Below, piece after piece: positions 1 to 64,000 of a stretch of DNA of 64,000 bases. Below the pieces are notes generated by a model that ran no database searches, was not told the origin of the DNA, and worked only from the letters and a program-made list of their open reading frames with translations. How positions within the stretch are numbered: the first letter of the stretch is position 1; every line of letters begins with the position of its first letter. The translations under genes were made by a program, and so were the position numbers. The stretch is from an uncultured Acidimicrobiia bacterium (GTDB lineage Bacteria > Actinomycetota > Acidimicrobiia > IMCC26256 > JAENVU01): positions 611,215 to 675,214 of the forward strand of contig CAVPAT010000013.1 in assembly GCA_963701625.1 (NCBI GenBank), in the 5' to 3' direction.

Positions 1-276
1 CGCCCACTGCTCCCGCAGTGGTGTCTCCCAGTCCGTGATCGCATCGGAGAGTCCGATCCCCCGCCGGTCGAACACGATCAGACGACCGAGGCCCGCCAGT
101 CCCTCCAAGAGCCGACGGGCGAGTGGATCGTCGGGCAGCGACTCCATCGGGAAGAAGAACCCGTTGACCATGACGATCTCGATATCGCTCGCGGGATCGC
201 CCACATACTCCCGGTAGGCGATGTGATGCTCGCCTGCCCGCGCGTACCGGATCTCGCTGCGCTCGACCACGCCCAA
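1..276 (-). CDS. LipJ-like alpha/beta-hydrolase + class III adenylate cyclase fusion, N-terminal fragment (paralog A); continues past the left edge
   Basis: Reverse strand from TTG at 276 reads MGVVERSEIRYARAGEHHIAYREYVGDPASDI... This closely matches (about 85% by eye) the N-terminus of ORF 4179..5507. The same roughly 45-nt leader lies between the start codon and a tRNA-Thr core repeat. Confidence 0.6.
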   Translation of the reverse strand, partial: MGVVERSEIRYARAGEHHIAYREYVGDPASDIEIVMVNGFFFPMESLPDDPLARRLLEGLAGLGRLIVFDRRGIGLSDAITDWETPLREQWA

Positions 277-321
277 GAACTAGCCGCGCACCGAGCGCGA
301 CCGCCACTCTTGCGATGGAGT

Positions 322-405
322 TGGAGCCGGGAAGGAGATCCGAACTCCTGACCCGCTCATGACGAGCAAGGTCACACCGAGCGCTGTGCTAGCCACCGAA
401 ACCCC
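322..405 (-). pseudogene. tRNA-Thr(CGU)-derived pseudo-tRNA / att-like repeat (copy 1)
   Basis: Positions 322-366 match the 45-nt 3' half of the intact tRNA-Thr (anticodon loop to CCA) at 42/45. The 5' half is degenerate and I could not fold a canonical acceptor/D-arm. The anticodon loop CTCGTCA has a pyrimidine at position 37. Confidence 0.5.
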
Positions 406-491
406 AGTTCACGCTCGAGCGTCGGACCCATAGTTATCTCCTGTAGCGACGCTCGTCGATCGGGCGCACCGGTAAGACCGACTTCCGATCA

Positions 492-1838
492 TCACGGGTG
501 CACTGCGAACAGGTGCCATGAATCGGGGATTCCCTTGAGCGCCTGTTCACCTCGATCCTCGAAACCGATGCCAGAACCGGCAACCAAGTCTGTGACGGTG
601 CGCGACACCAGAACTTCTCGGGGTGCCGCGTGGGCCCCGACGCGGGCAGCGATATGAACCGCGACGCCAGCGATATCGTCCCCTCGACGCTCGCACTCAC
701 CCGTGTGCAATCCGGCTCGTACCTCCAATCCAACGCCTTGAGCCGCACGGACGATCCCGGTGGCGCAGTCGATCGCGCGCGCCGGGCCGTCGAAGCAGGC
801 GAGAAACCCATCTCCGGTCGTCTTGATCTCGCGCCCGCCGAACCGGTGGAGTTCGTTGCGAACACTCTGATCGTGGGTATCGAGGAGCTCCCGCCATCGA
901 CGGTCGCCGACTTCAACCGCGCGTTCGGTCGAACCAACGATGTCGGTGAACAGCACCGTCGTGAGGAAGCGATCGCTCGTCGGCATCGGACGCTGCCCCG
1001 TGAGGAACTCGGCGACGGCTCCGATCACCGGACCGTGGTCGCCAGCGAAGAGATGCGAATCGGAGCCAGGGACCCGGACAAGGCGTGACCCGGGGATGTG
1101 GTCAACCAGGTACTGCGTACGGTCGAGCGCGTTCGCATCCATGGTCGTCGAGCCTTCACTGGTCAAGACCAGCGTCGGCATGGAAATCAACGGCAGCGCG
1201 TCGCGGGCGTCAAGCTCACTGAAGATGTGGTGAAACTGCGCGGCGGCAACCCGGGGAGTTGCGGCGGCACGCATGAGTCGGGCCAGCGCATCGACGTCAC
1301 CACGCTTCCTCGCGAGGCTCGGCATGCTTGCCTCGATCAGCTCCGGCTTTCCCCACAGCAGCTCGATGGCCTCCACCAGTGCTTCGGCCTCGGCTGTGGT
1401 CGTCCCGACGGGGTAGTCGTCGGCCGCGCCGAACCGCGCTGAGGTGTTCCCGAGTATCAGCGCGCTGACACGCTCAGGATGCGCGGCAGCAAAAAGCAGG
1501 CCCATGGGCCCAGCCTCGGCTTCCGCGAACAGTGCGCACCGCTGCGCCCCCACGGCGTCCAGGACCGCGAGGACGTCGAGGTTCCATTCTTCCCACGTGG
1601 GGAATCGTCCCAGCGGCATCCGCTCGGACGCGCCACTGCCGCGACGGTCGAACAGGATCACCCGACTGAACTCGGCCAGGCGCCGGATGAAGCCCGCTTC
1701 CGAGGCGACGTCCCATTGAAGATCGATGTGACAGAACCCGTGATGAAACAGGAGGTCGATCGGACCATCGCCGACAACTTGATAGGCCACCTGCGCGTCG
1801 CCGACCGTCACGTATCGCGTCTCGGGTTGCGCCATCAC
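492..1838 (-). CDS. alpha/beta-hydrolase + class III adenylate/guanylate cyclase fusion (LipJ-like, paralog B)
   Basis: 448-aa ORF. The N-terminal half has an alpha/beta-hydrolase fold (LLFHHGF, FDRRGSG). The C-terminal half has a cyclase catalytic core (FTDIVGSTE...IKTTGDGFLACF...GLHTGE...GVAVHIAARV). Confidence 0.85.
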   Translation of the reverse strand: MMAQPETRYVTVGDAQVAYQVVGDGPIDLLFHHGFCHIDLQWDVASEAGFIRRLAEFSRVILFDRRGSGASERMPLGRFPTWEEWNLDVLAVLDAVGAQRCALFAEAEAGPMGLLFAAAHPERVSALILGNTSARFGAADDYPVGTTTAEAEALVEAIELLWGKPELIEASMPSLARKRGDVDALARLMRAAATPRVAAAQFHHIFSELDARDALPLISMPTLVLTSEGSTTMDANALDRTQYLVDHIPGSRLVRVPGSDSHLFAGDHGPVIGAVAEFLTGQRPMPTSDRFLTTVLFTDIVGSTERAVEVGDRRWRELLDTHDQSVRNELHRFGGREIKTTGDGFLACFDGPARAIDCATGIVRAAQGVGLEVRAGLHTGECERRGDDIAGVAVHIAARVGAHAAPREVLVSRTVTDLVAGSGIGFEDRGEQALKGIPDSWHLFAVHP

Positions 1839-1930
1839 CGAGGATTCTTGCCGATGAGGCGCGGCTGGCAGCTACGACAACGCGAGTGGACCATCAAATC
1901 CTGGACTGGCACCCCGAACTCCGACCGCGA

Positions 1931-2824
1931 TCAAGCCGTCGCGGTGCGGTCGAAAAACTCGGACGCGAGGCGCGTGACGTCGTCGATCGCATCCCAGGCA
2001 GGCGCCAGATGCGTCGCAGGGAGATGCACGACCTCGACGCGCGGATTCTCGGCAACGAGCCCATCGAGTTCACGATCGAGCACCGAGGGCGCGCCCGACT
2101 GGTCGCACCGAACGATCAACGTCGGGCAGCGAACGCCTCGATACATCCGCAGGATGTCCGTTTGACCGCCGTCGGCGAAGCCGCCTTCGAAGAGCAACCG
2201 GCTCGGGTGACGACGAAATCTCCCCTCGCCGATATCGACCAGGTTTCGCTCTGCCATCTCGCGCCCGTTCGGAGCGGTGTAGCCGATCTGCGGGAAGATG
2301 GCCGTGATCGCCTCGACCTGCGCATCGCGCCACGCCCGGTCACCAGTCTCGGGCGGTGCCGTCATCGCCCAGAAGGCTGCCTTCATACCGGCCTGGAATC
2401 CGGCGAACTCCTCGAGATCCTGATCGCTGCCGAGCGTCGGCATTCCTGGCCCGAAGCCGTCGATACTCACGACCCGCGCCTCGGCATGGAGCGACCCGTA
2501 CCAGCCTGCGACGAACCCACCCATGGAGTGGCCGACGAGATCAACCGCGCCGAGTCCGAGCGTCGATACGACCGACTCGACGTCGCGGCGGGCATCGTCC
2601 CAACTGAACGACTCGGGTGTTCCCGACTGGCCGCATGCGCGCAGATCGAACGAAACCGTGGTTCGCTCCGAGCCGAGTCGCTCTGCGAACTGGCTCATCG
2701 ACACGAGGTTCGCACCGCCGCCGTGCAGCAACACCAGCGGTCGACCAGCGCCCCGCGAGTGCACCCGGTACGCAAGCGCGATGCCATCGTGTGCTTCGAG
2801 CGTGCCGTCCTCGACTGTCGTCAT
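1931..2824 (-). CDS. alpha/beta hydrolase
   Basis: 297-aa ORF with LVLLHGGG and the nucleophile elbow GHSMGG. Confidence 0.8.
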   Translation of the reverse strand: MTTVEDGTLEAHDGIALAYRVHSRGAGRPLVLLHGGGANLVSMSQFAERLGSERTTVSFDLRACGQSGTPESFSWDDARRDVESVVSTLGLGAVDLVGHSMGGFVAGWYGSLHAEARVVSIDGFGPGMPTLGSDQDLEEFAGFQAGMKAAFWAMTAPPETGDRAWRDAQVEAITAIFPQIGYTAPNGREMAERNLVDIGEGRFRRHPSRLLFEGGFADGGQTDILRMYRGVRCPTLIVRCDQSGAPSVLDRELDGLVAENPRVEVVHLPATHLAPAWDAIDDVTRLASEFFDRTATA

Positions 2825-3103
2825 CGATCGAGTCTCCTCGACGGTCGATGTTCACGCAATCACCGCTGCGGTCAGGCGGACGACGAGTTGCCAGTCACCG
2901 TCGATGCCTTTGAGGCTCGCGGCACCCCCGGGGCAACGGTCTCGCCGGCAGCCGCCCAGGGTGACTATCTCGCTGACGACCAAGGCATCACCCGACCGAG
3001 CCGTGTCCCTGCGCACGGAACCGCATTTGATGTCGCGCGGGAAAGGGAGCGATCAGTCGTGCGGGCCCTGGATTGATCGCGTCCGCCCCTGCATACTGGG
3101 ACC

Positions 3104-4003
3104 GTGGAGAGGGCAGCTTACGAAGCGAAGCGATTGGAGTTGTTCGAACGGCATGGCTTTGTCGGTGAGGCTCGTTGGGTTGCTGATTCCGATGGTCGCC
3201 GTACCTGGGTATTGGACCGCGACGGCGACACTCGGCCGACGATCCTCATTCACGGCGGATTGTCGCAGGCAGGCAGCTGGTGCCTGGTCGCAGGCAAGCT
3301 CGACGGGCGCGTGGTGATCCCTGACCGCCCCGGGTGGGGATTGAGCTACCCCTTCGATTACCGGTCAACCGATTTCCGACGGGGCTGCGTCGATTGGCTG
3401 AGCACGGTGGTGGACTCGCTCGGCGCTGACGATGTCGACCTCGTTGGCGCATCGATCGGCGGATACATCTCGGCGTCGTTCGCTCTCGCCCACCCTGACC
3501 GCGTGAATCGCCTCGTATCGATCGGCGCAATACCCGGCCTCCCAGGCAAGATCCCACTTCCGCTTCGCCTGATCGGTACCCCCGCAATCGGTCCGGCGAT
3601 GGCGCGCATCAAGATCACCGATCCGGAGGTGAACCGGAAGCGGATCTTCGCGAACCTGGTCGCGCATCCCGAGAACGTTCCGGTCGAGGTACTGCAGGAT
3701 GACATCGACGCGATGGCACTTCCTGGCGCGGGTCGCACGGGCTACACGATGATGCGCTCGATATGCACGCTCGGTGGATTCCGTCCACGTGTGATGATCG
3801 CCGAGGAGCTGCCCCAGCTCAAGTGTCCGGTGTTGTTCCTGTGGGGCGATTCGGATTCGTTCATGCCGATCGACATCGGGGAACAGGTTGCCAGCCGAAT
3901 GCAGAACGCTCGATTCCACCCCTTGACCGACGCGGGCCACAGCCTCGAGATTGATCAACCCGACGTGGTCGCAGAGCAGGTGCAGACCTTTCTGCACCGG
4001 TGA
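3104..4003 (+). CDS. alpha/beta hydrolase
   Basis: 299-aa ORF with a GTG start. Motifs: ILIHGG, GASIGG, and C-terminal GDSD...AGH. The stop lies 13 nt from pseudo-tRNA copy 2. Confidence 0.8.
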   Translation: MERAAYEAKRLELFERHGFVGEARWVADSDGRRTWVLDRDGDTRPTILIHGGLSQAGSWCLVAGKLDGRVVIPDRPGWGLSYPFDYRSTDFRRGCVDWLSTVVDSLGADDVDLVGASIGGYISASFALAHPDRVNRLVSIGAIPGLPGKIPLPLRLIGTPAIGPAMARIKITDPEVNRKRIFANLVAHPENVPVEVLQDDIDAMALPGAGRTGYTMMRSICTLGGFRPRVMIAEELPQLKCPVLFLWGDSDSFMPIDIGEQVASRMQNARFHPLTDAGHSLEIDQPDVVAEQVQTFLHR

Positions 4004-4016
4004 GGTTGCGACAACG

Positions 4017-4100
4017 TGGAGCCGGGAAGGAGATTCGAACTCCTGACCTGCTCATTACGAGCAAGCACCGCCTGAACGCTGCGCTACCCGACGAAACCCC
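4017..4100 (-). pseudogene. tRNA-Thr(CGU)-derived pseudo-tRNA / att-like repeat (copy 2)
   Basis: Positions 4017-4061 are 45/45 identical to the 3' half of the intact tRNA-Thr (5553-5597). The anticodon stem can still pair using two G-U pairs. The acceptor and D-arm are not canonical, with an apparent 1-nt loss in the acceptor. The 5' half resembles copy 1, not the real tRNA. Confidence 0.5.
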
Positions 4101-4178
4101 AGGTCACGCGCGAGCGTGGAACCCACAGTTGTCTGCTGTAGCGCAGCAATCGAAGGGCACCTCCTACTCCAGAGGAAG

Positions 4179-5507
4179 TCAGACGACCGCTTGGAGCCGC
4201 CAGACGCCATCGACGCCCTTCAGCGTGGTTGTGCCGACCGATGCGAACTCAGCCGAAGCTGCGACGAGTGTCACGACCTCTGACACCAGGATCTGTCCGG
4301 CGCTCGCTTCGCCCATGATCCGGGCCGCCACGTTGACGGCAAGACCCGAGACGTCTGCGCCGCGGCGGTCGATCTCACCGACGTGGATTCCGATGCGCAG
4401 TTCCAGGTCCTGCTCGCCGAGCTGAGCGCGGATGGCCTGGGCGGCTTCGATCGCGCTCGTTGCGGTGGGCATGAGCGCGAGGACGCCGTCGCCGGTGGTC
4501 TTGATCACCTCGCCACCGCGGCGGCCGACAGCCGTCCGGTTCACCTCATCATGACGGTCGAGGAGCGTCTTCCACCCCGCGTCGCCGGTCGCTTCCGCCC
4601 GCCTGGTCGAGCCGACCAGGTCGGTGAACAGGATGACTGCCACCTGGCGCTCCGGCGCAGGAAGGTGGACATGACCAGTGACCCACCGGGAGATTTCGGA
4701 AATGACCTGGTCCACCCCGACCCCGAACGGCAGCCCGTCACCGTCCCCCAACGCCACGTGCGTCGCGTCCGGGATCTGCCTCGGTGCACGCTCGAAGTAC
4801 TCCCCCGGAACCACCCAATCCCGTGAGGTGCGCGTGAGGACGAGGGTCGGCGTCGTCACCGTGGCGTTGTCGAATGGCGGGTCCGAGAGGCCCATCTTGT
4901 TCAATCGCGCAGCCATGCTGGGGCTCGCTCCGGCCCGGCCCGCCGCATCGTTCCATTCCCGGAAGGCCGGATCGTCCGCCCGGTTCGGTGCGATAGCCCC
5001 ACCAGACTTCTCCGGCCCCTCCCCTGCCAGGAGGAGCCGCTGGCCTTCGGCGAACTGTGCCACCCACCCCATGTCGTCCTCGGTGATCGGTGCACCGGGG
5101 TTCCACAGGACCATCCGACCGATGAGCTCCGGGTACCGGACCGAACAGGTCCGGGCCACCGCGGCGCTGTGCCAGCTGAACACCGTCGGCCGGTCACACG
5201 CTGCCGCGTCGATCACCGCCTCCAGATCGTCCGCCCACTGCTCACACAACGGCGTGTCCCAATCCGACACCGGGTCCGAGAGGCCGATCCCGCGACGGTC
5301 GAACACGACGAGCCGACCGAGCCCGGCCAGACCCTCCAGGAGCCGGTTCGCGATCGGATCATCCGGGAGCGACTCCATCGGAAAGAACGCGCCGTTGACC
5401 ATGACGATCTCGACGTCACTCGACGGATCGCCCACATACTCCCGGTAGGCGATGTGATGCTCGCCTGCCCGCGCGTACCTGATCTCGCTGCGCTCGACCA
5501 CACCCAA
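4179..5507 (-). CDS. alpha/beta-hydrolase + class III adenylate/guanylate cyclase fusion (LipJ-like, paralog C)
   Basis: 442-aa ORF with a TTG start at 5507 (GTG at 5501 is an alternative). Hydrolase-like N-terminus (FDRRGIGLSD). Cyclase core FTDLVGSTR...IKTTGDGVLALM...GIHVGE...GLAVNVAARI. Confidence 0.85.
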   Translation of the reverse strand: MGVVERSEIRYARAGEHHIAYREYVGDPSSDVEIVMVNGAFFPMESLPDDPIANRLLEGLAGLGRLVVFDRRGIGLSDPVSDWDTPLCEQWADDLEAVIDAAACDRPTVFSWHSAAVARTCSVRYPELIGRMVLWNPGAPITEDDMGWVAQFAEGQRLLLAGEGPEKSGGAIAPNRADDPAFREWNDAAGRAGASPSMAARLNKMGLSDPPFDNATVTTPTLVLTRTSRDWVVPGEYFERAPRQIPDATHVALGDGDGLPFGVGVDQVISEISRWVTGHVHLPAPERQVAVILFTDLVGSTRRAEATGDAGWKTLLDRHDEVNRTAVGRRGGEVIKTTGDGVLALMPTATSAIEAAQAIRAQLGEQDLELRIGIHVGEIDRRGADVSGLAVNVAARIMGEASAGQILVSEVVTLVAASAEFASVGTTTLKGVDGVWRLQAVV

Positions 5508-5552
5508 GAACTAGCCGCGCACCACGCGCAACCGCCACTCTCACGACGGAGT

Positions 5553-5628
5553 TGGAGCCGGGAAGGAGATTCGAACTCCTGACCTGCTCATTACGAGTGA
5601 GCTGCTCTGCCGACTGAGCTATCCCGGC
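5553..5628 (-). tRNA. tRNA-Thr (anticodon CGU)
   Basis: 76 nt, hand-folded: GCCGGGA TA GCTC AGTCGGCA GAGC A GCTCA CTCGTAA TGAGC AGGTC AGGAG TTCGAAT CTCCT TCCCGGC T CCA. All four stems are Watson-Crick and CCA is encoded. Confidence 0.93.
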
Positions 5629-5761
5629 GGGGTCGGGCAGTGTACCCAAGGCCCAGCGCGCCCCCGGGCTTCAGGGTTCGGGATTTCTCGCGCCGCGCCC
5701 GACCGTAGGCTCGGCCACGGAGGCGCGCGTTCGGGCCCGACTGGTGAAGTGACCGCGCGGC

Positions 5762-6758
5762 CTACGCCACCGCTGGAAGCTGCGACACCAGGTGCAGCAA
5801 CAGCGGGCCGACCGCCGGGTTGAACTCGTCGGCCTGCCGGGCGGCGCGGCACGCATCGAGCGCGTCCGCAGCACGGTCGACGGCGACCGGCGGCGCGTCG
5901 TCACGGCCGGCGAGCACATCGAGATAGGACGACTCCATCGCGGCGATGGACTCCATCAGCGCGTCGGTCTTGGCGCGCTTCAGCTCCTGTTTGTGACGTT
6001 CCACCATTCGGCGCCGCATCGACGTTGCCGTCCGCGGCGGATACCCCCGAGCTTCGATCTCGGCTTCGAGCGTCTCGAGTTCCTGCGCGGCCGCGACCTC
6101 GGCAGCGGCGCCGGCGGCCTCCAGCGCGGCCTCGAGGTCTTCCACGATTGCGACAGTCGTTGCGGCGCGTCCGTCGACGCGAGTCACTGCGGCCGCGAAC
6201 ACGGCACGCGTCGCGTCGATCGCCTCGGTCCGAACCGGCGCGGCGTAACCGAAGTCGATCCGCTGACATCGAGAACGGATCGTGGGCAGCAGAGACTCCG
6301 GCCGGTCCGTCAGCAACACGATGATCGTGCGGGGCGGCGGTTCTTCGATGCTCTTGAGCAACATGTTCCCAGCAGTGGGCTCGAGCCGATCCGCTTCGTG
6401 CAGCATCACGACCTTCCGGTCGGCTTCGACCGGCGCCTTGTGGATTTCGGGTATCACCCGGGGAAGAGCCGCGTCCGCGTCGCGCGCTCTCCCCAGCCCG
6501 AGGGGCGCGGATCTCGTTCGCCAACGTGTACTGGCTCGTCGTGGGTTCGAACTCCACCACATCGGGGTGCGTGCCCCGTTGCACCAGGCCGCGGGACCGG
6601 TCGTCGGTGACGCCGATCACGTCCGCGGCAAAGGCCCGAGCCGCCACGGCGATGCCGGAACCGCGGGAGCCGACGAGAAGGTATGCGTGCGACGGTCGGG
6701 CCGCGGCGGCGCGAAGCGAAGCGATTGCAGCTTCCTGGCCGACGATGTCCTCCCACAT
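5762..6758 (-). CDS. holB: DNA polymerase III subunit delta' (apparent frameshift)
   Basis: The N-terminus MWEDIVGQEAAIASLRAAAARPSHAYLLVGSRGSG comes from the frame of ORF 5901..6854, with ATG at 6758. The remainder (KVVMLHEADRLEPTAGNMLLKSIEEPPPRTIIVLLT...SRCQRI) is in the frame of ORF 5762..6562. The frames switch near the C4 run at 6502-6505. Confidence 0.85.
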
Positions 6759-6769
6759 AAGCGCGGATC

Positions 6770-7375
6770 CTATGGGGACAGCATCGGCTCGACCGCGGCG
6801 ATGACCCGGACCGCAACCGTGGCCGCTTCCCCGTTGCCGTCGACGATCTCCCACCCTCGCGCGATGGCCAGATCCCGGTAGGCCGCACGAACCGCTCGAT
6901 GGAAATCGACACCTTCTCGTTCCAGGCGATCCGACCCGCCCGAGCGGCGTGCCTCCGCGACGTCGTCGTCCACGTCGAGCACGATCACGAGATCGGGGGC
7001 GAGACCGCCGGCAGCGAACGCGGAGAGCGCCGCCACCTGGTCAATGCCGAGGTCTCGAACAACTCCCTGATACACGAGCGACGAAGGAACGTGCCGGTCG
7101 CTCAGCACCCACGCTCCCCGCGCGAGTGCGGGCCTCACCACCTCCGCGAGGTGCTGGGCCCGATCTGCCGCCATCAACAACGCCTCCGCGCGATCGTCGA
7201 TGGCGGCCCCGTCGAGCAGCAAGGCGCGGACCGCGATTCCAAGGTCCGTCCCACCGGGCTCTCGGGTCTCCACCACGTCGATGCCGCGGTCGTGCAACCA
7301 GGTTGCGAGCCGTCGGAGCTGCGTCGACTTTCCCGAGCCGTCGCCACCTTCGAGCACGACGAACCGACCGGTCAC
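6770..7375 (-). CDS. tmk: thymidylate kinase
   Basis: GRFVVLEGGDGSGKSTQ P-loop and ETREPGGT motif. The probable GTG start at 7375 forms a GTGA overlap with the stop of the upstream MFS gene. The ORF track starts earlier, at 7462. Confidence 0.85.
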   Translation of the reverse strand: MTGRFVVLEGGDGSGKSTQLRRLATWLHDRGIDVVETREPGGTDLGIAVRALLLDGAAIDDRAEALLMAADRAQHLAEVVRPALARGAWVLSDRHVPSSLVYQGVVRDLGIDQVAALSAFAAGGLAPDLVIVLDVDDDVAEARRSGGSDRLEREGVDFHRAVRAAYRDLAIARGWEIVDGNGEAATVAVRVIAAVEPMLSP

Positions 7376-8715
7376 GACTCGTCCCCTGCATCCTCGGTCC
7401 CTGGCGTCGGTGCAGGCGCCGTCTCCCCTGCGTCCACTGCGGTCCTTGCGGGCTGGGTGCACGGGTGGCTCGCGGCGTCGCCGTACACGGCATGGAACCG
7501 CTGCAGCGAGCGTCGCGAGTACAACCCGGCCATGATCGTGAGAATTCCGCCGCCCCAGAGCGCGAGCCGCACCCCGGGGAAGGTGTAGGCGAACCCACCC
7601 GCCTGCACATTCTGCGACACCGACGACACGTGGAAGATCCAGTCGAACAGATCTGCGAACAACGGCGACACGATGAGTGACAGCAGCAGACAGAGCCGGA
7701 CGACCGCGTAGAGCGTCGCGAAGGTCCGGCCCCGCATCTCGTCGCTGACGTTCTCCTGAATCAAGGTGAAGCCGGTGACGTACGCGGTCGCCGCGCAGGC
7801 TCCGACCATCGCGATCAACAGCGCGCTGATCCCGCCGACGTTGAATGAAACGGCGCCGATGAGGAATGCACCTACCCCGATGACCGCCATCGAGAACAAC
7901 TGGTCACGCGGCAGGCGCTTCTGAAGCGCGAGGACACCAAAGATGCCGATGGCCGCGCCGGTGCCGAGCGCGGCGAGTTGCACGCCGTACTGCGCGGTCG
8001 AGCCGAGCACTTCCGACGCGAAGACGGTACCGAGCGGGACCATCGCGCCCGCGCCGATGATCCCGCCGCCGAGGCCGACGATCACGGCGCGGCTGAAGGG
8101 CTCCGATCGCATGAACCGGAACCCGTCGCCGACTTCCCGGATGCTGGACGTGAGATCGAGCTTGTGCTCGCCGTCACGAGTCGGCTTCGGAATCGGAAGA
8201 CGGACCACGAGAATTGCGGACACGACATAGGTGATCGCGTCGAACCAGAGTGCGACGACATCGTTGTTCACCTCGAGCGAGTGCAGCGCCTCGAAGCCGC
8301 CGAGCCAGGTTGCGACCACGGCGAGGGCAGCCGCGATCGCCGCGCCCACGGGGAACGTCCCGTAGGACGCGACCAGGGACAGGGTGTTGGCGGACGCCAG
8401 GCTCTCCTCGGGCACGAAGTGGGGTACCGACGCGTCCTTGGCCGGCCCCCACAACAGCGTCATGATCTCGATGAAGAACGACGCGACCACGAGCATCCAC
8501 AGGCCGGTGACGAACGGCAACGTGCAGATGATCGCGGCCCGGCCGAGGTCGCAGAGGACCATGATCTTGCGCCGGTCGAACCGGTCGACCATGACGCCGC
8601 CGAGCGTGGCGAGGAAGAACCCGGGGAGCATCCGTGCCCCCATGACCAGGCTGATCGCGGCCGCGGAGTTGTTCGACAGGTTGCTGGTGATCCCCAGGAT
8701 CGCGAAGAGTCCCAC
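7372..8715 (-). CDS. MFS transporter (N-terminus probably extends upstream; see findings)
   Basis: 447-aa multi-TM ORF. The in-frame sequence upstream of the GTG at 8715 still reads as typical MFS TM1 (ESFRLFGSKAFLRLWIAQVFSSLGDW). No ATG, GTG or TTG occurs there before an in-frame TGA. Confidence 0.8.
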   Translation of the reverse strand: MGLFAILGITSNLSNNSAAAISLVMGARMLPGFFLATLGGVMVDRFDRRKIMVLCDLGRAAIICTLPFVTGLWMLVVASFFIEIMTLLWGPAKDASVPHFVPEESLASANTLSLVASYGTFPVGAAIAAALAVVATWLGGFEALHSLEVNNDVVALWFDAITYVVSAILVVRLPIPKPTRDGEHKLDLTSSIREVGDGFRFMRSEPFSRAVIVGLGGGIIGAGAMVPLGTVFASEVLGSTAQYGVQLAALGTGAAIGIFGVLALQKRLPRDQLFSMAVIGVGAFLIGAVSFNVGGISALLIAMVGACAATAYVTGFTLIQENVSDEMRGRTFATLYAVVRLCLLLSLIVSPLFADLFDWIFHVSSVSQNVQAGGFAYTFPGVRLALWGGGILTIMAGLYSRRSLQRFHAVYGDAASHPCTQPARTAVDAGETAPAPTPGTEDAGDES

Positions 8716-11630
8716 CCAGTCCCCGAGGCTGGAGAAGACCTGAGCGATCCACAGGCGCAGAAACGCCTTGGACCCGAACAGGCGAAAGGATTCCGGCGGG
8801 ACCGGGTTCTCCTCGTCGCCCGCCGGAATGAACGGGGCGGGGTCAGCGCCGGGCCGGCGATCCGGCGGCGGCGCCGGTGGGTCAGGTCGCGGTCACCGGT
8901 CGCGAGCGCGTCGAGCGCGGCCGCGTTGGTTGCCGATTTCTTCGCCTTCGCCTTCTTGGCGGCCGCGCTGGTTCCCTTCTTCACGACCCGCGTCGTGCCG
9001 ACCGCAGACTTCTTGGCGGCCTTCTTGGCCGGCTTCTTCTTGGCGGCCTTCTTCTTCGCGGCCTTCTTGGCCGGCTTCTTGGCGGCCTTCTTCGTCGGAC
9101 CCTTCGCGGCGCGCTCGCGCAACAGGTCGATCGCCTCTTCGAAGGTGATCGTCTCGGGGTCGAGGCCGCGACGCACCGTGGCGTTGGTGGTTCCGTCAGT
9201 CACGTAAGGACCGAAACGACCCTCGAGCACGCGCACCGGCGCCCCCGTGTCCGGGCTCGGACCGAACTCCTGGATCGGAGGCTTCGTCCGCTGATTCCGC
9301 CCCCGCTTGGGTTGGGCGAAGATCGTCTCGGCCTCGGCGAGGCTGACCGTGAAGATCTGATCCTCGGTCTCGAGGCTCCGGCTGTCCGTCCCCTTCTTCA
9401 GATACGGCCCGTAGCGACCGTTCTGCGCGGTGATCTCGTTGCCCTCGGCATCCGCGCCCACCACCCGCGGCAGCGACAAAAGCCGCAGGGCGTCGTCGAT
9501 GTCGACGGTGTCGGGGTCCATGCTCTTGAACAGCGACGCCCGTGGCGGCTTGGCCTTCGAGCCTTCCTCCAGGCGACCGAGCTGGACGAATGGTCCGAAG
9601 CGACCCGTGAGCACCAGCACTTCTTGCCCACTCGCCGGATCGATGCCCAACTCACGGGGACCGCCGGCGCCCTTTTCGATCAGTTCCCGGGCCCGCTCGA
9701 GCGTCAACTCGTCGGGCACCATGTCTGCGGGCATCGGGCACTTCTCGTCGCCCGCATGGATGGACTCTCCGGTGTTCCACACCCGCACCACGTACTCGGT
9801 GCCCGCGTCGTCGGTACCGAGCACGATCTTGTTGACCTCGCTCATGTCGATGGTGGTGAGGTTCTCCTCCGACACCAGCTCCTTGAGCCCGCGCGTGCCA
9901 TTCCCGAAGTAGAAGGAGTGGAGCCACTTCTCGGCCTCGGCTTCTCCTCGGGCGACCGCATCGAGTGCCTCTTCCATCGCCGCCGTGAAGCCGTAGTCCA
10001 CGAGGTGGGCGAAGTAGCGCTCGAGCAGCTGGGTCTTCGCGAAGGCCGTCCATGACGGCACCAACGCGGAACCCTTCTTCCACACGTAGCCGCGCTCACT
10101 CGTGATCGTGTTGATGATCGATGCGTAGGTCGACGGGCGACCGATGCCGGAGTCCTCCAACACCTTGACCAGGGTCGCCTCGGTGTAGCGGGCCGGGGGC
10201 TGGGTCGTGTGTCCGAGTGCCTCGAGCCCGGCGCAGCTCACGCCCTCGCCCTCGCCGACGGTCGGGAGGACGGCCTCGCCCTCATCGGACGCACCCGGGT
10301 CTTCGCTCACGTCCACGTAGGCCATGCGGAATCCGAGGAACTCATAGGACTTGCCCGACGCCCGGAACACGACGTCCTCGCCTGACGATGACGAACCCCC
10401 GAGTCGGACCGTGACCCGGCGACCCCGTGCGTCGGTCATCTGGCTCGCGACGGTCCGCATCCAGATCAGCTCGTACAACTGCTGCTCGTCGCGAGACAAC
10501 TCGCCGCGCACTTCTTCCGGTGTCCGGAACGCGGCGCCGGAAGGTCGAATCGCCTCGTGGGCCTCCTGCGCGTTCTTGGTCTTGTTCGAGAACGTCCGCG
10601 GCGCCGGCGGGAGGTACGCCTGACCGAACCGCTCCACGATCTGCGACCGAGCAGCGTCGATTGCCTGACCCGAGAGACTGATCGAGTCGGTTCGCATATA
10701 GGTGATGTAACCCCGCTCGTACAGCCCCTGCGCAACCGACATCGTGCGGCCGGCACTGAAGCGCAACTTGTTGCCGGCCTCCTGCTGCAACGTCGTGGTC
10801 TTGAACGGCGGCTTCGGCCGCTCGATGAAGTCCTTGGCTTCGACGGACCGTACGGCGTAGCTCGTCGATTCGAGCCGGCCCGCGAGCGCCCGCGCATCGG
10901 ACTCCTGCAAATGAGCGACGTTGGAATCCTCGGCGAGGCGCCCGGTGGCCGAGTCGAAGTCGCGGCTGCCGGCGACGCGCCGGCCGTCGAGCTCGACGAG
11001 TCGAGCGCCGAATTCGGTCCCGCGCGCCGCGAACCGACCGTCGAGATCCCAGTATTCGGCGGCGCGAAACGCCATGCGTTCGCGTTCGCGTTCGACAACG
11101 AGTCGCACCGCGACGCTCTGCACCCGGCCGGCCGATCGAGCGCCCCCGACGCGACGCCAGAGCACCGGCGAGACCTCGTAGCCCACGAGGCGGTCGAGCG
11201 TGCGGCGACCTTCCTGAGCCTCGACCAGGCGCATGTCCAGTTCGCGCGGGTTCGCGATGGCCCCGTCGATCGCCTCCCGGGTGATCTCGTGGAAGACCAT
11301 GCGCCGCACCGCCGTCTTGGGCTTGAGCACCTCGATCAGATGCCAGGCGATGGCCTCGCCCTCCCGGTCCTCATCGGTCGCGAGGTACAGCTCGTCGGCA
11401 TCCTTGAGCGCCCGCCGCAGGGTTCCGACGACGTCCTTGGCCCGGCCCTCGGGCGGTGCGTACTCGAGGCGGAAGTGATCCTCGACATCCACGCCGAGGC
11501 CCTTGCGCGGCAGGTCCCGGACGTGTCCGAAACTCGCCAGCACCGTGAAATCGGCACCGAGGAACCGGCCGATCGTGTCGGCCTTGGTCTTCGATTCGAC
11601 GATCACCAACGACTTCGGCATCGGCGCCAC
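8460..11630 (-). CDS. topA: DNA topoisomerase I (3' end as sequenced reads through into the MFS gene)
   Basis: SLVIVESKTKADTIGRFLG Toprim start, a conserved type IA core, and a Lys/Ala-rich basic tail (KKAAKKPAKKAAKKKAAKKK). After about 8900 the translation becomes Arg-rich nonsense overlapping the MFS gene out of frame. The real stop is probably near 8843-8900. Confidence 0.9.
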   Translation of the reverse strand: MAPMPKSLVIVESKTKADTIGRFLGADFTVLASFGHVRDLPRKGLGVDVEDHFRLEYAPPEGRAKDVVGTLRRALKDADELYLATDEDREGEAIAWHLIEVLKPKTAVRRMVFHEITREAIDGAIANPRELDMRLVEAQEGRRTLDRLVGYEVSPVLWRRVGGARSAGRVQSVAVRLVVERERERMAFRAAEYWDLDGRFAARGTEFGARLVELDGRRVAGSRDFDSATGRLAEDSNVAHLQESDARALAGRLESTSYAVRSVEAKDFIERPKPPFKTTTLQQEAGNKLRFSAGRTMSVAQGLYERGYITYMRTDSISLSGQAIDAARSQIVERFGQAYLPPAPRTFSNKTKNAQEAHEAIRPSGAAFRTPEEVRGELSRDEQQLYELIWMRTVASQMTDARGRRVTVRLGGSSSSGEDVVFRASGKSYEFLGFRMAYVDVSEDPGASDEGEAVLPTVGEGEGVSCAGLEALGHTTQPPARYTEATLVKVLEDSGIGRPSTYASIINTITSERGYVWKKGSALVPSWTAFAKTQLLERYFAHLVDYGFTAAMEEALDAVARGEAEAEKWLHSFYFGNGTRGLKELVSEENLTTIDMSEVNKIVLGTDDAGTEYVVRVWNTGESIHAGDEKCPMPADMVPDELTLERARELIEKGAGGPRELGIDPASGQEVLVLTGRFGPFVQLGRLEEGSKAKPPRASLFKSMDPDTVDIDDALRLLSLPRVVGADAEGNEITAQNGRYGPYLKKGTDSRSLETEDQIFTVSLAEAETIFAQPKRGRNQRTKPPIQEFGPSPDTGAPVRVLEGRFGPYVTDGTTNATVRRGLDPETITFEEAIDLLRERAAKGPTKKAAKKPAKKAAKKKAAKKKPAKKAAKKSAVGTTRVVKKGTSAAAKKAKAKKSATNAAALDALATGDRDLTHRRRRRIAGPALTPPRSFRRATRRTRSRRNPFACSGPRRFCACGSLRSSPASGTGWDSSRSWGSPATCRTTPRPRSAWSWGHGCSPGSSSPRSAASWSTGSTGARSWSSATSAGPRSSARCRSSPACGCSWSRRSSSRS

Positions 11631-11725
11631 TTCGGGTCAGGGGAGAGCTGGGAACGGAGCGACGGTAGCGGAGCACCCCCACCTGATGCCCGGATCCTCC
11701 GATCGACGGGTCCTAGAGTGCCCCG

Positions 11726-12409
11726 ATGCTCGCCAGTATCACCGACACCATCAACCCGGACCATCTCATCCGTACGTTCGGGACAATCGGGTTGTTCTTG
11801 ATCATCTTCGCGGAGTCCGGGCTCCTGATCGGGTTCTTCCTCCCCGGCGATTCGCTCCTGTTCACCGCCGGCCTGTTCGCAGCCAGAGGCGATCTGAACA
11901 TCGCGGTCATTCTGACCGGATGCTTCGTCGCCGCAGTCCTCGGCGACCAGGTCGGATACGCCTTCGGGAAGCGGGTCGGGCCCTCGATCTTCAAACGACC
12001 CGACTCCCGCCTGTTCAAGCAGGAGTACATCGAGCGCGCGAACGACTTCTTCGAAGAACACGGCGCCAAGACGATCGTCATGGCCCGTTTCGTGCCAGTG
12101 GTACGCACGTTCGCGCCGATCCTCGCCGGCGTCGGGACGATGCGGTACCGGACCTTTCTGACCTACAACATCGTCGGCGGGTTCCTGTGGGCGGTCGGCG
12201 TGACCAGCCTCGGCTACTTCCTCGGCGACGCCATCGGTGCGGACAACGTCGACAAGTACCTGTTGCCGATCATCGCGGTCGTCATCCTGATCTCGCTGAT
12301 CCCACCGCTGCTCGAGTACCGCAAGCACAAGCGTCGGGCCGTGCAGCCCGTCGACGAGGAAACCGCCGAAGCCAAGGCGGAGCACCTCCACGACATCGTC
12401 GACGACTGA
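11726..12409 (+). CDS. DedA/VTT-domain membrane protein
   Basis: 227-aa ORF with FAESGLLIGFFLPGDSLLFTAG and RFVPVVRTFAPILAG motifs. Confidence 0.8.
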   Translation: MLASITDTINPDHLIRTFGTIGLFLIIFAESGLLIGFFLPGDSLLFTAGLFAARGDLNIAVILTGCFVAAVLGDQVGYAFGKRVGPSIFKRPDSRLFKQEYIERANDFFEEHGAKTIVMARFVPVVRTFAPILAGVGTMRYRTFLTYNIVGGFLWAVGVTSLGYFLGDAIGADNVDKYLLPIIAVVILISLIPPLLEYRKHKRRAVQPVDEETAEAKAEHLHDIVDD

Positions 12410-12481
12410 GGATCCCGCACCGTATCGGCCCGCCGGTCGGAGCCGACGAGCAGCGCCGACCAGGATCCGACGATCAGGTGC

Positions 12482-14835
<2,354 letters not shown>

Positions 14836-14983
14836 CAGTGTGGGATCTCCTTGCGAGCGAACATGGACCTGCTGGTGAGGACGAGTGCCGTCGAGCCCCC
14901 GACACCCGAACGGTGGGACCGTACGGGCCTCGTCACAAGCCGGTCAATCTAGCGAAGCTGATCCGGCCTCGGCCGATTGGGGC

Positions 14984-16840
14984 TCAGGACTCGATGTGAT
15001 ACGGCACGGAGGTCACGACGGTGCCCTTGCGGAAGAGCAGCCGACCCTTGAGGAACAGGGCGCTCTGGTTGTGGAGCAGTTGCCCCCACCAGGATCCGAC
15101 GACGAACTCGGGGATCACGATCGTGACGATGTCGTTGCTCCGGGTCGCGTCGAGCTCGTCGACGAACCGCAGCACCGGCCGAGCGAGCTCGCGGTACGGC
15201 GAGAACACGATCTCGAGGGGCACGTCGATGCCGAATTGCGCCCACTGTTGGGCGATCTTCTCCTGCTCCTCCTCGTCGGAGACGACCGTGACGGCCAGCA
15301 GGCGTGACGGACGCATCGACCGGGCGTAGGCGAGCGCCTCGAGGACGCCCCGGTGCACCGAGCCGACCAGCACCACCACGGTGTGGTTCATCGGCCGGGA
15401 CTGGTAGTCGACGTCGGCCTTGAGTCCCTCCTCGACGCTCTTGTAGTGGGAGTTGATCGACTTGAACAGCACGATGATCGCTGGAATCACCACGATCGGG
15501 ACCCACGCGCCGCTGCTGAACTTCGTGACCGCGACGATCAGCAGGATGACCAGCGTCGTGAACGCGCCGACGCCGTTGAGCCACGCGTTGAACCGCCAAC
15601 GGGGCTCGCGTTCCTTCAGGTGGTGGCGGACCATGCCGGCCTGCGACAGCGTGAACGAGGTGAAGACGCCGACCGCGTAGAGCGGGATCAGCGCGTTGGT
15701 GATGCCGCCGAACGCGACGATGAGCGCGCCGGCCATGACCGCGAGGACGAGCACGCCGTTGGAGAACACGAGGCGGTCCCCCCGGTTCGCGAGCTGGCGG
15801 GGCAGGTAGCCGTCCGAGGCGATGATCGACGACAGCCGAGGGAAGTCGGCGTAGGCGGTGTTCGCCGCCAGGGTGAGGATCGCCGCCGTCGCGATCTGGA
15901 GGAGCAGGTACAGCGGACCGTCACCGAAGACGAGCAGGCCCATCTGCGAGAACACCGTCTGCTGCTCGCTCGGGTACGGGTGCACATGGTGCGCGAGCAC
16001 CGAGACCCCGAAGAACAACGAGCCGAGGATCAACCCCATCGCGACGAGCGTCTTGGCGGCGTTCTTCGACTCCGGCCGCCGGAACGCCGGGACACCGTTG
16101 GAGATCGCCTCGACTCCGGTCAGCGCGACCGCGCCCGAGGAGAAGCCCTTGAGGATCAGGAACAGGCGTCAGGGTCCCGCCCGTCTCGCGGAGGCCGCCC
16201 GCCTCCTCGAACGCGTGCTCGTCGAACGGCACGTGGCCGAGGTTCCCGAAGAAGCCTCCCACAGACCCCAGACGATCAGGAGCGTCAGCATCACGATGTA
16301 GATGTAGGTCGGCACCGCGAACACCCGGCCGGACTCCTTGACCCCCCGCAGGTTCGCCACCGTGATGAGTGCGATGAGCCCAAGCGCCAGCGCCACCCGA
16401 TGGTCGGCCACACTCCGCAACGACGGGATCGACACGATGGCGGCGACGCCGGCCGAGATCGACACCGCGACGGTCAGGATGTAGTCGACGAGCAACGATG
16501 CGCCCGCGACCAGCGACGGCATCTCGCCGAGGTTCTCGCGGCTCACGACATAGGAACCGCCGCCACTCGGGTAGGCGAAGATCGTCTGGCGGTACGACGT
16601 GACGACGATCGCCAGAATGATCGCGACCGCGATCGAGATCGGGACGAGCATGTCGAGCCCGAGGGCCAGACTCGACGCGCCCAGCGCGGTGACGAAGAGG
16701 ATCTCCTCGGTCGCGTAGGCCGTGGAGGAGATCGCGTCGGACGAGAACACCGCGAGCCCGATCGACTTGGGGATTCGCTGGTGCTCCTGCTCCGCCGAGG
16801 ACAGCGGCCGACCCACCAGAATGCGCTTGACGACGGACAC
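14984..16840 (-). CDS. APC-superfamily permease-like membrane protein (Rv2690c-like), two apparent frameshifts
   Basis: Three collinear frame segments. The N-terminus (VKRILVGRPLSS...AISSTAYATEEI) comes from the ORF 16169..17206 frame. The short middle segment (FFGNLGHVPFDEHAFEEAGGLRETGG) comes from the ORF 15921..16925 frame. The C-terminus (LFLILKGFSSGAVALTGVEAISNGVPAF... to the end of ORF 14984..16039) is the third segment. Switches occur at about 16250-16262 and about 16160-16175. The GTG start at 16840 is tentative. Confidence 0.75.
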
Positions 16841-16927
16841 CGCGGCTCCAGAGCTCGGACGAACCGGCCGAGTCTGACACGTCCGAGGCCTGCCGCCCGG
16901 GCTTCGGAGGACTAGGTTTTCCCACTC

Positions 16928-17593
16928 ATGCGAGTCGCCATCGCCGGAGCCGGCAACGTCGGACAACACGCCGCCACCTCGCTGTTCGAGGCCGGCCACG
17001 AGGTGCTGCTGATCGAGCAGAACCAGAACGTGGTGGACCGAGCGTCGCTCGCGTCGGGCATCGAGTGGTACGTCGGCGATGCGTGCGAGGTCGCGTCGCT
17101 CCGCGAGGCCGGGCTCGAAACGTGCGAGGTCCTGGTCGCAGCCACGGGCGACGACGAGGACAACCTCGTCGTGTCGCTGCTGGCCAAGCAGGAGTTCGCG
17201 ATCCACGCGTCATCGCGCGGGTGAACCATCCGAAGAACGAGTGGATGTTCACCGAGAATTGGGGCGTCGATCTCTTCGTCTCGACCCCGACGCTCATCAC
17301 CGCGATGGTCGAGGAAGCGGTCAGCGTCGGCAAGCTCGTCGAGATCCTGCGGTTCGAAGGTGGCCTCGCCCGCCTCGTCGAGGTGACACTTGCCGACGAC
17401 GCCAGCGTCGTCGGTCAGGCCATCAAGGACATCTCACTGCCGCGCGAGGCCACGATCGTCGCGATCCTGCCGCGACGAGCACCTCGAGGTACCTCGAGGG
17501 GAGACCCGATTCCAGCCGGGCGACGAAGTCCTGGCCCTGGTCACGCCGGACTCCGAAGATCAGATCCGCACCATTCTCACGGGCACGACCTGA
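16928..17593 (+). CDS. trkA: TrkA-family K+ uptake regulatory protein (two apparent frameshifts)
   Basis: MRVAIAGAGNVG Rossmann start, then PRVIARVNHPKNEWMF... in a second frame. The CC at 17203-17204 would need to be CCC. Then RDEHLEVPRGETRFQPGDEVLALV in a third frame, with the switch at about 17469-17472. Confidence 0.85.
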
Positions 17594-17606
17594 TCGAGAT
17601 GCCCCG

Positions 17607-17960
17607 TCAGGGCAGCAGTTCGTACACAGGGTTGTAGACGACGAGCTCGTTGCCCTCGGTACCGACCACACCCTCGACGACGAGCCGTCGACCCGGCTTC
17701 ATCCCGCGCAACTTCGCCCGGCCGAGAAACACGGCCACCGCGGCGGCGCGCCCATCCGACACGGTCACCTCGATCGCCGGCGCACCGGCCCGGGGCACGA
17801 TGCGCAGGGAACGGACCTCGCCGGCGAACCGGACGGGCTTGCGCAGCGGCAACTCAGGAATCGGCGTCAGACCGAGACCGTCGCAGAAATCGACCAGCTG
17901 CACGCGGTCCGACTCCTCGGTGGACTGGCCCACCTTCTTGATGAATCCTCGGACACCCAA
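17607..17960 (-). CDS. OB-fold nucleic-acid-binding-domain-like small protein
   Basis: C-terminal roughly 117 aa of ORF 17607..18263 (VRFAGEVRSLRIVPRAGAPAIEVTVSDGRAAAVAVFLGR...LVVEGVV). Possible TTG start at 17960. In my memory of mycobacterial synteny, the position next to the trkA genes matches Rv2694c-type proteins. Confidence 0.5.
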   Translation of the reverse strand: MGVRGFIKKVGQSTEESDRVQLVDFCDGLGLTPIPELPLRKPVRFAGEVRSLRIVPRAGAPAIEVTVSDGRAAAVAVFLGRAKLRGMKPGRRLVVEGVVGTEGNELVVYNPVYELLP

Positions 17961-18058
17961 TGTTCCGCCCTCACCGCTCGATTGGAGGCGCTCTCCGGTT
18001 CCAGCACCGTACCGCCGATAGCATCGCCGCACTCGCTTCATCACCGCTGGAGGTTGCT

Positions 18059-18717
18059 GTGCACGTCGTCGTCGTCGGGTGTGGTCGGGTCGGCAGCGAG
18101 CTGGCCGGAACCCTGGAGCGGCAGGGCCACACGGTCGCGGTCGTCGACAAGAAGAAGGATGCCTTTCGCCGCCTTCCGAAGGGATTCGGGGGCTATCGGA
18201 TCGTGGGCTTCGGGTTCGATCGCGACACCCTCGGCGAAGCGGGCATCGCCGACGCCGGCGCATTCGCCGCCGTGACCAGCGGCGACAACTCCAACATCAT
18301 GGCCGCGCGGTGGCCCGCGAGACCTTTCAGGTCGACCGGGTCGTCGCCCGCATCTACGACCCGCGCCGCGCGCTGATCTACCAACGCCTCGGAATCCCGA
18401 CCGTGGCCACGGTCTCGTGGACGACCGATCAAGTCCTACGCCGGCTTCTCCCCGAGGACACCGCCGCCGAATGGACCGACTCGTCGAGTTCGGTCGGCCT
18501 CATCGAGCGGGATCTCCCCGCAGCCTGGGCCGGCAAGAAGCTCGCCGACCTCGATGAGCCAGGCGTGTTCTCCCTCGCGGCCATCACCCGACTCGGTACT
18601 GCGCAGGTTGCTCGGGCCGACCTCGTCGGCCAGGACGGCGACATCCTCCATGTCATGGCGAAGCTCGAAGCCATCAGGTCGCTCGACCAGCGCCTCGCCG
18701 ACGGCCCGGACCACTGA
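18059..18717 (+). CDS. trkA: TrkA-family K+ uptake regulatory protein (apparent frameshift)
   Basis: GTG start; VHVVVVGCGRVGSELA Rossmann motif. The second part (VARETFQVDRVVARIYDPRRALIYQRLGI...) is in the frame of ORF 18079..18717. The switch is at GG 18309-18310, where GGG would be expected. Confidence 0.85.
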
Positions 18718-18769
18718 GCCCGCCGGTCCTGCCACCAGTGGCACCCGGCGAGGTGGCATCCTGACGGGC

Positions 18770-19396
18770 TTGTTCTCCCCGCGAAACCTCCCAGCAACGC
18801 TCATCGTCGCAACCATTGCCGCGCTCCTCGGCGCCTGTTCGAGCGGCGGTTCCAACGCCGTTGCCACCTCGACCACCATCGCCCGCAGCACGAAGGTGAC
18901 GGCGCGGGTGGGAGCCGTGTCGGTCCCCTCGCCCCGCCCGATGGTCCAGTTCTCCACCGAGGACCAGGACGGCATCCTCGCCGCCGTCGAGCAGTACATC
19001 CACCGCGCCACCCTCGCCCCGCTCGACGGCGAAGCCGTCGACCTACGCCCGATCCTCAGCGCGGCGTCCGCGGCGTCGATGTCGGCCAGCGACCGCGATG
19101 CCGTCGAGGACAACGGCGCGCCACCAGCCACGGGCAAGGTCGATGTCTCCCTCGAACCCGTCGACATCACGGCGTTGGTCGACGAGAACGGCGCGATCGA
19201 CCTCGCGGCCACGAGCCTGGACTTGGCCGTCGAGGCCCCCACCGCGCAGGGACCGCTCACGATCCACCGATCCGGTGAGCTGACCTGGGTTCGCGAAGCC
19301 GGCGCGTGGAAGATCCTCGGCTTCACCCTCATCGTCGAACGGGACGGCCCGGGGCTCGGCGTCGAACCGTCGACCACCACCGGGAGCGTTCCATGA
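18770..19396 (+). CDS. lipoprotein of unknown function
   Basis: Candidate TTG start gives MFSPRNLPATLIVATIAALLGAC with the lipobox LLGAC. It is the 3' part of ORF 18554..19396. Its stop overlaps the ATG of the next gene (ATGA). Confidence 0.55.
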   Translation: MFSPRNLPATLIVATIAALLGACSSGGSNAVATSTTIARSTKVTARVGAVSVPSPRPMVQFSTEDQDGILAAVEQYIHRATLAPLDGEAVDLRPILSAASAASMSASDRDAVEDNGAPPATGKVDVSLEPVDITALVDENGAIDLAATSLDLAVEAPTAQGPLTIHRSGELTWVREAGAWKILGFTLIVERDGPGLGVEPSTTTGSVP

Positions 19397-20309
19397 TCCG
19401 CCGCCACCCGTACCGGACCATCTTCGTCGTCGTCCCGTTCGTCACCGCGATCGCGTTCGGGTCGCTCATGGCCCTCTGGCTCGCCGGCGTCCAGGTCCCC
19501 GGCGCGTCGGCGCAGCGATGGTTCACCCTGACCAAGACCGCTGTCGCCGACTACACACCGACCACGAACGAACCGATCTTCATCCTCGCAATCGGTAACG
19601 ACGGTCGGACCGGCGACACCGTGACCCGCGGCGACGCGATCCATCTCATCGGCATCAACCCCGGCCTCCACCAGGGCACGATGCTCGACTTCCCCGCGAC
19701 ACGGGGTTGGCGATTCCCGGCCACGGCGTGGACAAGGTGAATGCCGCACACGCTGCAGGCGGTCCCCGGCTCCAGGCGGACACCATCGCCGCCGCGGTCG
19801 GCGTCCCCATCCCGTACGTGATCGACACCGACTTCGACGGGTTCCGGGACATGGTGGACGCGATCGGCGGCCTGACGGTCAACGTCCCGTTCGAGATGAA
19901 AGACAAGTTCAGTGGCGCCGATTTCGCTCCCGGCGTTCAGACCCTGACCGGTTCGCAGGCCCTGGCGTACGCCCGGAATCGCCACCAGTTTCCGAACAGC
20001 GACCTCACTCGGACGCAGAACCAGGGGTACCTGATCCTCCAGGCCCTGGCCCAGTTCCGGGCCGCGAACACCGGGCCGAGCGGCACCCTCGAGCTCGTCG
20101 CGACGCTCGGCCGCCACGCCCAGCTCGAAGGAATCGGGGTCAAGGACCTGTACCCCCTCGCACGGCTCGGCCTTTCGATCGATCCGTCGAACATGCGCAA
20201 CGTCCTGGTGCCGGTGTCCAGTGGCAGCGGGAGCCGGCTGCAACTCGGGGCCGACGCGCTGAGCCTGTTCCAGGACTTCGCCGACGACGCCATTCTCCAA
20301 TCTCACTGA
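19393..20309 (+). CDS. LytR-CpsA-Psr (LCP) family protein (apparent frameshift)
   Basis: N-terminal TM segment plus ILAIGNDGRTGD...GDAIHLIGINP. After the C4 run at 19692-19695 (C5 is needed) it continues as RDTGLAIPGHGVDKVNAAHAAGG...DGFRDMVDAIGGLTVNV... in ORF 19707..20309. Confidence 0.8.
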
Positions 20310-20334
20310 CGCACCATCGTGCGAAGCTGGGGCG

Positions 20335-22684
20335 ATGACTCCCGGCCCGGGCGACCCGACTCCCGATCCCCCGGACGCGATCCAGTCGCTCGCCGCGATC
20401 GCGGCCGACCCGGTGATGTTCGAACGCGCGGTCCACCAGCAGGTGATCCCCGCCCGGAAGGCGCGTACCCGGGCACTCGAGAACCCGCTCCACGAGGATG
20501 TGGGCGCTCGCCTCATCAGCCGAGGAATCGACGAGCTCTACTGCCACCAGGCCAAGGCCGTCGATGCCACTCCGGTCCGGTCAGCACGTCGTCGTCGCGA
20601 CCGGGACCGCATCGGGCAAGTCGCTCTGCTACCAGCTCCCCATCATCGACGCTGCGGTACGGGGCAGCTCGGACACCACACTCGCGCTCTTCCCGACAAA
20701 GGCGCTCGCGCAGGACCAGCTGCGATCGCTCCGGAGCTGGCTGGTGCCCGGCCTCCAGGCCGTCACCTACGACGGCGACACGCCGCCGGATGACCGCACC
20801 TGGGCCCGTTCCCACGCGACCGTGCTGCTCACGAACCCGGAGATGGTCCATCAGGGCTTGCTCCCGTACCACCAGCGGTGGTCCACATTCCTCATGCGCC
20901 TTCGGTACGTCGTGATCGACGAACTGCATGCGACCCGCGGGATCTTCGGCAGCCATCTGGCCAACGTGATCCGCCGGCTGCGAAGGATCTGCGCCCACTA
21001 CGGGTCTTCACCCACGTTCTGCTGCGCAAGCGCCACGATCGGGAACCCGGCGGCGCTCGCGTCGACCATGATCGGCACGCCGGTCTCGCTGATCGACGAT
21101 GACGGATCGCCGCAGTCCGAGCGCGGCTTCGCGTTCTGGCAACGGCCACTCATCGATGCCGAAACCGGTGCCCGCGCCTCGGCCAATGTCGAAACCGCCG
21201 AACTCCTGGCGCGGTTCGTCGCGTCCGGTCACCCGACCCTCGCCTTCACCCGCAGCCGCCGCGGCGCCGAACTCGTCGCAGGTCACGCGCGCCGGATCGT
21301 CGGGAGTCTCCGGCCGGACGCCGCCGACCGGATCGCCGCCTACCGGTCGGGCTACCTCCCCGCCGAACGGCGGGCGCTGGAACGTCAACTGACGTCAGGA
21401 GAACTGCTCGGCGTCGCCGCGACCAACGCGCTCGAGCTGGGAATCGACGTCGGCGGCCTCGACGCAGTCGTGGTCAACGGATTTCCCGGCACCCTCGCCT
21501 CGCTCCGCCAGCAAATGGGCCGGGCCGGCCGCGGCACCCGGCGCGCCGCCGCGGTGCTGGTCGCCGGCGACGACCAGCTCGATCAGTGGTACGCCACCCA
21601 CCCCGAGGAACTCTTCACCCGCGCCGCCGAGTCGGCGGTGGTGAACCCCCAGAACCCGTTCGTACTCGAACCGCATGTGGGTTGCGCGGCTCATGAACTT
21701 CCGCTGACGCCCGACGACGATGACTGGTTCGGCCCCGGTCTCGACGATGCCGTGCTCGCACTCGTGCAGTCCGATCTGCTGCGGCCGCGTGGCGGCAAGA
21801 TGTACTGGGCCGGCCGACAGCCCCCGGCACCCGCGGTCGGGCTTCGCACCGGCACGAGCGCCGAGTTCACGCTGGTTGATCGGGACGAGCAGCGCGAGAT
21901 CGGAACCGTCGACGGTGCCCGCATCTTCTCGGTCGCCCATCCCGGCGCGATGTATCTCCATCAGGGACGGCAGTGGCGAGTCGTGGAGTTGGACGTCGAC
22001 GCGCGTGAGGCGAGACTCATCGCGGCCGAGGATGCCGACGAGTACACGCAACCGCGCGAGGACACCGAGATCGAGATCAACGCGATCGAAGACTCCCAGG
22101 TCTGCGGGGCCGGTCGGGTCCAGCTCGGCACCGTCGAGGTCACGAACCAGGTCGTCGCCTATCAGCGCCGGCGCGCGTCCACCAACGAGGCCATCGAAAC
22201 CGTGCCGCTCGACGTCCCGCCTCGAACACTGATCACGCAAGCACTGTGGTTCACCATTGCGGCGGAGGTACTCGGGACCGCCGGCATCGCGCCGCCGCAG
22301 ATCCTGGGCGCCGTTCATGCCGCCGAGCATGCGCTGATCGGGATGCTCCCCTTGTTCGCGATCTGTGATCGCTGGGATGTGGGTGGCGTGTCGATGGCGA
22401 TCCACCCAGCAACCGGAGTCCCGACGATCTTCATCTACGACGGATACCCGGGCGGCGCGGGCATCGCCAACCTCGCGTTCGCCGACCCGGCGTCGCACGT
22501 CCGATCGACCCGAGAACTCGTGGCGGCCTGTCCGTGTGCGAGCGGATGCCCATCCTGTGTCCAGTCACCAAAGTGCGGGAACTGGAACGAATACCTCGAC
22601 AAAGAGGCGGCACGGCGTCTGCTCGGCGCCTTCGACGCGCGCGGTGTCAGAGCGGGCGAGCGGGACTCCCGGGTGGCACGCTGA
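20335..22684 (+). CDS. DEAD/DEAH-box helicase with C-terminal MrfA-type Zn-finger domain (Rv3649-like), apparent frameshift
   Basis: LYCHQAKAVDA, then a switch at about 20568 to SGQHVVVATGTASGKSLCYQLP (Walker A), VVIDELH (motif II), and a C-terminal CPCASGCPSCVQSPKCGNWN cluster. Confidence 0.85.
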
Positions 22685-23402
22685 GCGTGAAGGAGGCGGT
22701 CGCGAACGGTGGCGCCGCGCCGAACGCCTGTATCGACACCTCATGCGGAGCGTCGTCGCAAGGGAACGGCAATCGCTTCACACCCCGGCGGCCCGAGGAA
22801 CTCGCGACCGGCGCTCCGTCGACCAGGAACGAAACACTCGACGCGTCACGAACGCGCCAGTTCACCTCGACACCCTCGCCGATGAAGTCCGTGCGGCATC
22901 GCGCGGGCTGGACGGGCTCGAAGGTCACGATCGCAGCCGGCGTCGAGTCCTCGGGGATGACCACGTCGAGTTCCGGGCAGTCCGAGACCGCGCCGCTCGG
23001 GAGCAAGGTCTCGCAATAGCGCGTGCCGTCACGGTTGGAACCCCGCCACTGCGAGCCGGTCAGGGTGGCTTGGAACAGGATCGCCGAGGAGAGGTTGGCC
23101 CCACGCAGATCGACGCCGGTGAGGTTCGCCCGGCTCAGGTTCGCGCCGGAAAAGTCGACGTTCCGAAGGTTGGCGTGGCCGAAATCGACGCCCTTCAAGT
23201 TGGCCCGGGCGAAATTGGCACCGTGGAGGTCGCTTTGTGGCGCACTCACCGCCGCGAGATCCGCGTCGGGACACTGCGTCCCGGGTTCGAAGACGCACTC
23301 TCCGAACCGATTGCTGAAGCCGGGGTCCGGACTCGAGCACGCCACCAGACCGAAGGCAACGAGGCCAACGACCAACGCGGTGGCAACCATGGATCGGAGC
23401 AC
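22647..23402 (-). CDS. pentapeptide-repeat lipoprotein
   Basis: Signal peptide with lipobox LVACS. About 12 tandem pentapeptide repeats (ANFARANLKGVDFGHANLRNVDFSGANLSRANLTGVDLRGANLSSA). Its 3' end overlaps the convergent helicase gene by 38 nt. Confidence 0.85.
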   Translation of the reverse strand: MLRSMVATALVVGLVAFGLVACSSPDPGFSNRFGECVFEPGTQCPDADLAAVSAPQSDLHGANFARANLKGVDFGHANLRNVDFSGANLSRANLTGVDLRGANLSSAILFQATLTGSQWRGSNRDGTRYCETLLPSGAVSDCPELDVVIPEDSTPAAIVTFEPVQPARCRTDFIGEGVEVNWRVRDASSVSFLVDGAPVASSSGRRGVKRLPFPCDDAPHEVSIQAFGAAPPFATASFTLSVPPGSPARPL

Positions 23403-23447
23403 CGCCCGACGGTAGCAACTGCCCCGGCCCCAACCCGCGCGTGGATC

Positions 23448-23801
23448 TCAGTCGGGACACCCTTCGAAACCGCAGACGATGCGTAATTCGGCCCGGGCAC
23501 GGCCTCGGGCGCTGCCGATCGCGACCGTCACCTCGGCCGAGGCGGGCAAGCAGTCACAGGCGACAAACTGGGCCCCGTTCTCCGCGGCGGCAACTCTCGC
23601 CGCAGTGATCGCCGCCCCCATGCCTTCATGACGGGCCAGCGCGTGCGTCGCCGCCAATGCGGCCGCGTCGGCCGCGGTATCTGCCTGCGCTGCACGGCTG
23701 GCGGCGACGCCGGCGCGAGCCACCTGGAGCAGGACCATCGCGGCGAACAGCACGGCGACCGTCATCAGGACGGTGACGCCGCCGTGCTCCGAGCGTGTCA
23801 C
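23448..23801 (-). CDS. TadE-like (Rv3654c-type) pilus/secretion-associated protein
   Basis: 117-aa ORF. One N-terminal TM segment (GGVTVLMTVAVLFAAMVLLQV) followed by an Ala-rich segment. It is the last gene of the Tad-like operon, with a 4-nt overlap with the upstream gene. Confidence 0.6.
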   Translation of the reverse strand: MTRSEHGGVTVLMTVAVLFAAMVLLQVARAGVAASRAAQADTAADAAALAATHALARHEGMGAAITAARVAAAENGAQFVACDCLPASAEVTVAIGSARGRARAELRIVCGFEGCPD

Positions 23802-24181
23802 CGTTCGGTCCGCATCGTCGCGGTCCCGACCAGTTCCGGATCGGGAAAGAGCGGTCCGACGAGCGGCAAATTCGTGTGGGATACAACGCTCACCCTCACC
23901 GTGATCGGGCCGCCCACCGCCGGCCTCGCTCCGACCTGGACCCGAGCGTCGCGCAGCACCCTGCGTGCCGCCCGGGCGGCCGCGTCGGCACCCCGATCAA
24001 CGCTGGCGGCCCGCGCTGCCTCCCGCGCCGCGTGGACCACGGCGACCTCGTCCCGCACCACGAGTGCCGTTTGCAGCACGGCGAGCATCAGGAAGACGAC
24101 CAACGGCAGTACGAGTGCGAACTCGACGGTCGCCTGCCCCAATTGGGGGCAGGCGGACCGCCGAGTGTGACCTCGCGTCAT
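23798..24181 (-). CDS. TadE family protein
   Basis: ATG at 24181 forms an ATGA overlap with the Flp gene stop. The N-terminus GQATVEFALVLPLVVFLMLAVLQ is the TadE/TadG-type hydrophobic motif. Confidence 0.7.
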   Translation of the reverse strand: MTRGHTRRSACPQLGQATVEFALVLPLVVFLMLAVLQTALVVRDEVAVVHAAREAARAASVDRGADAAARAARRVLRDARVQVGARPAVGGPITVRVSVVSHTNLPLVGPLFPDPELVGTATMRTER

Positions 24182-24402
24182 CCGGGAAGGATCTTGCCGA
24201 CGACGACATCGAACAACTTGGCAATGGCACTGCTCTTCGTTGCCCAGGTGATGAGGAGGCCGCCGATTGCAGCCGCCCCGAGGATGACCAGTGCGTACTC
24301 CGCTGTGGTCTGACCAGCTTCGGTCACCACGGCCCGGGCGGCGTCGACACGAGACCGCACGGCATTCCAACAAAGACGCATCATGAGATCCACTCCATTC
24401 AT
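24178..24402 (-). CDS. Flp-type pilin-like small protein (DUF4244-like)
   Basis: 74-aa ORF with EAGQTTAEYALVILGAAAIGGLLI (Flp G/TAEY motif plus hydrophobic helix). The true start may be an internal Met at about 24384. Confidence 0.65.
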   Translation of the reverse strand: MNGVDLMMRLCWNAVRSRVDAARAVVTEAGQTTAEYALVILGAAAIGGLLITWATKSSAIAKLFDVVVGKILPG

Positions 24403-24437
24403 TCACAGATCAAGAGGGGGAAGGCAGGGGTTCGCCG

Positions 24438-25086
24438 TCAAAGGCGGGCGAACGCCGAGAGGAGCGAGGGCACGACGGTCAGAAGACCGAAGGCCGGGAG
24501 CACGAGGAACACGAGGGGGAACAACAGCTTGACCGGCAACACGCGGGCACGAGCTTCCAAGTCCCGACGCTGCCGGGCCCGGGCCTCCTCGGCCAGGCGC
24601 ACGAGCGAACCGACCGTGGGTGCCCCCAGCCCGCGCGCCGGCGCCGAGCGCCTCCGCCATGTCGGCGAGCACCGGCACCGACGCGCCCATCGCGGCCAAG
24701 GCCTCGGAGAACGAACTCCCCAACCGCGTCGCCACCAACACGTCGCGCATCGGGACAGCAACCTCCGGAGGCGCCCACCGGGCCGATACCTCGAGCGCGG
24801 TCTGTGGCGGCGCGCCCGCGCCCGAGGCCACCGCGAGCAGATCCAACACCGCCGGGAGTTGGGCTCGGAGCGTCGCTTCAGCCCGGCGGTGGGCCCCGCG
24901 CCGGGACCAACCACCGATGACCCGACCGACGACTCCCCACTGCGGCCGACGACGAAGTCGAACCCGGGCAGGGGTGACAGCACGTACCCGAATCCGTGCG
25001 GGATCTCGTCGCGCCCGGCGGGCCAAGGGTGTACCGGCAAGACATCCCCAGGCCACGGCGATGACTACCGGCGCGGCGTCGATCAT
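24438..25086 (-). CDS. type II secretion F-family / TadC-like membrane protein (apparent frameshift)
   Basis: MIDAAPVVIAVAWG...LPAVLDLLAVASGAGAPPQTALE...LADMAEALGAGAR comes from the ORF 24403..25905 frame. GAPTVGSLVRLAEEARARQRRDLEARARVLPVKLLFPLVFLVLPAF comes from ORF 24438..25040. The switch is at about 24620-24640. Confidence 0.7.
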
Positions 25087-25943
25087 CGTCGGGCCCCGAC
25101 CAACCGGTACATCCACCAACCAGCGAGCGTCTCGAGCCCGAGCCCGGTCACCAGGCACACACGCCCGATCGTCGTGCCGACCAGCACCCGGGCTGACTCG
25201 GGATCCGTCATCGTCGAAAACCCCAGGTATGCGATCGGAGCACCCCCGACGACCAGCGCCGACATCCGTGCCTGGGCCGTCGCCGAGTACGCCTCGGCCG
25301 CAACGGCTTCGTCGTCTCGCAGCGAGCACGCCAGACCTTCCAGCGGCTGCACCGCGGTCCCACCCACCTCCGACACCAGTGTCAAGGCCCCGGCGACCGC
25401 ACGCACGCTCGGCAGGGGCCGCTCGGCTCCCCACTCGGCCAGCGATTGACCGATGGCGGTGCCGAGTTCCAGCCGGTTCCGAATGCGGCGGAAGTCGTTG
25501 GCGAGCGCGCCGGATCCATCCGCCAACCCCAGCACCCCGTCGACGACCGTTCCGCCGGCCCGGAGTTGCGCGATCACATGGTCGAGCGCCGCCGGCAGCG
25601 CCTGGCCGGCCGCTTGATCGGCGCGGCCGGCTCGAAGCCGCAGCCAAACGGGGCCGGCCAGCACCCCGACGATCCCGACCGGTAGGGCCAACGGCGGCAC
25701 GACGACCCAAGAGAACCAAACGAGGCCACCGACGCCCCCGAGCCACCACCGCAGGGCGTCCTCCGGGGCCAGCGCCACGGCGCCACGTCGGAGCGCCGAC
25801 TCGATCGGTGTCCGGAGCCGAGTCGGCAGGTGCCGTCGGGCGACCTGCAACCCTCGCGCCCGCACGCGAGCATCCACGCGAGACGCCGCGCGGCCGAGGC
25901 GCCACGCGACGCCGACCCCCATCACCACCATGAGGACGATCAT
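25083..25943 (-). CDS. type II secretion F-family / TadB-like membrane protein
   Basis: Starts MIVLMVVMGVGVAW at ATG 25943, with an ATGA overlap with the reconstructed ATPase stop. Runs to the stop at 25083. It is the C-terminal 286 aa of ORF 25083..27383. Confidence 0.7.
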   Translation of the reverse strand: MIVLMVVMGVGVAWRLGRAASRVDARVRARGLQVARRHLPTRLRTPIESALRRGAVALAPEDALRWWLGGVGGLVWFSWVVVPPLALPVGIVGVLAGPVWLRLRAGRADQAAGQALPAALDHVIAQLRAGGTVVDGVLGLADGSGALANDFRRIRNRLELGTAIGQSLAEWGAERPLPSVRAVAGALTLVSEVGGTAVQPLEGLACSLRDDEAVAAEAYSATAQARMSALVVGGAPIAYLGFSTMTDPESARVLVGTTIGRVCLVTGLGLETLAGWWMYRLVGARR

Positions 25944-27113
25944 CGGGCCCGCCAGGTGCGGCCGCGACCCGGCGGACGCGTCGCCTCCCAAACCTGTCCG
26001 GTGTGAAGCAGTAGTGGCTCGACGGCGAACTGGCCCGGCTGGTCCACCACCTCGACCACCGCGGCGATCCGCCAGCGCGCCGCCCGCGGCGCGCTCGACC
26101 TGGATCACAACGTCGACCGAAGAGCGGATCTGATCGCAGATCGCCTCGTGGGGAAGCCCGGTCCCCCCGAAGAGCGCGAGCGTCGCGAGCCGGCGGAGCG
26201 CATCGAGCGGTGCGTTCGCGTGCACCGTCGAAACCGATCCGTCATGGCCCGTGTTCAGCGCCTGGAGGAGGTCCAGGGCCTCGGCGCCGCGCACCTCACC
26301 CACGACGAGTCGGTCGGGACGCATTCGCAGCGCGGCCCGGACGAGATCGCGCACCGAGACCGCACCCGAGCCCTCCGCGTTGGCGGGACGGGCCTCGAGC
26401 CGCACGACGTGCGGCTGGGGCAACTGCAACTCGGCCGTCTCCTCGATGGTGACCACCCGATCGCTCGGCGCGATGTAGCCGGCCAGGGCGTTGAGCAGCG
26501 TCGTCTTGCCCGAACCGGTCCCACCCGAGATCACGATGTTCACGCCGGCGTGTACCAGGCCACCGACCACCCTCTCGGCCACCGCGTCCGCACCGAAGTC
26601 CTCCAGCCCGAGCCGTTGCTTCCCGAAGCGGCGGATCGTCAGGCAGGGCCCGTCGATGGCCAAAGGGGGAATCACTGCGTGCAATCGAGACCCGTCCGGC
26701 AGACGGGCGTCCACCATGGGTGACGACCGGTCCAACCGGAGCGCCAACGGAGCGAGGATCCGATCGACGACCCGCAGAATCCCGGCCTCGTCGAGATGGA
26801 GCGGCACCCGTTCGAGACAGCCTGCGCGCTCGACGAAGCAGCGGTCGGGACCATTCACCATGATCTCGTCGATGGTTGGGTCCAGCAGCAACGGCTCGAG
26901 GGCGCCGAGCCCGACGACGTCGTCGAGGACGGCTGCGACGAGCCGCGCCCGATCCTCCAACGCGAGGAGGGGACGCTCGAGGTCGACCAAGCCGCCGATC
27001 CGGGTGCGCAACTCCTCGGGGGTCGCGTGCACGAGGGCATCAGCACCATCGGCTGCGAGCAGGCGACGATGGATCGCGGACCGGAGATCCCGGTCGATGC
27101 CGGCCATGTTCAC
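25940..27113 (-). CDS. CpaF/TadA-like secretion ATPase (apparent frameshift near the 3' end)
   Basis: IVISGGTGSGKTTLLNAL Walker A, RPDRLVVGEVRG, and the GHDGSVSTVHAN His-box. After about 26075-26085 the conserved tail (RIAAVVEVVDQPGQFAVEPLL...) is in another frame, ending at TGA 25940-25942. GTG at 27113 overlaps the CpaE stop (GTGA). Confidence 0.85.
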
Positions 27114-27814
27114 GCCGCGGCCCCCCGATGCGCCAACCCGAGTTCTCGGAGCACCTGGGCGGATGCCCGCTCGAGCGGCTCGGGAAGCCGGGTCGGTAGA
27201 ACCCCGGCGTCGACCGATCGCGCCACCGCGGCTCGCCAGGGAACCCGGGCCAGCACCGGGCGCCCGAGCACCTGGGCAATGTCGCTGGGACCCAACGATC
27301 GGCCTGGTTCCTGGACCACGACGATCCCGAACGCCCGGGCGGTCAGCACCGACGCCGCGGCGCGTCGCAAGGCGAGGTAGCACTCGCGCACGATGACGAT
27401 CGCCATGTCGGACACCTCGACGAGCGCCCGCGTCACCGCAGTGTCCGGGACCCCGGCGTCCACGACGGTCAGCGGACCGTCACGAAGCACGACCCCGAGT
27501 GCCGCGCCCGCTTCGGCCGCGGCGGCCGGTTCGAGGACACCGGGAACCCGACCGCGTGGAATCAGTGACAGACCCTGATCGATCGCCACCGCGAGCCGGT
27601 CGAGGGCGTCCGTCGGAGCCGTTGGACCGGCAGCCAACCAATCCCCGACTCCGGCATCGGGATCGGCACCGAGCCCGAGGACGGCAGGGAGGTCCCCCCG
27701 CAGGTCCACGAGCCGAACCGGATCCTGTGGACACGACGCGTGGAGCGCGATGGCGGCGGCGAGGACGGAGGTTCCGGAACCGCCCTTGGGCGACCAGAGG
27801 GTGACGAGGGACAT
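27110..27814 (-). CDS. CpaE/Ssd-like ParA/MinD-family ATPase (deviant Walker A)
   Basis: 234-aa ORF starting MSLVTLWSPKGGSGTSVLAAAIA. It is the first gene of the Tad-like operon. Confidence 0.75.
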   Translation of the reverse strand: MSLVTLWSPKGGSGTSVLAAAIALHASCPQDPVRLVDLRGDLPAVLGLGADPDAGVGDWLAAGPTAPTDALDRLAVAIDQGLSLIPRGRVPGVLEPAAAAEAGAALGVVLRDGPLTVVDAGVPDTAVTRALVEVSDMAIVIVRECYLALRRAAASVLTARAFGIVVVQEPGRSLGPSDIAQVLGRPVLARVPWRAAVARSVDAGVLPTRLPEPLERASAQVLRELGLAHRGAAA

Positions 27815-27981
27815 GGTCCGCTCCCGGAGTGCAGCGCGCTCGAAGCGCGACGAGGCAAGGGGTCCGGGAAGTGGACGGGGGAAGTGCCGACACTGTGACG
27901 TACCGGACGAAACCTGTCAAGAGGGATTGTCACGCGGGGTCCGGGTCGGCGACCGAACCAAGCCCGTAGTCTCTCGACGCG

Positions 27982-28776
27982 ATGAACTCGGCGGCCTTCT
28001 TCGACCTCGACAAGACGATCATCGCGAAGAGCTCGGTGCTCGCGTTCGGCAAGCCGTTCTACCGCGAGGGGCTGCTCTCGAAGCGGGCGATCGTCAAAAG
28101 CATGTACGCCCAGATCGTGTACATGCTCGTCGGCGCGGACGAAGAGAAGATGGAAGAGGTCCGCGAGGCGATGTTGTCGCTGACGAAGGGCTGGCAGCAG
28201 GACCACGTTGCCGCCATCGTCGCCGAGACCCTCGACGACGTCATCTCTCCCATCGTGTTCGCCGAGGCGCTCGAGCTGTTCGACGAGCACCGCGCCGCAG
28301 GGCGGGCAGTCGTCATCGTCTCGTCGTCACCCATCGAAGTCGTTCGCCCGCTCGGCGCGTACCTCGGGGCGGACGAAGTGATCGCGACGCGGGCCCGGAT
28401 CGACGAGAACGGCGCCTACTCGGGTGAGTTGGAGTTCTACGCGTACGGCGAACACAAGGAAACCGCGATGCGGGAGTACGCAGCTGAGCAAGGTGTCGAC
28501 CTCGACCAGTCGTTCGCCTACTCGGACTCGATCACCGACGTGCCGATGCTGTCCTGTGTCGGCCACCCCGTGGCGGTGAACCCCGACAAGGACCTGGCGA
28601 ACGAGGCTTCCGAACGCGGCTGGGAGGTGCGCCGCTTCGCTCGGCCGGTCCGGCTGCGCGACCGGGTTCACGTACCCCCGAAAGGCGCAACGATCACCGC
28701 GGGAACGATGGTGGCGGTCGGTGCCGCCGCCGCCGGCGTCTACGCCTGGTGGCGGCGGCACGCCACGCAGAGCTGA
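27982..28776 (+). CDS. HAD-IB family hydrolase (SerB-like, Rv3661-type) with C-terminal TM segment
   Basis: FFDLDKTII (motif I), VIVSSSP (motif II), YSDSITDVPML (motif IV). Confidence 0.85.
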   Translation: MNSAAFFDLDKTIIAKSSVLAFGKPFYREGLLSKRAIVKSMYAQIVYMLVGADEEKMEEVREAMLSLTKGWQQDHVAAIVAETLDDVISPIVFAEALELFDEHRAAGRAVVIVSSSPIEVVRPLGAYLGADEVIATRARIDENGAYSGELEFYAYGEHKETAMREYAAEQGVDLDQSFAYSDSITDVPMLSCVGHPVAVNPDKDLANEASERGWEVRRFARPVRLRDRVHVPPKGATITAGTMVAVGAAAAGVYAWWRRHATQS

Positions 28777-28798
28777 CCACGAGGTCCGGACGCGAGCC

Positions 28799-28822
28799 GA
28801 GCGGGCCATGGAAGGCCCGCTC
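28799..28822. terminator. GC-rich hairpin between convergent genes (candidate bidirectional terminator)
   Basis: Perfect 9-bp stem GAGCGGGCC / GGCCCGCTC with the 6-nt loop ATGGAA. It lies 23 nt after the HAD stop and 27 nt after the small minus-strand ORF. There is no U-tract. Confidence 0.4.
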
Positions 28823-28848
28823 GATCTCAACAACTTGTGGAACTCGGG

Positions 28849-28926
28849 TTATGCGTCGCCACGCACCTTGTACGCGACCGCTGCACCGAGGGCCAACACA
28901 ATCACGAGCAACAGGAGCTTCTTCAC
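28849..28926 (-). CDS. candidate 25-aa single-TM micro-protein
   Basis: GTG start preceded by GGAAAGGGA 6 nt upstream. It encodes VKKLLLLVIVLALGAAVAYKVRGDA. GC content is lower than the surroundings. No homology assessment was possible. Confidence 0.3.
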   Translation of the reverse strand: MKKLLLLVIVLALGAAVAYKVRGDA

Positions 28927-29038
28927 GGTGATCCCTTTCCGCCAGAGGGTGAACGTCGGAACCTTACCCGCGCCGTCCGGCACGCGTTCCCCTCGGCCCG
29001 CGGGCGGGTCGCAGACGGGCGCGTGACAGGATGGCTTC

Positions 29039-29132
29039 GGAGGTGAACGGGGTCTGGTGGCCCCCCTCGTCTTCAAAACGAGTGGGACGGGCGAACCCCG
29101 TCCGGTGGGTTCGATTCCTGCCACCTCCGCCA
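29039..29132 (+). tRNA. selC: tRNA-Sec (anticodon UCA)
   Basis: 94 nt, hand-folded. Anticodon loop CTTCAAA on a 5-bp stem. 6-bp D-stem GGGGTC/GGCCCC with the 4-nt loop TGGT, a Sec hallmark. 7-bp variable-arm stem GGACGGG/CCCGTCC. T-loop TTCGATT. Discriminator G plus CCA. The acceptor pairs only 7 bp as sequenced (A8 is opposite C). Confidence 0.85.
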
Positions 29133-29339
29133 CTCAACCTCCGCATCCCTTCCCCACGGGGCCGAAGGGAATGGCCGAGATTCCGAGGGACCCCGACGGA
29201 TTCCTCGACGACCCGCGAGAGATCGCGCTGACGGCTTCGACGCGGGCGTCGCTCCGGTTCCGGACGCATGAGGCGGTGGCCGGGTTGTCATCGGCGGCCA
29301 TAAGGTCGCCGGACACCCCCGATCAGGAGCGACAGCACC

Positions 29340-30323
29340 ATGGAGTACCGCCAGCTCGGCCGCACCGGCACCCGGGTCTCGGAGCTGTGCCTCGGCACGA
29401 TGACCTTCGGCAACGAGGCCGACGAGGCGACGAGCAAGGCAATCGTTGACCGGTTCGTCGATGCCGGTGGCAATTTCATCGACACCGCCAACGTCTACAG
29501 CCAGGGCGTCTCCGAGGAGATCACCGGGCGGGCGATCAAGGATCGGCGCGACGAGATCGTTCTTGCGACCAAAGCGCGCTTCGCGATGGGCGACGACACG
29601 AACGCAGTCGGTTCGTCGCGGCGTAACTTGCGCGCCGCATGCGAATCGTCGCTGCGGCGGCTCGGGACCGACTGGATCGACCTCTACCAAGTCCACATGT
29701 GGGACAACCGCACGCCGATCGAAGAGACGCTCTCGACGCTGAACGATCTCGTGCACGAGGGCAAGGTGCGGTACATCGGCGCGAGCAACTTCGCGGGCTG
29801 GCACCTCGCCAAGGCCCTCGGTGTGAGTGCTCTTCACGACTGGGAACCCTTCGTGTGCCTCCAACCCGAATACTCACTGGTGACGCGCGACGCGGAACGC
29901 GAGCTGATCCCGCTCTGTGAGAGCGAAGGCCTCGCCGTGATCCCGTGGAGTCCACTCGCCGGCGGGATCCTCACTGGCAAGTACTCCAAGGACCAGGAGT
30001 TCCCCGGCGGGACCCGTGGGGCGGACACCGAGAACCCCATCACGTTCACCTACCGCCTCGACGACCGTGCGTGGAACGTGGTCGACGCGGTGAAGGACGT
30101 CGCCGCGAAGACCGGGAAGACTGCGGCGCAGGTCGCCCTCAACTGGGTGCTGCACCGGCGCGGGATCACCGCCCCGATCATCGGTGCGCGCAACCTCACC
30201 CAGCTCGAGGACAACCTCGCCGCGACCGGATGGGAACTCGACGACGAGTCGCGGAAAGCGCTCAGCTGGGCCAGCGCGTTCCGGCTGGGATACCCGTACG
30301 AGTTCATCCAGTACGCCGGCTGA
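29340..30323 (+). CDS. aldo/keto reductase
   Basis: 327-aa [45 protein letters not shown] and [11 protein letters not shown] motifs. Confidence 0.9.
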
Positions 30324-30342
30324 GGATCAGGAGACGGACGTC

Positions 30343-31338
30343 ATGGAACTTCGGCAATTCGGCATGACGGGTATGCGAGTCACCGAGATGTGTCTCGGGG
30401 CGATGACCTTCGGGCGGGAAACGCCTGAGGACGAGAGCCGCCAGATCCTCGACCGCTATCTCGACGCGGGCGGCAACTTCATCGACACCGCGAACGTTTA
30501 CAACCGGGGCGCCTCCGAAGAGATCCTCGGGCGCGCGCTCGGTGCGCGACGAGACGACATCGTGCTCGCCACGAAGTGTCGGATGCCGATGGGCGGCGGA
30601 CCCAACGACGGTGGCGCTTCCCGGCGCGTGATCAGAGACCAGGTCGAGGCCTCGCTCCGGCGGCTCCAGACCGACTGGATCGACCTGTACCAGATCCACT
30701 GCTGGGATGCGTATACGCCGCTGGCCGAGACGCTCTCCACGCTCAACGACCTGGTCCACGAAGGAAAGGTCCGGTACCTCGGCGCGAGCAACTACACGGG
30801 CTGGCAACTCGCGACCGCGCTCGGTGTCTCACGTGAGCATGGGTGGGAGCCCTACGTCTCGCTCCAACCCCAGTATTCGCTCGTGACCCGCGACATCGAG
30901 CGTGAGCTGCTGCCCTTGGCCGAATACGCCGGCCTGGCGGTGCTCCCTTGGAGTCCGCTCGGGGGCGGGCTGCTCTCGGGGAAGTACCGGCCCGGCGAGG
31001 CCCCACCCGCCGAGACCCGGGGCGCAGACAGCACGCCATCGTCGGTCCTGATGCGGCTCCGACTGGACCGGGAGCGGAACTTCACCGTCGCCCAGGCCGT
31101 CCACGACCTCGCGGCCGACCTGGGCAAGACGATGGCCCAGGTCGCGCTCAACTGGGTGCTCCACCGTCCCGGCGTCACCGCACCGATCCTCGGGGCGCGA
31201 ACAGTGGAGCAGATCGAGGACAACCTCGGCGCGATCGGCTGGCAGTTGGACGCCGACGCGCTGGCCCGCCTCGAGGACGCCAGCGCGATCGAGGCCGGCT
31301 ACCCGTACGACTTCATCGACTGGATCCACGCACGCTGA
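30343..31338 (+). CDS. aldo/keto reductase (tandem paralog)
   Basis: Starts [24 protein letters not shown] at ATG 30343. Same motif set ([29 protein letters not shown]). Confidence 0.9.
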
Positions 31339-31453
31339 ACGAGGACGACCTCAGGCCGTTCCGGCGCGCGTTCGACGCGCTCTGGCGTGCAGGACGTGTG
31401 CGAGAACGCGACTCGGGGGTGAGCCGCCGTTCGCGTCGGTCGGACGGCGTCGA

Positions 31454-32392
31454 TCAGACGGCGAGGAGGTCCCGGGCGCCGGTGTCGGCGGACGGGTGGC
31501 GCAGCTTGCTCATCGCGCGAGCCTCGATCTGGCGGATCCGCTCACGGGTGAGGTTGAAGTACTCGCCCACCTCTTCGAGCGTCCGTGGCTCGCCCCGATC
31601 AAGACCGAACCGCAGAGCCAGGATCTGGCGCTCACGCTCGTCCAGCGGGGACAGCAGCTTCTCGATTTCCGCCGGCAGCAGCGCCGTGGCCGCGACCTCG
31701 AACGGCGACTCGGCCGAGCGGTCCTCGACGATGTCGCCGAGTTCGGCGTCGCCGTCCTCACGGAGCGGCTCGGAGAGCGAGAGGGGCTCGGCCGCGAAGC
31801 GCAACGCCTCGGTGACCTTGTCCTCGGGCATCTCGACCTCGTGGGACAACTCGGCGAGCGTGGCCGGACGACCCAGCTTGAGCTCGAGGCGCGAACGCGC
31901 CTTCTGGAGGCGGGCCAGCGTGTCTCCTGCGTGCACCGGCAGCCGGATCGTCCGGCCGGTGTTGGCGATACCGCGGGTGATGGCTTGGCGAATCCACCAG
32001 GTGGCGTAGGTCGAGAACTTGAAGCCCTTACGCCAGTCGAACTTCTCGACGGCGTGCATGAGGCCGAGGTTTCCCTCCTGGATCAGGTCCAGCAACGGCA
32101 GACCGGAGGCCTGGTACTTCTTGGCAATCGAGACGACGAGCCGCAGGTTGGACTGCACGAACGTGCGCTCGGCGTCGTCGCCGATGCGGATGTTCTTACG
32201 AATCTCCCGCTTCTTGGCCGCGGTCAGCGCCTTGCCCCCGGCTTCCTGCTCCTCACGCGCCGCCTTGCCCAGCTCGATCTCCTGAGCCAGGCGTACCTCG
32301 TCGTCCTTGGTGAGCAGCGGGTACTGTCCGATATCGGTCAGATACAGCCGAACCAGGTCTTCTTCGTCCCGCTCAACGCGTTCCTTCGCCAA
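31454..32392 (-). CDS. RNA polymerase sigma-70 family factor (group 1/2, SigB-like length)
   Basis: 312 aa. Region 1.2 YLTDIGQYPLLT. Region 2 DLIQEGNLGLMHAVEKFDWRKGFKFSTYATWWIRQAI. Region 4 TLEEVGEYFNLTRERIRQIEARAMSKLR. Confidence 0.9.
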   Translation of the reverse strand: MAKERVERDEEDLVRLYLTDIGQYPLLTKDDEVRLAQEIELGKAAREEQEAGGKALTAAKKREIRKNIRIGDDAERTFVQSNLRLVVSIAKKYQASGLPLLDLIQEGNLGLMHAVEKFDWRKGFKFSTYATWWIRQAITRGIANTGRTIRLPVHAGDTLARLQKARSRLELKLGRPATLAELSHEVEMPEDKVTEALRFAAEPLSLSEPLREDGDAELGDIVEDRSAESPFEVAATALLPAEIEKLLSPLDERERQILALRFGLDRGEPRTLEEVGEYFNLTRERIRQIEARAMSKLRHPSADTGARDLLAV

Positions 32393-32511
32393 GAAAATCG
32401 GTCTCCAAAATCGGCAGGTTGGTGCAACAAACGGACAACGCCGGCTCGGCTCCGAGGGTTCCCCGCTCGGCCGAGTGCGTCCCTATACGATACCGGCTCC
32501 GTCAAGGATGT

Positions 32512-32535
32512 TTTTCCACAATTCCTTGTGGAAAA
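32512..32535. promoter_or_regulatory. AT-rich perfect palindrome, candidate operator in a divergent promoter region
   Basis: TTTTCCACAA-TTCC-TTGTGGAAAA (10+4+10). It lies 22 nt upstream of the ABM gene GTG and 120 nt upstream of the sigma-factor start. It stands out against the GC-rich background. Confidence 0.4.
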
Positions 32536-32557
32536 CTTCGAACGGCCGGGAGGGCAC

Positions 32558-32875
32558 GTGACGGAAGTCGAGATCACCGTAGTCGCGGGAATCTTCCAGG
32601 CTCGCAGCGAGCAGGAATCCGACCTCGCAGCCATCCTTGCCCGCTACGTCGTGTTGACCCGCGCCGAGACCGGGTGTCGCAACGTGGACCTCGTCGCATC
32701 GACGTCGCAACCGGGGCGTTTCTTGGTGATCGAGAAATGGGATGACGCCGAGGCCCAGCGCGATCACCTCAATAGCGACGTGATGGTCACGATGGCGACC
32801 GCCGCATCCGAGGTGCTCGCGGGCCCGCCGGACCTCGACCTCTACGCAGTGGTCTCGGCGCACGACCTCGAGTAG
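32558..32875 (+). CDS. antibiotic-biosynthesis-monooxygenase (ABM) domain protein
   Basis: GTG start after GGGAGGG. 105 aa with FLVIEKWDDAEAQRDHLNSD, typical of the ABM/DUF ferredoxin-like fold. Confidence 0.65.
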   Translation: MTEVEITVVAGIFQARSEQESDLAAILARYVVLTRAETGCRNVDLVASTSQPGRFLVIEKWDDAEAQRDHLNSDVMVTMATAASEVLAGPPDLDLYAVVSAHDLE

Positions 32876-32892
32876 CGCAGCAGGGTGGCCCC

Positions 32893-33513
32893 TCAGTTCG
32901 CGGCGGGCTGGCGCAGCGAATCACGCCGAAAGGACTTCTTGCGCTCGGGCCGGGTGTCGGCCTCGGCCAACATTTCGGCCAGCGCAGCCAGCTCGTCCCA
33001 CGTCAGCGTCGCGCCGCCCCAAAGCCGGTCGAACTCGGCGTCGGCGAGATCATTGAAGCCGCAGTACAGCCGGAACACGTAGCGTCGCCGCGGCTCGCGG
33101 ACCGGGAGACCTCGCGCCACACACCGCGCCTCGGCGTACGCGTCCCACAGGCCTCGTTGCCGGTCGGTGAGTTCGTCATCGGCCGGCGCGGTCTCGAAGC
33201 CGCCACTGAGCCGATCTATCGCCCGGAACAATGCCGCCCCGAGTTCGACGCGGGTGTTCTCCACCGACAACCCCGTCTGGCGCTGCGGACTCTCGAAGCA
33301 GCCGCCGGTAAACCACAGTTGGGCGGCGCCGTCGACGATCTCAACCATCGAGGCCGTCAGCGGATGTGGGAGCACCTCGTCGACTTCGACCGTGAGGTCC
33401 ACTGCCGACGGGAATCCCACCTCGGTCATCGTCTGGTCGATGAGCGCGCGCACTTCCGCCGCATCGAACTTGACCAGCGTGAATTCGGCCGGGACGAGCG
33501 TGACGTCGCCCAC
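32893..33513 (-). CDS. hypothetical protein (third gene of the ferritin-like operon)
   Basis: 206-aa ORF. The GTG start shares its G with the TAG stop of the upstream gene. I recognise no motifs. Confidence 0.6.
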   Translation of the reverse strand: MGDVTLVPAEFTLVKFDAAEVRALIDQTMTEVGFPSAVDLTVEVDEVLPHPLTASMVEIVDGAAQLWFTGGCFESPQRQTGLSVENTRVELGAALFRAIDRLSGGFETAPADDELTDRQRGLWDAYAEARCVARGLPVREPRRRYVFRLYCGFNDLADAEFDRLWGGATLTWDELAALAEMLAEADTRPERKKSFRRDSLRQPAAN

Positions 33514-34325
33514 TAGCTGTTGGCGGCGGCGACCATGGCCTCCGCGTCGCGCTTCGCCTGCGCGGCGAGCTCGGCGATCTCATCGATCTCGTCGGTCGAG
33601 AAGCCGGCCATCTCGCGGAAGTTGCGCGCCAGCTGGATCGGGTTCTCTTCGGTTTCGCCGCGGAAACCGCCGAGACTGAAGAGCTTGTCCACCGTCCGCT
33701 GGAACTCGAGGGCCCGCTCGCGTCGCTCGGGATCATCGTCGGTGAGCCGCCGGAGCCAGTCCGAGCCCATCTTCACGTGGGTCACCTCGTCCGCGAGCAT
33801 CCAGTCCTCGCAGAACTCGAGCACCGGGTCGCCCGAACTGTCGCCGAACTCCTTCATGGTGTTGAAGACATCGATCGCGAGGCCTTCGAGCGCGCGGTTC
33901 ACACCACAGAGCCGCAGGATCGGGTCCGGCGCGCAGGCCGCCTCGTAGAGGAAGACGGCCTCGGAGTACTCGCCGATCTCGGTGCCCATCCAGTCGCCGA
34001 GCTTCACGGAGATCTCGACGTGGCGGGCTTCGTCCCAGCACTGTCGGGCCATGTCCAGCTTCAGCGCGAACGGCGCTTCGGTCTCGTCGAAGTCGAACGT
34101 CGTGCGACCGGCGCCCTCGAGCGCCTGGATCTCACCGGTGAAGATCCCGTGCATCAGGTTGCGGGCCCGGTCCCCAGCAGCCGGGCGCTGCGGGTCGAGC
34201 CGGGCGGAACCCAGGTCCCGCTCGCCGATCCGCTGATTCCGCGGGTCCGTGACCTGATCCATGATCGAGGTGCGGACGAAACGGGAGTCCCGCGCCAGCA
34301 TGTCGGGGGGCAGTTGCTTCCTCAT
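33513..34325 (-). CDS. ferritin-like di-iron-carboxylate protein (DUF455-like)
   Basis: 270 aa with the four-helix motif order E (GEIQALEG) ... ExxH (DEARH) ... E (RALEGLAID) ... ExxH (DEVTH). ATGA overlap with the upstream gene. Confidence 0.6.
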   Translation of the reverse strand: MRKQLPPDMLARDSRFVRTSIMDQVTDPRNQRIGERDLGSARLDPQRPAAGDRARNLMHGIFTGEIQALEGAGRTTFDFDETEAPFALKLDMARQCWDEARHVEISVKLGDWMGTEIGEYSEAVFLYEAACAPDPILRLCGVNRALEGLAIDVFNTMKEFGDSSGDPVLEFCEDWMLADEVTHVKMGSDWLRRLTDDDPERRERALEFQRTVDKLFSLGGFRGETEENPIQLARNFREMAGFSTDEIDEIAELAAQAKRDAEAMVAAANS

Positions 34326-34978
34326 ACCGAGGCTCCTTCGGTTGTTGCGTCGGTGCCCAGGCTACCCGGGCCCGCGATCCCTCCCGCCGCCACGACGAGC
34401 GCTTCCAGCTCAGCCTGACGTCGGATTGCCCTGTCGAGTTCTTCGGGCGTCTCGATCATCGACTGGAGCATCATTTCGCCCTCGCGCCAGTCCTCGAACT
34501 CGTCCTGGAGCATGAAGTTCAGTGAGCGCTGCGTCGGCGTGTCGGTGATCCGGCTCGTGGCGTTGAGGTGGTACGTGTACGCCGTGATCTTGTGGGGAAT
34601 CAGGACTCGGTAGACCCCGACGAGCTTCTCGATCGTGTGCTCGGGCGCTTCGGGCTCGCGGAGGGCCTCGACGAAGGCCTCCATCTCGGGATTCGCCGCG
34701 TTGCACAGGCGCTCGGTGTTCATTTCCCGCAGTTCCGGCAGCCGCTTGTCCATCAGCTCCGCGTGCCAGGCGTGGTGGTAGCACTGCCGGCCGAGCATGA
34801 GCTTCACGTCGAGCTCGGGCACGGTGGCGACCCAACCTCCGAGCGCCTCGAACAGGCGCATCTCGAGCCACTTGTAGGTGCCGACCCGCCGGGCGGATTC
34901 CTCCACCGTGAACAGGCCCGGAAGCTCCCGCCGGTCCCAGGGTGCGAATGCCGCACGCGGCTTGAACGGGTCGGACAT
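34322..34978 (-). CDS. hypothetical helical protein (first gene of the ferritin-like operon)
   Basis: 218-aa ORF. Helix-rich, with His/Glu clusters (LEMRLFEALGGW, YHHAWHAELM, QDEFEDWREGE). No canonical ExxH pair. Confidence 0.55.
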   Translation of the reverse strand: MSDPFKPRAAFAPWDRRELPGLFTVEESARRVGTYKWLEMRLFEALGGWVATVPELDVKLMLGRQCYHHAWHAELMDKRLPELREMNTERLCNAANPEMEAFVEALREPEAPEHTIEKLVGVYRVLIPHKITAYTYHLNATSRITDTPTQRSLNFMLQDEFEDWREGEMMLQSMIETPEELDRAIRRQAELEALVVAAGGIAGPGSLGTDATTEGASV

Positions 34979-35082
34979 GCGACAACTCCGCGTCAGTGAG
35001 AGGAAAGGAACAGAACGTTGGCATTCTTCGCCGCTGATACGAGCGGGGTCAACTACGGGTGACGCGGGTCACGTTGGGGACG

Positions 35083-36792
35083 TCAGCCGAACCAACGATT
35101 GGTGATGGGCAAACGTCGGTCCTTGCCGAACGCCTTCGGCGAGACCCGCACCCCTGGGGGCGCCTGCCGACGTTTGTACTCGGCCCGATCCACGAGCCGC
35201 GCCACGCGCTCCACCGTCTCGCGGTCGAAACCCGCGGCGACGAGATCCGCGACGGAACGATCCTCCTCGACGTAGTCCTCGAGGATCTGGTCGAGCACTT
35301 CGTAGGGCGGCAGTGAATCGTCGTCGCGTTGGTCCGGTCGCAACTCCGCGCTCGGGGGCTTCTCGATCACCGCGCGGGGCACGACCTCGCGCCCGGCCCG
35401 GCGGTTGACGTCCTCACAGAGCGCATAGACGAGCATCTTGGGAACGTCCTTGATGACCGCGAAACCTCCGGCCATATCGCCGTAGAGCGTCGAGTAGCCC
35501 GTGGCCATCTCGCTCTTGTTCCCGGTCGTGAGCACCAGCCATCCGAACTTGTTCGACATCGTCATGATGAGCGTGCCCCGAACCCGTGCCTGGAGGTTCT
35601 CCTCCGCGAGTCCAGGCTCGGTGCCGGCGAAGGTCTCGGCCAGCATCTCGGCGAACGCGGTGTGCGCGGGCTCGATCGGAATCGTGATGGCCCGAATCCC
35701 GAGGCTCGCGGCGAGCGCCTCGGAATCGGTCACGCTCCCCTCGCTCGAATAGCGCGACGGCATGAGGACGCCGACGACCTTGTCCGGGCCGAGCGCCTCC
35801 GCCGCGATCGCGGCAACGAGCGACGAGTCGATACCGCCCGACAACCCGAGCACGACCTCGGTGAACCCGTTCTTCCGCACGTAGTCCCGGGTGCCGGCGA
35901 CCAACGCGTGGAAGACCTCGGGTACCGGGTCGAGTAGCGGTTCGAGGCGGTTCGGGCGCCCGGGCAGACCGAGGTGGCTCTCGCTGATCTCGACCTCGGC
36001 AAGGGGGGCCCGGTGCGTTCGCCCCGCCTCGGGCTTGCGGTGGTGCGCCCGACGGACATCGAGGTCGACGACGAGCAGGTCTTCGTCGAACTGCACGGCG
36101 CGCGCCAACACCGTGCCGTCAGCATCCAGCACCATCGAGGCGCCGTCGAAGACGAGTTCGTCCTGGCCGCCGACGAGGTTCACGTACACGATCGGAGCCT
36201 GCGCCTCCCGGGCGCGCGCCGCGAGCATCTCTTCGCGCTCTCGGACCCGTCCGGCGAAATACGGCGACGCGTTGATGTTGACGACAACCTCGGCGCCACC
36301 CTCGGCCTGGGTCACCACCGGTCCGCGTTCGCTCCAGGCGTCCTCGCACACCGTCACCGCCACCTTGAGCCCGCCGATGACGAACAACGGTCCGTCGTCG
36401 GTGACCGGCTCGAAGTACCGCTCCTCGTCGAAGACGGCGTAGTTCGGCAGGAGATGCTTCCGGTAGACGCCTTGAACGACACCGTGGGCGCAGACGGCAG
36501 CCGCGTTGGCGAGGGTCCCGTCCGGGCGCACCTCGGGGAATCCGACGATCGCGGCGGTCGTCGCGCTGTGGGCCGCGATCTTCTCGAGTGACTCGTTCGC
36601 CGCAGCAACGAATGCCGGACGGAGCAGGAGGTCCTCGGGCGGGTAGCCCGTGACGGCCAGTTCGGGGAACGCCACCAGGTCGGCGTCGACCCGGGCCGCG
36701 CGCTCGTAGGCCTCGATGATCCGGACCTCGTTCCCGGCGATGTCGCCAACGACGAGATTCAGCTGGGCGCAGACCACCCGAAGTCGCGGCAT
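35083..36792 (-). CDS. nadE: glutamine-dependent NAD+ synthetase
   Basis: 569 aa. N-terminal nitrilase/CN-hydrolase domain (RVVCAQLNLVVGD...CEDAW) and a C-terminal synthetase domain with the SGGIDSS P-loop. Confidence 0.92.
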   Translation of the reverse strand: MPRLRVVCAQLNLVVGDIAGNEVRIIEAYERAARVDADLVAFPELAVTGYPPEDLLLRPAFVAAANESLEKIAAHSATTAAIVGFPEVRPDGTLANAAAVCAHGVVQGVYRKHLLPNYAVFDEERYFEPVTDDGPLFVIGGLKVAVTVCEDAWSERGPVVTQAEGGAEVVVNINASPYFAGRVREREEMLAARAREAQAPIVYVNLVGGQDELVFDGASMVLDADGTVLARAVQFDEDLLVVDLDVRRAHHRKPEAGRTHRAPLAEVEISESHLGLPGRPNRLEPLLDPVPEVFHALVAGTRDYVRKNGFTEVVLGLSGGIDSSLVAAIAAEALGPDKVVGVLMPSRYSSEGSVTDSEALAASLGIRAITIPIEPAHTAFAEMLAETFAGTEPGLAEENLQARVRGTLIMTMSNKFGWLVLTTGNKSEMATGYSTLYGDMAGGFAVIKDVPKMLVYALCEDVNRRAGREVVPRAVIEKPPSAELRPDQRDDDSLPPYEVLDQILEDYVEEDRSVADLVAAGFDRETVERVARLVDRAEYKRRQAPPGVRVSPKAFGKDRRLPITNRWFG

Positions 36793-36801
36793 CGCAGCAG
36801 A

Positions 36802-38124
36802 TTACGGTCCCGCGCGACGACGGCCAGCAGCCAACACCGTGTACGCGAGGACTCCGAGGATGCACAGACCGACGCCGAGCGCCAGCGCACTGGGGCTCAG
36901 GGTCGGCATGACCATCAGGACGGCCAGCAGTGCCAGGACCGGGAGGACCGGCGTCCGCCCCAACGAGCCCGGCGTCCGGAACGGTCTCGGCTGCTCTGGT
37001 GACCGGTACCGCAGGAGGATCACCGCCACATTGACTGCGACGAACACGACGTAGACCGCAAAGTCCGTCACGCTTGCCACGAGCGTCAGATCACGGATCA
37101 GCACGAACGCCGCCGCGACCACGACCCCCAGAACGATCGCCGACGACGGCGCTCGACTGCGCCGACCCAGGCGCCCGAGTGAACTCGGCAATACCCCTGC
37201 GGTCGCCATTCCGTACTGCAGGCGCGACGCGGCGGTCACGCACAACAGCGTGGTGTTCGTGGTGGCGATCAGCGCGATCACCGCGACCACCGACGCGCCG
37301 CGATCACCGAGCGCATGGGCGAGGACGTCCGCCAGTGGGCGTTCGGATGCGCCGAGTGCCGGGGCACCGATCACGCTCACTGCGGCCACCGCGACGCCGA
37401 GGTACAGCACCGTGGAGATCGCGAGCGAAAGGAGCAGTGCCCGCGGCACCGTCCGGGTCGGATCCCGTGTCTCCTCCGAAAGCGTGATCACCTCGTCGAA
37501 TCCGATGAAGGCGAAGAAGACGAGAGCCCCGGCAGCGAGCACCCCACCCGCACCGGTCCCTCCACCATCCAGCAGATCCACATCACCGATGTGGGGCACA
37601 CCGATGGTGATGACGTAGACCAGCCCGCCGACCTGAATCAGGCTGAGCAGGAGCGTCACCCGCGCGGTACGCCGGATCCCTGACAACGCGAGCGTGGCGA
37701 CGAACCCGAGCAACGTCAGCGCTCCGACCCACTCCGGGATATCGACGAACCAACGCGCGTACCGACCGAAGCCGAGGGCGACCGCCGCGGCCGCGACCAC
37801 CAGTCCGGCGATCATGACCCACCCCACGAGGAACGCGACCCATGGCGGATAGACGTGTCTCGCATACTCGAACTCTGCGCCGGCCTTCGGGAACATCGAG
37901 GCAAGTTCGGCGTAGCTCAGGCCCGTCAACGCACTCAGCACCGCTGCGAGCAGGAAGGCCATCCAGACCCGCGGTCCGGCCAACTCCGTCGCGGAGCCGA
38001 TCAGGACGTACACGCCGGCGCCGATGATGATCCCCACACCGCTCGCAGTCACCTGCGACAGACCAAGTGCCCGGTCGAGGCGATCCGGTTCGGCCGTGAG
38101 GTTCACCGAGCCGTCCTCGTCCAC
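36802..38124 (-). CDS. APC family amino-acid permease
   Basis: 440-aa, roughly 12-TM ORF with GAGVYVLIG and FIGFDEVITLSEETRDP motifs. It is 9 nt upstream of nadE. Confidence 0.85.
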   Translation of the reverse strand: MDEDGSVNLTAEPDRLDRALGLSQVTASGVGIIIGAGVYVLIGSATELAGPRVWMAFLLAAVLSALTGLSYAELASMFPKAGAEFEYARHVYPPWVAFLVGWVMIAGLVVAAAAVALGFGRYARWFVDIPEWVGALTLLGFVATLALSGIRRTARVTLLLSLIQVGGLVYVITIGVPHIGDVDLLDGGGTGAGGVLAAGALVFFAFIGFDEVITLSEETRDPTRTVPRALLLSLAISTVLYLGVAVAAVSVIGAPALGASERPLADVLAHALGDRGASVVAVIALIATTNTTLLCVTAASRLQYGMATAGVLPSSLGRLGRRSRAPSSAIVLGVVVAAAFVLIRDLTLVASVTDFAVYVVFVAVNVAVILLRYRSPEQPRPFRTPGSLGRTPVLPVLALLAVLMVMPTLSPSALALGVGLCILGVLAYTVLAAGRRRAGP

Positions 38125-38238
38125 CGGTGAGATCCTAGGGACCCGACGCGATCGGCACGATCGACGGTCCGCGCCGTACCCTCTGCGGACGCACCGGAGG
38201 CGACGGGCCCCGGCAGCACGCGGAGTGAGGAGTGCCCC

Positions 38239-39435
38239 ATGGGCCGCAAGGTGTTCGTAATCGGCGTCGGGATGACCAAGTTCGAAAAGCCCGGCGGCAA
38301 GGACTGGGACTACCCGGATATGGCCAGAGAAGCGGGCACCAACGCGTTGACCGACGCCGGCATCGGCTACGACGAGATCGAACAGGTCGCGGTCGGGTAT
38401 TGCTACGGCGATTCCACCGCGGGCCAGCGGGCGTTGTACGAGATCGGCGTGAGTGGCGTACCCGTCGTGAACGTGAACAACAACTGCGCGACCGGTTCCT
38501 CCGCGCTCTATCTCGCGAAGCGTTTCATCGAAGGTGGCCTCGCCGACTGCACGCTGGCGCTCGGGTTCGAGAAGATGGAGAAGGGTTCACTCGGCATCAA
38601 GTACATGGACCGGGCGATCCCGATGCAGTGGACGTTCGAAGCGATGCAGGAGAAGCGTGGCTTCACCGCCGCGCCGCCGGCCCCGCAGATGTTCGGCAAC
38701 GCCGGGCGCGAGTACATGGAGCGCTATGGCGTAAAGGCGGAGAGCTTCGCCCGCATCGCGGAGAAGAACCACCGGCACTCGGCGAACAACCCGTACTCGC
38801 AGTTCCGTGACATCTACACCTTGGAGGAAATCCTCGCGTCCCCCATGGTCCACGAACCACTCACGAAGCTCCAGTGCTGCCCGACGTCGGACGGCTCCGC
38901 CGCGGCGATCCTCGCGTCCGAAGAGTTCGTCCGCTCCCACGGTCTCGAAGACCAGGCCGTGGAGATCGTCGGCATGTCCATGAAGACCGACTTCCCGTCC
39001 AGCTTCGAATCCGGCAGCGACATGAAGTTCGTCGGCTTCGACATGTCCCGGGTTGCCGCCCAAGAGGTCTACGAGCAGTCGGGCTACGGCCCCGAGGAGG
39101 TCGACGTGATCGAACTCCACGACTGCTTCTCGGCCAACGAGATGGTGACGTATGAAGCACTCGGCCTCTGCGCCGAAGGTGGGGCGGGCGACCTGATCGA
39201 TTCGGGCGCGGTGACCTACGGCGGTGACTGGGTCGTGAACCCGTCGGGCGGACTGATCTCCAAGGGCCACCCGCTCGGCGCCACCGGCCTCGCCCAGTGC
39301 TCCGAACTCACCTGGCAGCTCCGCGGGACCGCGGACGCCCGCCAGGTCGACGGCGCGCAGCTTGCGCTGCAGCACAACCTCGGCCTCGGCGGCGCCTGCG
39401 TGGTGTCGATGTACAAGAAAGCCGAACTGGTCTGA
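38239..39435 (+). CDS. SCP2-type thiolase / lipid-transfer protein
   Basis: 398 aa. [11 protein letters not shown], active-site [11 protein letters not shown], and C-terminal [17 protein letters not shown]. Confidence 0.88.
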
Positions 39436-39481
39436 ACCCGCCGGCCAGCTCGTCTGCGATCTCGAATGCGAACCAGTTCGA

Positions 39482-40264
39482 CTACTTGCAGGTGGCAATG
39501 CCGCCGTCGACGGGGATGACCGCGCCGGTCACGTAGGTCGACGCGGGGCCGGCGAGGTAGACGGCGATCCCGGCCATGTCGGCCGGCTTGCCGATGCGCT
39601 TCATCGGTGCAGACGCGGCGATCGCGTCGCCGAACGCGTCCAGCGTCGCCGCCATCATCTTGGACTCGAACGGACCCGGCGCAATCGCGTTGACCGTGAT
39701 CTTCGGCGCGAGTTGGCTCGCGAGGTGACGGGTCAGCTGGTGGACCCCCGCCTTCGCGGTCGAATACGAGTAGGTCTCCATCGCGGGCACCTGGATTCCG
39801 TCGATCGACCCGACGTTGATCACCCGGGCAGGATCTCCATCGGTCGCGGACGCGTCGAGGAGCGGGCGCAGGAAACGCGTCAGGTGGAACGGCCCCTTCA
39901 CGTTGAGGTCCAGCACCCGGTCCCAGGCCGCGTCGTCGTGATCCGCGAGCGGCGCGCCCCACGTGGCGCCCGCGTTGTTGATCAGGACGTGCAGGCGGTC
40001 CTCGCGGGAAACGATCTCGTCGGCCAGCCGCCGGCACTCGGCTTCGGTCGAGAGGTCCGCGGGGAGGCCGATGCACTCGCCGTGCTCACTGAGACGTGTC
40101 GCGACCTCGGCGCACACCTCGGCCTTGCGCGACGACACATAGACCTTGACCCCGGCCCGGACGTAGGCCTCGGCGATCATCAGGCCGATCCCCCGCGTCC
40201 CGCCGGTGATCAGCGCGGTCTTGCCACGGATCGCGAACAGTTCGTCCAGCACGTCGTCGGTCAC
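39482..40264 (-). CDS. SDR family oxidoreductase
   Basis: GTG start at 40264 after [19 protein letters not shown] cofactor motif, NNAG, and the YSTAK catalytic motif. Confidence 0.88.
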
Positions 40265-40353
40265 GGGTTCCTCCTCGGATGAGACCCGGAAGGTACCCGG
40301 GACGCCACCAAGGCCGACGACTCGACTCCGATGCGGCGCCGAGAAGCCGCTGG

Positions 40354-41805
<1,452 letters not shown>

Positions 41806-41806
<1 letters not shown>

Positions 41807-43458
41807 CACGAACCTCCGTGGCGGTAGACCGGTGCCGGCTCCGGATCGAGCGGCGTCGCATCGAGGACGGCGTCGCTCGCCCGCTCGGCCAGCATCATCA
41901 CCGGCGCGTAGATGTTGCCGTTGGTCACGTAGCGCATCGACGACGCGTCGACCACACGCAGCCCGTCGACCCCGTGCACTCGGAACGAATCCGGGTCGAT
42001 GGCGCCCGAGTCCGGCCGACCCAACCGCGCCGTACATGAAGGATGGAGTGCGGTCTCGGCGTCCCGCGCCACCCAGTCGAGGATCTCGGCGTCGGTCTGC
42101 ACCGCCGGACCCGGCGAGAGTTCGCCACCGTCATACGGTGCGAACGCCGGCTGGGCGAGGATCGTGCGGGCCGCCCGCACCGTCTCGATCCATTCCTGCC
42201 GGTCGGTTTCGGTCGAGAGGTAGTTGCACACCATCGCCGGCTTGGTTCGGGGATCGCGGTTCCGGGCGTGGACCGAGCCGCGCGAGTCCGAATACATCGG
42301 TCCCACGTGCACCTGGTAGCCGTGGGCACCCGCGCCGTCGGGGACCGTGCCGTCGTACCGGATCGCGATCGGCAAGAAGTGGAACATGACGTTCGGGTAG
42401 GCGACGTCCTCGTTGCTGCGGATGAAACCGCCGGCCTCGAAGTGGTTCGTCGCCCCCGGGCCCCGGCGGGCCAGCCACTGCAAACCGATGAGCGGTCGCC
42501 GCCACATCGCCAGGTTCGGTGCCATGGAAACCGGCTGCGTGCACGCGTGCTGGATGTAGACCTCGAGGTGATCCTGGAGGTGTTCGCCGACCGCGGGGAC
42601 ATCGGCGAGGACGGGGACGCCGAGCGCGCCGAGCCGATCGGCGTCCCCGATGCCAGAGAGTTCGAGCACCTGCGGGCTGTTGATCGCGCCACCGCAGAGG
42701 ATCACCTCGCCCGCGTCGATCGACTCGAGGGCGCCGCCGCGCACGCGTTCCACCTCGACGCCGACCGCCCGCGTTCCCTCGAACCGCACCTTCGTCGTCA
42801 ACACGCGGGTCCGCACCTCGAGGTTGGGTCGATACATCACCGGGTGGAGGTAGGCGCGCGCCGCACTCAGCCGCCGGCCGCGCCGGATGTTGCGATCGAA
42901 ACGGGCGAAGCCCTCCTGGCGGTACCCGTTGACATCATCGGTGAGCGGGTAACCCGCCTCCTGCACCGCCGCGAAGAACGCGTCGAACAAGGGGCTGGCG
43001 GCCGGTCCCCGTTCCAGCGCGAGCGGCCCTTGACCACCCCGGAAATCGTCGGGCCCGGCGAGGCATGTCTCCATCCGCTTGAAGTAAGGGAGGCAGTGCG
43101 CGTAGCTCCACCGTTCCATGCCGGGATCTGCGGCCCAACGGTCGAAGTCCGCCGGGTTGCCCCGCTGGAAGATCATCCCGTTGATGCTGCTGGAGCCCCC
43201 GAGCACCTTGCCGCGAGCGTGATACACCCGGCGGCCACCCATGTGCGGCTCCGGTTCCGTCTCGTACTTCCAGTCGTAGAAGCGCGAGCCGATCGGAAAG
43301 GAGAACGCCGCCGGCATGTGGATGAACACGTCGAACCGATAGTCGGGTCGACCCGCTTCGAGGACCAGGACCCGATTCGCGGGATCCGCCGAGAGCCGGT
43401 TCGCGAGCACACACCCCGCCGACCCGCCGCCGACGATCACGAAATCGAAGTGCGTCAT
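41806..43458 (-). CDS. betA: choline dehydrogenase (GMC oxidoreductase)
   Basis: 550 aa. [19 protein letters not shown]...[17 protein letters not shown]...[13 protein letters not shown] closely parallels E. coli BetA as I recall it. Confidence 0.88.
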
Positions 43459-43557
43459 TCGCGGACCACCACGTCGGCACCCTAGAGGCGCCGGGATACC
43501 GCAGCACCGTCGGGACCGATCAGTGGGGCAACCGGCAGCTCGCTGGCTCGCCCGCCC

Positions 43558-46500
43558 CTACGACTCGTGGACCACGATCGAACCGTTCGAGATCGGCATC
43601 GTGGCCGCGGCGGCGTCGGGCGCACCGGCCTGGTTGTCGTAGAGCACCTCGCCGGTCGACGATCTTCCAGATCTTGATGCGGAACGTGTCCGGGGTACCG
43701 TCGACCGACCGTCGACCACCGAAACCAGGAACTCGTAGCCCGAGACGCCGTCGACCTGCCCGTCCCCGAGTACACCGCGGCCGACCCGTCGACATTGAGT
43801 CTGGGTGTAGGACGTGGAGTGGAAGTTGAAGCTCGGGTCTCGATCCCATCCGTCGTCGCGGCGTCGGCAGTCGCGCCCTCGACCGTTCCGGCGGTCGTCC
43901 CGCCGGAGCCGGAGTTGGAACTCGGTCTCCCCCTTGGGCGACCGTGTCGGTGACCAGCCTGCGAGCGACGAATCCGAACGACGCCTTGCCACCGTAGTCC
44001 GGATCGCCGGAGTCGTTCGGCGTGTGCGCTCCGTCGGGAGACTCGAACCAACCACCACCGGTCACGAAACCGGGCCCACTCCCGGTGCTGTCGAACACCG
44101 TGACCGCCGAACTCGCGGTACCGGTGACGGATCCGGTGTCGTCGTCGACGACCGTGATCGTGACGGTGTACGTGCCCGAGGCGGTGTAGGTGTGCGCCGC
44201 CGACACCGAGCCGTTCCCGCCCGACTCGGAGACGGTACCCGGCGAACTCGAGGCGTCACCCCAATCGACCGTGGCCATGTGGGTGTCGTTCGAACCCGGG
44301 TCGACGAAGGTCGTCGAGCGCGCTGATGGAGGTACCCACCGGAACCGGTGTGGCCGGCACCGTGACGAGTCCGACGCCGGGCGCGACGTTGGCAATGGTG
44401 ATCGTCGTCGTGTCCGACACGGGCGGGTTGACCCCGTCGTCCGCGGTCAGCGTCGCTGCGATCACCGCATCGTCATTACACGTCAGCGACGGCACCAGCG
44501 TCGCGGTCCCGGACATCGTGCACGAACCACCGGGGTCGATCGTGGTCACGAACGACCACGACAGCGCGAGTGGGTCTCCGTCGTCATCGGTCGCGGCTCC
44601 GGCGAGGGCCAGGGGGTCGCCTTCCTCGCCGGAATAGGGCCCGGCCGCGTCGATCACCGGCGGCGCGTTCACGACAATGACGGTCTCGACCGTCGTCGCT
44701 CCGTTGTCCTTGTCGTTGACGGTCAGCTCCGCGGTGTAGCTCCCTGGCGCGGCGTAGGAGTGCACGCCGGAGGCGGTACCGGAGCCGGCGGTCTCGACCA
44801 CCGATGCCGCATCGATGTTGCCGTCACCCCAGTCGATGGACGCCGACGGATCGTCGTTCACACCCGGGTCGGTAAAGCCGGCCGCGAGAGTGATCGGCGC
44901 GCCGAAGGGTGCCGGGTTCGGGGTCGCGAGCGGCGAGCCGACGGCGGGCGCCGCATTCTCGATCGCGACCGTCGCCGAGTCGACCACCGTCGGATACACC
45001 CCGTCGCCCACGGTGATGGTGACGTCGACAAGGGCATCGTCATCACAAGTGAGCGTGGGGGTCAGCGTGTCAGTGCCGGTGAAGGTGCAGACCGTTCCCG
45101 GGTCAGCGAGCAGCACCGTATGGGTCCAACCGATCAAGAGCGCGTCGGCATCCGGATCCGCCGCGGTCCCGGCCAGGGTGACGCCCGAACCTTCGACCCC
45201 GGTATAGGGGCCACCGGCGCCGGCCGTGGGCGCACCGTTGATCACGACGCCGGTCGTGACCGTGGCGGCGTCGCCATCGTCATCGATCACGGTCACCGTG
45301 ATCGTGAACGTGCCGGACGATCCGTACACGTGGGCGCCGCTCACGGTGCCCGATCCGGCAGTTCCGCCGACCAGGCCCGGCTCAGTGGTGCCGTCGCCCC
45401 AGTCGATCGTGGCGGTGTGCGTGTCGTTCGTGCCGTTGTCACTGAACGCCAGCCCGACCGAGATCGTGCTTCCCTGCGGCGCCGTTTCCGATGACGGCAC
45501 AGCCACCCCGACGAGCGGTTGCGTGTTGCCGACCTGAATGGTCGCCGTCGAGGACACCGGTGCGTTCACCCCGTCGGTCGCCGTCAGCGTCGCGGTGACG
45601 GTCGCGTCGTCGGTGCAGGTCAACGTCGGTGTCAGCGAGCCTGCGCCCGTGGGCAGGCAGACCGTGCCCGGGCCACCGGCGACCGAGAACGACCATGAGA
45701 CGGTCAAGAGGTCGCCGTCCGCGTCGGAGGCCGTTCCTCCGAGCGCAAGCGGTGCACCCTCGAGCCCGACGTATGGACCGCCGGCGTCCACTTCGGGCGC
45801 GCTGTTCACCACGACGGTGGCCGTGCGCTGATCGGTGCCGAGGTCGTCGTCGGTCAGCGTGACGGTGATGGTGTAGATCCCCGCGGTCGCATACGCGTGG
45901 CCGGCCGAGAGCGAGCCCGCACCCGCGGATTCGCTGATCGTTCCCGCGGAGTCCGTCAGATCGCCCCAGTCGACGGACGCAACATGCGTGTCGTTCGTGC
46001 CGTCATCGGTGAAGGGCGCGATCACATTCACCGTCGATCCGGTCGCAATGGGTCCTGCGGTGACCCCGAGCGCGCCCAGGAGCGGCGCCTCGTTGGCGAC
46101 CGCGACCGTCGTCGCCGAGATGGTCGCCGGGTTGATCCCATCCGCCGCGGCCAGCTCGGCCGCAACGACCGCATCGTCGGTACAGGTCAAGCTCGGCGTC
46201 AGCGTCGCGTCGCCGGTCGAGGTACAGCTCGCCCCGGCGTCGAGTGCCCCCGGCGCGAACGTCCAACCGACGGTGAGTGGATCGCCCTCGGGATCGATGG
46301 CCGTCCCCGCGAGGGCCGTCGGCAGGCCCTCGGAACCGGTGTAGGGGCCGCCGGCGTCCGCAGCCGGCGGGCCGTTCACCGTGATCTGCGCCGTCTCGAC
46401 CACCGATGCGCCGTTGTCATCTTCGAGAGTCATCGAGACGGAGTACAGGCCGGGGAGCGCGTACGTGTGCGACACGGATGCGGTCCCGGCGCCCGCGGCT

Positions 46501-47525
46501 TCGGAGACCGACGCGGTCGACGAGGTCGTGTCACCCCACGTCACGGTGGCGGTGTGGGTGTCGTTGCTTCCCGGATCGGTGAACCCCAGACTCACCGACG
46601 CCGCGTCACCCAATGGGACGGGCGCGCCGGGGACGACCAGCGGATCCGAGACCGGGGCCGCGTTGCCGACCGCGACCTGGGCGGTGTGGGTCACGGGCAG
46701 GTTCACGCCGTCGCTGACGCTGACCGTCGCAGTGACGAGTGCGTCGTCGTTGCAGGTCAGGCTCGGATCGAGGGTGCCGGCGCCCGCGAAGGAGCACACC
46801 GTTCCCGGGTCCCCGGTGTGCGTTTCACTCCAGGACACCGACAAAGCAGTTCCCTCGGGGTCGACCGCCGTCGCGCTGAGCGCAACCGGATCGCCTTCGA
46901 ACCCGGCGTACGGGCCACCCGCGTTGACGGTCGGCGGACCGTCGTGCAGCGTGATCACGCGGAACTGGTCGAGACCCGAGGTCGTCCGCAGGGCGGCGAC
47001 GATCGTCCGCTGGTCGACCAGCGTCAGGATATCGGAGCCGGAGGCGTTCCCGAACGTGGTTCCCCGGTCCGCACCGCCGTAGATCGTCGGCGGCACACCG
47101 AGGATGTCGGAGTCCGCGAGCTTCCCGGTTGCGGTGACGATCCCGAGGATGTCCGTGGGGAAGGTCACCGTGAAGTTCCGCTCGATCGTTCCTGTCGCCG
47201 GACCCTGGCCGAGTCGATCGCTGTGGAAGAAGTGGCTGTCGACCACGGTTCCCGCCGGGATCGTGTCCGGGCTCGTGTCACCCGGGTCGTCGTAGACCCC
47301 AGGGGTCCGGATGTCGGTACGCACCGGCGACGCCAACGTCACACCCTGTTGTTCGTCCCATTCGAACACGTCGGTCGCGTGCTCCAACGTGTTCGGCAGT
47401 GCCGACGGGGGCGGTGCGATCGCCTGCACGTCGCCTGAGAGAGAACTCACCGTCGCATCAGCGGTCATCGAGACCGACGAGAGAACGACGAGCGATGCGA
47501 CGACCGCGCCGAAGAACCTACGCAT
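43558..47525 (-). CDS. secreted repeat protein: N-terminal domain + 5 tandem PKD-type double-domain units + C-terminal beta-rich domain (multiple frameshifts at the 3' end)
   Basis: ATG at 47525 after GGAGG, with signal peptide MRRFFGAVVASLVVLSSVSMTADA. The repeats carry GGPYxGxEG ... DPGSNDTHTATVxWGD ... HTY. There is one switch at about 44310. In 43558-44060 at least 5 further frame changes piece together GKASFGFV / PKGETEFQL / FNFHSTSY / GYEFLVSVVDG / DTFRIKIWK / GEVLYDNQ...GSIVVHES. Confidence 0.75.
44084..46919 (-). repeat. five tandem coding repeats, period about 567 bp (189 aa)
   Basis: I counted 189 aa between successive GGPY(A/T/V/S)G motifs in the translation of ORF 44256..47672. 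The units are diverged, not identical. Confidence 0.7.
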
Positions 47526-47599
47526 GACAACCTCCGCCCCGAGGGACCCCTGCTCGGGGTGCAACATAGGGCGCCGATGCCGAGGGCGCAACCGATTGC

Positions 47600-48073
47600 T
47601 CAGCCCATCTGCGCGGCGGCGGCTTGCATCTCCTCGGGGCTGACGTCCCGAATGTGCGTGTGCAACGCCCATTGATGACCGAACGGGTCGGCCACGAGCG
47701 CGGCGCGGTCACCGTAGAACTGGTCCTCGGGTTCCCGCAGCACCGTCGCGCCGGCCTTGCGTGCTTTGGCCACGGCGGCGTCCACATCGGCGACGTATTG
47801 GTGCAAGATCACACTCGTCCCGCCGAGGCGCCGCGGATTCGCGGCGTCGCCGGGCATATCGGGCGGCGCGTCGGCCAGGTACACCGGCGCACCGTTGACC
47901 ATGACCTCGGCGTGGCCGATCGTGCCGTCAGGCATCGCCAGTCGGAACTGCTCCTCGGCGCCGAACGCGGCGACGTAGAAGTCGATTGCAGCCGCCGCGC
48001 CATCGATCATCAGGTAGGGGATGACTCGACCATCGAGCTCCGCAGGGATCGCGTCCACCATGACCCGCTCCAC
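47600..48073 (-). CDS. VOC/glyoxalase-family protein (PhnB-like)
   Basis: 157 aa. VIPYLMIDGAAAAIDFYVAAFGAEE...GHAEVMVNGAPVYLAD...DPFGHQWAL. Confidence 0.75.
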   Translation of the reverse strand: MERVMVDAIPAELDGRVIPYLMIDGAAAAIDFYVAAFGAEEQFRLAMPDGTIGHAEVMVNGAPVYLADAPPDMPGDAANPRRLGGTSVILHQYVADVDAAVAKARKAGATVLREPEDQFYGDRAALVADPFGHQWALHTHIRDVSPEEMQAAAAQMG

Positions 48074-48129
48074 TCGTCGCGAACCGTGGACCGCGAACCT
48101 AGAACACCTCGAACGGTCGGCGCTCGGAT

Positions 48130-50421
48130 TCAGCGTTCGTCAGCAGTACCAGCCGCGATTGCGGGTGCCGCGGCGAGCAACTCGACGATGCGCTCCGCCG
48201 GAACCGGGCGTGAGACGAGGAAGCCCTGACCCCGCTGACACCCTTGGGCGCGGAGTCGCTCGAGCTGGCCCGTTTCCTCGATGCCTTCGGCAAGGGTGCT
48301 CAGGCCCAGGGCATGGGCGAGACCGACCATGGCCTGGATCAGGACCTCCGACTCTCGCGACTGGGTCATCTCCGCGATGAAGGAGCGGTCGATCTTCAGG
48401 GCATCGACGGCAAACTGACGGAGGTAGGCCAGCGAGGAATATCCGGTGCCGAAGTCGTCGATCGCGATCCCGACGCCGAGCGCCCGCAAGGCGATGAGCC
48501 GACGCCCGGTCGACTCGGCGTCTCGCATCAACGCGGTTTCGGTGATCTCGACGAGTAGCGCCGAGCCCTCGAGATCGTTCGCGGCGAGCGCCCCGCGGAC
48601 GTGATCGACCAGGGCCGGGGTGTCGAGCTGGCGCATCGAGACGTTCACCGAGATCGTCAGGTCGAAGCCCGAGCGACGCCAGGCGGCAACCTGACGACAG
48701 GCCTCGTCGAGGACCCACCGACCGACCTCGACGATGAGCCCGGTTTCCTCGAGGAGCGGGACGAAGTCATTGGGGCCGATCAGTCCCCGCTCCGGGTGCT
48801 CCCACCGCAGGAGGGCTTCGACGCCGTACACCTCCATCGTCTGGAGGTCGAACAGCGGTTGGTAGAGCAGGTGGAACTCGTTGTTGGCCAGCGCGGACTG
48901 CAAGTCGATCTTCAGCCCCCGTCGTTGCAGCACAGCCGACTGCATCTCCGGCTCGAACAGGGCGAAACAATCTTTGCCCGAGGCCTTGGCCCGGTAGAGC
49001 GCGATGTCCGCATCGCGCAAGAGTTCTTCGGCTTGCTCCCGGCGCCCGACCGCGACACCGATGCTCGCGGTGATGAGCAGCGGGGAAGCCGCTCGTTCGA
49101 TCACGAACGGCTCGCGCAGGACCTCCTGGAATCTCTCGGCGAGCGTCTCGGGACCGGCCGCGAGCGACAGTCCCTCCGCCAGCACGACGAACTCGTCACC
49201 CCCGAGCCGGCCCACGGTGTCACTGGCTCGCACGGTGGTCCGGAACCGGTCGGCGACCGACCGCAGCAGTTCGTCGCCGGCTTCATGTCCGAGCGTGTCG
49301 TTGACCTCCTTGAAGTTGTCGAGGTCGACGAACATCGCCGCGATCGGCAGCTGCATACGCTCCGCTCGGCACAACATCTGTTGCGCGCGGTCGAGGATCA
49401 GCGTGCGGTTCGCGAGCCCGGTCAGCGGATCGTGCACCGCCTGATGGGCGAGCAACTCCTCGGCCTCCTTCCGATCGGTGATGTCGCGCACGTTCGCGAC
49501 GAAACCACCGACCGACGGGCGCCCCCGAAGGTCGCTGACGGTCGCCTCGCCGACCCGCCAGCCCCCGGTCCCGTCAGCAAGCCGGAACTCGACGGTCCCC
49601 ACTCCCGCGTCCTCGGTGAGCTGAGCCGCGATCTGCAGACTCACCAGCTCACGATCGTCGGGGTGGACCAGGTCAAGCGCAGGTTGGCCCACGATCGCAT
49701 CAAGCGGACGGCCGGCAAGGGCCACCGCGGCTGGGCTCGCATACGTGACGACACCCTGCTCGGACATCACGATCGTCGTATCCGCTGCGTGCTGCACCAG
49801 GGATCGGAATCGATCCTCGCTCGCCCGCATCGAGGCCTCGGCCTCTTCCTTCTGTTCCCACGCCACACCGGCCATGCGAACGACGAACACGAGCACGAAC
49901 GCACCCATCAGGCTGAGCGCGGCCCCATGGGAGTCGGACAAATACGAGGGGAAGATCGACAGGCTGATCCCGAGCTGGCACAGCGCGATTCCGATCAGGC
50001 TCCACAGCATCGTGATCCGCCAGGTGCGCGAACCATCGTGCGCGAGGTTCTCCAACGCGACGAACACAAACGCGCCGGTCAACACCGGTCCCCACCCCGA
50101 CAGGGCGATCACAATGGTGACCGCCGCCGCATGGGTCGCGATCCGCACGTGCAGGAACCCGTCCGCGGGATGCGAGCGATAGGCGACGTCGGCGAGCAGA
50201 CTCGCGATCGGAATCGCGAGGAAGACCGCGAGCCATCCCCACACCGGGACGTCCGCGACCCACCCGTACTGTCGGAGCACCAGGATGAAGACGAGCGACA
50301 CCGGCCCCATCGCGTAGCCGAGCAGGTACGCGGACAGTCGACGGTGCGAAACAGTGGGGCGACGCGGTGACGCCATTGCCCCCGGCGCCACGTTCGATTC
50401 GTCCACCACGGCTTCGTGCAT
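48130..50421 (-). CDS. membrane sensor PAS-GGDEF-EAL protein (c-di-GMP turnover)
   Basis: 763 aa. About 6 N-terminal TM helices and a PAS-like segment. GGDEF domain (RLGGDEFVVL). EAL domain (VEALLRWEHP, ELEITE-type VEITE, DDFGTGYSSLAYL). Confidence 0.9.
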   Translation of the reverse strand: MHEAVVDESNVAPGAMASPRRPTVSHRRLSAYLLGYAMGPVSLVFILVLRQYGWVADVPVWGWLAVFLAIPIASLLADVAYRSHPADGFLHVRIATHAAAVTIVIALSGWGPVLTGAFVFVALENLAHDGSRTWRITMLWSLIGIALCQLGISLSIFPSYLSDSHGAALSLMGAFVLVFVVRMAGVAWEQKEEAEASMRASEDRFRSLVQHAADTTIVMSEQGVVTYASPAAVALAGRPLDAIVGQPALDLVHPDDRELVSLQIAAQLTEDAGVGTVEFRLADGTGGWRVGEATVSDLRGRPSVGGFVANVRDITDRKEAEELLAHQAVHDPLTGLANRTLILDRAQQMLCRAERMQLPIAAMFVDLDNFKEVNDTLGHEAGDELLRSVADRFRTTVRASDTVGRLGGDEFVVLAEGLSLAAGPETLAERFQEVLREPFVIERAASPLLITASIGVAVGRREQAEELLRDADIALYRAKASGKDCFALFEPEMQSAVLQRRGLKIDLQSALANNEFHLLYQPLFDLQTMEVYGVEALLRWEHPERGLIGPNDFVPLLEETGLIVEVGRWVLDEACRQVAAWRRSGFDLTISVNVSMRQLDTPALVDHVRGALAANDLEGSALLVEITETALMRDAESTGRRLIALRALGVGIAIDDFGTGYSSLAYLRQFAVDALKIDRSFIAEMTQSRESEVLIQAMVGLAHALGLSTLAEGIEETGQLERLRAQGCQRGQGFLVSRPVPAERIVELLAAAPAIAAGTADER

Positions 50422-50532
50422 CAGGTTCCCTCACCCAGGCTCTGACCTGGTGTTTCGTCGTCGCATCCCGTGTGCTTGAGGCTGGGGCGCCCGGGCTAGA
50501 TTCCGGCCCTTCTGGCCGACGACGGAGGTACG

Positions 50533-52164
50533 GTGCGAGCCCTCAGAGCGCTTTTGCTCCTACTTGTCGCGATTGCGCTCGCCGGCGCCGCCTGCTCATC
50601 GACCGAGGCGACCGACGCGAGTTCCGGTGCCGGTGCACCGGCACCGGCCGCGACTCCCGCCGGGAAGTGCGATATCGAGCGGCCTGCACCACCGGAGGTC
50701 GAGCCGGTCGCCGGCGTCGAGGGCGACTACACGATGACTTCGTTCGACGGCACCGAGATCCGACTCCACTGGTACCCGCTCGACCGTGAAGCCCCCACGA
50801 TCCTGATGGGCCCGGGCTGGAGCCAGCCCGGCGCGACCAAGGACAGCGGCACCGGGCTCTTCGGCGACTCCCCGATCAGCGTGCTCCAGGAGCAGGACTA
50901 CCACGTCCTCACGTGGGACCCGCGGGGCTTCGGCGAATCGACCGGCACGATCACCGTCGACAGCGCAACCGCGGAAGGCAAGGACGTTCAGCGCATCGTC
51001 GACTGGGTGGCCACCCGACCCGGGGTCCAACTCGACCGCCCCGGCGACCCGCGCTTCGGCATGGTCGGCGGTTCCTATGGTGGCGGCATCCAGCTCATCA
51101 CTGCGGCAATCGACTGCCGCGTGGACGCCATCGTTCCGACGATCGCGTGGCACTCTCTCAGCACCAGCCTGTACAAGGCCGGCACGGTCAAGCTCGGATG
51201 GTCGCAGCTGCTCTACACCGCCGCCGCGGGGCGGAACCTCGACCCGCACATCACCTCCGCGTACGAGTCCGGCCGCGACCGGGGCGTCGTCGCACCCGAG
51301 GATCGACGATGGTTCCGGTCCCGCGGCCCCGACGCGCTGGTACGCCGGATCACCGCGCCGACGCTGTTCATCCAGGGAACCGTGGACACCCTGTTCACCC
51401 TTGATGAAGCCGTGACCAACTACGGCATCCTTCGGGACGAGAAGGTACCGACCTCGATGCTCTGGTATTGCGGGGGCCACGGCGTCTGTCTGGCTGACCC
51501 GGGCGACGAAGCACGCGTCGCCGAAGCCACCAACGTATGGCTGCGGCGCTACCTCCGTGGCGACACCGCGACCGATACCGGCCCGCGCGTCGAAGTCCTC
51601 GACCAACGCGGCGACCGGTACACCGCGACCGACTGGCCCATCGCGACGGCAATGCGCCTGCGCGCCGAGGGTTCGGGCAGCCTGGAACTCGTCGAGAACG
51701 GCGGTGCCGGTCCCGCCACGCCGAAGACCGGGTCGACGAATCCGATTGGGAGCGCGGCTGCAGGCATCACGCCGGCACGAGCGGAGAACGCCGTCAACGT
51801 CGAGATCCGGGCCACGAGCGCCGGGACCAGCGTCGGCGCCCCGCGTCTCACGATCGTCTACTCGGGCACTACCCCTCCCGGCGATCGACCGACCCGCGTC
51901 TTCGCCCAACTCGTCGACGACGAGACCGGCCTGGTCCTCGGCAACCAGATCACGCCGATCCCGGTGGTCCTCGACGGAGCGACGCACCGACTGCGGATCC
52001 CCCTCGAGATGATCGGCCACACCTTCGCCGAGGGACAGTCGGTGACGCTGCAGATCGTCGGGAACACCGTCGCGTATGCACCACCGCGATTCGGTGGCGC
52101 GATCGAGTTCACGAAGATCGCGATCGAACTTCCCATCGCCAAGGGGCTCACGCCGGTCGACTGA
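50533..52164 (+). CDS. CocE/NonD (S15) family serine hydrolase, lipoprotein
   Basis: GTG start; lipobox LAGAAC. GWSQPG...DPRGFGESTG...GGSYGG nucleophile elbow. C-terminal beta-sandwich-like region. Confidence 0.7.
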   Translation: MRALRALLLLLVAIALAGAACSSTEATDASSGAGAPAPAATPAGKCDIERPAPPEVEPVAGVEGDYTMTSFDGTEIRLHWYPLDREAPTILMGPGWSQPGATKDSGTGLFGDSPISVLQEQDYHVLTWDPRGFGESTGTITVDSATAEGKDVQRIVDWVATRPGVQLDRPGDPRFGMVGGSYGGGIQLITAAIDCRVDAIVPTIAWHSLSTSLYKAGTVKLGWSQLLYTAAAGRNLDPHITSAYESGRDRGVVAPEDRRWFRSRGPDALVRRITAPTLFIQGTVDTLFTLDEAVTNYGILRDEKVPTSMLWYCGGHGVCLADPGDEARVAEATNVWLRRYLRGDTATDTGPRVEVLDQRGDRYTATDWPIATAMRLRAEGSGSLELVENGGAGPATPKTGSTNPIGSAAAGITPARAENAVNVEIRATSAGTSVGAPRLTIVYSGTTPPGDRPTRVFAQLVDDETGLVLGNQITPIPVVLDGATHRLRIPLEMIGHTFAEGQSVTLQIVGNTVAYAPPRFGGAIEFTKIAIELPIAKGLTPVD

Positions 52165-52247
52165 ACCGCATCCCCCTGGTGGTGAATTTGTCCGGAGCGG
52201 GTAGAGTCGACCGTTCTCGATACGAGTGTCACGCTGGGGAGCGAACC

Positions 52248-54846
52248 ATGTTGCACCGTCTTCGTCGCAGCAACGCGGCCATTGCCGCGATCGCGCTGTC
52301 CGTCGTCATGCTCGGGTGTCGACCGGTGCACCCGCTGCGGCCACCGGGTGCGGTCGACGTCGACCGGGCCGGGTACATCCTTCCGCCGGGAAACTACGGC
52401 GGGTTCCCGACGACCGCGAACTCGCTCGATCAACTCCCCCTGTACGACGCGTTGACGCCGCTCCGCGGCAACGTCACCGACGATGATCTCGACCGAAACT
52501 TCCTGCCGGAGAACTTCGAGCCTGTCGGCGCGACCACCGAGGAACCGACCGGCCGACCCGGCACCACCGTCCTCTACGACTCGTACGGCATCCCGCACGT
52601 CCATGGCGAGACCCGTGAGGACCTCGCGTTCGGCGCCGGTTGGGTCACCGCACGCGATCGGGGACTGCTGCTGCAACTCGGTCGCGGTCCGTCCCGCGCG
52701 GCGGTCGCCGACGTTCCCGGCATCAATGCGTTCGGGCTCGTCACCAGCGGGCAGTCCTTCGTCCCGAGCGCCGCGGCCGAGCAGCTGGTGACCGACCAGG
52801 TCCAGCTGATCATCGACACGTACGGCGACAAGGGACGCGAGATGGTCCGCGAGATGCAGGCCGAGGCCGACGGCATGACCGCGTACTTCCAGTACGCGGG
52901 AATCCCGGAACCGCCGGCGACGGTGAACGACGTCATCGCAGTCACGGCGTTCATCGGCTCCATCTTCGGCGCCGGCGGCGGAGCCGAGGCCAGCAACGCG
53001 GACTACCTCGCGAAGCTCCAAGCCGGCTTGGGAGCCGAACGCGGTCGTCAGGCTTGGGAAGACACGATGCTCTTCGACGATCCCGAAGCGCCGACGACGA
53101 TCCGGGAGCGTTTCGACTATCCCGTCCTCACCGGGGGCGCGGTCACCGGCTCGGTCGGCATCGACGCGGACTCGATCGTCTCGCTCGATCCCCGGGCTTC
53201 TGGCGCCGGGGCTCTGGTCTCGGCGAGTTCCGCGGCTCCGGACCCCGGCGAACAACCCACATACCCCGCCGCCGGTCCCGTCCCGAAGAAGCAGGCGTCG
53301 AACTTCCTGGTCGTCAACCCCTGGCGGTCGCGGACGCGCAACACCCTCGCCGTCATGGGTCCCCAACTCGGCTATTACTACCCCGAGATCGTGCAGCAGA
53401 TGCACCTCTCCGGTCCCGGCATCGAGGCCCAAGGAATCGTCGTGCCGGCCGCGGCGATGTACCTCCTCATCGGACGGACCGCCGACTACGCCTGGAGCCT
53501 GACCTCGGCGAGTCAGGACGTGCGCGACGTCTTCGCCGAACAACTCTGCAACCCGGACGGGAGCACCCCGACCCGAGCCTCGAATCACTACATGTTCAAC
53601 GGAGTGTGTCGACCGTTCGAGACCTTCGATGCCGGTACCCTGAACGGCACGCCCATCCGCTACCCGGTCTCGGTCCATGGTCCGGTCATCGGTACCGCCA
53701 CTTCGGACGGCGCTCCGATCGCACTCACCCGCAAGCGCTCCACCTTCGGGCGCGACGGACTCAACCTGGCTGCGCTCCGGGACATGACCAACGGCGAAGC
53801 GAGTACCCCCGAGAAGTTCTGGACCGCGGCCAACCAGTTCGGATTCACCTTCAACTGGGCGTATGCATCTCGGAAGACGACGGCGTATTTCGCTTCGGGG
53901 TACCTGCCCGTTCGAGCGCCCGGACTCGACCGGCGCCTTCCCACCAATGGCTCCGGCGACTACGAGTGGCGCGGCTTTCTCACGCGCGATCAGCACCCGC
54001 ACTCCGTGGGCGGCCCGGACGGGTTGCTGCTCAACTGGAACAACCAGTCCGCACCCGGCTTCATGCACGGTGACGACGAGCCGTACGGCTCGGTCCACCG
54101 GGTCGAACTCTTCGACCAGTACCCCCGCAAGGTGACGTTGGCCGACGACGCGAGCGTCATGAACCGGGCCGCGACCGAGGACGTGCGCTCGCCGGTCTGG
54201 CCCGTGGTCAGCGATGTCCTCCACACCGGTTCGGCACCCAGCCCGCTGGCCGCCGAAGTCGTCGACCCTACTCGACGACTGGGTGGCCCGTGACGCGCCG
54301 ATTCTCGACGCCGACAACAGCGGCGAGTACGACGAAGCCGGTCCGACCGTCATGAACGCGATCTGGAATCCGATCGCGGATGCCGTCGTGCGGCCCGTGT
54401 TCGGCGATCTCACCAGCGAGCTCAACCGGGTGCGTGGCTTGGGGTCCCTCAGCGGCGAATCGATCGTGGACAAGGACCTTCGTACGCTGCTCGGCCGGAA
54501 GGTCGCCGGGAAGTTCCAGTTGCAGTACTGCGGCAACGGTTCGCTCGACGCGTGTCGGAGCGCGCTGTGGTCGGCGGTGGAGCAGGCGGCCGACGGTCTC
54601 GCCGCGTCGCAGGGAACGACCGATCCGGCGACCTGGCGGAGTTCGGCTCGCCGCCAGGGCTTCACCCCCGGACTCATCAGCGACACGATGCGCGCCACCA
54701 ACCGGCCGACGTTCCAGCAGGTCATCGAGTTCGTCGGCGGAGGCGGGCACCCGGGCCCGTGCTCGCGCCCGGGGAATCCGCCCTGGTGGGCGAACGGTGG
54801 CAAGGGTTGCGAACGCCACCACGAGCACGGGTCACGGGACCGGTAG
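52248..54846 (+). CDS. penicillin acylase family Ntn-hydrolase (apparent frameshift)
   Basis: ATG at 52248 after GGGGAG, with a signal/lipobox-like VVMLGC. YDSYGIPHVHGET. The putative Ntn nucleophile is the S in KKQASNFLVV. The C-terminal part (LLDDWVARDAP...NRPTFQQVIEF) is in ORF 54214..54846. An extra C appears in the CCC run at 54266-54268. Confidence 0.8.
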
Positions 54847-54876
54847 CCCGGCAGGCGAGGGACTCCCGGTCCTAAC

Positions 54877-55924
54877 GTGGCCCGGATGATCGAAGAACCG
54901 GCGATCCGCGACGATCTCGCCCGCGCACACCGCGCCGTCCTCGAGCATTGGGCCCAACCGGGCGGTTGGTGGACCGGCGCCGAACGACTGGCGATCGTCA
55001 CCGAAAGCCGAACCGCGCGTGCCGCCGCACCGCTCCCTCCCTGGGTGGCTCCAAGCACCGTCGACGGTCTCGTACCGACGGGGCATCCGCTCCCGCCCGC
55101 GGCTATCGACGCGATCTGGCGGCTGACCAACCACCCCGCCACCCTCACCGCCGAGACCTACATGGCCACGATCGAGCGGGGACTCTCACCCCTGCATTAC
55201 GTGGAACTCGTCGGCATCGTCGCCACCGCCGCCGCCCTCGACACGTTCCGGACGGCCCTCGGGCTCCCGCCGTACCAACTGCCCGCACCGGCACCGGGCG
55301 AACCGAGCGGCGACACGCCCACTGGCCTCGCAGTGACGACCCACTGGGTGCCGACGATCCCCGCCGCAACGGTGCACGTCCTGACCGCGCTCGAGCGCGG
55401 ATGCCGGCGGCAACGAGGCGCGGGCCCGCCTCGCGACCGCGCAGTACGTCCCGGCCGAGGCGCTCATCGGCGACCTCGCGTGGGGTCGCGAATCGCTCGA
55501 TCGTCGCCAGATCGAGCTGGTCGCAGCCCGCACCTCAGCGCTCAACGAGTGCTTCTACTGAACTGCTTCCCATTCGCTGTTGCTCGGTCTGAGCAGCCTC
55601 AACGCCGGCACCGAGGTCGATGTCCGGATCGTCGGCGCCGACGGAACCGGTGACGGTGGCGTCGCGCACGGCGCGACACTCGTCGCGTTCGTCGAAGCGG
55701 TGCATGCCGGCGACGCCGAGCAACTCGATCTCGCGCGGACGGAAGTCCAGGCCGCGTGCGGGAGCGCCGGGCTGGTCGACGCCGCCGCGGTGTGCGCCAA
55801 CTTCCAGATGATGAACCGCATCGCCGACGGCACCGGGACGCCCCTCGACGAGATGGCGGTGGCGCCGTCGGAGGAGTTGCGCGAGACCCTCGGACTCGAC
55901 GCGTACCCGAGCCGGCGACTCTGA
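54877..55924 (+). CDS. AhpD/carboxymuconolactone-decarboxylase-like protein, candidate selenoprotein (in-frame TGA 55559-55561; one apparent frameshift at about 55398)
   Basis: Frame-2 codons 55550-55573 read C-F-Y-TGA-T-A-S-H, which is the AhpD core CxxCxxxH with TGA at the second Cys. The same frame continues for 121 codons (ORF 55580..55924). The N-terminal 170 aa come from ORF 54877..55653. Confidence 0.6.
55579..55597 (+). promoter_or_regulatory. bacterial SECIS-like hairpin
   Basis: GUUGCUC-GGUCU-GAGCAGC: a 7-bp stem (one G-U pair) with a 5-nt loop, starting 17 nt after the TGA. The GGUC loop resembles the E. coli fdhF SECIS apex as I recall it. Confidence 0.5.
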
Positions 55925-55935
55925 CCAAAGCTGCA

Positions 55936-56929
55936 TCAACTGCCGAGCGAGCCCGCGAGCTTGGCGTCGAGTTCACCGATCGAGAGCCAACCAGCGAATC
56001 GAATCTCGCAACGTCTCCTCGACCGGGCGCCACTGCACCCCGAGCACATCTGAGTTGCGCGACTGTCGAAGGGCACGGCGCGACTCGCGAGAGGTCATCG
56101 CCTCGAGGGTCAGCGGAAAATCGAACGGCCGGACCCGTTTGACCAGGTCGCCGCCCCGACCCGCCAGCCGGAGCAACCGGCCGGGCATCGGCACGCTACG
56201 CCGTCGGACCCCGGTGACCCGGGTGAGCGTGTCGTGCATCTGGGACCAGGTGAGAAAGGTGCCGCCGAACATCCAGCGCCCGGGTTGACCGAGCGCGTGC
56301 TCGATACCGAGCGCGACGTCGCGCACATCGACCACTCCGGTTCCCGAACTCGTCCGGGGTGGCGTTCGGATCCACACCACCAGCGCCTCATGATTCACGC
56401 TCACGCCGGGTCCGTCCGGGCCCAGTACTCCGGACGGGTAGACGATTGCTAGCGGCGCACCGGCGGCCTGGAACTCCCTCGCCACCCGTTCGGCGCCGAT
56501 CTTGGAACGCGTGTACGAGCCGCCCTCATCCATCAGCGACGTCTCGGGGGTGATCGTTCCGGTGTCGATGCGGAACACCGTCGTGCTCGACACTGTGACG
56601 GCGGGAAGCGACCCGCGCCGCGGCTTCGCCCAGGACGTTGCGCGTACCTCCGACGTTGATCGCCTCGGTCTGTTCCGAGTCACTCGCGGCGAGCGACACC
56701 TGCGCAGCCGCGTGGACCACCGCGTCGCAGCCGTCGACGGCCTTGGCCACGCTCGGACGATCAGTCACATCTCCGACTATCACCTCGACGTCGACACCGA
56801 CGAGAGCGGGACGCGCGCCACCTTCGCCGGATCCCGGACGAGCAAGCGCACCGCCCGTCCGCTCCGCACGAGCTCCGCGGCGGTATGCGATCCGACGAAC
56901 CCGGTTCCCCCGGTCACGAGCACCGTCAT
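55936..56929 (-). pseudogene. NAD-dependent epimerase/dehydratase family gene, heavily frameshifted as sequenced
   Basis: MTVLVTGGTGFVGSH starts at ATG 56929 (ORF 56780..56962). Switch at GGG 56808-56810 to ALVGVDVEVIVGDVTD...AVVHAAA. Switch at about 56611-56614 to VSSTTVF...YTRSKIGAE...VDVRDVA (ORF 55973..56683). Further shifts are probable near 56060 and 55975, with a plausible tail GELDAKLAGSLGS ending at 55936. Confidence 0.7.
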
Positions 56930-56974
56930 GGCCGGATGCTGGCACAGCCGAGGCCGGCGCACGACCCGCGCGGT

Positions 56975-58079
56975 CTACCCGACGCCGGCTTGCATCATCT
57001 GGCGATACACCGCAATACGCCGGCTTGGCCGAGCGGTCGAACCGCAACAGCCCGAGGTTCTCCCACTTCGCACCCCGGTTCGGCGTGCGATCCCGCACTC
57101 CCATCACGAACATCGGCCCGGTGAAGTCCGCGAACTCCGTGTTCCATCCGAAGTAGTAGTCACGGATCCACTGGGCCTGCTGCGCTTCGGTGAGTACGCC
57201 GGCCGCGGTTCCGGTCGCGGCACCCATCTCGGTCGCCCAGATCTTCTTGGCGCCGTCGCCGTGCTGCACCATCAGATCGTGCAGCGCCCGGGTCTGGGTG
57301 AAGGCGTTCCAGTGCTGCGCGTCGAGTGGGTTGGTCGGGAACGAGTACGGGTGATGGCCCACTGCGTCGAAGTTCCCGCGAGCTCCACGGTCGTAGAGGG
57401 CCCGCAGCCAGGTCGCGGGCTGGTAGTCGGTGCCGTCCGGGGCGTCGGGCGCCGGCGCGGTCCCGCCCGTCACCACGACCGCCGACGGATCGACGGCCTT
57501 CACCGCCGGATACGCAGACTTCAACATCGCCGCGTACACATCCGGGTTCGGCTTGGGCATCGCGAACTCGCGATGGTTCGGCTCGTTCCAGACCTGCCAG
57601 TGGGTGATGGTGCCGCGAAGGAGCGGGAACGGGGATTGGGACCCGTACCGCTGGGCCGCCGCCATGAGGAACCGCCCGAAGTCCGCGGGGTTGGCCGGCA
57701 GGCAGTGCAACTCCCCGGGCGGGCAGTCGCTTCGGCGTGCCCACTGCGGTGCGTACGCCGCGGTCCCGAGGATCTTGAGTCCCCGCGCCCGCGCATTGAC
57801 GACGATGCGATCCGTCGCCCGGTCCCACCGGTAGCTCCCCGGCCCGTCGCCCTGAATGCTCTTCCAATCCACGTCGATGTTGATCCACGTTGCGCCCGTC
57901 GCGGCGATCGCGTCGAGGTCCGCCGCCTGTTCGGCGTCGTTCATCCAGATCAGATCGGATCCGGGCGAGATCCCCGCCCGCGCCGCAACCTGGGCCGCGG
58001 GCACGGGCGGCGCCGCACCCCCCGGGCTTCTGGCCACGCAACCCGAGGCGACCATGGTCGCCAGGAGCGTGAACGCCAT
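56975..58079 (-). CDS. clan GH-A glycoside hydrolase (GH5/GH39-like) lipoprotein (apparent frameshift near the 3' end)
   Basis: MAFTLLATMVASGC lipobox start at 58079. WQVWNEPN (acid/base Glu) and IWATEMG (nucleophile Glu). After about 57016 the natural-looking tail AVYRQMMQAGVG ends at TAG 56975-56977. The raw ORF 56526..58208 reads on out of frame. Confidence 0.7.
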
Positions 58080-58366
58080 CAGCGCCCGACGGGATGGACG
58101 GACGGCAATCGATCTCGGGCACGACACGGCACTGCGACACACGACGGACTCCCCTGACGGCAACTGGCTCGAGGCGACCCAGCCCGACCGGTGCGTGCTC
58201 GCGTGCACGTTCCGCTCTCCGCCTCGGAAGAGGTATCGGCACGTGGTCTCCGAAATCTGTAGTTCGAACGACCTACCAACCGGAATGCACGAAGACGGCC
58301 TTACGGTCCGCGAAACGAGGACCGGATCCGGGCCGCGGTATGCGCGTTGCTCGATACCGTGCTGGC

Positions 58367-58948
58367 ATGCGTTGGATACGAGCCCACAAACCGGTTGCGG
58401 CGCTGATCGGAGCGGGAGTCCTCGGCATCGTCGCCTGGGTCGCGTTCGGGATCTTCGGGGTCCACACCCTCTTCATCGACAAGAGGGTCGACGAGGCGGC
58501 ACCGGAGTTCGCGTCGCAGCAGACGCGGCCAGTCACCTCGACGACGACGGTCGCGGCTCCACCCGTCGACGAACCGACCTCCACCACCACCACGACGGTC
58601 CCCGTGGTGCGCACGGTGGCGTCCGGTTCCTTCATCAGTCGAAGTCATCCGGCGTCCGGGCGGGCCGAAGTGTTGTCCGACACCGTCCAGACGTTCCTGC
58701 GGTTCGACGACTTTCGCACCGACAACGGCCCCGACGTCTTCGTCTACCTCAGCGCGGGGGTCGATGCGTCAAGTCCCGAGGGGGCCCTCGACGATGACTT
58801 CATCGACCTCGGCCGTCTCAAGGGCAACATCGGCAGCCAGAACTATGAGCTCCCCGCTGGCGTCGACCTGGCGCGCTACGACACCGTCGTCCTCTGGTGT
58901 CGCCGTTTCTCGGTCGCCTTCGGGACGGCGGATCTCGCCCCGGCCTGA
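58367..58948 (+). CDS. DM13 domain-containing membrane-anchored protein
   Basis: ATG at 58367, an N-terminal TM helix, then GSFISRSHPASG...LRFDDFRTDNGPDVFVYLS...LGRLKGNIGSQNYELP...YDTVVLWCRRFSVAFGTADL. Confidence 0.8.
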   Translation: MRWIRAHKPVAALIGAGVLGIVAWVAFGIFGVHTLFIDKRVDEAAPEFASQQTRPVTSTTTVAAPPVDEPTSTTTTTVPVVRTVASGSFISRSHPASGRAEVLSDTVQTFLRFDDFRTDNGPDVFVYLSAGVDASSPEGALDDDFIDLGRLKGNIGSQNYELPAGVDLARYDTVVLWCRRFSVAFGTADLAPA

Positions 58949-58959
58949 CCGACGCCGGC

Positions 58960-59885
58960 TCAGCCCGCAGTCGCCCGGCGTCCGCCCTCGAGCCAGATCC
59001 GCAAACTGGGATCGAGCTTCGTCGCGGCCGCGTCGTACAGCGCCAGATCGTCATCAGTGAGGACGTCGCGCCAGCGGCCGTTGGTGCCTTTGTAGAAGAA
59101 CCGGGTCGCCCCACCGTCGAAGACCATCGCCGAGAGGTCGTCCTCGCCGCGAGCTTCTTCGCGCATCGCGTCAATACCAACGTCCGCGAGCAGCGCCGGC
59201 CACGAATCCTCCTCGACGACGATCTCGAGAAAGTCGGCGATGCGCTGCATCTCGCCACGGGTATCGACGAGGAGATCGCCGTAATGAACGAACAGGACAT
59301 TGGGCACGTCGCCGCGCCGCCCACCACGTCGCGAGATGGTGGTGGTGGGACCAGAACGGCCACCCATCGGGCTCCCACTCGAACCACCCTTCCTGAATCC
59401 AACGCGGCCCACACCTCACGCGGATCTCCAGGGCACCTGGGCAGCGGCGGTCCCGGCCGCCCGTCGTCGTTGAGCAGCAAGTACATCGTCTCGGTGTAGG
59501 AGGAGTAGTGGTTCCAGAACGACATGAAGACGTCGCGGGTATCACGACCGACGACGAGATACTTCGCCTGCGGCAAGAAGCGGAGCCCGTCAGCCGCGAG
59601 GTGACTCTTCATGAACCGGCGGTGCTCCTGCGCCTCGAGCATCTCCAAGCACGGCTCGAGTGGACCCTGAAAGCGCGCGTCGACCCACGGTGATACTTCC
59701 CGCAGGTTGACTGGCCCCGGACCGAAGACCAATGCCGCGACGATCCGCTGCGTCCACGTGGTACCCGCCTTGTAGGCGGTGGTGATGACGATGTCGTCGT
59801 CGCGGGGGACCAACGCATCCCAACGGGTGCTGTCGAGGTGGTGGTTCCGATACTCGCGGGTGCGCTGGGGAAAGGCATCGCTCAT
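58960..59885 (-). CDS. sulfotransferase family protein (two apparent frameshifts)
   Basis: [16 protein letters not shown] (PAPS 5'-phosphate loop), KSHL and VGRDTRDV. The frame changes at the CCC run 59408-59410 and at about 59311-59318. It continues [22 protein letters not shown] / [14 protein letters not shown]...[12 protein letters not shown]. Confidence 0.8.
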
Positions 59886-59936
59886 GTCGCGTGAGTGTAG
59901 GGACCGCGGCTGCGGCCAACCTGGGAGACTCGGCGC

Positions 59937-60425
59937 ATGACGGCAACCTCCGACCTGCTCGCCCACCTGACCCCGCGACTGTTCCAGCAGGCCTTCGTCG
60001 TCGCGGACCTCCCCGCCGCCGCTACCGCGATGCGCGCGACCCTCGGCTGCGACGAGTTCATGATGCTGCCGGCGGCGGACCTCGACTACCAACTGCGCGG
60101 CGCGACGGTCTCGTGCGCGCTCGAACTCGGCTTCGCCCGATCGGGCAACATGCAGATCGAACTGCTCCAGCCGCAGCGGGGCGAAGGTCTCCACGTCGAG
60201 TTCCTGGCGACGAACGGGCCGGGGCTTCACCATCTCGGCTTCATGGTCGACGACCTCGAAGCGATCACCGACCTCGCGGCCCGAGCCGGACACCCGCAAC
60301 TCATGGGTGGAGCGTTCGGCAGCCTGCGGTTCGCCTACCTCGACACCTGGACGGCGATGGGTCTCTACGCCGAAGTCGTCGAGGATCCGGATGGCATGAT
60401 GTGGGGCCTCAAGCCCTGGCGCTGA
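59937..60425 (+). CDS. VOC/glyoxalase-bleomycin-resistance-dioxygenase family protein
   Basis: 162 aa with IELLQP...GPGLHHLGFMVDDLE. Confidence 0.75.
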   Translation: MTATSDLLAHLTPRLFQQAFVVADLPAAATAMRATLGCDEFMMLPAADLDYQLRGATVSCALELGFARSGNMQIELLQPQRGEGLHVEFLATNGPGLHHLGFMVDDLEAITDLAARAGHPQLMGGAFGSLRFAYLDTWTAMGLYAEVVEDPDGMMWGLKPWR

Positions 60426-60458
60426 CCGTCGGCGGTGGCGACGCCGGCTCGTTGTGGC

Positions 60459-61235
60459 TCAGCTCGCCAACATCGAGTAGCTGTTGCGAAACTCGTCCTG
60501 AATCACCTGCGCAACCGCCGCGGTCGTGTCGACGCGCAACGCCGCGTCGAGGCGGCGGGCCCCGTAGGTCCACCCAGCCGGGAGCGCGAGCCGCGAACCG
60601 AGACCCGCGAGCGCGGCCTCATCGAGGTTCGGATCCCGCTCCTGACTCCACGACTGCATGACGTAGGCCGCGCCGTCGGCATCGGTGATCTCGTAGACCG
60701 TGCTCCCGGCGCCGAAGGTGAACGAAGCAGCCCGATCGACCGAGTTAACGGTGTACGGCTGTTGGGCGGTGACCGGATCCGCAATCGCGACCGTCGCCCG
60801 CTGGATCATCTCGAGCGCCCCGAACGTCTTGTGCGGTTGTTCGCCCGTGTCCAGCTGCTCGACGGTGTCCATCAACCAGTACCGGGGACCGTTGAGATTC
60901 GCGAGCGTGACGTCGTTCTCCACGGCCAGCTCGGAGGCGTCCAGCTGTTCCCACTCGGACTGCGGACAGTCGTTGAGCCCGTACGTGTTGTAGACGTCCG
61001 CGACGAGACCGCCCGGGCCCGGGTTCAGCAGGAGCACCTCGCAATACCGCTCGCCGCGTAGGTCGGTCCCCGTGCGGGTCCCGGCCGCGGCGATCGTCGT
61101 GCTCGACCGGGAGTCGGTCCGGGACGCGTCAGAGCCCGATGCACCGCACGCGGCCAGGGAGGCGCCCGCGGCGAGCGCTACAACTCCGAGCGTCCACGCC
61201 GCGCGACGAGCGTGCGCCGGACCCGCTTCGCTCAT
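60459..61235 (-). CDS. lipoprotein of unknown function
   Basis: 258-aa ORF. Signal peptide with lipobox LAAC (VVALAAGASLAACGAS). No recognisable motifs. Confidence 0.6.
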   Translation of the reverse strand: MSEAGPAHARRAAWTLGVVALAAGASLAACGASGSDASRTDSRSSTTIAAAGTRTGTDLRGERYCEVLLLNPGPGGLVADVYNTYGLNDCPQSEWEQLDASELAVENDVTLANLNGPRYWLMDTVEQLDTGEQPHKTFGALEMIQRATVAIADPVTAQQPYTVNSVDRAASFTFGAGSTVYEITDADGAAYVMQSWSQERDPNLDEAALAGLGSRLALPAGWTYGARRLDAALRVDTTAAVAQVIQDEFRNSYSMLAS

Positions 61236-61262
61236 CGGACTCCCGCGGAGCGGGAGCGCCGA

Positions 61263-62874
61263 TCAGGGTTCCCAGACGTAGGAGAGCATGATCCCCATCT
61301 GGCCGAGCTGGGCGTTCTCGTTGTCGTACCGACCCGTGACGTTCAGGTTCATCCCCGCCGTCACCGGTGTCTCACCCGAGCACGGTGTGATCGAGTGGAG
61401 CATCCCGTTCGGCATGTAGTTCGCGGTGGAGGTGCAGACCGCGTTGCCGTTCTGGGACAACGTGATGTCCTGGCCGCCCGGGTGGACGTGACCGCCGGTG
61501 AACACACGAGTTCCGGCGCGCGGCGCCGTGTAGGTCGCGGACTTCGTGAAGATGCTGCCGGGACCGCCGCCGCCGGGGACGTCGAACTCGGAGTCACCCC
61601 AGCAGCCGTCGACGTCGTAGAAGTACGTCGACACGGGGCGTGCGTTCGTGAGGTCAGTGATGTAGTCGACCTCGTAGGTGATGTAGAGGGTCTGCGCAGT
61701 GGCCGAGCGATTCATCAGGTGCCACAGAGCGCGCCAGGGGTCGCTCGCACCCGTCTCGTAGACGTAGTCGCCGCTGAGATTCAGCTCGGTGCGCTCCATC
61801 CCGGTACCGCCGAAACGATTCGGCAGTGAGGGGCACAGCGAGTCGGGGCGGCTCTGGTCGAGCATCACGATGTGGTGCAGGTGCGCGACATCGTGGCCCA
61901 CGGACTGGCCGAGCGCGTTCTTCACGTCGAAGCGCATCCCCTTGATGCCGATGTGACCCGCGGGACGCGGCACCGGGGCCTGGGTCTCGTCATCGTCGCC
62001 GGCCTGACCCTGCGGAGCAAGATTGAATGGTCCGACGGAGAACGACTCGGTCGTGACCGGGACACTGTCGTCGTCGTCGACGATCGTCCCCATGCCCATG
62101 TTGTCGGCGACGGCTGCGCCGTTCGCGTTCTGCAACATCACCATGAACTGCTCGTCGGATTCGTCGGTGACATCCGAGAGCACCCTGACCGACACCGCCT
62201 TCTTGAACTGACCGGCCTTGAAGTTCAAGATCTTGTTCTTGGCCTTGTAGTCAGAGCCTGACGATGCCGTGGAGGGCATGATCATCGCCGTCACCGACAC
62301 CGGTGCGGCGGCCTTGTCCGAGAGCGTGACCCAGAACTTCGCGGTGCGGGTCTTCGCGTGGCCCTCGTGCACACTGACGTCACCGACGCCGAGCCGAAGC
62401 CCGGAGCCGGCTTCGTCGTCGATGATCGTCCCGACTCCCTGCCGCGTCGCCGATCACGGCGCCGCCCGTCGGGTTCGACAACATCACGTGGAGCTGCTCA
62501 TCGCCTTCACTCGCCACGTCCGGGATGACCGGCACGTTCACGGGCTTCTGTACCTGGCCCGCTTTGAGGGTGAGCGTCTTGGTCCCACCCCGCAGCGGCT
62601 TGTAGTCCGACCCCGCGGTCGCGGACATCGCCATCAGCGAGTACTGGAACGTGACCGCGGTTGCGGCCGGTTCCGACATCGCGACGTTGAAGCTGAGCGT
62701 ACGCTTCCCGCCGGTGTCGCCCTCGTGGACCGATGCGTCACCGACCGAGATCGTCGGCGTCCCGGCGGCGCCCACGGTCGAGACCGTCGGCCCCGCTGCG
62801 ACCGCGAGGCCAGCAGTACTGACCGTGACCAGCCCGATGGTCGCGAGCGCGCGACGCGTGAACGAGATGTGCAT
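61263..62874 (-). CDS. secreted protein: two Calx-beta domains + C-terminal PHM/DBH-like putative copper monooxygenase domain (apparent frameshift)
   Basis: ORF 62380..62874 contains a signal peptide and Calx-beta 1 (TISVGDASVHEGD...GSDY...EGDEQL). It joins ORF 61263..62372 at about 62440, which carries Calx-beta 2 (VSVHEGHAKT...GSDY...ESDEQF...GTIVDDD). The C-terminal domain has the ordered motifs HLHHIVML, WHLMN, GGHVHPGG and QMGIMLSYV. Confidence 0.6.
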
Positions 62875-63030
62875 GTGATCTCCCCCAGAAGCTTCCGCAC
62901 ACCATCGCAGAGAGTTCGTTCGCGGTTCCGTGACGGGCCTGTTGCGATTTGATGCGCTTCGGACATTCCTGGCCGGTCGCGACGGTACGGGGAGCTCGGG
63001 CGGGAACCCCAGAGAAACACCGACCGCCGG

Positions 63031-63839
63031 TCAGGCCACCTCGAACTCGGCGACCATCCCCAGCATGAAGTGTGGCGGCGCATCCTCAGATTCGCCCTGG
63101 GAAATCGGGCACCAGGCAACGTAAGTCCCCGGCGCCAGGTCATAGACATGGGTACCCGTCTGGCCCGGCAGTGCGAAGGGGCCGGCACCGCTCACCGCCC
63201 GATCCGCGACAGCACCGAGCTGCTCCGGGTCTCCCGACTCAAACGCTTCGAGCGTCTCGGTGACAATCGTTCCGCTGTCGCGACTGTCGCCATCAGGCTT
63301 GCGAATCAAGAGGAAGACGTGCGACTCCTCGCCGGTGTTGGTCATCTGCACGCTCACGGGTCCGCTCCCGACGGTCATCGGGGAGACGTCGAAGCCATAC
63401 TCGGCTGCAGTGACATCGAGGGACTCCCAATCACAGTCCTCGCGGCCGGCCACCTCGATCGCCTCGACCGCCTGGGCCGCGTCGTTCGTCGGGTCTTCGA
63501 GCGCCGAGCCGTCGCCCTCCTGCAACGCGGCGACCGTCTGGTCGAGTACCTCGACCGGGTCCGCCAACGACGCCGGCGCATTCTCGACGATGGTCGCCGC
63601 CGACTCGGCAAGAGCATCGCCGAACCCGGTGATTTCGTCCTTGGTCAGCGGGCCACCCTCACCAGGCTGGTCGACCGCATCGAAGTCGACGATCGCCTGA
63701 CAGAACGCCGCCACATCATTCGCGGACGGCTCGGCCCCTGAATCGGCCTTCGATCCGGCGCTTCCACAGGCCGACAGGACGAGCGCCACGACAACGGTGG
63801 GGACGGCGAGACTCCGGGGGTCCGGAAGGGATATCGCAA
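63031..63839 (-). CDS. cupredoxin-like (putative type-1 copper) lipoprotein (apparent frameshift in the signal peptide)
   Basis: The C-terminus carries EESHVF...YVAWCPISQGESEDAPPHFMLGM, giving a His...Cys...His...Met ligand order. TTG at 63839 gives MRYPFRTP, which would join to RSLAVPTVVVALVLSACGS (lipobox LSAC) if the G5 run at 63816-63820 is miscounted by one. The raw ORF is 63031..63960. Confidence 0.5.
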
Positions 63840-64000
63840 GGCGTGGCTCCTCTGATCGGGTCGGGGAGACTCCTCCCCGGCTGGTCACGTACGAGACCGA
63901 TGATGCGGAACCGCCGCGGGCCGCGCATCCGTCATTGCCACATTTCTGCACGGCGCCCACGGAGGTCGCTGCGAAGGCGTCCAGGCGCGAGCACTCAGAA

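What the first reader, a model, noticed from the sequence alone, without database searches (positions are those of the whole stretch)
1..5628. Three direct copies of the tRNA-Thr 3' half bound cassettes that each carry a hydrolase-cyclase fusion gene
Seen in sequence:
- The 45-nt segment from the anticodon loop to CCA of tRNA-Thr(CGU) (5553-5597) recurs in the same orientation at 4017-4061 (45/45) and 322-366 (42/45).
- Reading the minus strand, the order is: tRNA 5' half, core, 45-nt leader L, cyclase C, conserved roughly 90-nt segment X, core, two alpha/beta hydrolases and cyclase B, X', core, L', cyclase A...
- L and L' (5508-5552 versus 277-321) and the cyclase A and C N-termini are very similar.
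- X and X' (4062-4165 versus 367-470) are roughly three-quarters identical by eye, although the adjacent cyclases B and C have diverged to about 30% amino-acid identity.

Inference: the arrangement [tRNA5'-core-L-gene-X-core] is what integration of a small circle (core-L-gene-X) into the tRNA 3' end would produce. The tandem structure suggests serial integration or unequal recombination. The cassettes are only 1.5-3.7 kb, and I see no integrase in the window.

The pattern therefore resembles gene-cassette capture at a tRNA-derived attachment site more than a normal genomic island. It also expands one signalling family, the LipJ-like alpha/beta-hydrolase + class III cyclase fusions.
Basis: partly seen in the sequence, partly recalled or inferred. 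Interest (0 to 1): 0.75.

Follow-up and report, generated by a model that had tools for sequence, protein, structure and literature searches.

The report
Cyclase gene cassettes stacked behind tRNA-Thr
Behind a threonine tRNA gene of an uncultured soil actinobacterium, short gene cassettes (mostly signalling cyclases) are stacked, each ending in a decayed tRNA copy; the set differs between related genomes, which points to a known process, repeated insertion at a tRNA gene, here in miniature and with no integrase in view.

Summary
The 45-nt anticodon-loop-to-CCA segment of tRNA-Thr(CGU) occurs three times in direct orientation: 5553-5597, 4017-4061 (45/45) and 322-366 (42/45). None is expected by chance.

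It is about 127 nt: X (82 nt) plus the core, and it forms a pseudo-tRNA.

A syntenic relative, L111, shows the empty site: holB, tRNA-Thr, L, cyclase, GFA. Against it, the window carries 5,231 bp inserted exactly at the core.

The same joint bounds different cassette sets in seven other contigs, so the locus is polymorphic. In a relative (L006), the same cyclase family sits inside an integrative element at tRNA-Arg. That element has a tyrosine integrase and a perfect 44-nt repeat starting in the anticodon loop.

Best reading (confidence 0.5): the joints are attR-type scars from integration at the tRNA. Units were then multiplied, lost and swapped by recombination between the scars.

No integrase or circular junction was found for the tRNA-Thr arrays, and the array runs off the left end of the window.

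Rivals: tandem duplication of a tRNA-cyclase unit with the pseudo-tRNA kept as an RNA processing signal; RecA-driven exchange.

Novelty: a new variant of a known kind.

The parts
5553..5628 (-). Functional tRNA-Thr(CGU). Its 3' 45 nt (5553-5597, anticodon loop to CCA) is core copy C.
   Evidence: ARAGORN. Rfam tRNA model 70.3 bits. Identical or near-identical in L003, L007, L047 and L111.
5502..5552 (-). L: the leader between the tRNA 3' end and the cycC start codon. It contains a small terminator-like hairpin.
   Evidence: 84% repeat with 271-321 (D1). The GAGAGTGGCGG...GCGGCTAG motif lies upstream of the cyclase in L003, L007, L009, L046, L047, L106, L107, L108 and L111. Hairpin.
4179..5501 (-). 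cycC: alpha/beta-hydrolase-like N-terminal domain plus class III cyclase domain (440 aa, equals P0001).
   Evidence: Pfam Guanylate_cyc 1.5e-9. Exact match to P0001. Groups with P0002, P0003, P0004 and the L007 protein.
4062..4143 (-). X: the conserved 82-nt segment of joint B. Its last 31 nt (4062-4092) are a degenerate tRNA 5' half.
   Evidence: nhmmer X model E=7e-22.
4017..4061 (-). Core copy B (45/45). With 4062-4092 it forms pseudo-tRNA B.
   Evidence: ARAGORN call, but Rfam gives 24.6 bits, below the 29-bit threshold.
3104..4003 (+). hyd1: stand-alone alpha/beta hydrolase with a GASIG nucleophile motif. It converges on core B.
   Evidence: Pfam Abhydrolase_6 2.7e-19. Motif. An independent contig, L002, covers the gene and its junction with core B.
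2864..2990 (-). Relic of the C-terminus of another A/C-type cyclase (…VVSEIVTL…SLKGIDGDWQLVV…stop).
   Evidence: blastn match to the 3' end of the L007 cyclase gene. Translation.
1931..2824 (-). hyd2: stand-alone alpha/beta hydrolase with a GHSMG motif.
   Evidence: Pfam Abhydrolase_6 1.3e-18. Exact protein in other samples. L001 is 100% identical.
492..1838 (-). cycB: alpha/beta hydrolase plus class III cyclase fusion, 33% identical to cycA and cycC. The start codon is uncertain (1838 or 1835).
   Evidence: Pfam Abhydrolase_1 2.5e-13 and Guanylate_cyc 1.5e-12. Identities.
367..448 (-). X': the conserved segment of joint A.
   Evidence: nhmmer E=1.9e-22. 82-87% identical to the X copies of winB, L047, L106 and L107, although the upstream gene is unrelated.
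322..366 (-). Core copy A (42/45). All three changes lie in loops or the variable region. With 367-397 it forms pseudo-tRNA A.
   Evidence: Alignment. No Rfam tRNA hit.
271..321 (-). L': the leader of cycA.
   Evidence: (D1).
1..270 (-). cycA N-terminus. The gene runs off the left end of the window; the full protein is P0006 (436 aa).
   Evidence: cycA is closer than cycC to the single native cyclase of L111 (83% versus 77% nt).
5762..6562 (-). holB-like gene (DNA polymerase III delta'). This is the conserved chromosomal flank upstream of the tRNA.
   Evidence: Pfam DNA_pol3_delta2 4.7e-23. Syntenic in L003, L007 and L111.

Best explanation
This is the tRNA-proximal part of a polymorphic array of small cassettes behind tRNA-Thr(CGU), in an uncultured Acidimicrobiia bacterium.

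The native arrangement is holB, tRNA-Thr, L, cyclase, GFA. An integrative element whose attP carried X plus a copy of the tRNA 3' part recombined with the tRNA in the anticodon loop. This is tyrosine-recombinase type recombination. It left an attR-type scar, X plus core, which is a pseudo-tRNA.

Further units accumulated at the intact tRNA, each bounded by such a scar. They arrived either by new integrations or by unequal crossing-over between scars. Older units were pushed distally.

Recombination and gene conversion between the 45-nt cores, L and the cyclase 5' ends then duplicated, deleted and exchanged units. That recombination also keeps the cores close to the working tRNA.

The cassettes seen here encode no recombinase. 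Any present-day mobility would need one supplied in trans.

Shown: the repeat structure, exact boundaries, the empty site, polymorphism, conservation of the joint, and an integrase-bearing relative. Inferred: the recombinase, circular intermediates, and the order of events.
For: 1. The identity block starts at the first base of the anticodon loop and runs to CCA. It is 45/45 in copy B, while the adjacent 31 nt are only about 65-77% like the real 5' half.

2. Empty site. L111 is syntenic (topA, MFS, tmk, holB, tRNA-Thr, L, cyclase, GFA) and has one core. The window has 5,231 bp more, bounded by cores.

3. The same joint occurs in L046, L047, L106, L107 and L108-110 (nhmmer E 1e-18 to 1e-24). 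It sits between different neighbours: an A- or C-clade cyclase, a thioesterase, a hydrolase, or cycB.

4. X stays 82-95% identical where the upstream gene is unrelated.

5. In L006 the cyclase family is cargo of a 5.7-kb element. It has tRNA-Arg, a tyrosine integrase (PF00589, 8e-23), a cyclase, an HTH_17 protein and a PIN protein, and a perfect 44-nt repeat starting in the anticodon loop. L005 has a 57-nt tRNA-Ala repeat bounding 3.9 kb next to a cyclase. L009 has three pseudo-tRNA-Val joints.

6. Two clades are present. cycA groups with the native cyclases of L111 and L003. cycC groups with those of L007, L046 and L047. By holB and by overall synteny the window is nearer L003 and L111.

7. 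The first 38 aa of P0095 are identical to cycC, against 57% overall. This points to gene conversion at unit 5' ends.
Against: - No integrase was found in the 64-kb window. This rests on a motif scan and a tblastn with the L006 integrase only. None was found on any tRNA-Thr array contig either, though most of those are under 4 kb.
- X was not found in IMG/VR, INPHARED phages or PLSDB plasmids.
- The pseudo-tRNAs keep their acceptor (89%), anticodon (94%) and T (100%) stems paired. Two T-stem pairs show compensatory changes, both in L046. Only the D stem is lost (36%). This looks like an RNA-level constraint.
- The sequence after the core is conserved only for cyclase units (L), not for the others.
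- The core-L junction of the cyclase units equals the native flank of L111. Simple import of unrelated circles therefore does not explain them.
- The distal end of the array, left of the window, could not be read. The source contig is withheld from look-ups.
Confidence: 0.5

Rival explanations
1. Tandem duplication of a tRNA-cyclase transcription unit. The cyclase is co-transcribed with tRNA-Thr. Duplicated units keep a tRNA-like leader (acceptor, anticodon and T stems) as an RNase P/Z processing or stability signal for the downstream cyclase mRNA. The D arm and tRNA function decay. Differences between genomes come from differential loss.
For: - Only about 50 nt separate the tRNA 3' end from the cyclase start codon, and no sigma-70-like promoter was found in 1-6000.
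- Three of the four stems are retained, with wobble-compatible or compensatory changes, and the D stem is lost.
- Core substitutions fall in loops (copies A and L108) or in compensated T-stem pairs (L046).
- X diverges at about the rate of the neighbouring coding DNA.
- By eye, the start of X (CGCTACAG) resembles both the native 3' flank of the cyclase and the -10 region of the tRNA.
Against: - In three of seven cases the joint is not followed by L-cyclase (winB, L047, L106). In two it is not preceded by an A/C-type cyclase (winA, L107).
- hyd1 is on the opposite strand inside the array.
- The region upstream of the real tRNA does not align convincingly with X.
- Identity is 45/45 in the core against about 70% in the 5' half, a step expected from recombination rather than uniform constraint.
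- The T-stem covariation comes from a single sequence and may simply reflect another lineage's tRNA.
Confidence: 0.25
2. Homology-driven exchange with no dedicated recombinase. The conserved tRNA, the joints and L act as portable homology. RecA-mediated recombination, after transformation or conjugation between related Acidimicrobiia, inserts, deletes and swaps the segments between them.
For: - Gene-conversion signature: the first 38 aa of P0095 are identical to cycC.
- The X copies of L047 and L107, from one sample, are 94% alike, while those of the window are 82% alike. This suggests concerted evolution within an array.
- No integrase was seen.
- cycC belongs to a clade otherwise found in the more distant L007, L046 and L047 lineages.
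Against: - It does not explain how the first X-core junction arose, nor why identity starts exactly at the anticodon loop.
- 45-127 nt of homology is short for efficient RecA recombination.
- Integrase-made repeats of the same kind exist in relatives (L006).
Confidence: 0.2
3. Assembly artefact: a metagenome-assembled contig that wrongly joins or multiplies repeats around a tRNA.
For: The source is a MAG contig of 786,811 bp. Repeats are a classic cause of mis-joins.
Against: - Independent Logan contigs from other samples match 1925-3136 (100%) and 3056-4046 (99.8%, including the hyd1/core-B junction).
- The three units are diverged: 84%, 83% and 42/45. They are not collapsed identical repeats.
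- The same architecture appears in JGI, Logan and ENA contigs.
Confidence: 0.02

Closest known systems
Genomic islands and integrative elements inserted in tRNA genes by tyrosine recombinases (anticodon-loop sublocation; e.g. actinomycete integrative elements such as pSAM2).
   Same: The direct repeat equals the tRNA segment from the anticodon loop to the 3' end. The intact tRNA is at one end and a tRNA fragment at the other. There is an empty site in relatives. L006 in this data set is a textbook case.
   Different: The units here are 1.5-3.7 kb and encode no integrase or excisionase. The fragment-side arm (X) is itself a tRNA-like 5' half, conserved across units and genomes.
Tandem accretion and cis-mobilizable elements (CIMEs) of streptococcal ICEs and IMEs. 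Based on the titles and abstracts of PMC6323972 and PMC5704250 listed, and on my own knowledge.
   Same: Elements bounded by att sites but lacking recombination genes, sitting in tandem with others at one attachment site, and presumed to be mobilised by a neighbour's integrase.
   Different: No partner ICE or IME with an integrase is visible here. The host is Acidimicrobiia, the target is a tRNA, and the cargo is signalling enzymes.
Tycheposon-shaped genomic islands of Prochlorococcus (bioRxiv 10.1101/2020.12.28.424599, passages read).
   Same: [quoted passage not shown] Degenerated remnants and further partial tRNAs are scattered through the islands.
   Different: Tycheposons carry integrases and replication modules. 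Here only cargo and scars are seen, the scars share a conserved 82-nt arm, and one gene family dominates the cargo.
Integrons (intI, attI, and an array of attC-bounded promoterless cassettes). Own knowledge.
   Same: A one-way array of mostly single-gene cassettes, each ending in a conserved site of about 130 nt. Insertion appears to occur at one proximal site. The cassette set is polymorphic.
   Different: There is no IntI next to the proximal site; holB and the tRNA lie there. The X hairpin is not significantly stable (z from -1.7 to +0.6). The site is derived from a tRNA. One gene is on the opposite strand.
tRNA gene fragments mis-called as tRNA genes (PMC9897764, abstract seen).
   Same: ARAGORN calls 4017-4092, and the joints of L106 and L107, tRNA-Thr, although they score below the Rfam threshold.
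   Different: These are not bare fragments. They are full-length hybrids of a decayed 5' half and an intact 3' half.
LipJ/Rv1900c-type alpha/beta-hydrolase plus class III cyclase proteins. Architecture from my own knowledge.
   Same: The domain order: Abhydrolase_1 plus Guanylate_cyc in cycB, and a hydrolase-like N-terminal domain plus Guanylate_cyc in cycA, cycC and cycD.
   Different: None of the fusions has the GxSxG nucleophile motif at the expected place, whereas hyd1 and hyd2 do. No direct comparison with Rv1900c was made.

Membership tests
tRNA-targeting integrative element / genomic island (tyrosine recombinase) | Direct repeats made of the 3' part of the target tRNA bound the inserted DNA | tested here: met
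   Three cores at 5553-5597, 4017-4061 and 322-366. None is expected by chance.
tRNA-targeting integrative element / genomic island (tyrosine recombinase) | The element encodes an integrase | tested here: not met
   All ORFs of 1-5628 are cyclases or hydrolases. No tyrosine-recombinase motif and no tblastn hit in the 64-kb window. Serine recombinases were not screened, and the distal end of the array lies outside the window.
tRNA-targeting integrative element / genomic island (tyrosine recombinase) | An empty site in related genomes, with boundaries exactly at the repeat | tested here: met
   L111 has holB, tRNA-Thr, L, cyclase and GFA with one core. The window has 5,231 bp more between cores.
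tRNA-targeting integrative element / genomic island (tyrosine recombinase) | Excision to a circle carrying attP | not testable with these tools
   This needs raw reads or PCR. No X-core sequence was found in viral, plasmid or phage collections.
Cis-mobilizable element (CIME) | Bounded by att sites, with no recombination or transfer genes of its own | tested here: met
Cis-mobilizable element (CIME) | Mobilised together with, or by, an adjacent integrase-bearing element at the same site | not testable with these tools
   The left continuation of the array cannot be read.
Integron | An intI gene and attI adjacent to the first cassette | tested here: not met
   holB, MFS and topA lie next to the tRNA. 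No tyrosine recombinase in the window.
Integron | Cassettes end in an attC site that folds as an imperfect hairpin | tested here: not met
   RNAalifold proposes a hairpin in X. Single-sequence folds are not better than shuffles, on either strand (z from -1.7 to +0.6; folded with RNA parameters only).
Functional tRNA gene (copies B and A) | Reaches the Rfam tRNA gathering score with an intact cloverleaf | tested here: not met
   Copy B scores 24.6 bits against a 29-bit threshold. Copy A gets no hit. The real gene scores 70.3 bits. The D stem is paired in 36% of cells across 7 joints.
LipJ-like alpha/beta-hydrolase plus class III cyclase | An N-terminal alpha/beta-hydrolase fold followed by a class III cyclase catalytic domain | tested here: met
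   cycB matches both Pfam domains. cycC matches Guanylate_cyc, and its relatives match PF00561 or PF12697. The FTDxVGST and GDG metal-binding motifs are present.
LipJ-like alpha/beta-hydrolase plus class III cyclase | Sequence or structure relationship to Rv1900c itself | not tested
   No comparison with Rv1900c or its solved structures was run.

The most novel reading that the evidence does not exclude
The ~127-nt pseudo-tRNA joints (X plus the tRNA 3' part) are dedicated recombination sites of an integron-like cassette platform anchored on a tRNA gene. A recombinase supplied in trans would insert and excise 1.5-4 kb integrase-less cassettes at the anticodon loop. Sister platforms would exist on other tRNAs: L009 has three pseudo-tRNA-Val joints that share the motif AGCACAGCGCT with X at the same register. 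Acidimicrobiia would use the system to collect and shuffle signalling genes.
Probability: 0.2. Interest if true: 0.8.

Novelty: new variant of a known kind. Interest (0 to 1): 0.55.

Why it matters
Islands at tRNA genes are textbook, but they are usually tens of kilobases long and carry their own integrase. Here the units are single-gene sized and carry no integrase. They are separated by a conserved pseudo-tRNA joint and differ between related uncultured soil Acidimicrobiia.

If the joints are active sites, this is a second, tRNA-based route to integron-like gene capture, in a phylum with almost no genetics.

If they are RNA processing signals, this is a bacterial case of tRNA-like punctuation of mRNAs.

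Either way it shows how one family of cAMP/cGMP-signalling genes is expanded and exchanged. It also shows that tRNA finders mis-call such joints as tRNA genes.

Tried and rejected
- **Reading left of the window.** Exact-protein look-ups for cycB (two start codons), cycA (P0006) and the third paralogue P0095 all returned nothing. The 786,811-bp source contig is withheld. The distal end of the array and any integrase there remain unseen.
- **Exact-pattern scans.** The X/core junction was sought in IMG/VR and JGI metagenome contigs, and the core and an X motif in IMG/VR. All gave 0 hits. L047 contains the pattern, so its JGI sample is evidently not in the scanned metagenome collection.
- **blastn of the joint against PLSDB plasmids and INPHARED phages.** Only ordinary tRNA matches to the core were found.
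- **Simple tandem duplication of [core-L-cyc-flank].** Rejected as a full explanation. The terminal copies in L046, L107 and L111 are followed by GFA, not by X.
- **X as a stable hairpin or attC-like site.** Not supported.
- **X as a copy of the region upstream of the real tRNA.** There is no convincing alignment. Only a short CGCTACA resemblance was seen by eye.
- **Encoded CCA as a marker of element-derived cores.** Dropped, because the empty-site genome L111 also encodes CCA.
- **tblastx of the flanks after the second core in L047 and L106.** No shared gene was found.
- **Integrase search.** A first translation of the L006 integrase was in the wrong frame and was redone.

Full report
**Observation**

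The 45-nt segment from the anticodon loop to CCA of tRNA-Thr(CGU) occurs three times on the minus strand. The copies are at 5553-5597, 4017-4061 (45/45) and 322-366 (42/45). None is expected in shuffled sequence, and there is no other copy in the 64-kb window.

- L plus the cyclase N-terminus: 5232-5531 versus 1-300, 84% identical.
- X plus core: 4017-4143 versus 322-448, 83% identical.

Reading the minus strand, the order is:
1. holB, then tRNA-Thr, then L
2. cycC, X, core B
3. hyd1 (opposite strand), a cyclase relic, hyd2, cycB, X', core A
4. L', cycA (cut by the window end)

Logan contigs from two other samples reproduce 1925-3136 and 3056-4046. The second includes the hyd1/core-B junction. 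Cassette B and that junction are therefore independently confirmed; the remaining order rests on this contig alone.

**What the repeat really is**

The repeated joint is not just 45 nt. The 31 nt before each downstream core are a degenerate tRNA 5' half, preceded by about 51 conserved nt.

ARAGORN calls 4017-4092 a second tRNA-Thr. The Rfam tRNA model gives it 24.6 bits, below the 29-bit threshold, against 70.3 bits for the real gene. Copy A gets no hit.

I counted cloverleaf pairs across seven such joints from the window and five other loci:

| Stem | Cells paired |
|---|---|
| Acceptor | 89% |
| Anticodon | 94% |
| T | 100% (two compensatory pairs, both in L046) |
| D | 36% |

A hairpin that RNAalifold proposed in the upstream part of X is not more stable than shuffled sequence.

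Cassette B also contains, at 2864-2990, the relic of the C-terminus of another A/C-type cyclase. It is therefore a composite.

**Where the window comes from, and the empty site**

The relatives are uncultured Acidimicrobiia MAGs. The source contig, 786,811 bp, is withheld from the look-up tools. I could not read left of the window.

L111 is syntenic with the window across topA, MFS, tmk and holB (71-79% nt identity). It shows holB, tRNA-Thr, L, cyclase, GFA with a single core and no X. L003 and L007 also have one core.

Against L111, the window carries 5,231 bp inserted exactly between the core and the L-cyclase flank (D1 spacing).

cycA is closer than cycC to the single native cyclase of L111 (83% versus 77% nt). 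In the NJ tree cycA groups with the L111/L003 type, while cycC groups with the L007/L046/L047 type. By holB the window genome is nearer L003 than L007. cycC therefore looks like an old paralogue or an import, not the native copy.

**Polymorphism**

The same X-core joint turns up in other contigs with different neighbours (nhmmer E 1e-18 to 1e-24):

| Locus | Arrangement |
|---|---|
| L047 | tRNA-Thr, L, cyclase (83% to cycC), X, core, then unrelated DNA |
| L107 (same sample as L047) | thioesterase-like gene, small ORF, X, core, L, A-clade cyclase, GFA |
| L106 | core, L, cyclase 92% identical to cycA, X, core, then unrelated DNA; here the cycA type has its own distal joint and follows the first core on the contig |
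| L108-110 | core end, hydrolase, L, cyclase, X, core |
| L046 | cyclase, X, diverged core, L, cyclase (85% to cycC), GFA |

X is 82-95% identical even where the gene upstream is unrelated. Where both neighbours are cyclases, X diverges at about the rate of the coding DNA.

**Link to real integrative elements**

L006 is an Acidimicrobiaceae MAG. In it, a homologue of these cyclases (54% identical) lies inside a 5.7-kb element with:
- a tyrosine integrase directly after tRNA-Arg(ACG) (PF00589, 8e-23);
- an HTH_17 protein, a PIN protein and an Xre-like protein;
- a perfect 44-nt direct repeat that begins in the anticodon loop;
- an arm-like repeat near both ends.

Other loci show related patterns:
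- L005: a 57-nt repeat of the tRNA-Ala 3' part bounds 3.9 kb holding a transposase, a GNAT and a nucleotidyltransferase but no integrase. A cyclase lies about 100 nt beyond.
- L009: three ~130-nt joints made of a conserved arm plus a pseudo-tRNA-Val. They bound a LuxR plus cycB-like cassette and an NHL-protein cassette. They share AGCACAGCGCT with X at the same distance from the anticodon loop.

Of the nine closest genome loci, five have a tRNA or tRNA fragment within 1.5 kb upstream of, or a few kb from, the cyclase. That is far more than position by chance would give (the chance estimate is my own).

**Mechanism**

The step from 100% identity to about 70% falls exactly at the start of the anticodon loop. 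Together with the empty site and the L006 precedent, this points to site-specific integration at the tRNA as the origin of the X-core joint. The joint would be an attR-type scar.

The core-L junction of the cyclase units is the same as the native flank in L111. These units are therefore derived from the native locus. A simple path has three steps:
1. integration of an X-bearing element;
2. duplication of the scar-plus-cyclase unit by unequal crossing-over, or its excision and re-integration;
3. loss or replacement of cargo.

Recombination between cores would explain three things: deletions (L111-like states), different orders (L106), and why the cores stay close to the working tRNA. The first 38 aa of paralogue P0095 are identical to cycC, against 57% overall. 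This is direct evidence of conversion at unit 5' ends.

I put 0.5 on this account. The recombinase, the circles and the order of events are inferred.

**Rivals**

- **RNA-level reading (0.25).** The retained stems and loop-biased substitutions fit duplicated tRNA-cyclase transcription units whose pseudo-tRNA serves as an RNase P/Z processing signal. Against it: the joints often lack a downstream L-cyclase, and one gene is on the opposite strand.
- **RecA-driven exchange using the joints as portable homology (0.2).** It fits the conversion signal, but not the origin of the junction.
- **Assembly artefact.** Very unlikely.

**Known relatives and novelty**

The pattern matches known behaviour:
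- tandem accretion at tRNA attachment sites and cis-mobilizable elements;
- tycheposon islands, where incoming elements push older ones inward and leave partial tRNAs.

What is unusual is the combination. The units are gene-sized and integrase-less. The joint is a conserved, full-length pseudo-tRNA. One signalling family recurs as cargo. A sister array exists on a different tRNA.

I did not find X in viral, phage or plasmid collections. I rate it a new variant of a known kind, with interest 0.55.

The most novel reading not excluded is an integron-like cassette platform anchored on a tRNA (probability about 0.2).

Noticed in passing
window 2864-2990 (-): Relic of the C-terminus of a further A/C-type cyclase, lying between hyd1 and hyd2. 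Its DNA matches the 3' end of the L007 cyclase gene better than the 3' end of cycC does.
   Followed up: partly
Source contig outside the window (protein P0095): A third A/C-type paralogue on the same 786,811-bp contig. It is 57% identical to cycC overall, but its first 38 residues are identical to cycC, which looks like gene conversion. Its position is unknown.
   Followed up: partly
L006 8484-14266: A complete small integrative element (5.7 kb) at tRNA-Arg(ACG). It has a tyrosine integrase, a LipJ-like cyclase, an HTH_17 protein, a PIN protein, a perfect 44-nt att repeat, and the arm-like repeat GAGAACCGATTGAGAACC near both ends.
   Followed up: yes
L009 2059-2140, 5600-5680, 8268-8340: Three copies of a ~130-nt repeat made of a conserved arm plus a pseudo-tRNA-Val(TAC). 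They bound cassettes (LuxR plus cycB-like; NHL/Calx-beta protein). No real tRNA and no integrase lie within the 21 kb.
   Followed up: partly
L005 5918-5974 and 9850-9906: A 57-nt direct repeat (56/57) of the tRNA-Ala(TGC) 3' part bounds a 3.9-kb islet with an IS630-like transposase, a GNAT and a nucleotidyltransferase. There is no integrase.
   Followed up: yes
L031 9666-9740 and 15053-15086: In an alphaproteobacterial MAG, tRNA-Gly(GCC) and a 34-nt 3' fragment lie 5.3 kb apart. The first gene after the tRNA is an alpha/beta-hydrolase-LuxR fusion related to the hydrolase domain of the cyclases.
   Followed up: partly
window 5516-5528 (-), inside L: A terminator-like hairpin (CGCGTGGTGCGCG followed by GCTAGTTCTT) between the tRNA and the cycC start codon. 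The matching part of L is conserved upstream of the cyclases in relatives.
   Followed up: no
window cycA, cycB, cycC (and P0095) versus hyd1, hyd2: The cyclase fusions lack the GxSxG nucleophile motif of alpha/beta hydrolases, while the stand-alone hydrolases have it (GASIG, GHSMG). The fused domain is probably not catalytic. cycB has VHIAAR where the others have VNVAAR.
   Followed up: partly
window 29039-29132 (+): A tRNA-SeC(TCA) gene, which implies selenoprotein machinery in this Acidimicrobiia genome.
   Followed up: no
L003 8640-9862 (-): Between tRNA-Thr and L-cyclase, L003 carries a 1.3-kb minus-strand ORF that, in my by-eye translation, looks like a different class III cyclase. It was not scanned against Pfam, and my first coordinates gave stop codons.
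   Followed up: no
window 3500-4250: G+C dips to 0.61-0.62 over hyd1 and joint B, against 0.65-0.70 around it.
   Followed up: no
L009 10001-11310: The A-clade cyclase of L009 is split by a frameshift (two tblastn segments). It is either a pseudogene or a long-read assembly error.
   Followed up: no

What the first reader, a model, noticed from the sequence alone, without database searches (positions are those of the whole stretch)
54877..55924. In-frame TGA at the second Cys of a CxxCxxxH redox motif, with a SECIS-like hairpin: candidate AhpD-like selenoprotein
Seen in sequence:
- Codons 55541-55573 read L-N-E-C-F-Y-TGA-T-A-S-H.
- The TGA (55559-55561) sits where AhpD/CMD-family proteins carry the second cysteine of their catalytic C-x-x-C-x-x-x-H motif.
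- The same frame stays open for 121 more codons, to 55924.
- 17 nt downstream a hairpin GUUGCUC-GGUCU-GAGCAGC (55579-55597) has a GGUC apical loop. It resembles the E. coli fdhF SECIS apex.
- A tRNA-Sec gene lies at 29039-29132.

Established knowledge: AhpD-like proteins are among the reported prokaryotic selenoprotein families, with Sec replacing a redox Cys.

Caveats: the same gene needs one frameshift correction near 55398, and the assembly is indel-prone. A TGC/TGT-to-TGA difference is a substitution, which is not the error type seen elsewhere in this window. No selA, selB or selD is in the window. Standard gene callers would split this gene into fragments.
Basis: partly seen in the sequence, partly recalled or inferred. 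Interest (0 to 1): 0.75.

Follow-up and report, generated by a model that had tools for sequence, protein, structure and literature searches.

The report
Known AhpD-related selenoprotein gene, frameshifted
This is an ordinary copy of an already catalogued bacterial selenoprotein gene (an AhpD-related redox protein with a Cys-x-x-selenocysteine active site and its own recoding hairpin), broken in this assembly by one extra base that is probably a sequencing error.

Summary
Codons 55541-55573 read L-N-E-C-F-Y-TGA-T-A-S-H, the frame stays open to 55924, a 7-bp hairpin with a GGUCU loop lies at 55579-55597, and a tRNA-Sec gene lies at 29039-29132.

NCBIfam has an equivalog model named after this motif: NF041238 "AhpD_rel_CFYUT", alkylhydroperoxidase-related (seleno)protein. 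After one base is removed, the conceptual protein scores 341.6 bits (cut-off 175) over profile positions 1-356 of 357.

In 80 related loci, mostly Acidimicrobiia MAGs, all 79 motif instances I found have TGA at this position. Full-length Cys-type homologs and solved CMD/AhpD structures place a Cys there.

The hairpin is paired in 98.8% of cells across 70 distinct sequences. Synonymous variation almost vanishes in the five codons that encode it, which points to constraint on the RNA, as expected for a bacterial SECIS.

"AhpD-like, CxxU" selenoproteins have been in the literature since 2005.

The gene carries a +1 insertion near 55393. At least five other frameshifts disrupt conserved genes in this window, so an assembly error is the likelier cause (about 0.7). 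No selA, selB or selD was found in the window.

Interest is low.

The parts
54886..55392 (+). N-terminal part of the gene, read in frame 1. The likely start is ATG 54886; GTG 54877 is the alternative. It encodes an N-terminal domain with no Pfam hit.
   Evidence: NF041238 profile positions 1-159 at 149.6 bits. It aligns with 15 homologs from their Met onward. There is weak similarity to the C-terminal half of CMD/AhpD structures (E 0.013).
55392..55393 (+). Site of a single extra base (+1 insertion) inside the 12-nt palindrome GCGCTCGAGCGC. It shifts the reading frame from frame 1 to frame 2.
   Evidence: The window has GCG CTC G AGC GCG where the closest relative L003 has GCG CTG AGC GCG. Removing one base restores A-L-S-A, as in L003.
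55394..55558 (+). Continuation of the gene in frame 2, up to the Cys-Phe-Tyr that precedes the Sec codon. This is the start of the CMD domain.
   Evidence: Pfam CMD PF02627 at 29.6 bits against a cut-off of 23. tblastn of the L003 ORF matches 55394-55558 in frame 2 at 73% identity.
55559..55561 (+). In-frame TGA, the selenocysteine codon of the C-F-Y-U-T-A-S-H active-site motif.
   Evidence: TGA occupies this codon in 79 of 79 motif instances in the related loci. It aligns with Cys in PDB CMD/AhpD proteins and in Cys-type homologs.
55579..55597 (+). SECIS hairpin: a 7-bp stem with a GGUCU apical loop. It lies within the codons for L-L-G-L-S-S.
   Evidence: The fold is -9.7 kcal/mol. 98.8% of cells are paired in 70 distinct sequences, and two pairs show compensatory changes. 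Codon entropy is 0-0.6 bits at codons +7 to +11, against mostly 1.1-2.4 bits at conserved four- and six-fold codons elsewhere. Cys-type homologs lack this peptide.
55562..55924 (+). C-terminal 120 codons of the same protein (the rest of the CMD domain), followed by the true stop TGA at 55922-55924.
   Evidence: NF041238 profile positions 195-356 at 191.8 bits for the frame-2 part alone. The corrected whole protein scores 341.6 bits in one stretch.
29039..29132 (+). tRNA-Sec (selC), anticodon UCA. It lies 26 kb upstream and is the decoding tRNA required for the UGA.
   Evidence: ARAGORN. Rfam RF01852 at 68.5 bits against a gathering score of 47.

Best explanation
The locus 54886-55924 encodes an ortholog of the known selenoprotein family NCBIfam NF041238 (AhpD_rel_CFYUT, 'alkylhydroperoxidase-related (seleno)protein'). 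The literature calls these 'AhpD-like, CxxU' selenoproteins. The host is an Acidimicrobiia-type actinobacterium.

Shown here:
- UGA 55559-55561 sits at the second redox position of a C-x-x-C-x-x-x-H motif of a CMD/AhpD-fold domain.
- Every close relative examined has TGA there.
- A hairpin with a GGUCU loop lies 17 nt downstream and is kept in place by selection on the RNA.
- The genome carries tRNA-Sec.

Inferred from established knowledge of bacterial Sec decoding:
- SelB-GTP-Sec-tRNA(Sec) binds the hairpin while the ribosome is at the UGA and inserts selenocysteine, giving one protein of about 345 residues.
- The C-F-Y-U pair cycles between a selenol/thiol state and a selenenylsulfide. By analogy with AhpD, the protein acts as a peroxide-related or disulfide oxidoreductase. 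Its substrate is unknown.

The single extra base at about 55393 is most likely an assembly error (about 0.7). In that case the gene is intact in the organism.
For: -: both halves hit NF041238.
- the 1-nt-corrected protein scores 341.6 bits against a cut-off of 175, covering profile positions 1-356 of 357.
- the 120 best database homologs are all about 220-260 aa, and the 15 aligned all stop at ...NECFY, that is, they were truncated by gene callers at the TGA. Several are named '(seleno)protein'.
- 80 genome loci give 79 of 79 TGA instances, with the frame open for 113-142 codons afterwards in all full-length copies.
- the hairpin is conserved, with compensatory pairs and near-zero synonymous variation.
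- the U aligns with Cys.
- tRNA-Sec is present.
- AhpD-like CxxU selenoproteins were published in 2005, 2008 and 2022.
- For the error reading of the frameshift, split Pfam profiles show further frameshifts: H+-PPase, aldehyde dehydrogenase and an epimerase split across three frames.
Against: - As assembled, the ORF is interrupted by a frameshift, and no independent read-level or short-read evidence covers that site.
- The insertion is not in a homopolymer.
- selA, selB and selD are not in the window.
- No experiment shows Sec insertion for this family member.
- The hairpin's folding energy is unremarkable against shuffles.
- No conserved gene neighbour points to a substrate.
Confidence: 0.92

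Rival explanations
1. The frameshift is genuine. This copy is a recently inactivated pseudogene of the selenoprotein family in an organism that still keeps selC.
For: The assembled sequence does carry the extra base. It lies in a non-homopolymer context, which is not the classic long-read error site. Two independent Logan contigs match another 1.1 kb of the window with no indels, so the consensus is not uniformly poor.
Against: Apart from this one base, the gene is perfect: a full-length NF041238 alignment at 341.6 bits, intact TGA, an intact consensus SECIS loop and stem, and no other stops. At least five further frameshifts hit conserved genes such as H+-PPase and aldehyde dehydrogenase within 64 kb. 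That pattern fits assembly error better than simultaneous decay of many genes.
Confidence: 0.25
2. The TGA is an ordinary stop, or a substitution error for TGC/TGT. On this reading the locus encodes separate proteins or a Cys-type AhpD-like protein, not a selenoprotein.
For: TGA is the normal stop in this genome; the gene itself ends in TGA at 55922. Cys-type homologs of the wider family exist.
Against: All 79 motif instances in the closest relatives have TGA at this codon. A stop there would cut the CMD fold inside its active-site motif. The window has the Sec-type signature after the motif: the LLGLS peptide and hairpin, which Cys-type members lack. tRNA-Sec is present.
Confidence: 0.02
3. 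The extra base is real and is bypassed by programmed +1 ribosomal frameshifting. The gene would then need two recoding events: a +1 frameshift and UGA-Sec.
For: Only that the shift needed is +1, and that both flanking frames are otherwise intact.
Against: None of the 80 related loci needs a shift there; they read straight through in one frame. No known +1 shift signal, such as a slippery codon followed by a rare codon or stop, is apparent in GCGCTCGAGCGC. Frameshifts are scattered over unrelated genes in the window.
Confidence: 0.01

Closest known systems
NCBIfam NF041238.1 AhpD_rel_CFYUT, alkylhydroperoxidase-related (seleno)protein
   Same: Same architecture of about 350 aa: an N-terminal domain plus a CMD domain. 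Same C-F-Y-U-T motif with TGA, and a full-length match at 341.6 bits against a cut-off of 175. The nearest members are Acidimicrobiia MAG proteins at 64% identity or less.
   Different: This copy has one extra base that breaks the frame at about 55393. It has Ala-Ser instead of the commoner Thr-Ser or Ser-Ala after U-T. In the stem it has a U-G and a U-A pair where the consensus has C-G and U-G.
'AhpD-like protein' (COG2128, CxxU) selenoprotein family of Zhang, Fomenko and Gladyshev 2005 (PMC1088965) and Zhang and Gladyshev 2008 (PMC2398784, 'AhpD-like 1/2')
   Same: An AhpD/CMD-related protein with a CxxU redox motif, a SECIS hairpin just downstream of the UGA with a G in a small apical loop, and abundance in marine metagenomes.
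   Different: I could not map this gene to the papers' individual sequences, nor decide between their sub-families 1 and 2. The published families are defined by COG or Pfam hit, not by the CFYUT equivalog model.
Cys-type full-length homologs (P0265, P0304, P0374, P0331, P0323) and solved 'peroxidase-related' CMD proteins (2pfx, 3c1l, 6k40 AhpD)
   Same: The same fold family, with the same motif at the same place: CFYC, CVYC or CYYC followed by x-x-x-H. Identity over the full length is 36-42% for the Cys-type homologs.
   Different: They have Cys where the window has Sec. They lack the LLGLS peptide and hairpin after the motif. The full-length Cys-type homologs that include the N-terminal region (P0265, P0304, P0374) carry an extra N-terminal C-x-L-C that the Sec type lacks. 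The PDB proteins are single-domain, about 190 aa.
E. coli fdhF SECIS
   Same: A hairpin downstream of the UGA whose apical loop contains GGUC followed by U. The fdhF sequence was verified in 5419 of 5426 E. coli genomes.
   Different: Here GGUC lies at nt 28-31 counted from the U of UGA, against 22-25 in fdhF. The stem sequence is unrelated, and I saw no counterpart of the bulged U17 (the U17 feature is from memory, not tested).

Membership tests
NCBIfam NF041238 AhpD_rel_CFYUT (seleno)protein | Whole-protein HMM score at or above the curated cut-off (175 bits), with full-length coverage. | tested here: met
   341.6 bits in a single stretch over profile positions 1-356 of 357, after removing one base and reading U as C. 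The frame-2 fragment alone already scores 191.8 bits.
NCBIfam NF041238 AhpD_rel_CFYUT (seleno)protein | The C-F-Y-U-T motif, with the U encoded by an in-frame TGA. | tested here: met
   Codons 55550-55564 read C-F-Y-TGA-T. The same is seen in 79 of 79 motif instances in relatives.
NCBIfam NF041238 AhpD_rel_CFYUT (seleno)protein | A reading frame uninterrupted apart from the Sec codon. | tested here: not met
   A +1 insertion at about 55393 in the assembled sequence. Whether it exists in the organism is unresolved.
CMD / AhpD superfamily (Pfam PF02627) | A domain hit above the gathering score, with the catalytic C-x-x-C-x-x-x-H aligned. | tested here: met
   PF02627 at 29.6 bits against 23. The motif aligns with CFYC...H of 2pfx, CVYC...H of 6k40 and CYYC...H of 3c1l.
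TIGR01926 peroxidase-related enzyme / TIGR00778 AhpD core domain | A score at or above the curated cut-offs (81.8 and 27.8 bits). | tested here: not met
   38.3 and 22.5 bits. The gene is related to these families but is not a member of them.
Mycobacterial-type AhpD (AhpC reductase) | Reduction of AhpC, with an ahpC gene adjacent. | tested here: not met
   No peroxiredoxin gene lies next to the gene in the window. There is no conserved neighbour across the 80 loci; only one clade has a DyP peroxidase next door. Enzyme activity cannot be tested here.
Bacterial SECIS element | A stem-loop closely downstream of the UGA, with a small apical loop containing G. The bSECISearch-type criteria (16-37 nt from UGA to loop, G in the first loop positions) are recalled from memory. 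| tested here: met
   A 7-bp stem, a GGUCU loop and 24 nt between the UGA and the loop. [quoted passage not shown]
Bacterial SECIS element | Evolutionary conservation of the structure beyond what the protein requires. | tested here: met
   98.8% of cells are paired, 2 of 7 pairs have compensatory changes, and 0 of 500 shuffles reach the observed score. Codon entropy is 0.00-0.60 bits in the hairpin codons, against mostly 1.1-2.4 bits at conserved four- and six-fold codons elsewhere. The hairpin peptide is absent from Cys-type homologs.
Bacterial SECIS element | Binding by SelB and UGA read-through that depends on the hairpin. | not testable with these tools
   This needs a reporter or binding assay. 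No Rfam model matched, and I know of no general bacterial SECIS model in Rfam.
Sec-decoding trait of the host | tRNA-Sec (selC) is present. | tested here: met
   29039-29132, found by ARAGORN and by RF01852 at 68.5 bits.
Sec-decoding trait of the host | selA, selB and selD are present in the genome. | tested here: inconclusive
   None among about 45 coding-like ORFs of the 64-kb window. The rest of the genome is not available.

The most novel reading that the evidence does not exclude
The extra base at about 55393 is real and the gene is still expressed. That would make it a selenoprotein mRNA needing two recoding events: a programmed +1 frameshift inside the palindrome GCGCTCGAGCGC, then UGA-Sec 166 nt later. 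A milder version: the frameshift is real and records the loss of a selenoprotein gene in a lineage that still carries selC.
Probability: 0.01. Interest if true: 0.6.

Novelty: already known. Interest (0 to 1): 0.12.

Why it matters
It matters mainly for annotation. Standard gene callers split or truncate this gene: the 15 closest database homologs I aligned all stop at ...CFY, and the 120 best hits are all of truncated length (about 220-260 aa). The window therefore illustrates a systematic mis-annotation of a widespread Acidimicrobiia selenoprotein. It also shows that this organism very probably decodes Sec.

It does not open a new question. The family, its CxxU motif and its SECIS have been described since 2005, and NCBI has a dedicated HMM for it.

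One small by-product may be useful. The Sec-type members are marked by an invariant L-L-G-L-S peptide, which is the SECIS hairpin read as protein, and Cys-type members lack it. This could serve as a quick discriminator between the two types.

Tried and rejected
- Exact-protein look-ups for the post-TGA ORF (55580-55924) and for the frameshifted 258-aa ORF found nothing. No independent assembly covers the frameshift site.
- A look-up of the HAD hydrolase gene found two Logan contigs, 100% and 99.7% identical to 27633-29036. The organism therefore occurs in runs SRR36096862 and SRR36096855, but those contigs cover no frameshift site.
- A second large protein search used the H+-PPase junction, hoping for a same-strain short-read version. 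The best hit was 93% identical, with nothing near-identical. It confirmed that the PPase is one gene split by a frameshift. It also showed many truncated PPases on long contigs in other assemblies.
- An Rfam E-value scan of 55480-55720 gave only noise.
- A tRNA scan of 60 related loci found no tRNA-Sec near the gene.
- Synteny was examined by tblastn of ORFs from the related loci against the window and by clustering of neighbouring ORFs. No neighbour is conserved across the family.
I used the exact post-TGA peptide instead.
- I did not run a structure prediction.
- I considered and rejected the idea that the in-frame TGA in the amino-acid permease (16169-16171) is a second Sec codon. The peptide just upstream of it is Arg-rich out-of-frame sequence, so this is a local frameshift.

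Full report
**1. The observation**

The window has 68% G+C.

- In frame 2, codons 55541-55573 read L-N-E-C-F-Y-TGA-T-A-S-H. The frame then continues for 120 sense codons to a stop at 55922-55924.
- The hairpin is GUUGCUC (55579-55585), GGUCU (55586-55590), GAGCAGC (55591-55597). It starts 17 nt after the TGA and folds at -9.7 kcal/mol.
- tRNA-Sec at 29039-29132 is called by ARAGORN and by Rfam RF01852 at 68.5 bits against a gathering score of 47.

One qualification applies. Judged from this window alone, the hairpin is not beyond chance in such G+C-rich sequence. Its z-score is -1.5 for the 25-nt core and about 0 for the 47-nt and 82-nt stretches.

**2. What the gene is**

Pfam places a CMD domain (PF02627, 29.6 bits against a cut-off of 23) on the frame-2 part.

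NCBIfam is decisive. Both halves hit one equivalog model, NF041238.1 [quoted passage not shown]. The model's name is the window's motif. With one base removed and U read as C, the 345-aa conceptual protein scores 341.6 bits (cut-off 175) in one stretch over profile positions 1-356 of 357.

A search of 5.8 billion proteins returned 302 relatives. The best 120 are all about 220-260 aa long and cover about 63-65% of the query. In the 15 I aligned, every one ends in ...N-E/D-C-F-Y, so gene callers stopped them at the same TGA. Several carry the NCBI name "alkylhydroperoxidase-related (seleno)protein". The nearest is 64% identical (an Acidimicrobiia MAG). The H+-PPase gene of the window is 93% identical to an Acidimicrobiales protein, so the host is an Acidimicrobiia-type actinobacterium.

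**3. The TGA is the native state of the family**

A scan of 185,579 species genomes gave 207 confirmed loci, of which 80 were fetched. They are mostly Acidimicrobiia, "Candidatus Poriferisodalis" and Microthrix-related MAGs, plus single Myxococcota and Chthoniobacterales bins.

- In 76 loci a strict pattern found C-F-Y-TGA-[TS]. Three more have C-F-Y-TGA-A. One (L076) is itself frameshifted at the motif.
- In total, 79 of 79 motif instances under the strict pattern are TGA and none is Cys. The frame stays open for 113-142 codons afterwards in full-length copies.

An exhaustive HMMER search with the exact post-TGA peptide found mostly C-terminal fragments of 110-155 aa, which are the other half of the split genes. 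It also found a few full-length Cys-type homologs. In these the window's U aligns with Cys: CFYC, CVYC or CAYC. The same holds for solved structures: 2pfx has CFYC, 6k40 (AhpD) has CVYC and 3c1l has CYYC, each followed by x-x-x-H.

**4. The hairpin is a conserved RNA element**

In 70 distinct sequences aligned without gaps from the TGA, the 7-bp stem (columns 21-27 with 33-39) forms standard pairs in 98.8% of cells.

- Two pairs show compensatory changes. One changes G-C to U-A or U-G. The other changes G-C to A-U once, with nine G-U intermediates.
- No shuffle out of 500 reaches the observed pairing or covariation score. Sliding the partner by 1-3 nt drops pairing to 29-52%.
- The loop is GGUCU in nearly all sequences.

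Because the hairpin lies in coding sequence, I measured synonymous codon entropy. For the five codons that form it (L-L-G-L-S, codons +7 to +11) the values are 0.27, 0.00, 0.10, 0.24 and 0.60 bits. Conserved Leu, Ala, Arg, Thr and Ser codons just upstream give 1.1-2.4 bits. Leu is always CUC and Gly almost always GGU, even across genomes of very different G+C content. That is selection on the RNA.

The Cys-type homologs have unrelated residues at these positions (M-L-R-S-S, I-L-R-V-E and others). The LLGLS peptide therefore exists only where a SECIS is needed.

The loop shares GGUC(U) with the E. coli fdhF SECIS, whose sequence I verified in 5419 of 5426 E. coli genomes. It sits 6 nt further from the UGA here. 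[quoted passage not shown] The numeric bSECISearch limits I quote (16-37 nt from UGA to loop) are from memory.

**5. The frameshift**

Homologs align with frame 1 up to L-T-A-L (ending at 55392) and with frame 2 from S-A-D-A (starting at 55394). At the DNA level the window has GCG CTC G AGC GCG where the closest relative has GCG CTG AGC GCG. Removing one base restores A-L-S-A. The event is a +1 insertion, it is not in a homopolymer, and it lies inside a perfect 12-nt palindrome.

Is it real? I could not find any independent sequence covering the site. Indirect evidence favours error, because other genes in the window are split in the same way:

- H+-PPase: Pfam profile positions 1-463 in one frame and 463-645 in another. 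It is 93% identical to an intact relative across the junction.
- Aldehyde dehydrogenase: positions 7-408 and 400-461 in different frames.
- The epimerase just downstream of the target: three frames.
- Probably also the penicillin amidase just upstream, whose profile stops at position 458 of 675 at the ORF end.
- Probably also an amino-acid permease.

That makes at least five confirmed frameshifts in 64 kb, hitting well-conserved genes. Meanwhile the target gene is otherwise flawless.

On the other side, two Logan contigs from other runs match 1.1 kb of the window with no indels, so the consensus is not uniformly bad. I put assembly error at about 0.7 and a genuine pseudogene at about 0.25.

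**6. Sec machinery**

About 45 coding-like ORFs were scanned against Pfam. None has SelA, SelB or SelD domains.

selC lies between a HAD hydrolase and two aldo/keto reductase genes. The rest of the genome is unavailable, so this defining feature stays open. The presence of a high-scoring tRNA-Sec, together with a family in which TGA is universal, makes Sec decoding very likely.

**7. Mechanism**

Shown here:
- The UGA sits at the second redox position of a CMD/AhpD-type C-x-x-C-x-x-x-H motif.
- A conserved hairpin lies downstream.
- tRNA-Sec is present.

Inferred from the established bacterial pathway:
- SelB-GTP-Sec-tRNA(Sec) binds the hairpin loop and delivers Sec at the UGA, giving one protein of about 37 kDa.

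Inferred by analogy with AhpD (from my own knowledge of M. tuberculosis AhpD, where the second Cys of the motif is the nucleophile):
- The selenolate attacks an oxidised partner or a peroxide.
- The neighbouring Cys resolves it to a selenenylsulfide.

The partner is unknown. There is no ahpC nearby and no neighbour conserved across the family. Only the Poriferisodalis clade has a divergent DyP-type peroxidase next door.

The N-terminal domain of about 190 aa has no Pfam hit. It weakly resembles the C-terminal half of the same fold (E 0.013), which suggests a degenerate internal duplication.

**8. Comparison with what is known**

"AhpD-like protein, COG2128, CXXU" was reported as a new selenoprotein family from the Sargasso Sea in 2005, with 27 sequences and a SECIS figure (PMC1088965). 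In the GOS data it ranked among the most abundant families: AhpD-like 1 with 299 sequences and AhpD-like 2 with 70 (PMC2398784). It is listed in the 2022 review (PMC9312934) and in BSepDB 2026, and NCBI's annotation pipeline has a dedicated HMM.

The window's gene passes every sequence-level membership test except an uninterrupted frame. It does not reach the cut-offs of the neighbouring families TIGR01926 and TIGR00778.

**9. Verdict**

The finding is an ordinary ortholog of an already catalogued selenoprotein family, carrying a probable assembly frameshift. Novelty: already known. Interest: 0.12.

Noticed in passing
window 12485-14835 (-), 39485-42130 and 40357-40644 (-), 55973-56962 (-), 51537-54846 (+), 14987-17209 (-): Many conserved genes are split between reading frames: H+-PPase at about 13230, aldehyde dehydrogenase at about 40550, an NAD-epimerase across three frames at about 56700 and 56790, probably penicillin amidase at about 54250, and an amino-acid permease at about 16170-16240. 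That is roughly one frameshift per 8-10 kb, which looks like an unpolished long-read assembly.
   Followed up: partly
window 322-366, 4017-4061, 5553-5597 (with 1-366 similar to 5232-5597): The 3' 45 nt of tRNA-Thr(CGU) occur three times as direct repeats. ARAGORN calls a tRNA at 4017-4092, but Rfam does not, and only its 3' half matches the bona fide tRNA at 5553-5628. Each repeat sits next to a hydrolase/guanylate-cyclase-type gene. This looks like att-site remnants of elements integrated at tRNA-Thr, or a tandem segmental duplication.
   Followed up: partly
window 27566-27568 (+): A second in-frame TGA is flanked on both sides (122 and 109 codons) by coding-like composition...TAWNQ-TGA-QTLIDRH.... 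Neither side has a Pfam or NCBIfam hit, and there is no Cys or redox motif nearby. It may be an antisense shadow or two adjacent small genes.
   Followed up: partly
window 29039-29132 and flanks 27982-31338: tRNA-Sec stands alone between a HAD-family hydrolase and two paralogous aldo/keto reductase genes that are 71% identical at the DNA level. No selA, selB or selD is adjacent. A Logan contig from run SRR36096862 matches 27873-29036 exactly and ends 2 nt before the tRNA.
   Followed up: partly
L061:452 and 2588; L065:5414 and 6667; L070:4531 and 6667: Some 'Candidatus Poriferisodalis'/Acidimicrobiales genomes carry two copies of the CFYUT selenoprotein gene within about 1.3-2.1 kb. Each copy has its own TGA and hairpin. 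One copy in L061 and one in L070 has only 31 open codons after the TGA, so it is truncated or frameshifted.
   Followed up: no
L050:4803-5981 (-) and about 30 related loci: In the Poriferisodalis clade a DyP-type peroxidase gene (PF20628, 113 bits) lies immediately upstream of the selenoprotein gene and is transcribed divergently. This hints at a link to peroxide chemistry. The arrangement is not conserved in other clades or in the window.
   Followed up: partly
alignment A3, columns about 52-60 (P0265, P0304, P0374): Full-length Cys-type homologs carry an additional C-x-L-C-x-x-R-K motif in the N-terminal domain. The Sec-type subfamily, including the window's gene, has this deleted. The two types therefore differ in more than the U/C position.
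   Followed up: no
L076:6634-6700: One related locus (an Acidimicrobiales MAG) reads ...LNECLLNDRPH... instead of ...LNECFY-TGA. The cause is a frameshift right at the motif, which shows that other assemblies of this family also carry indels.
   Followed up: no
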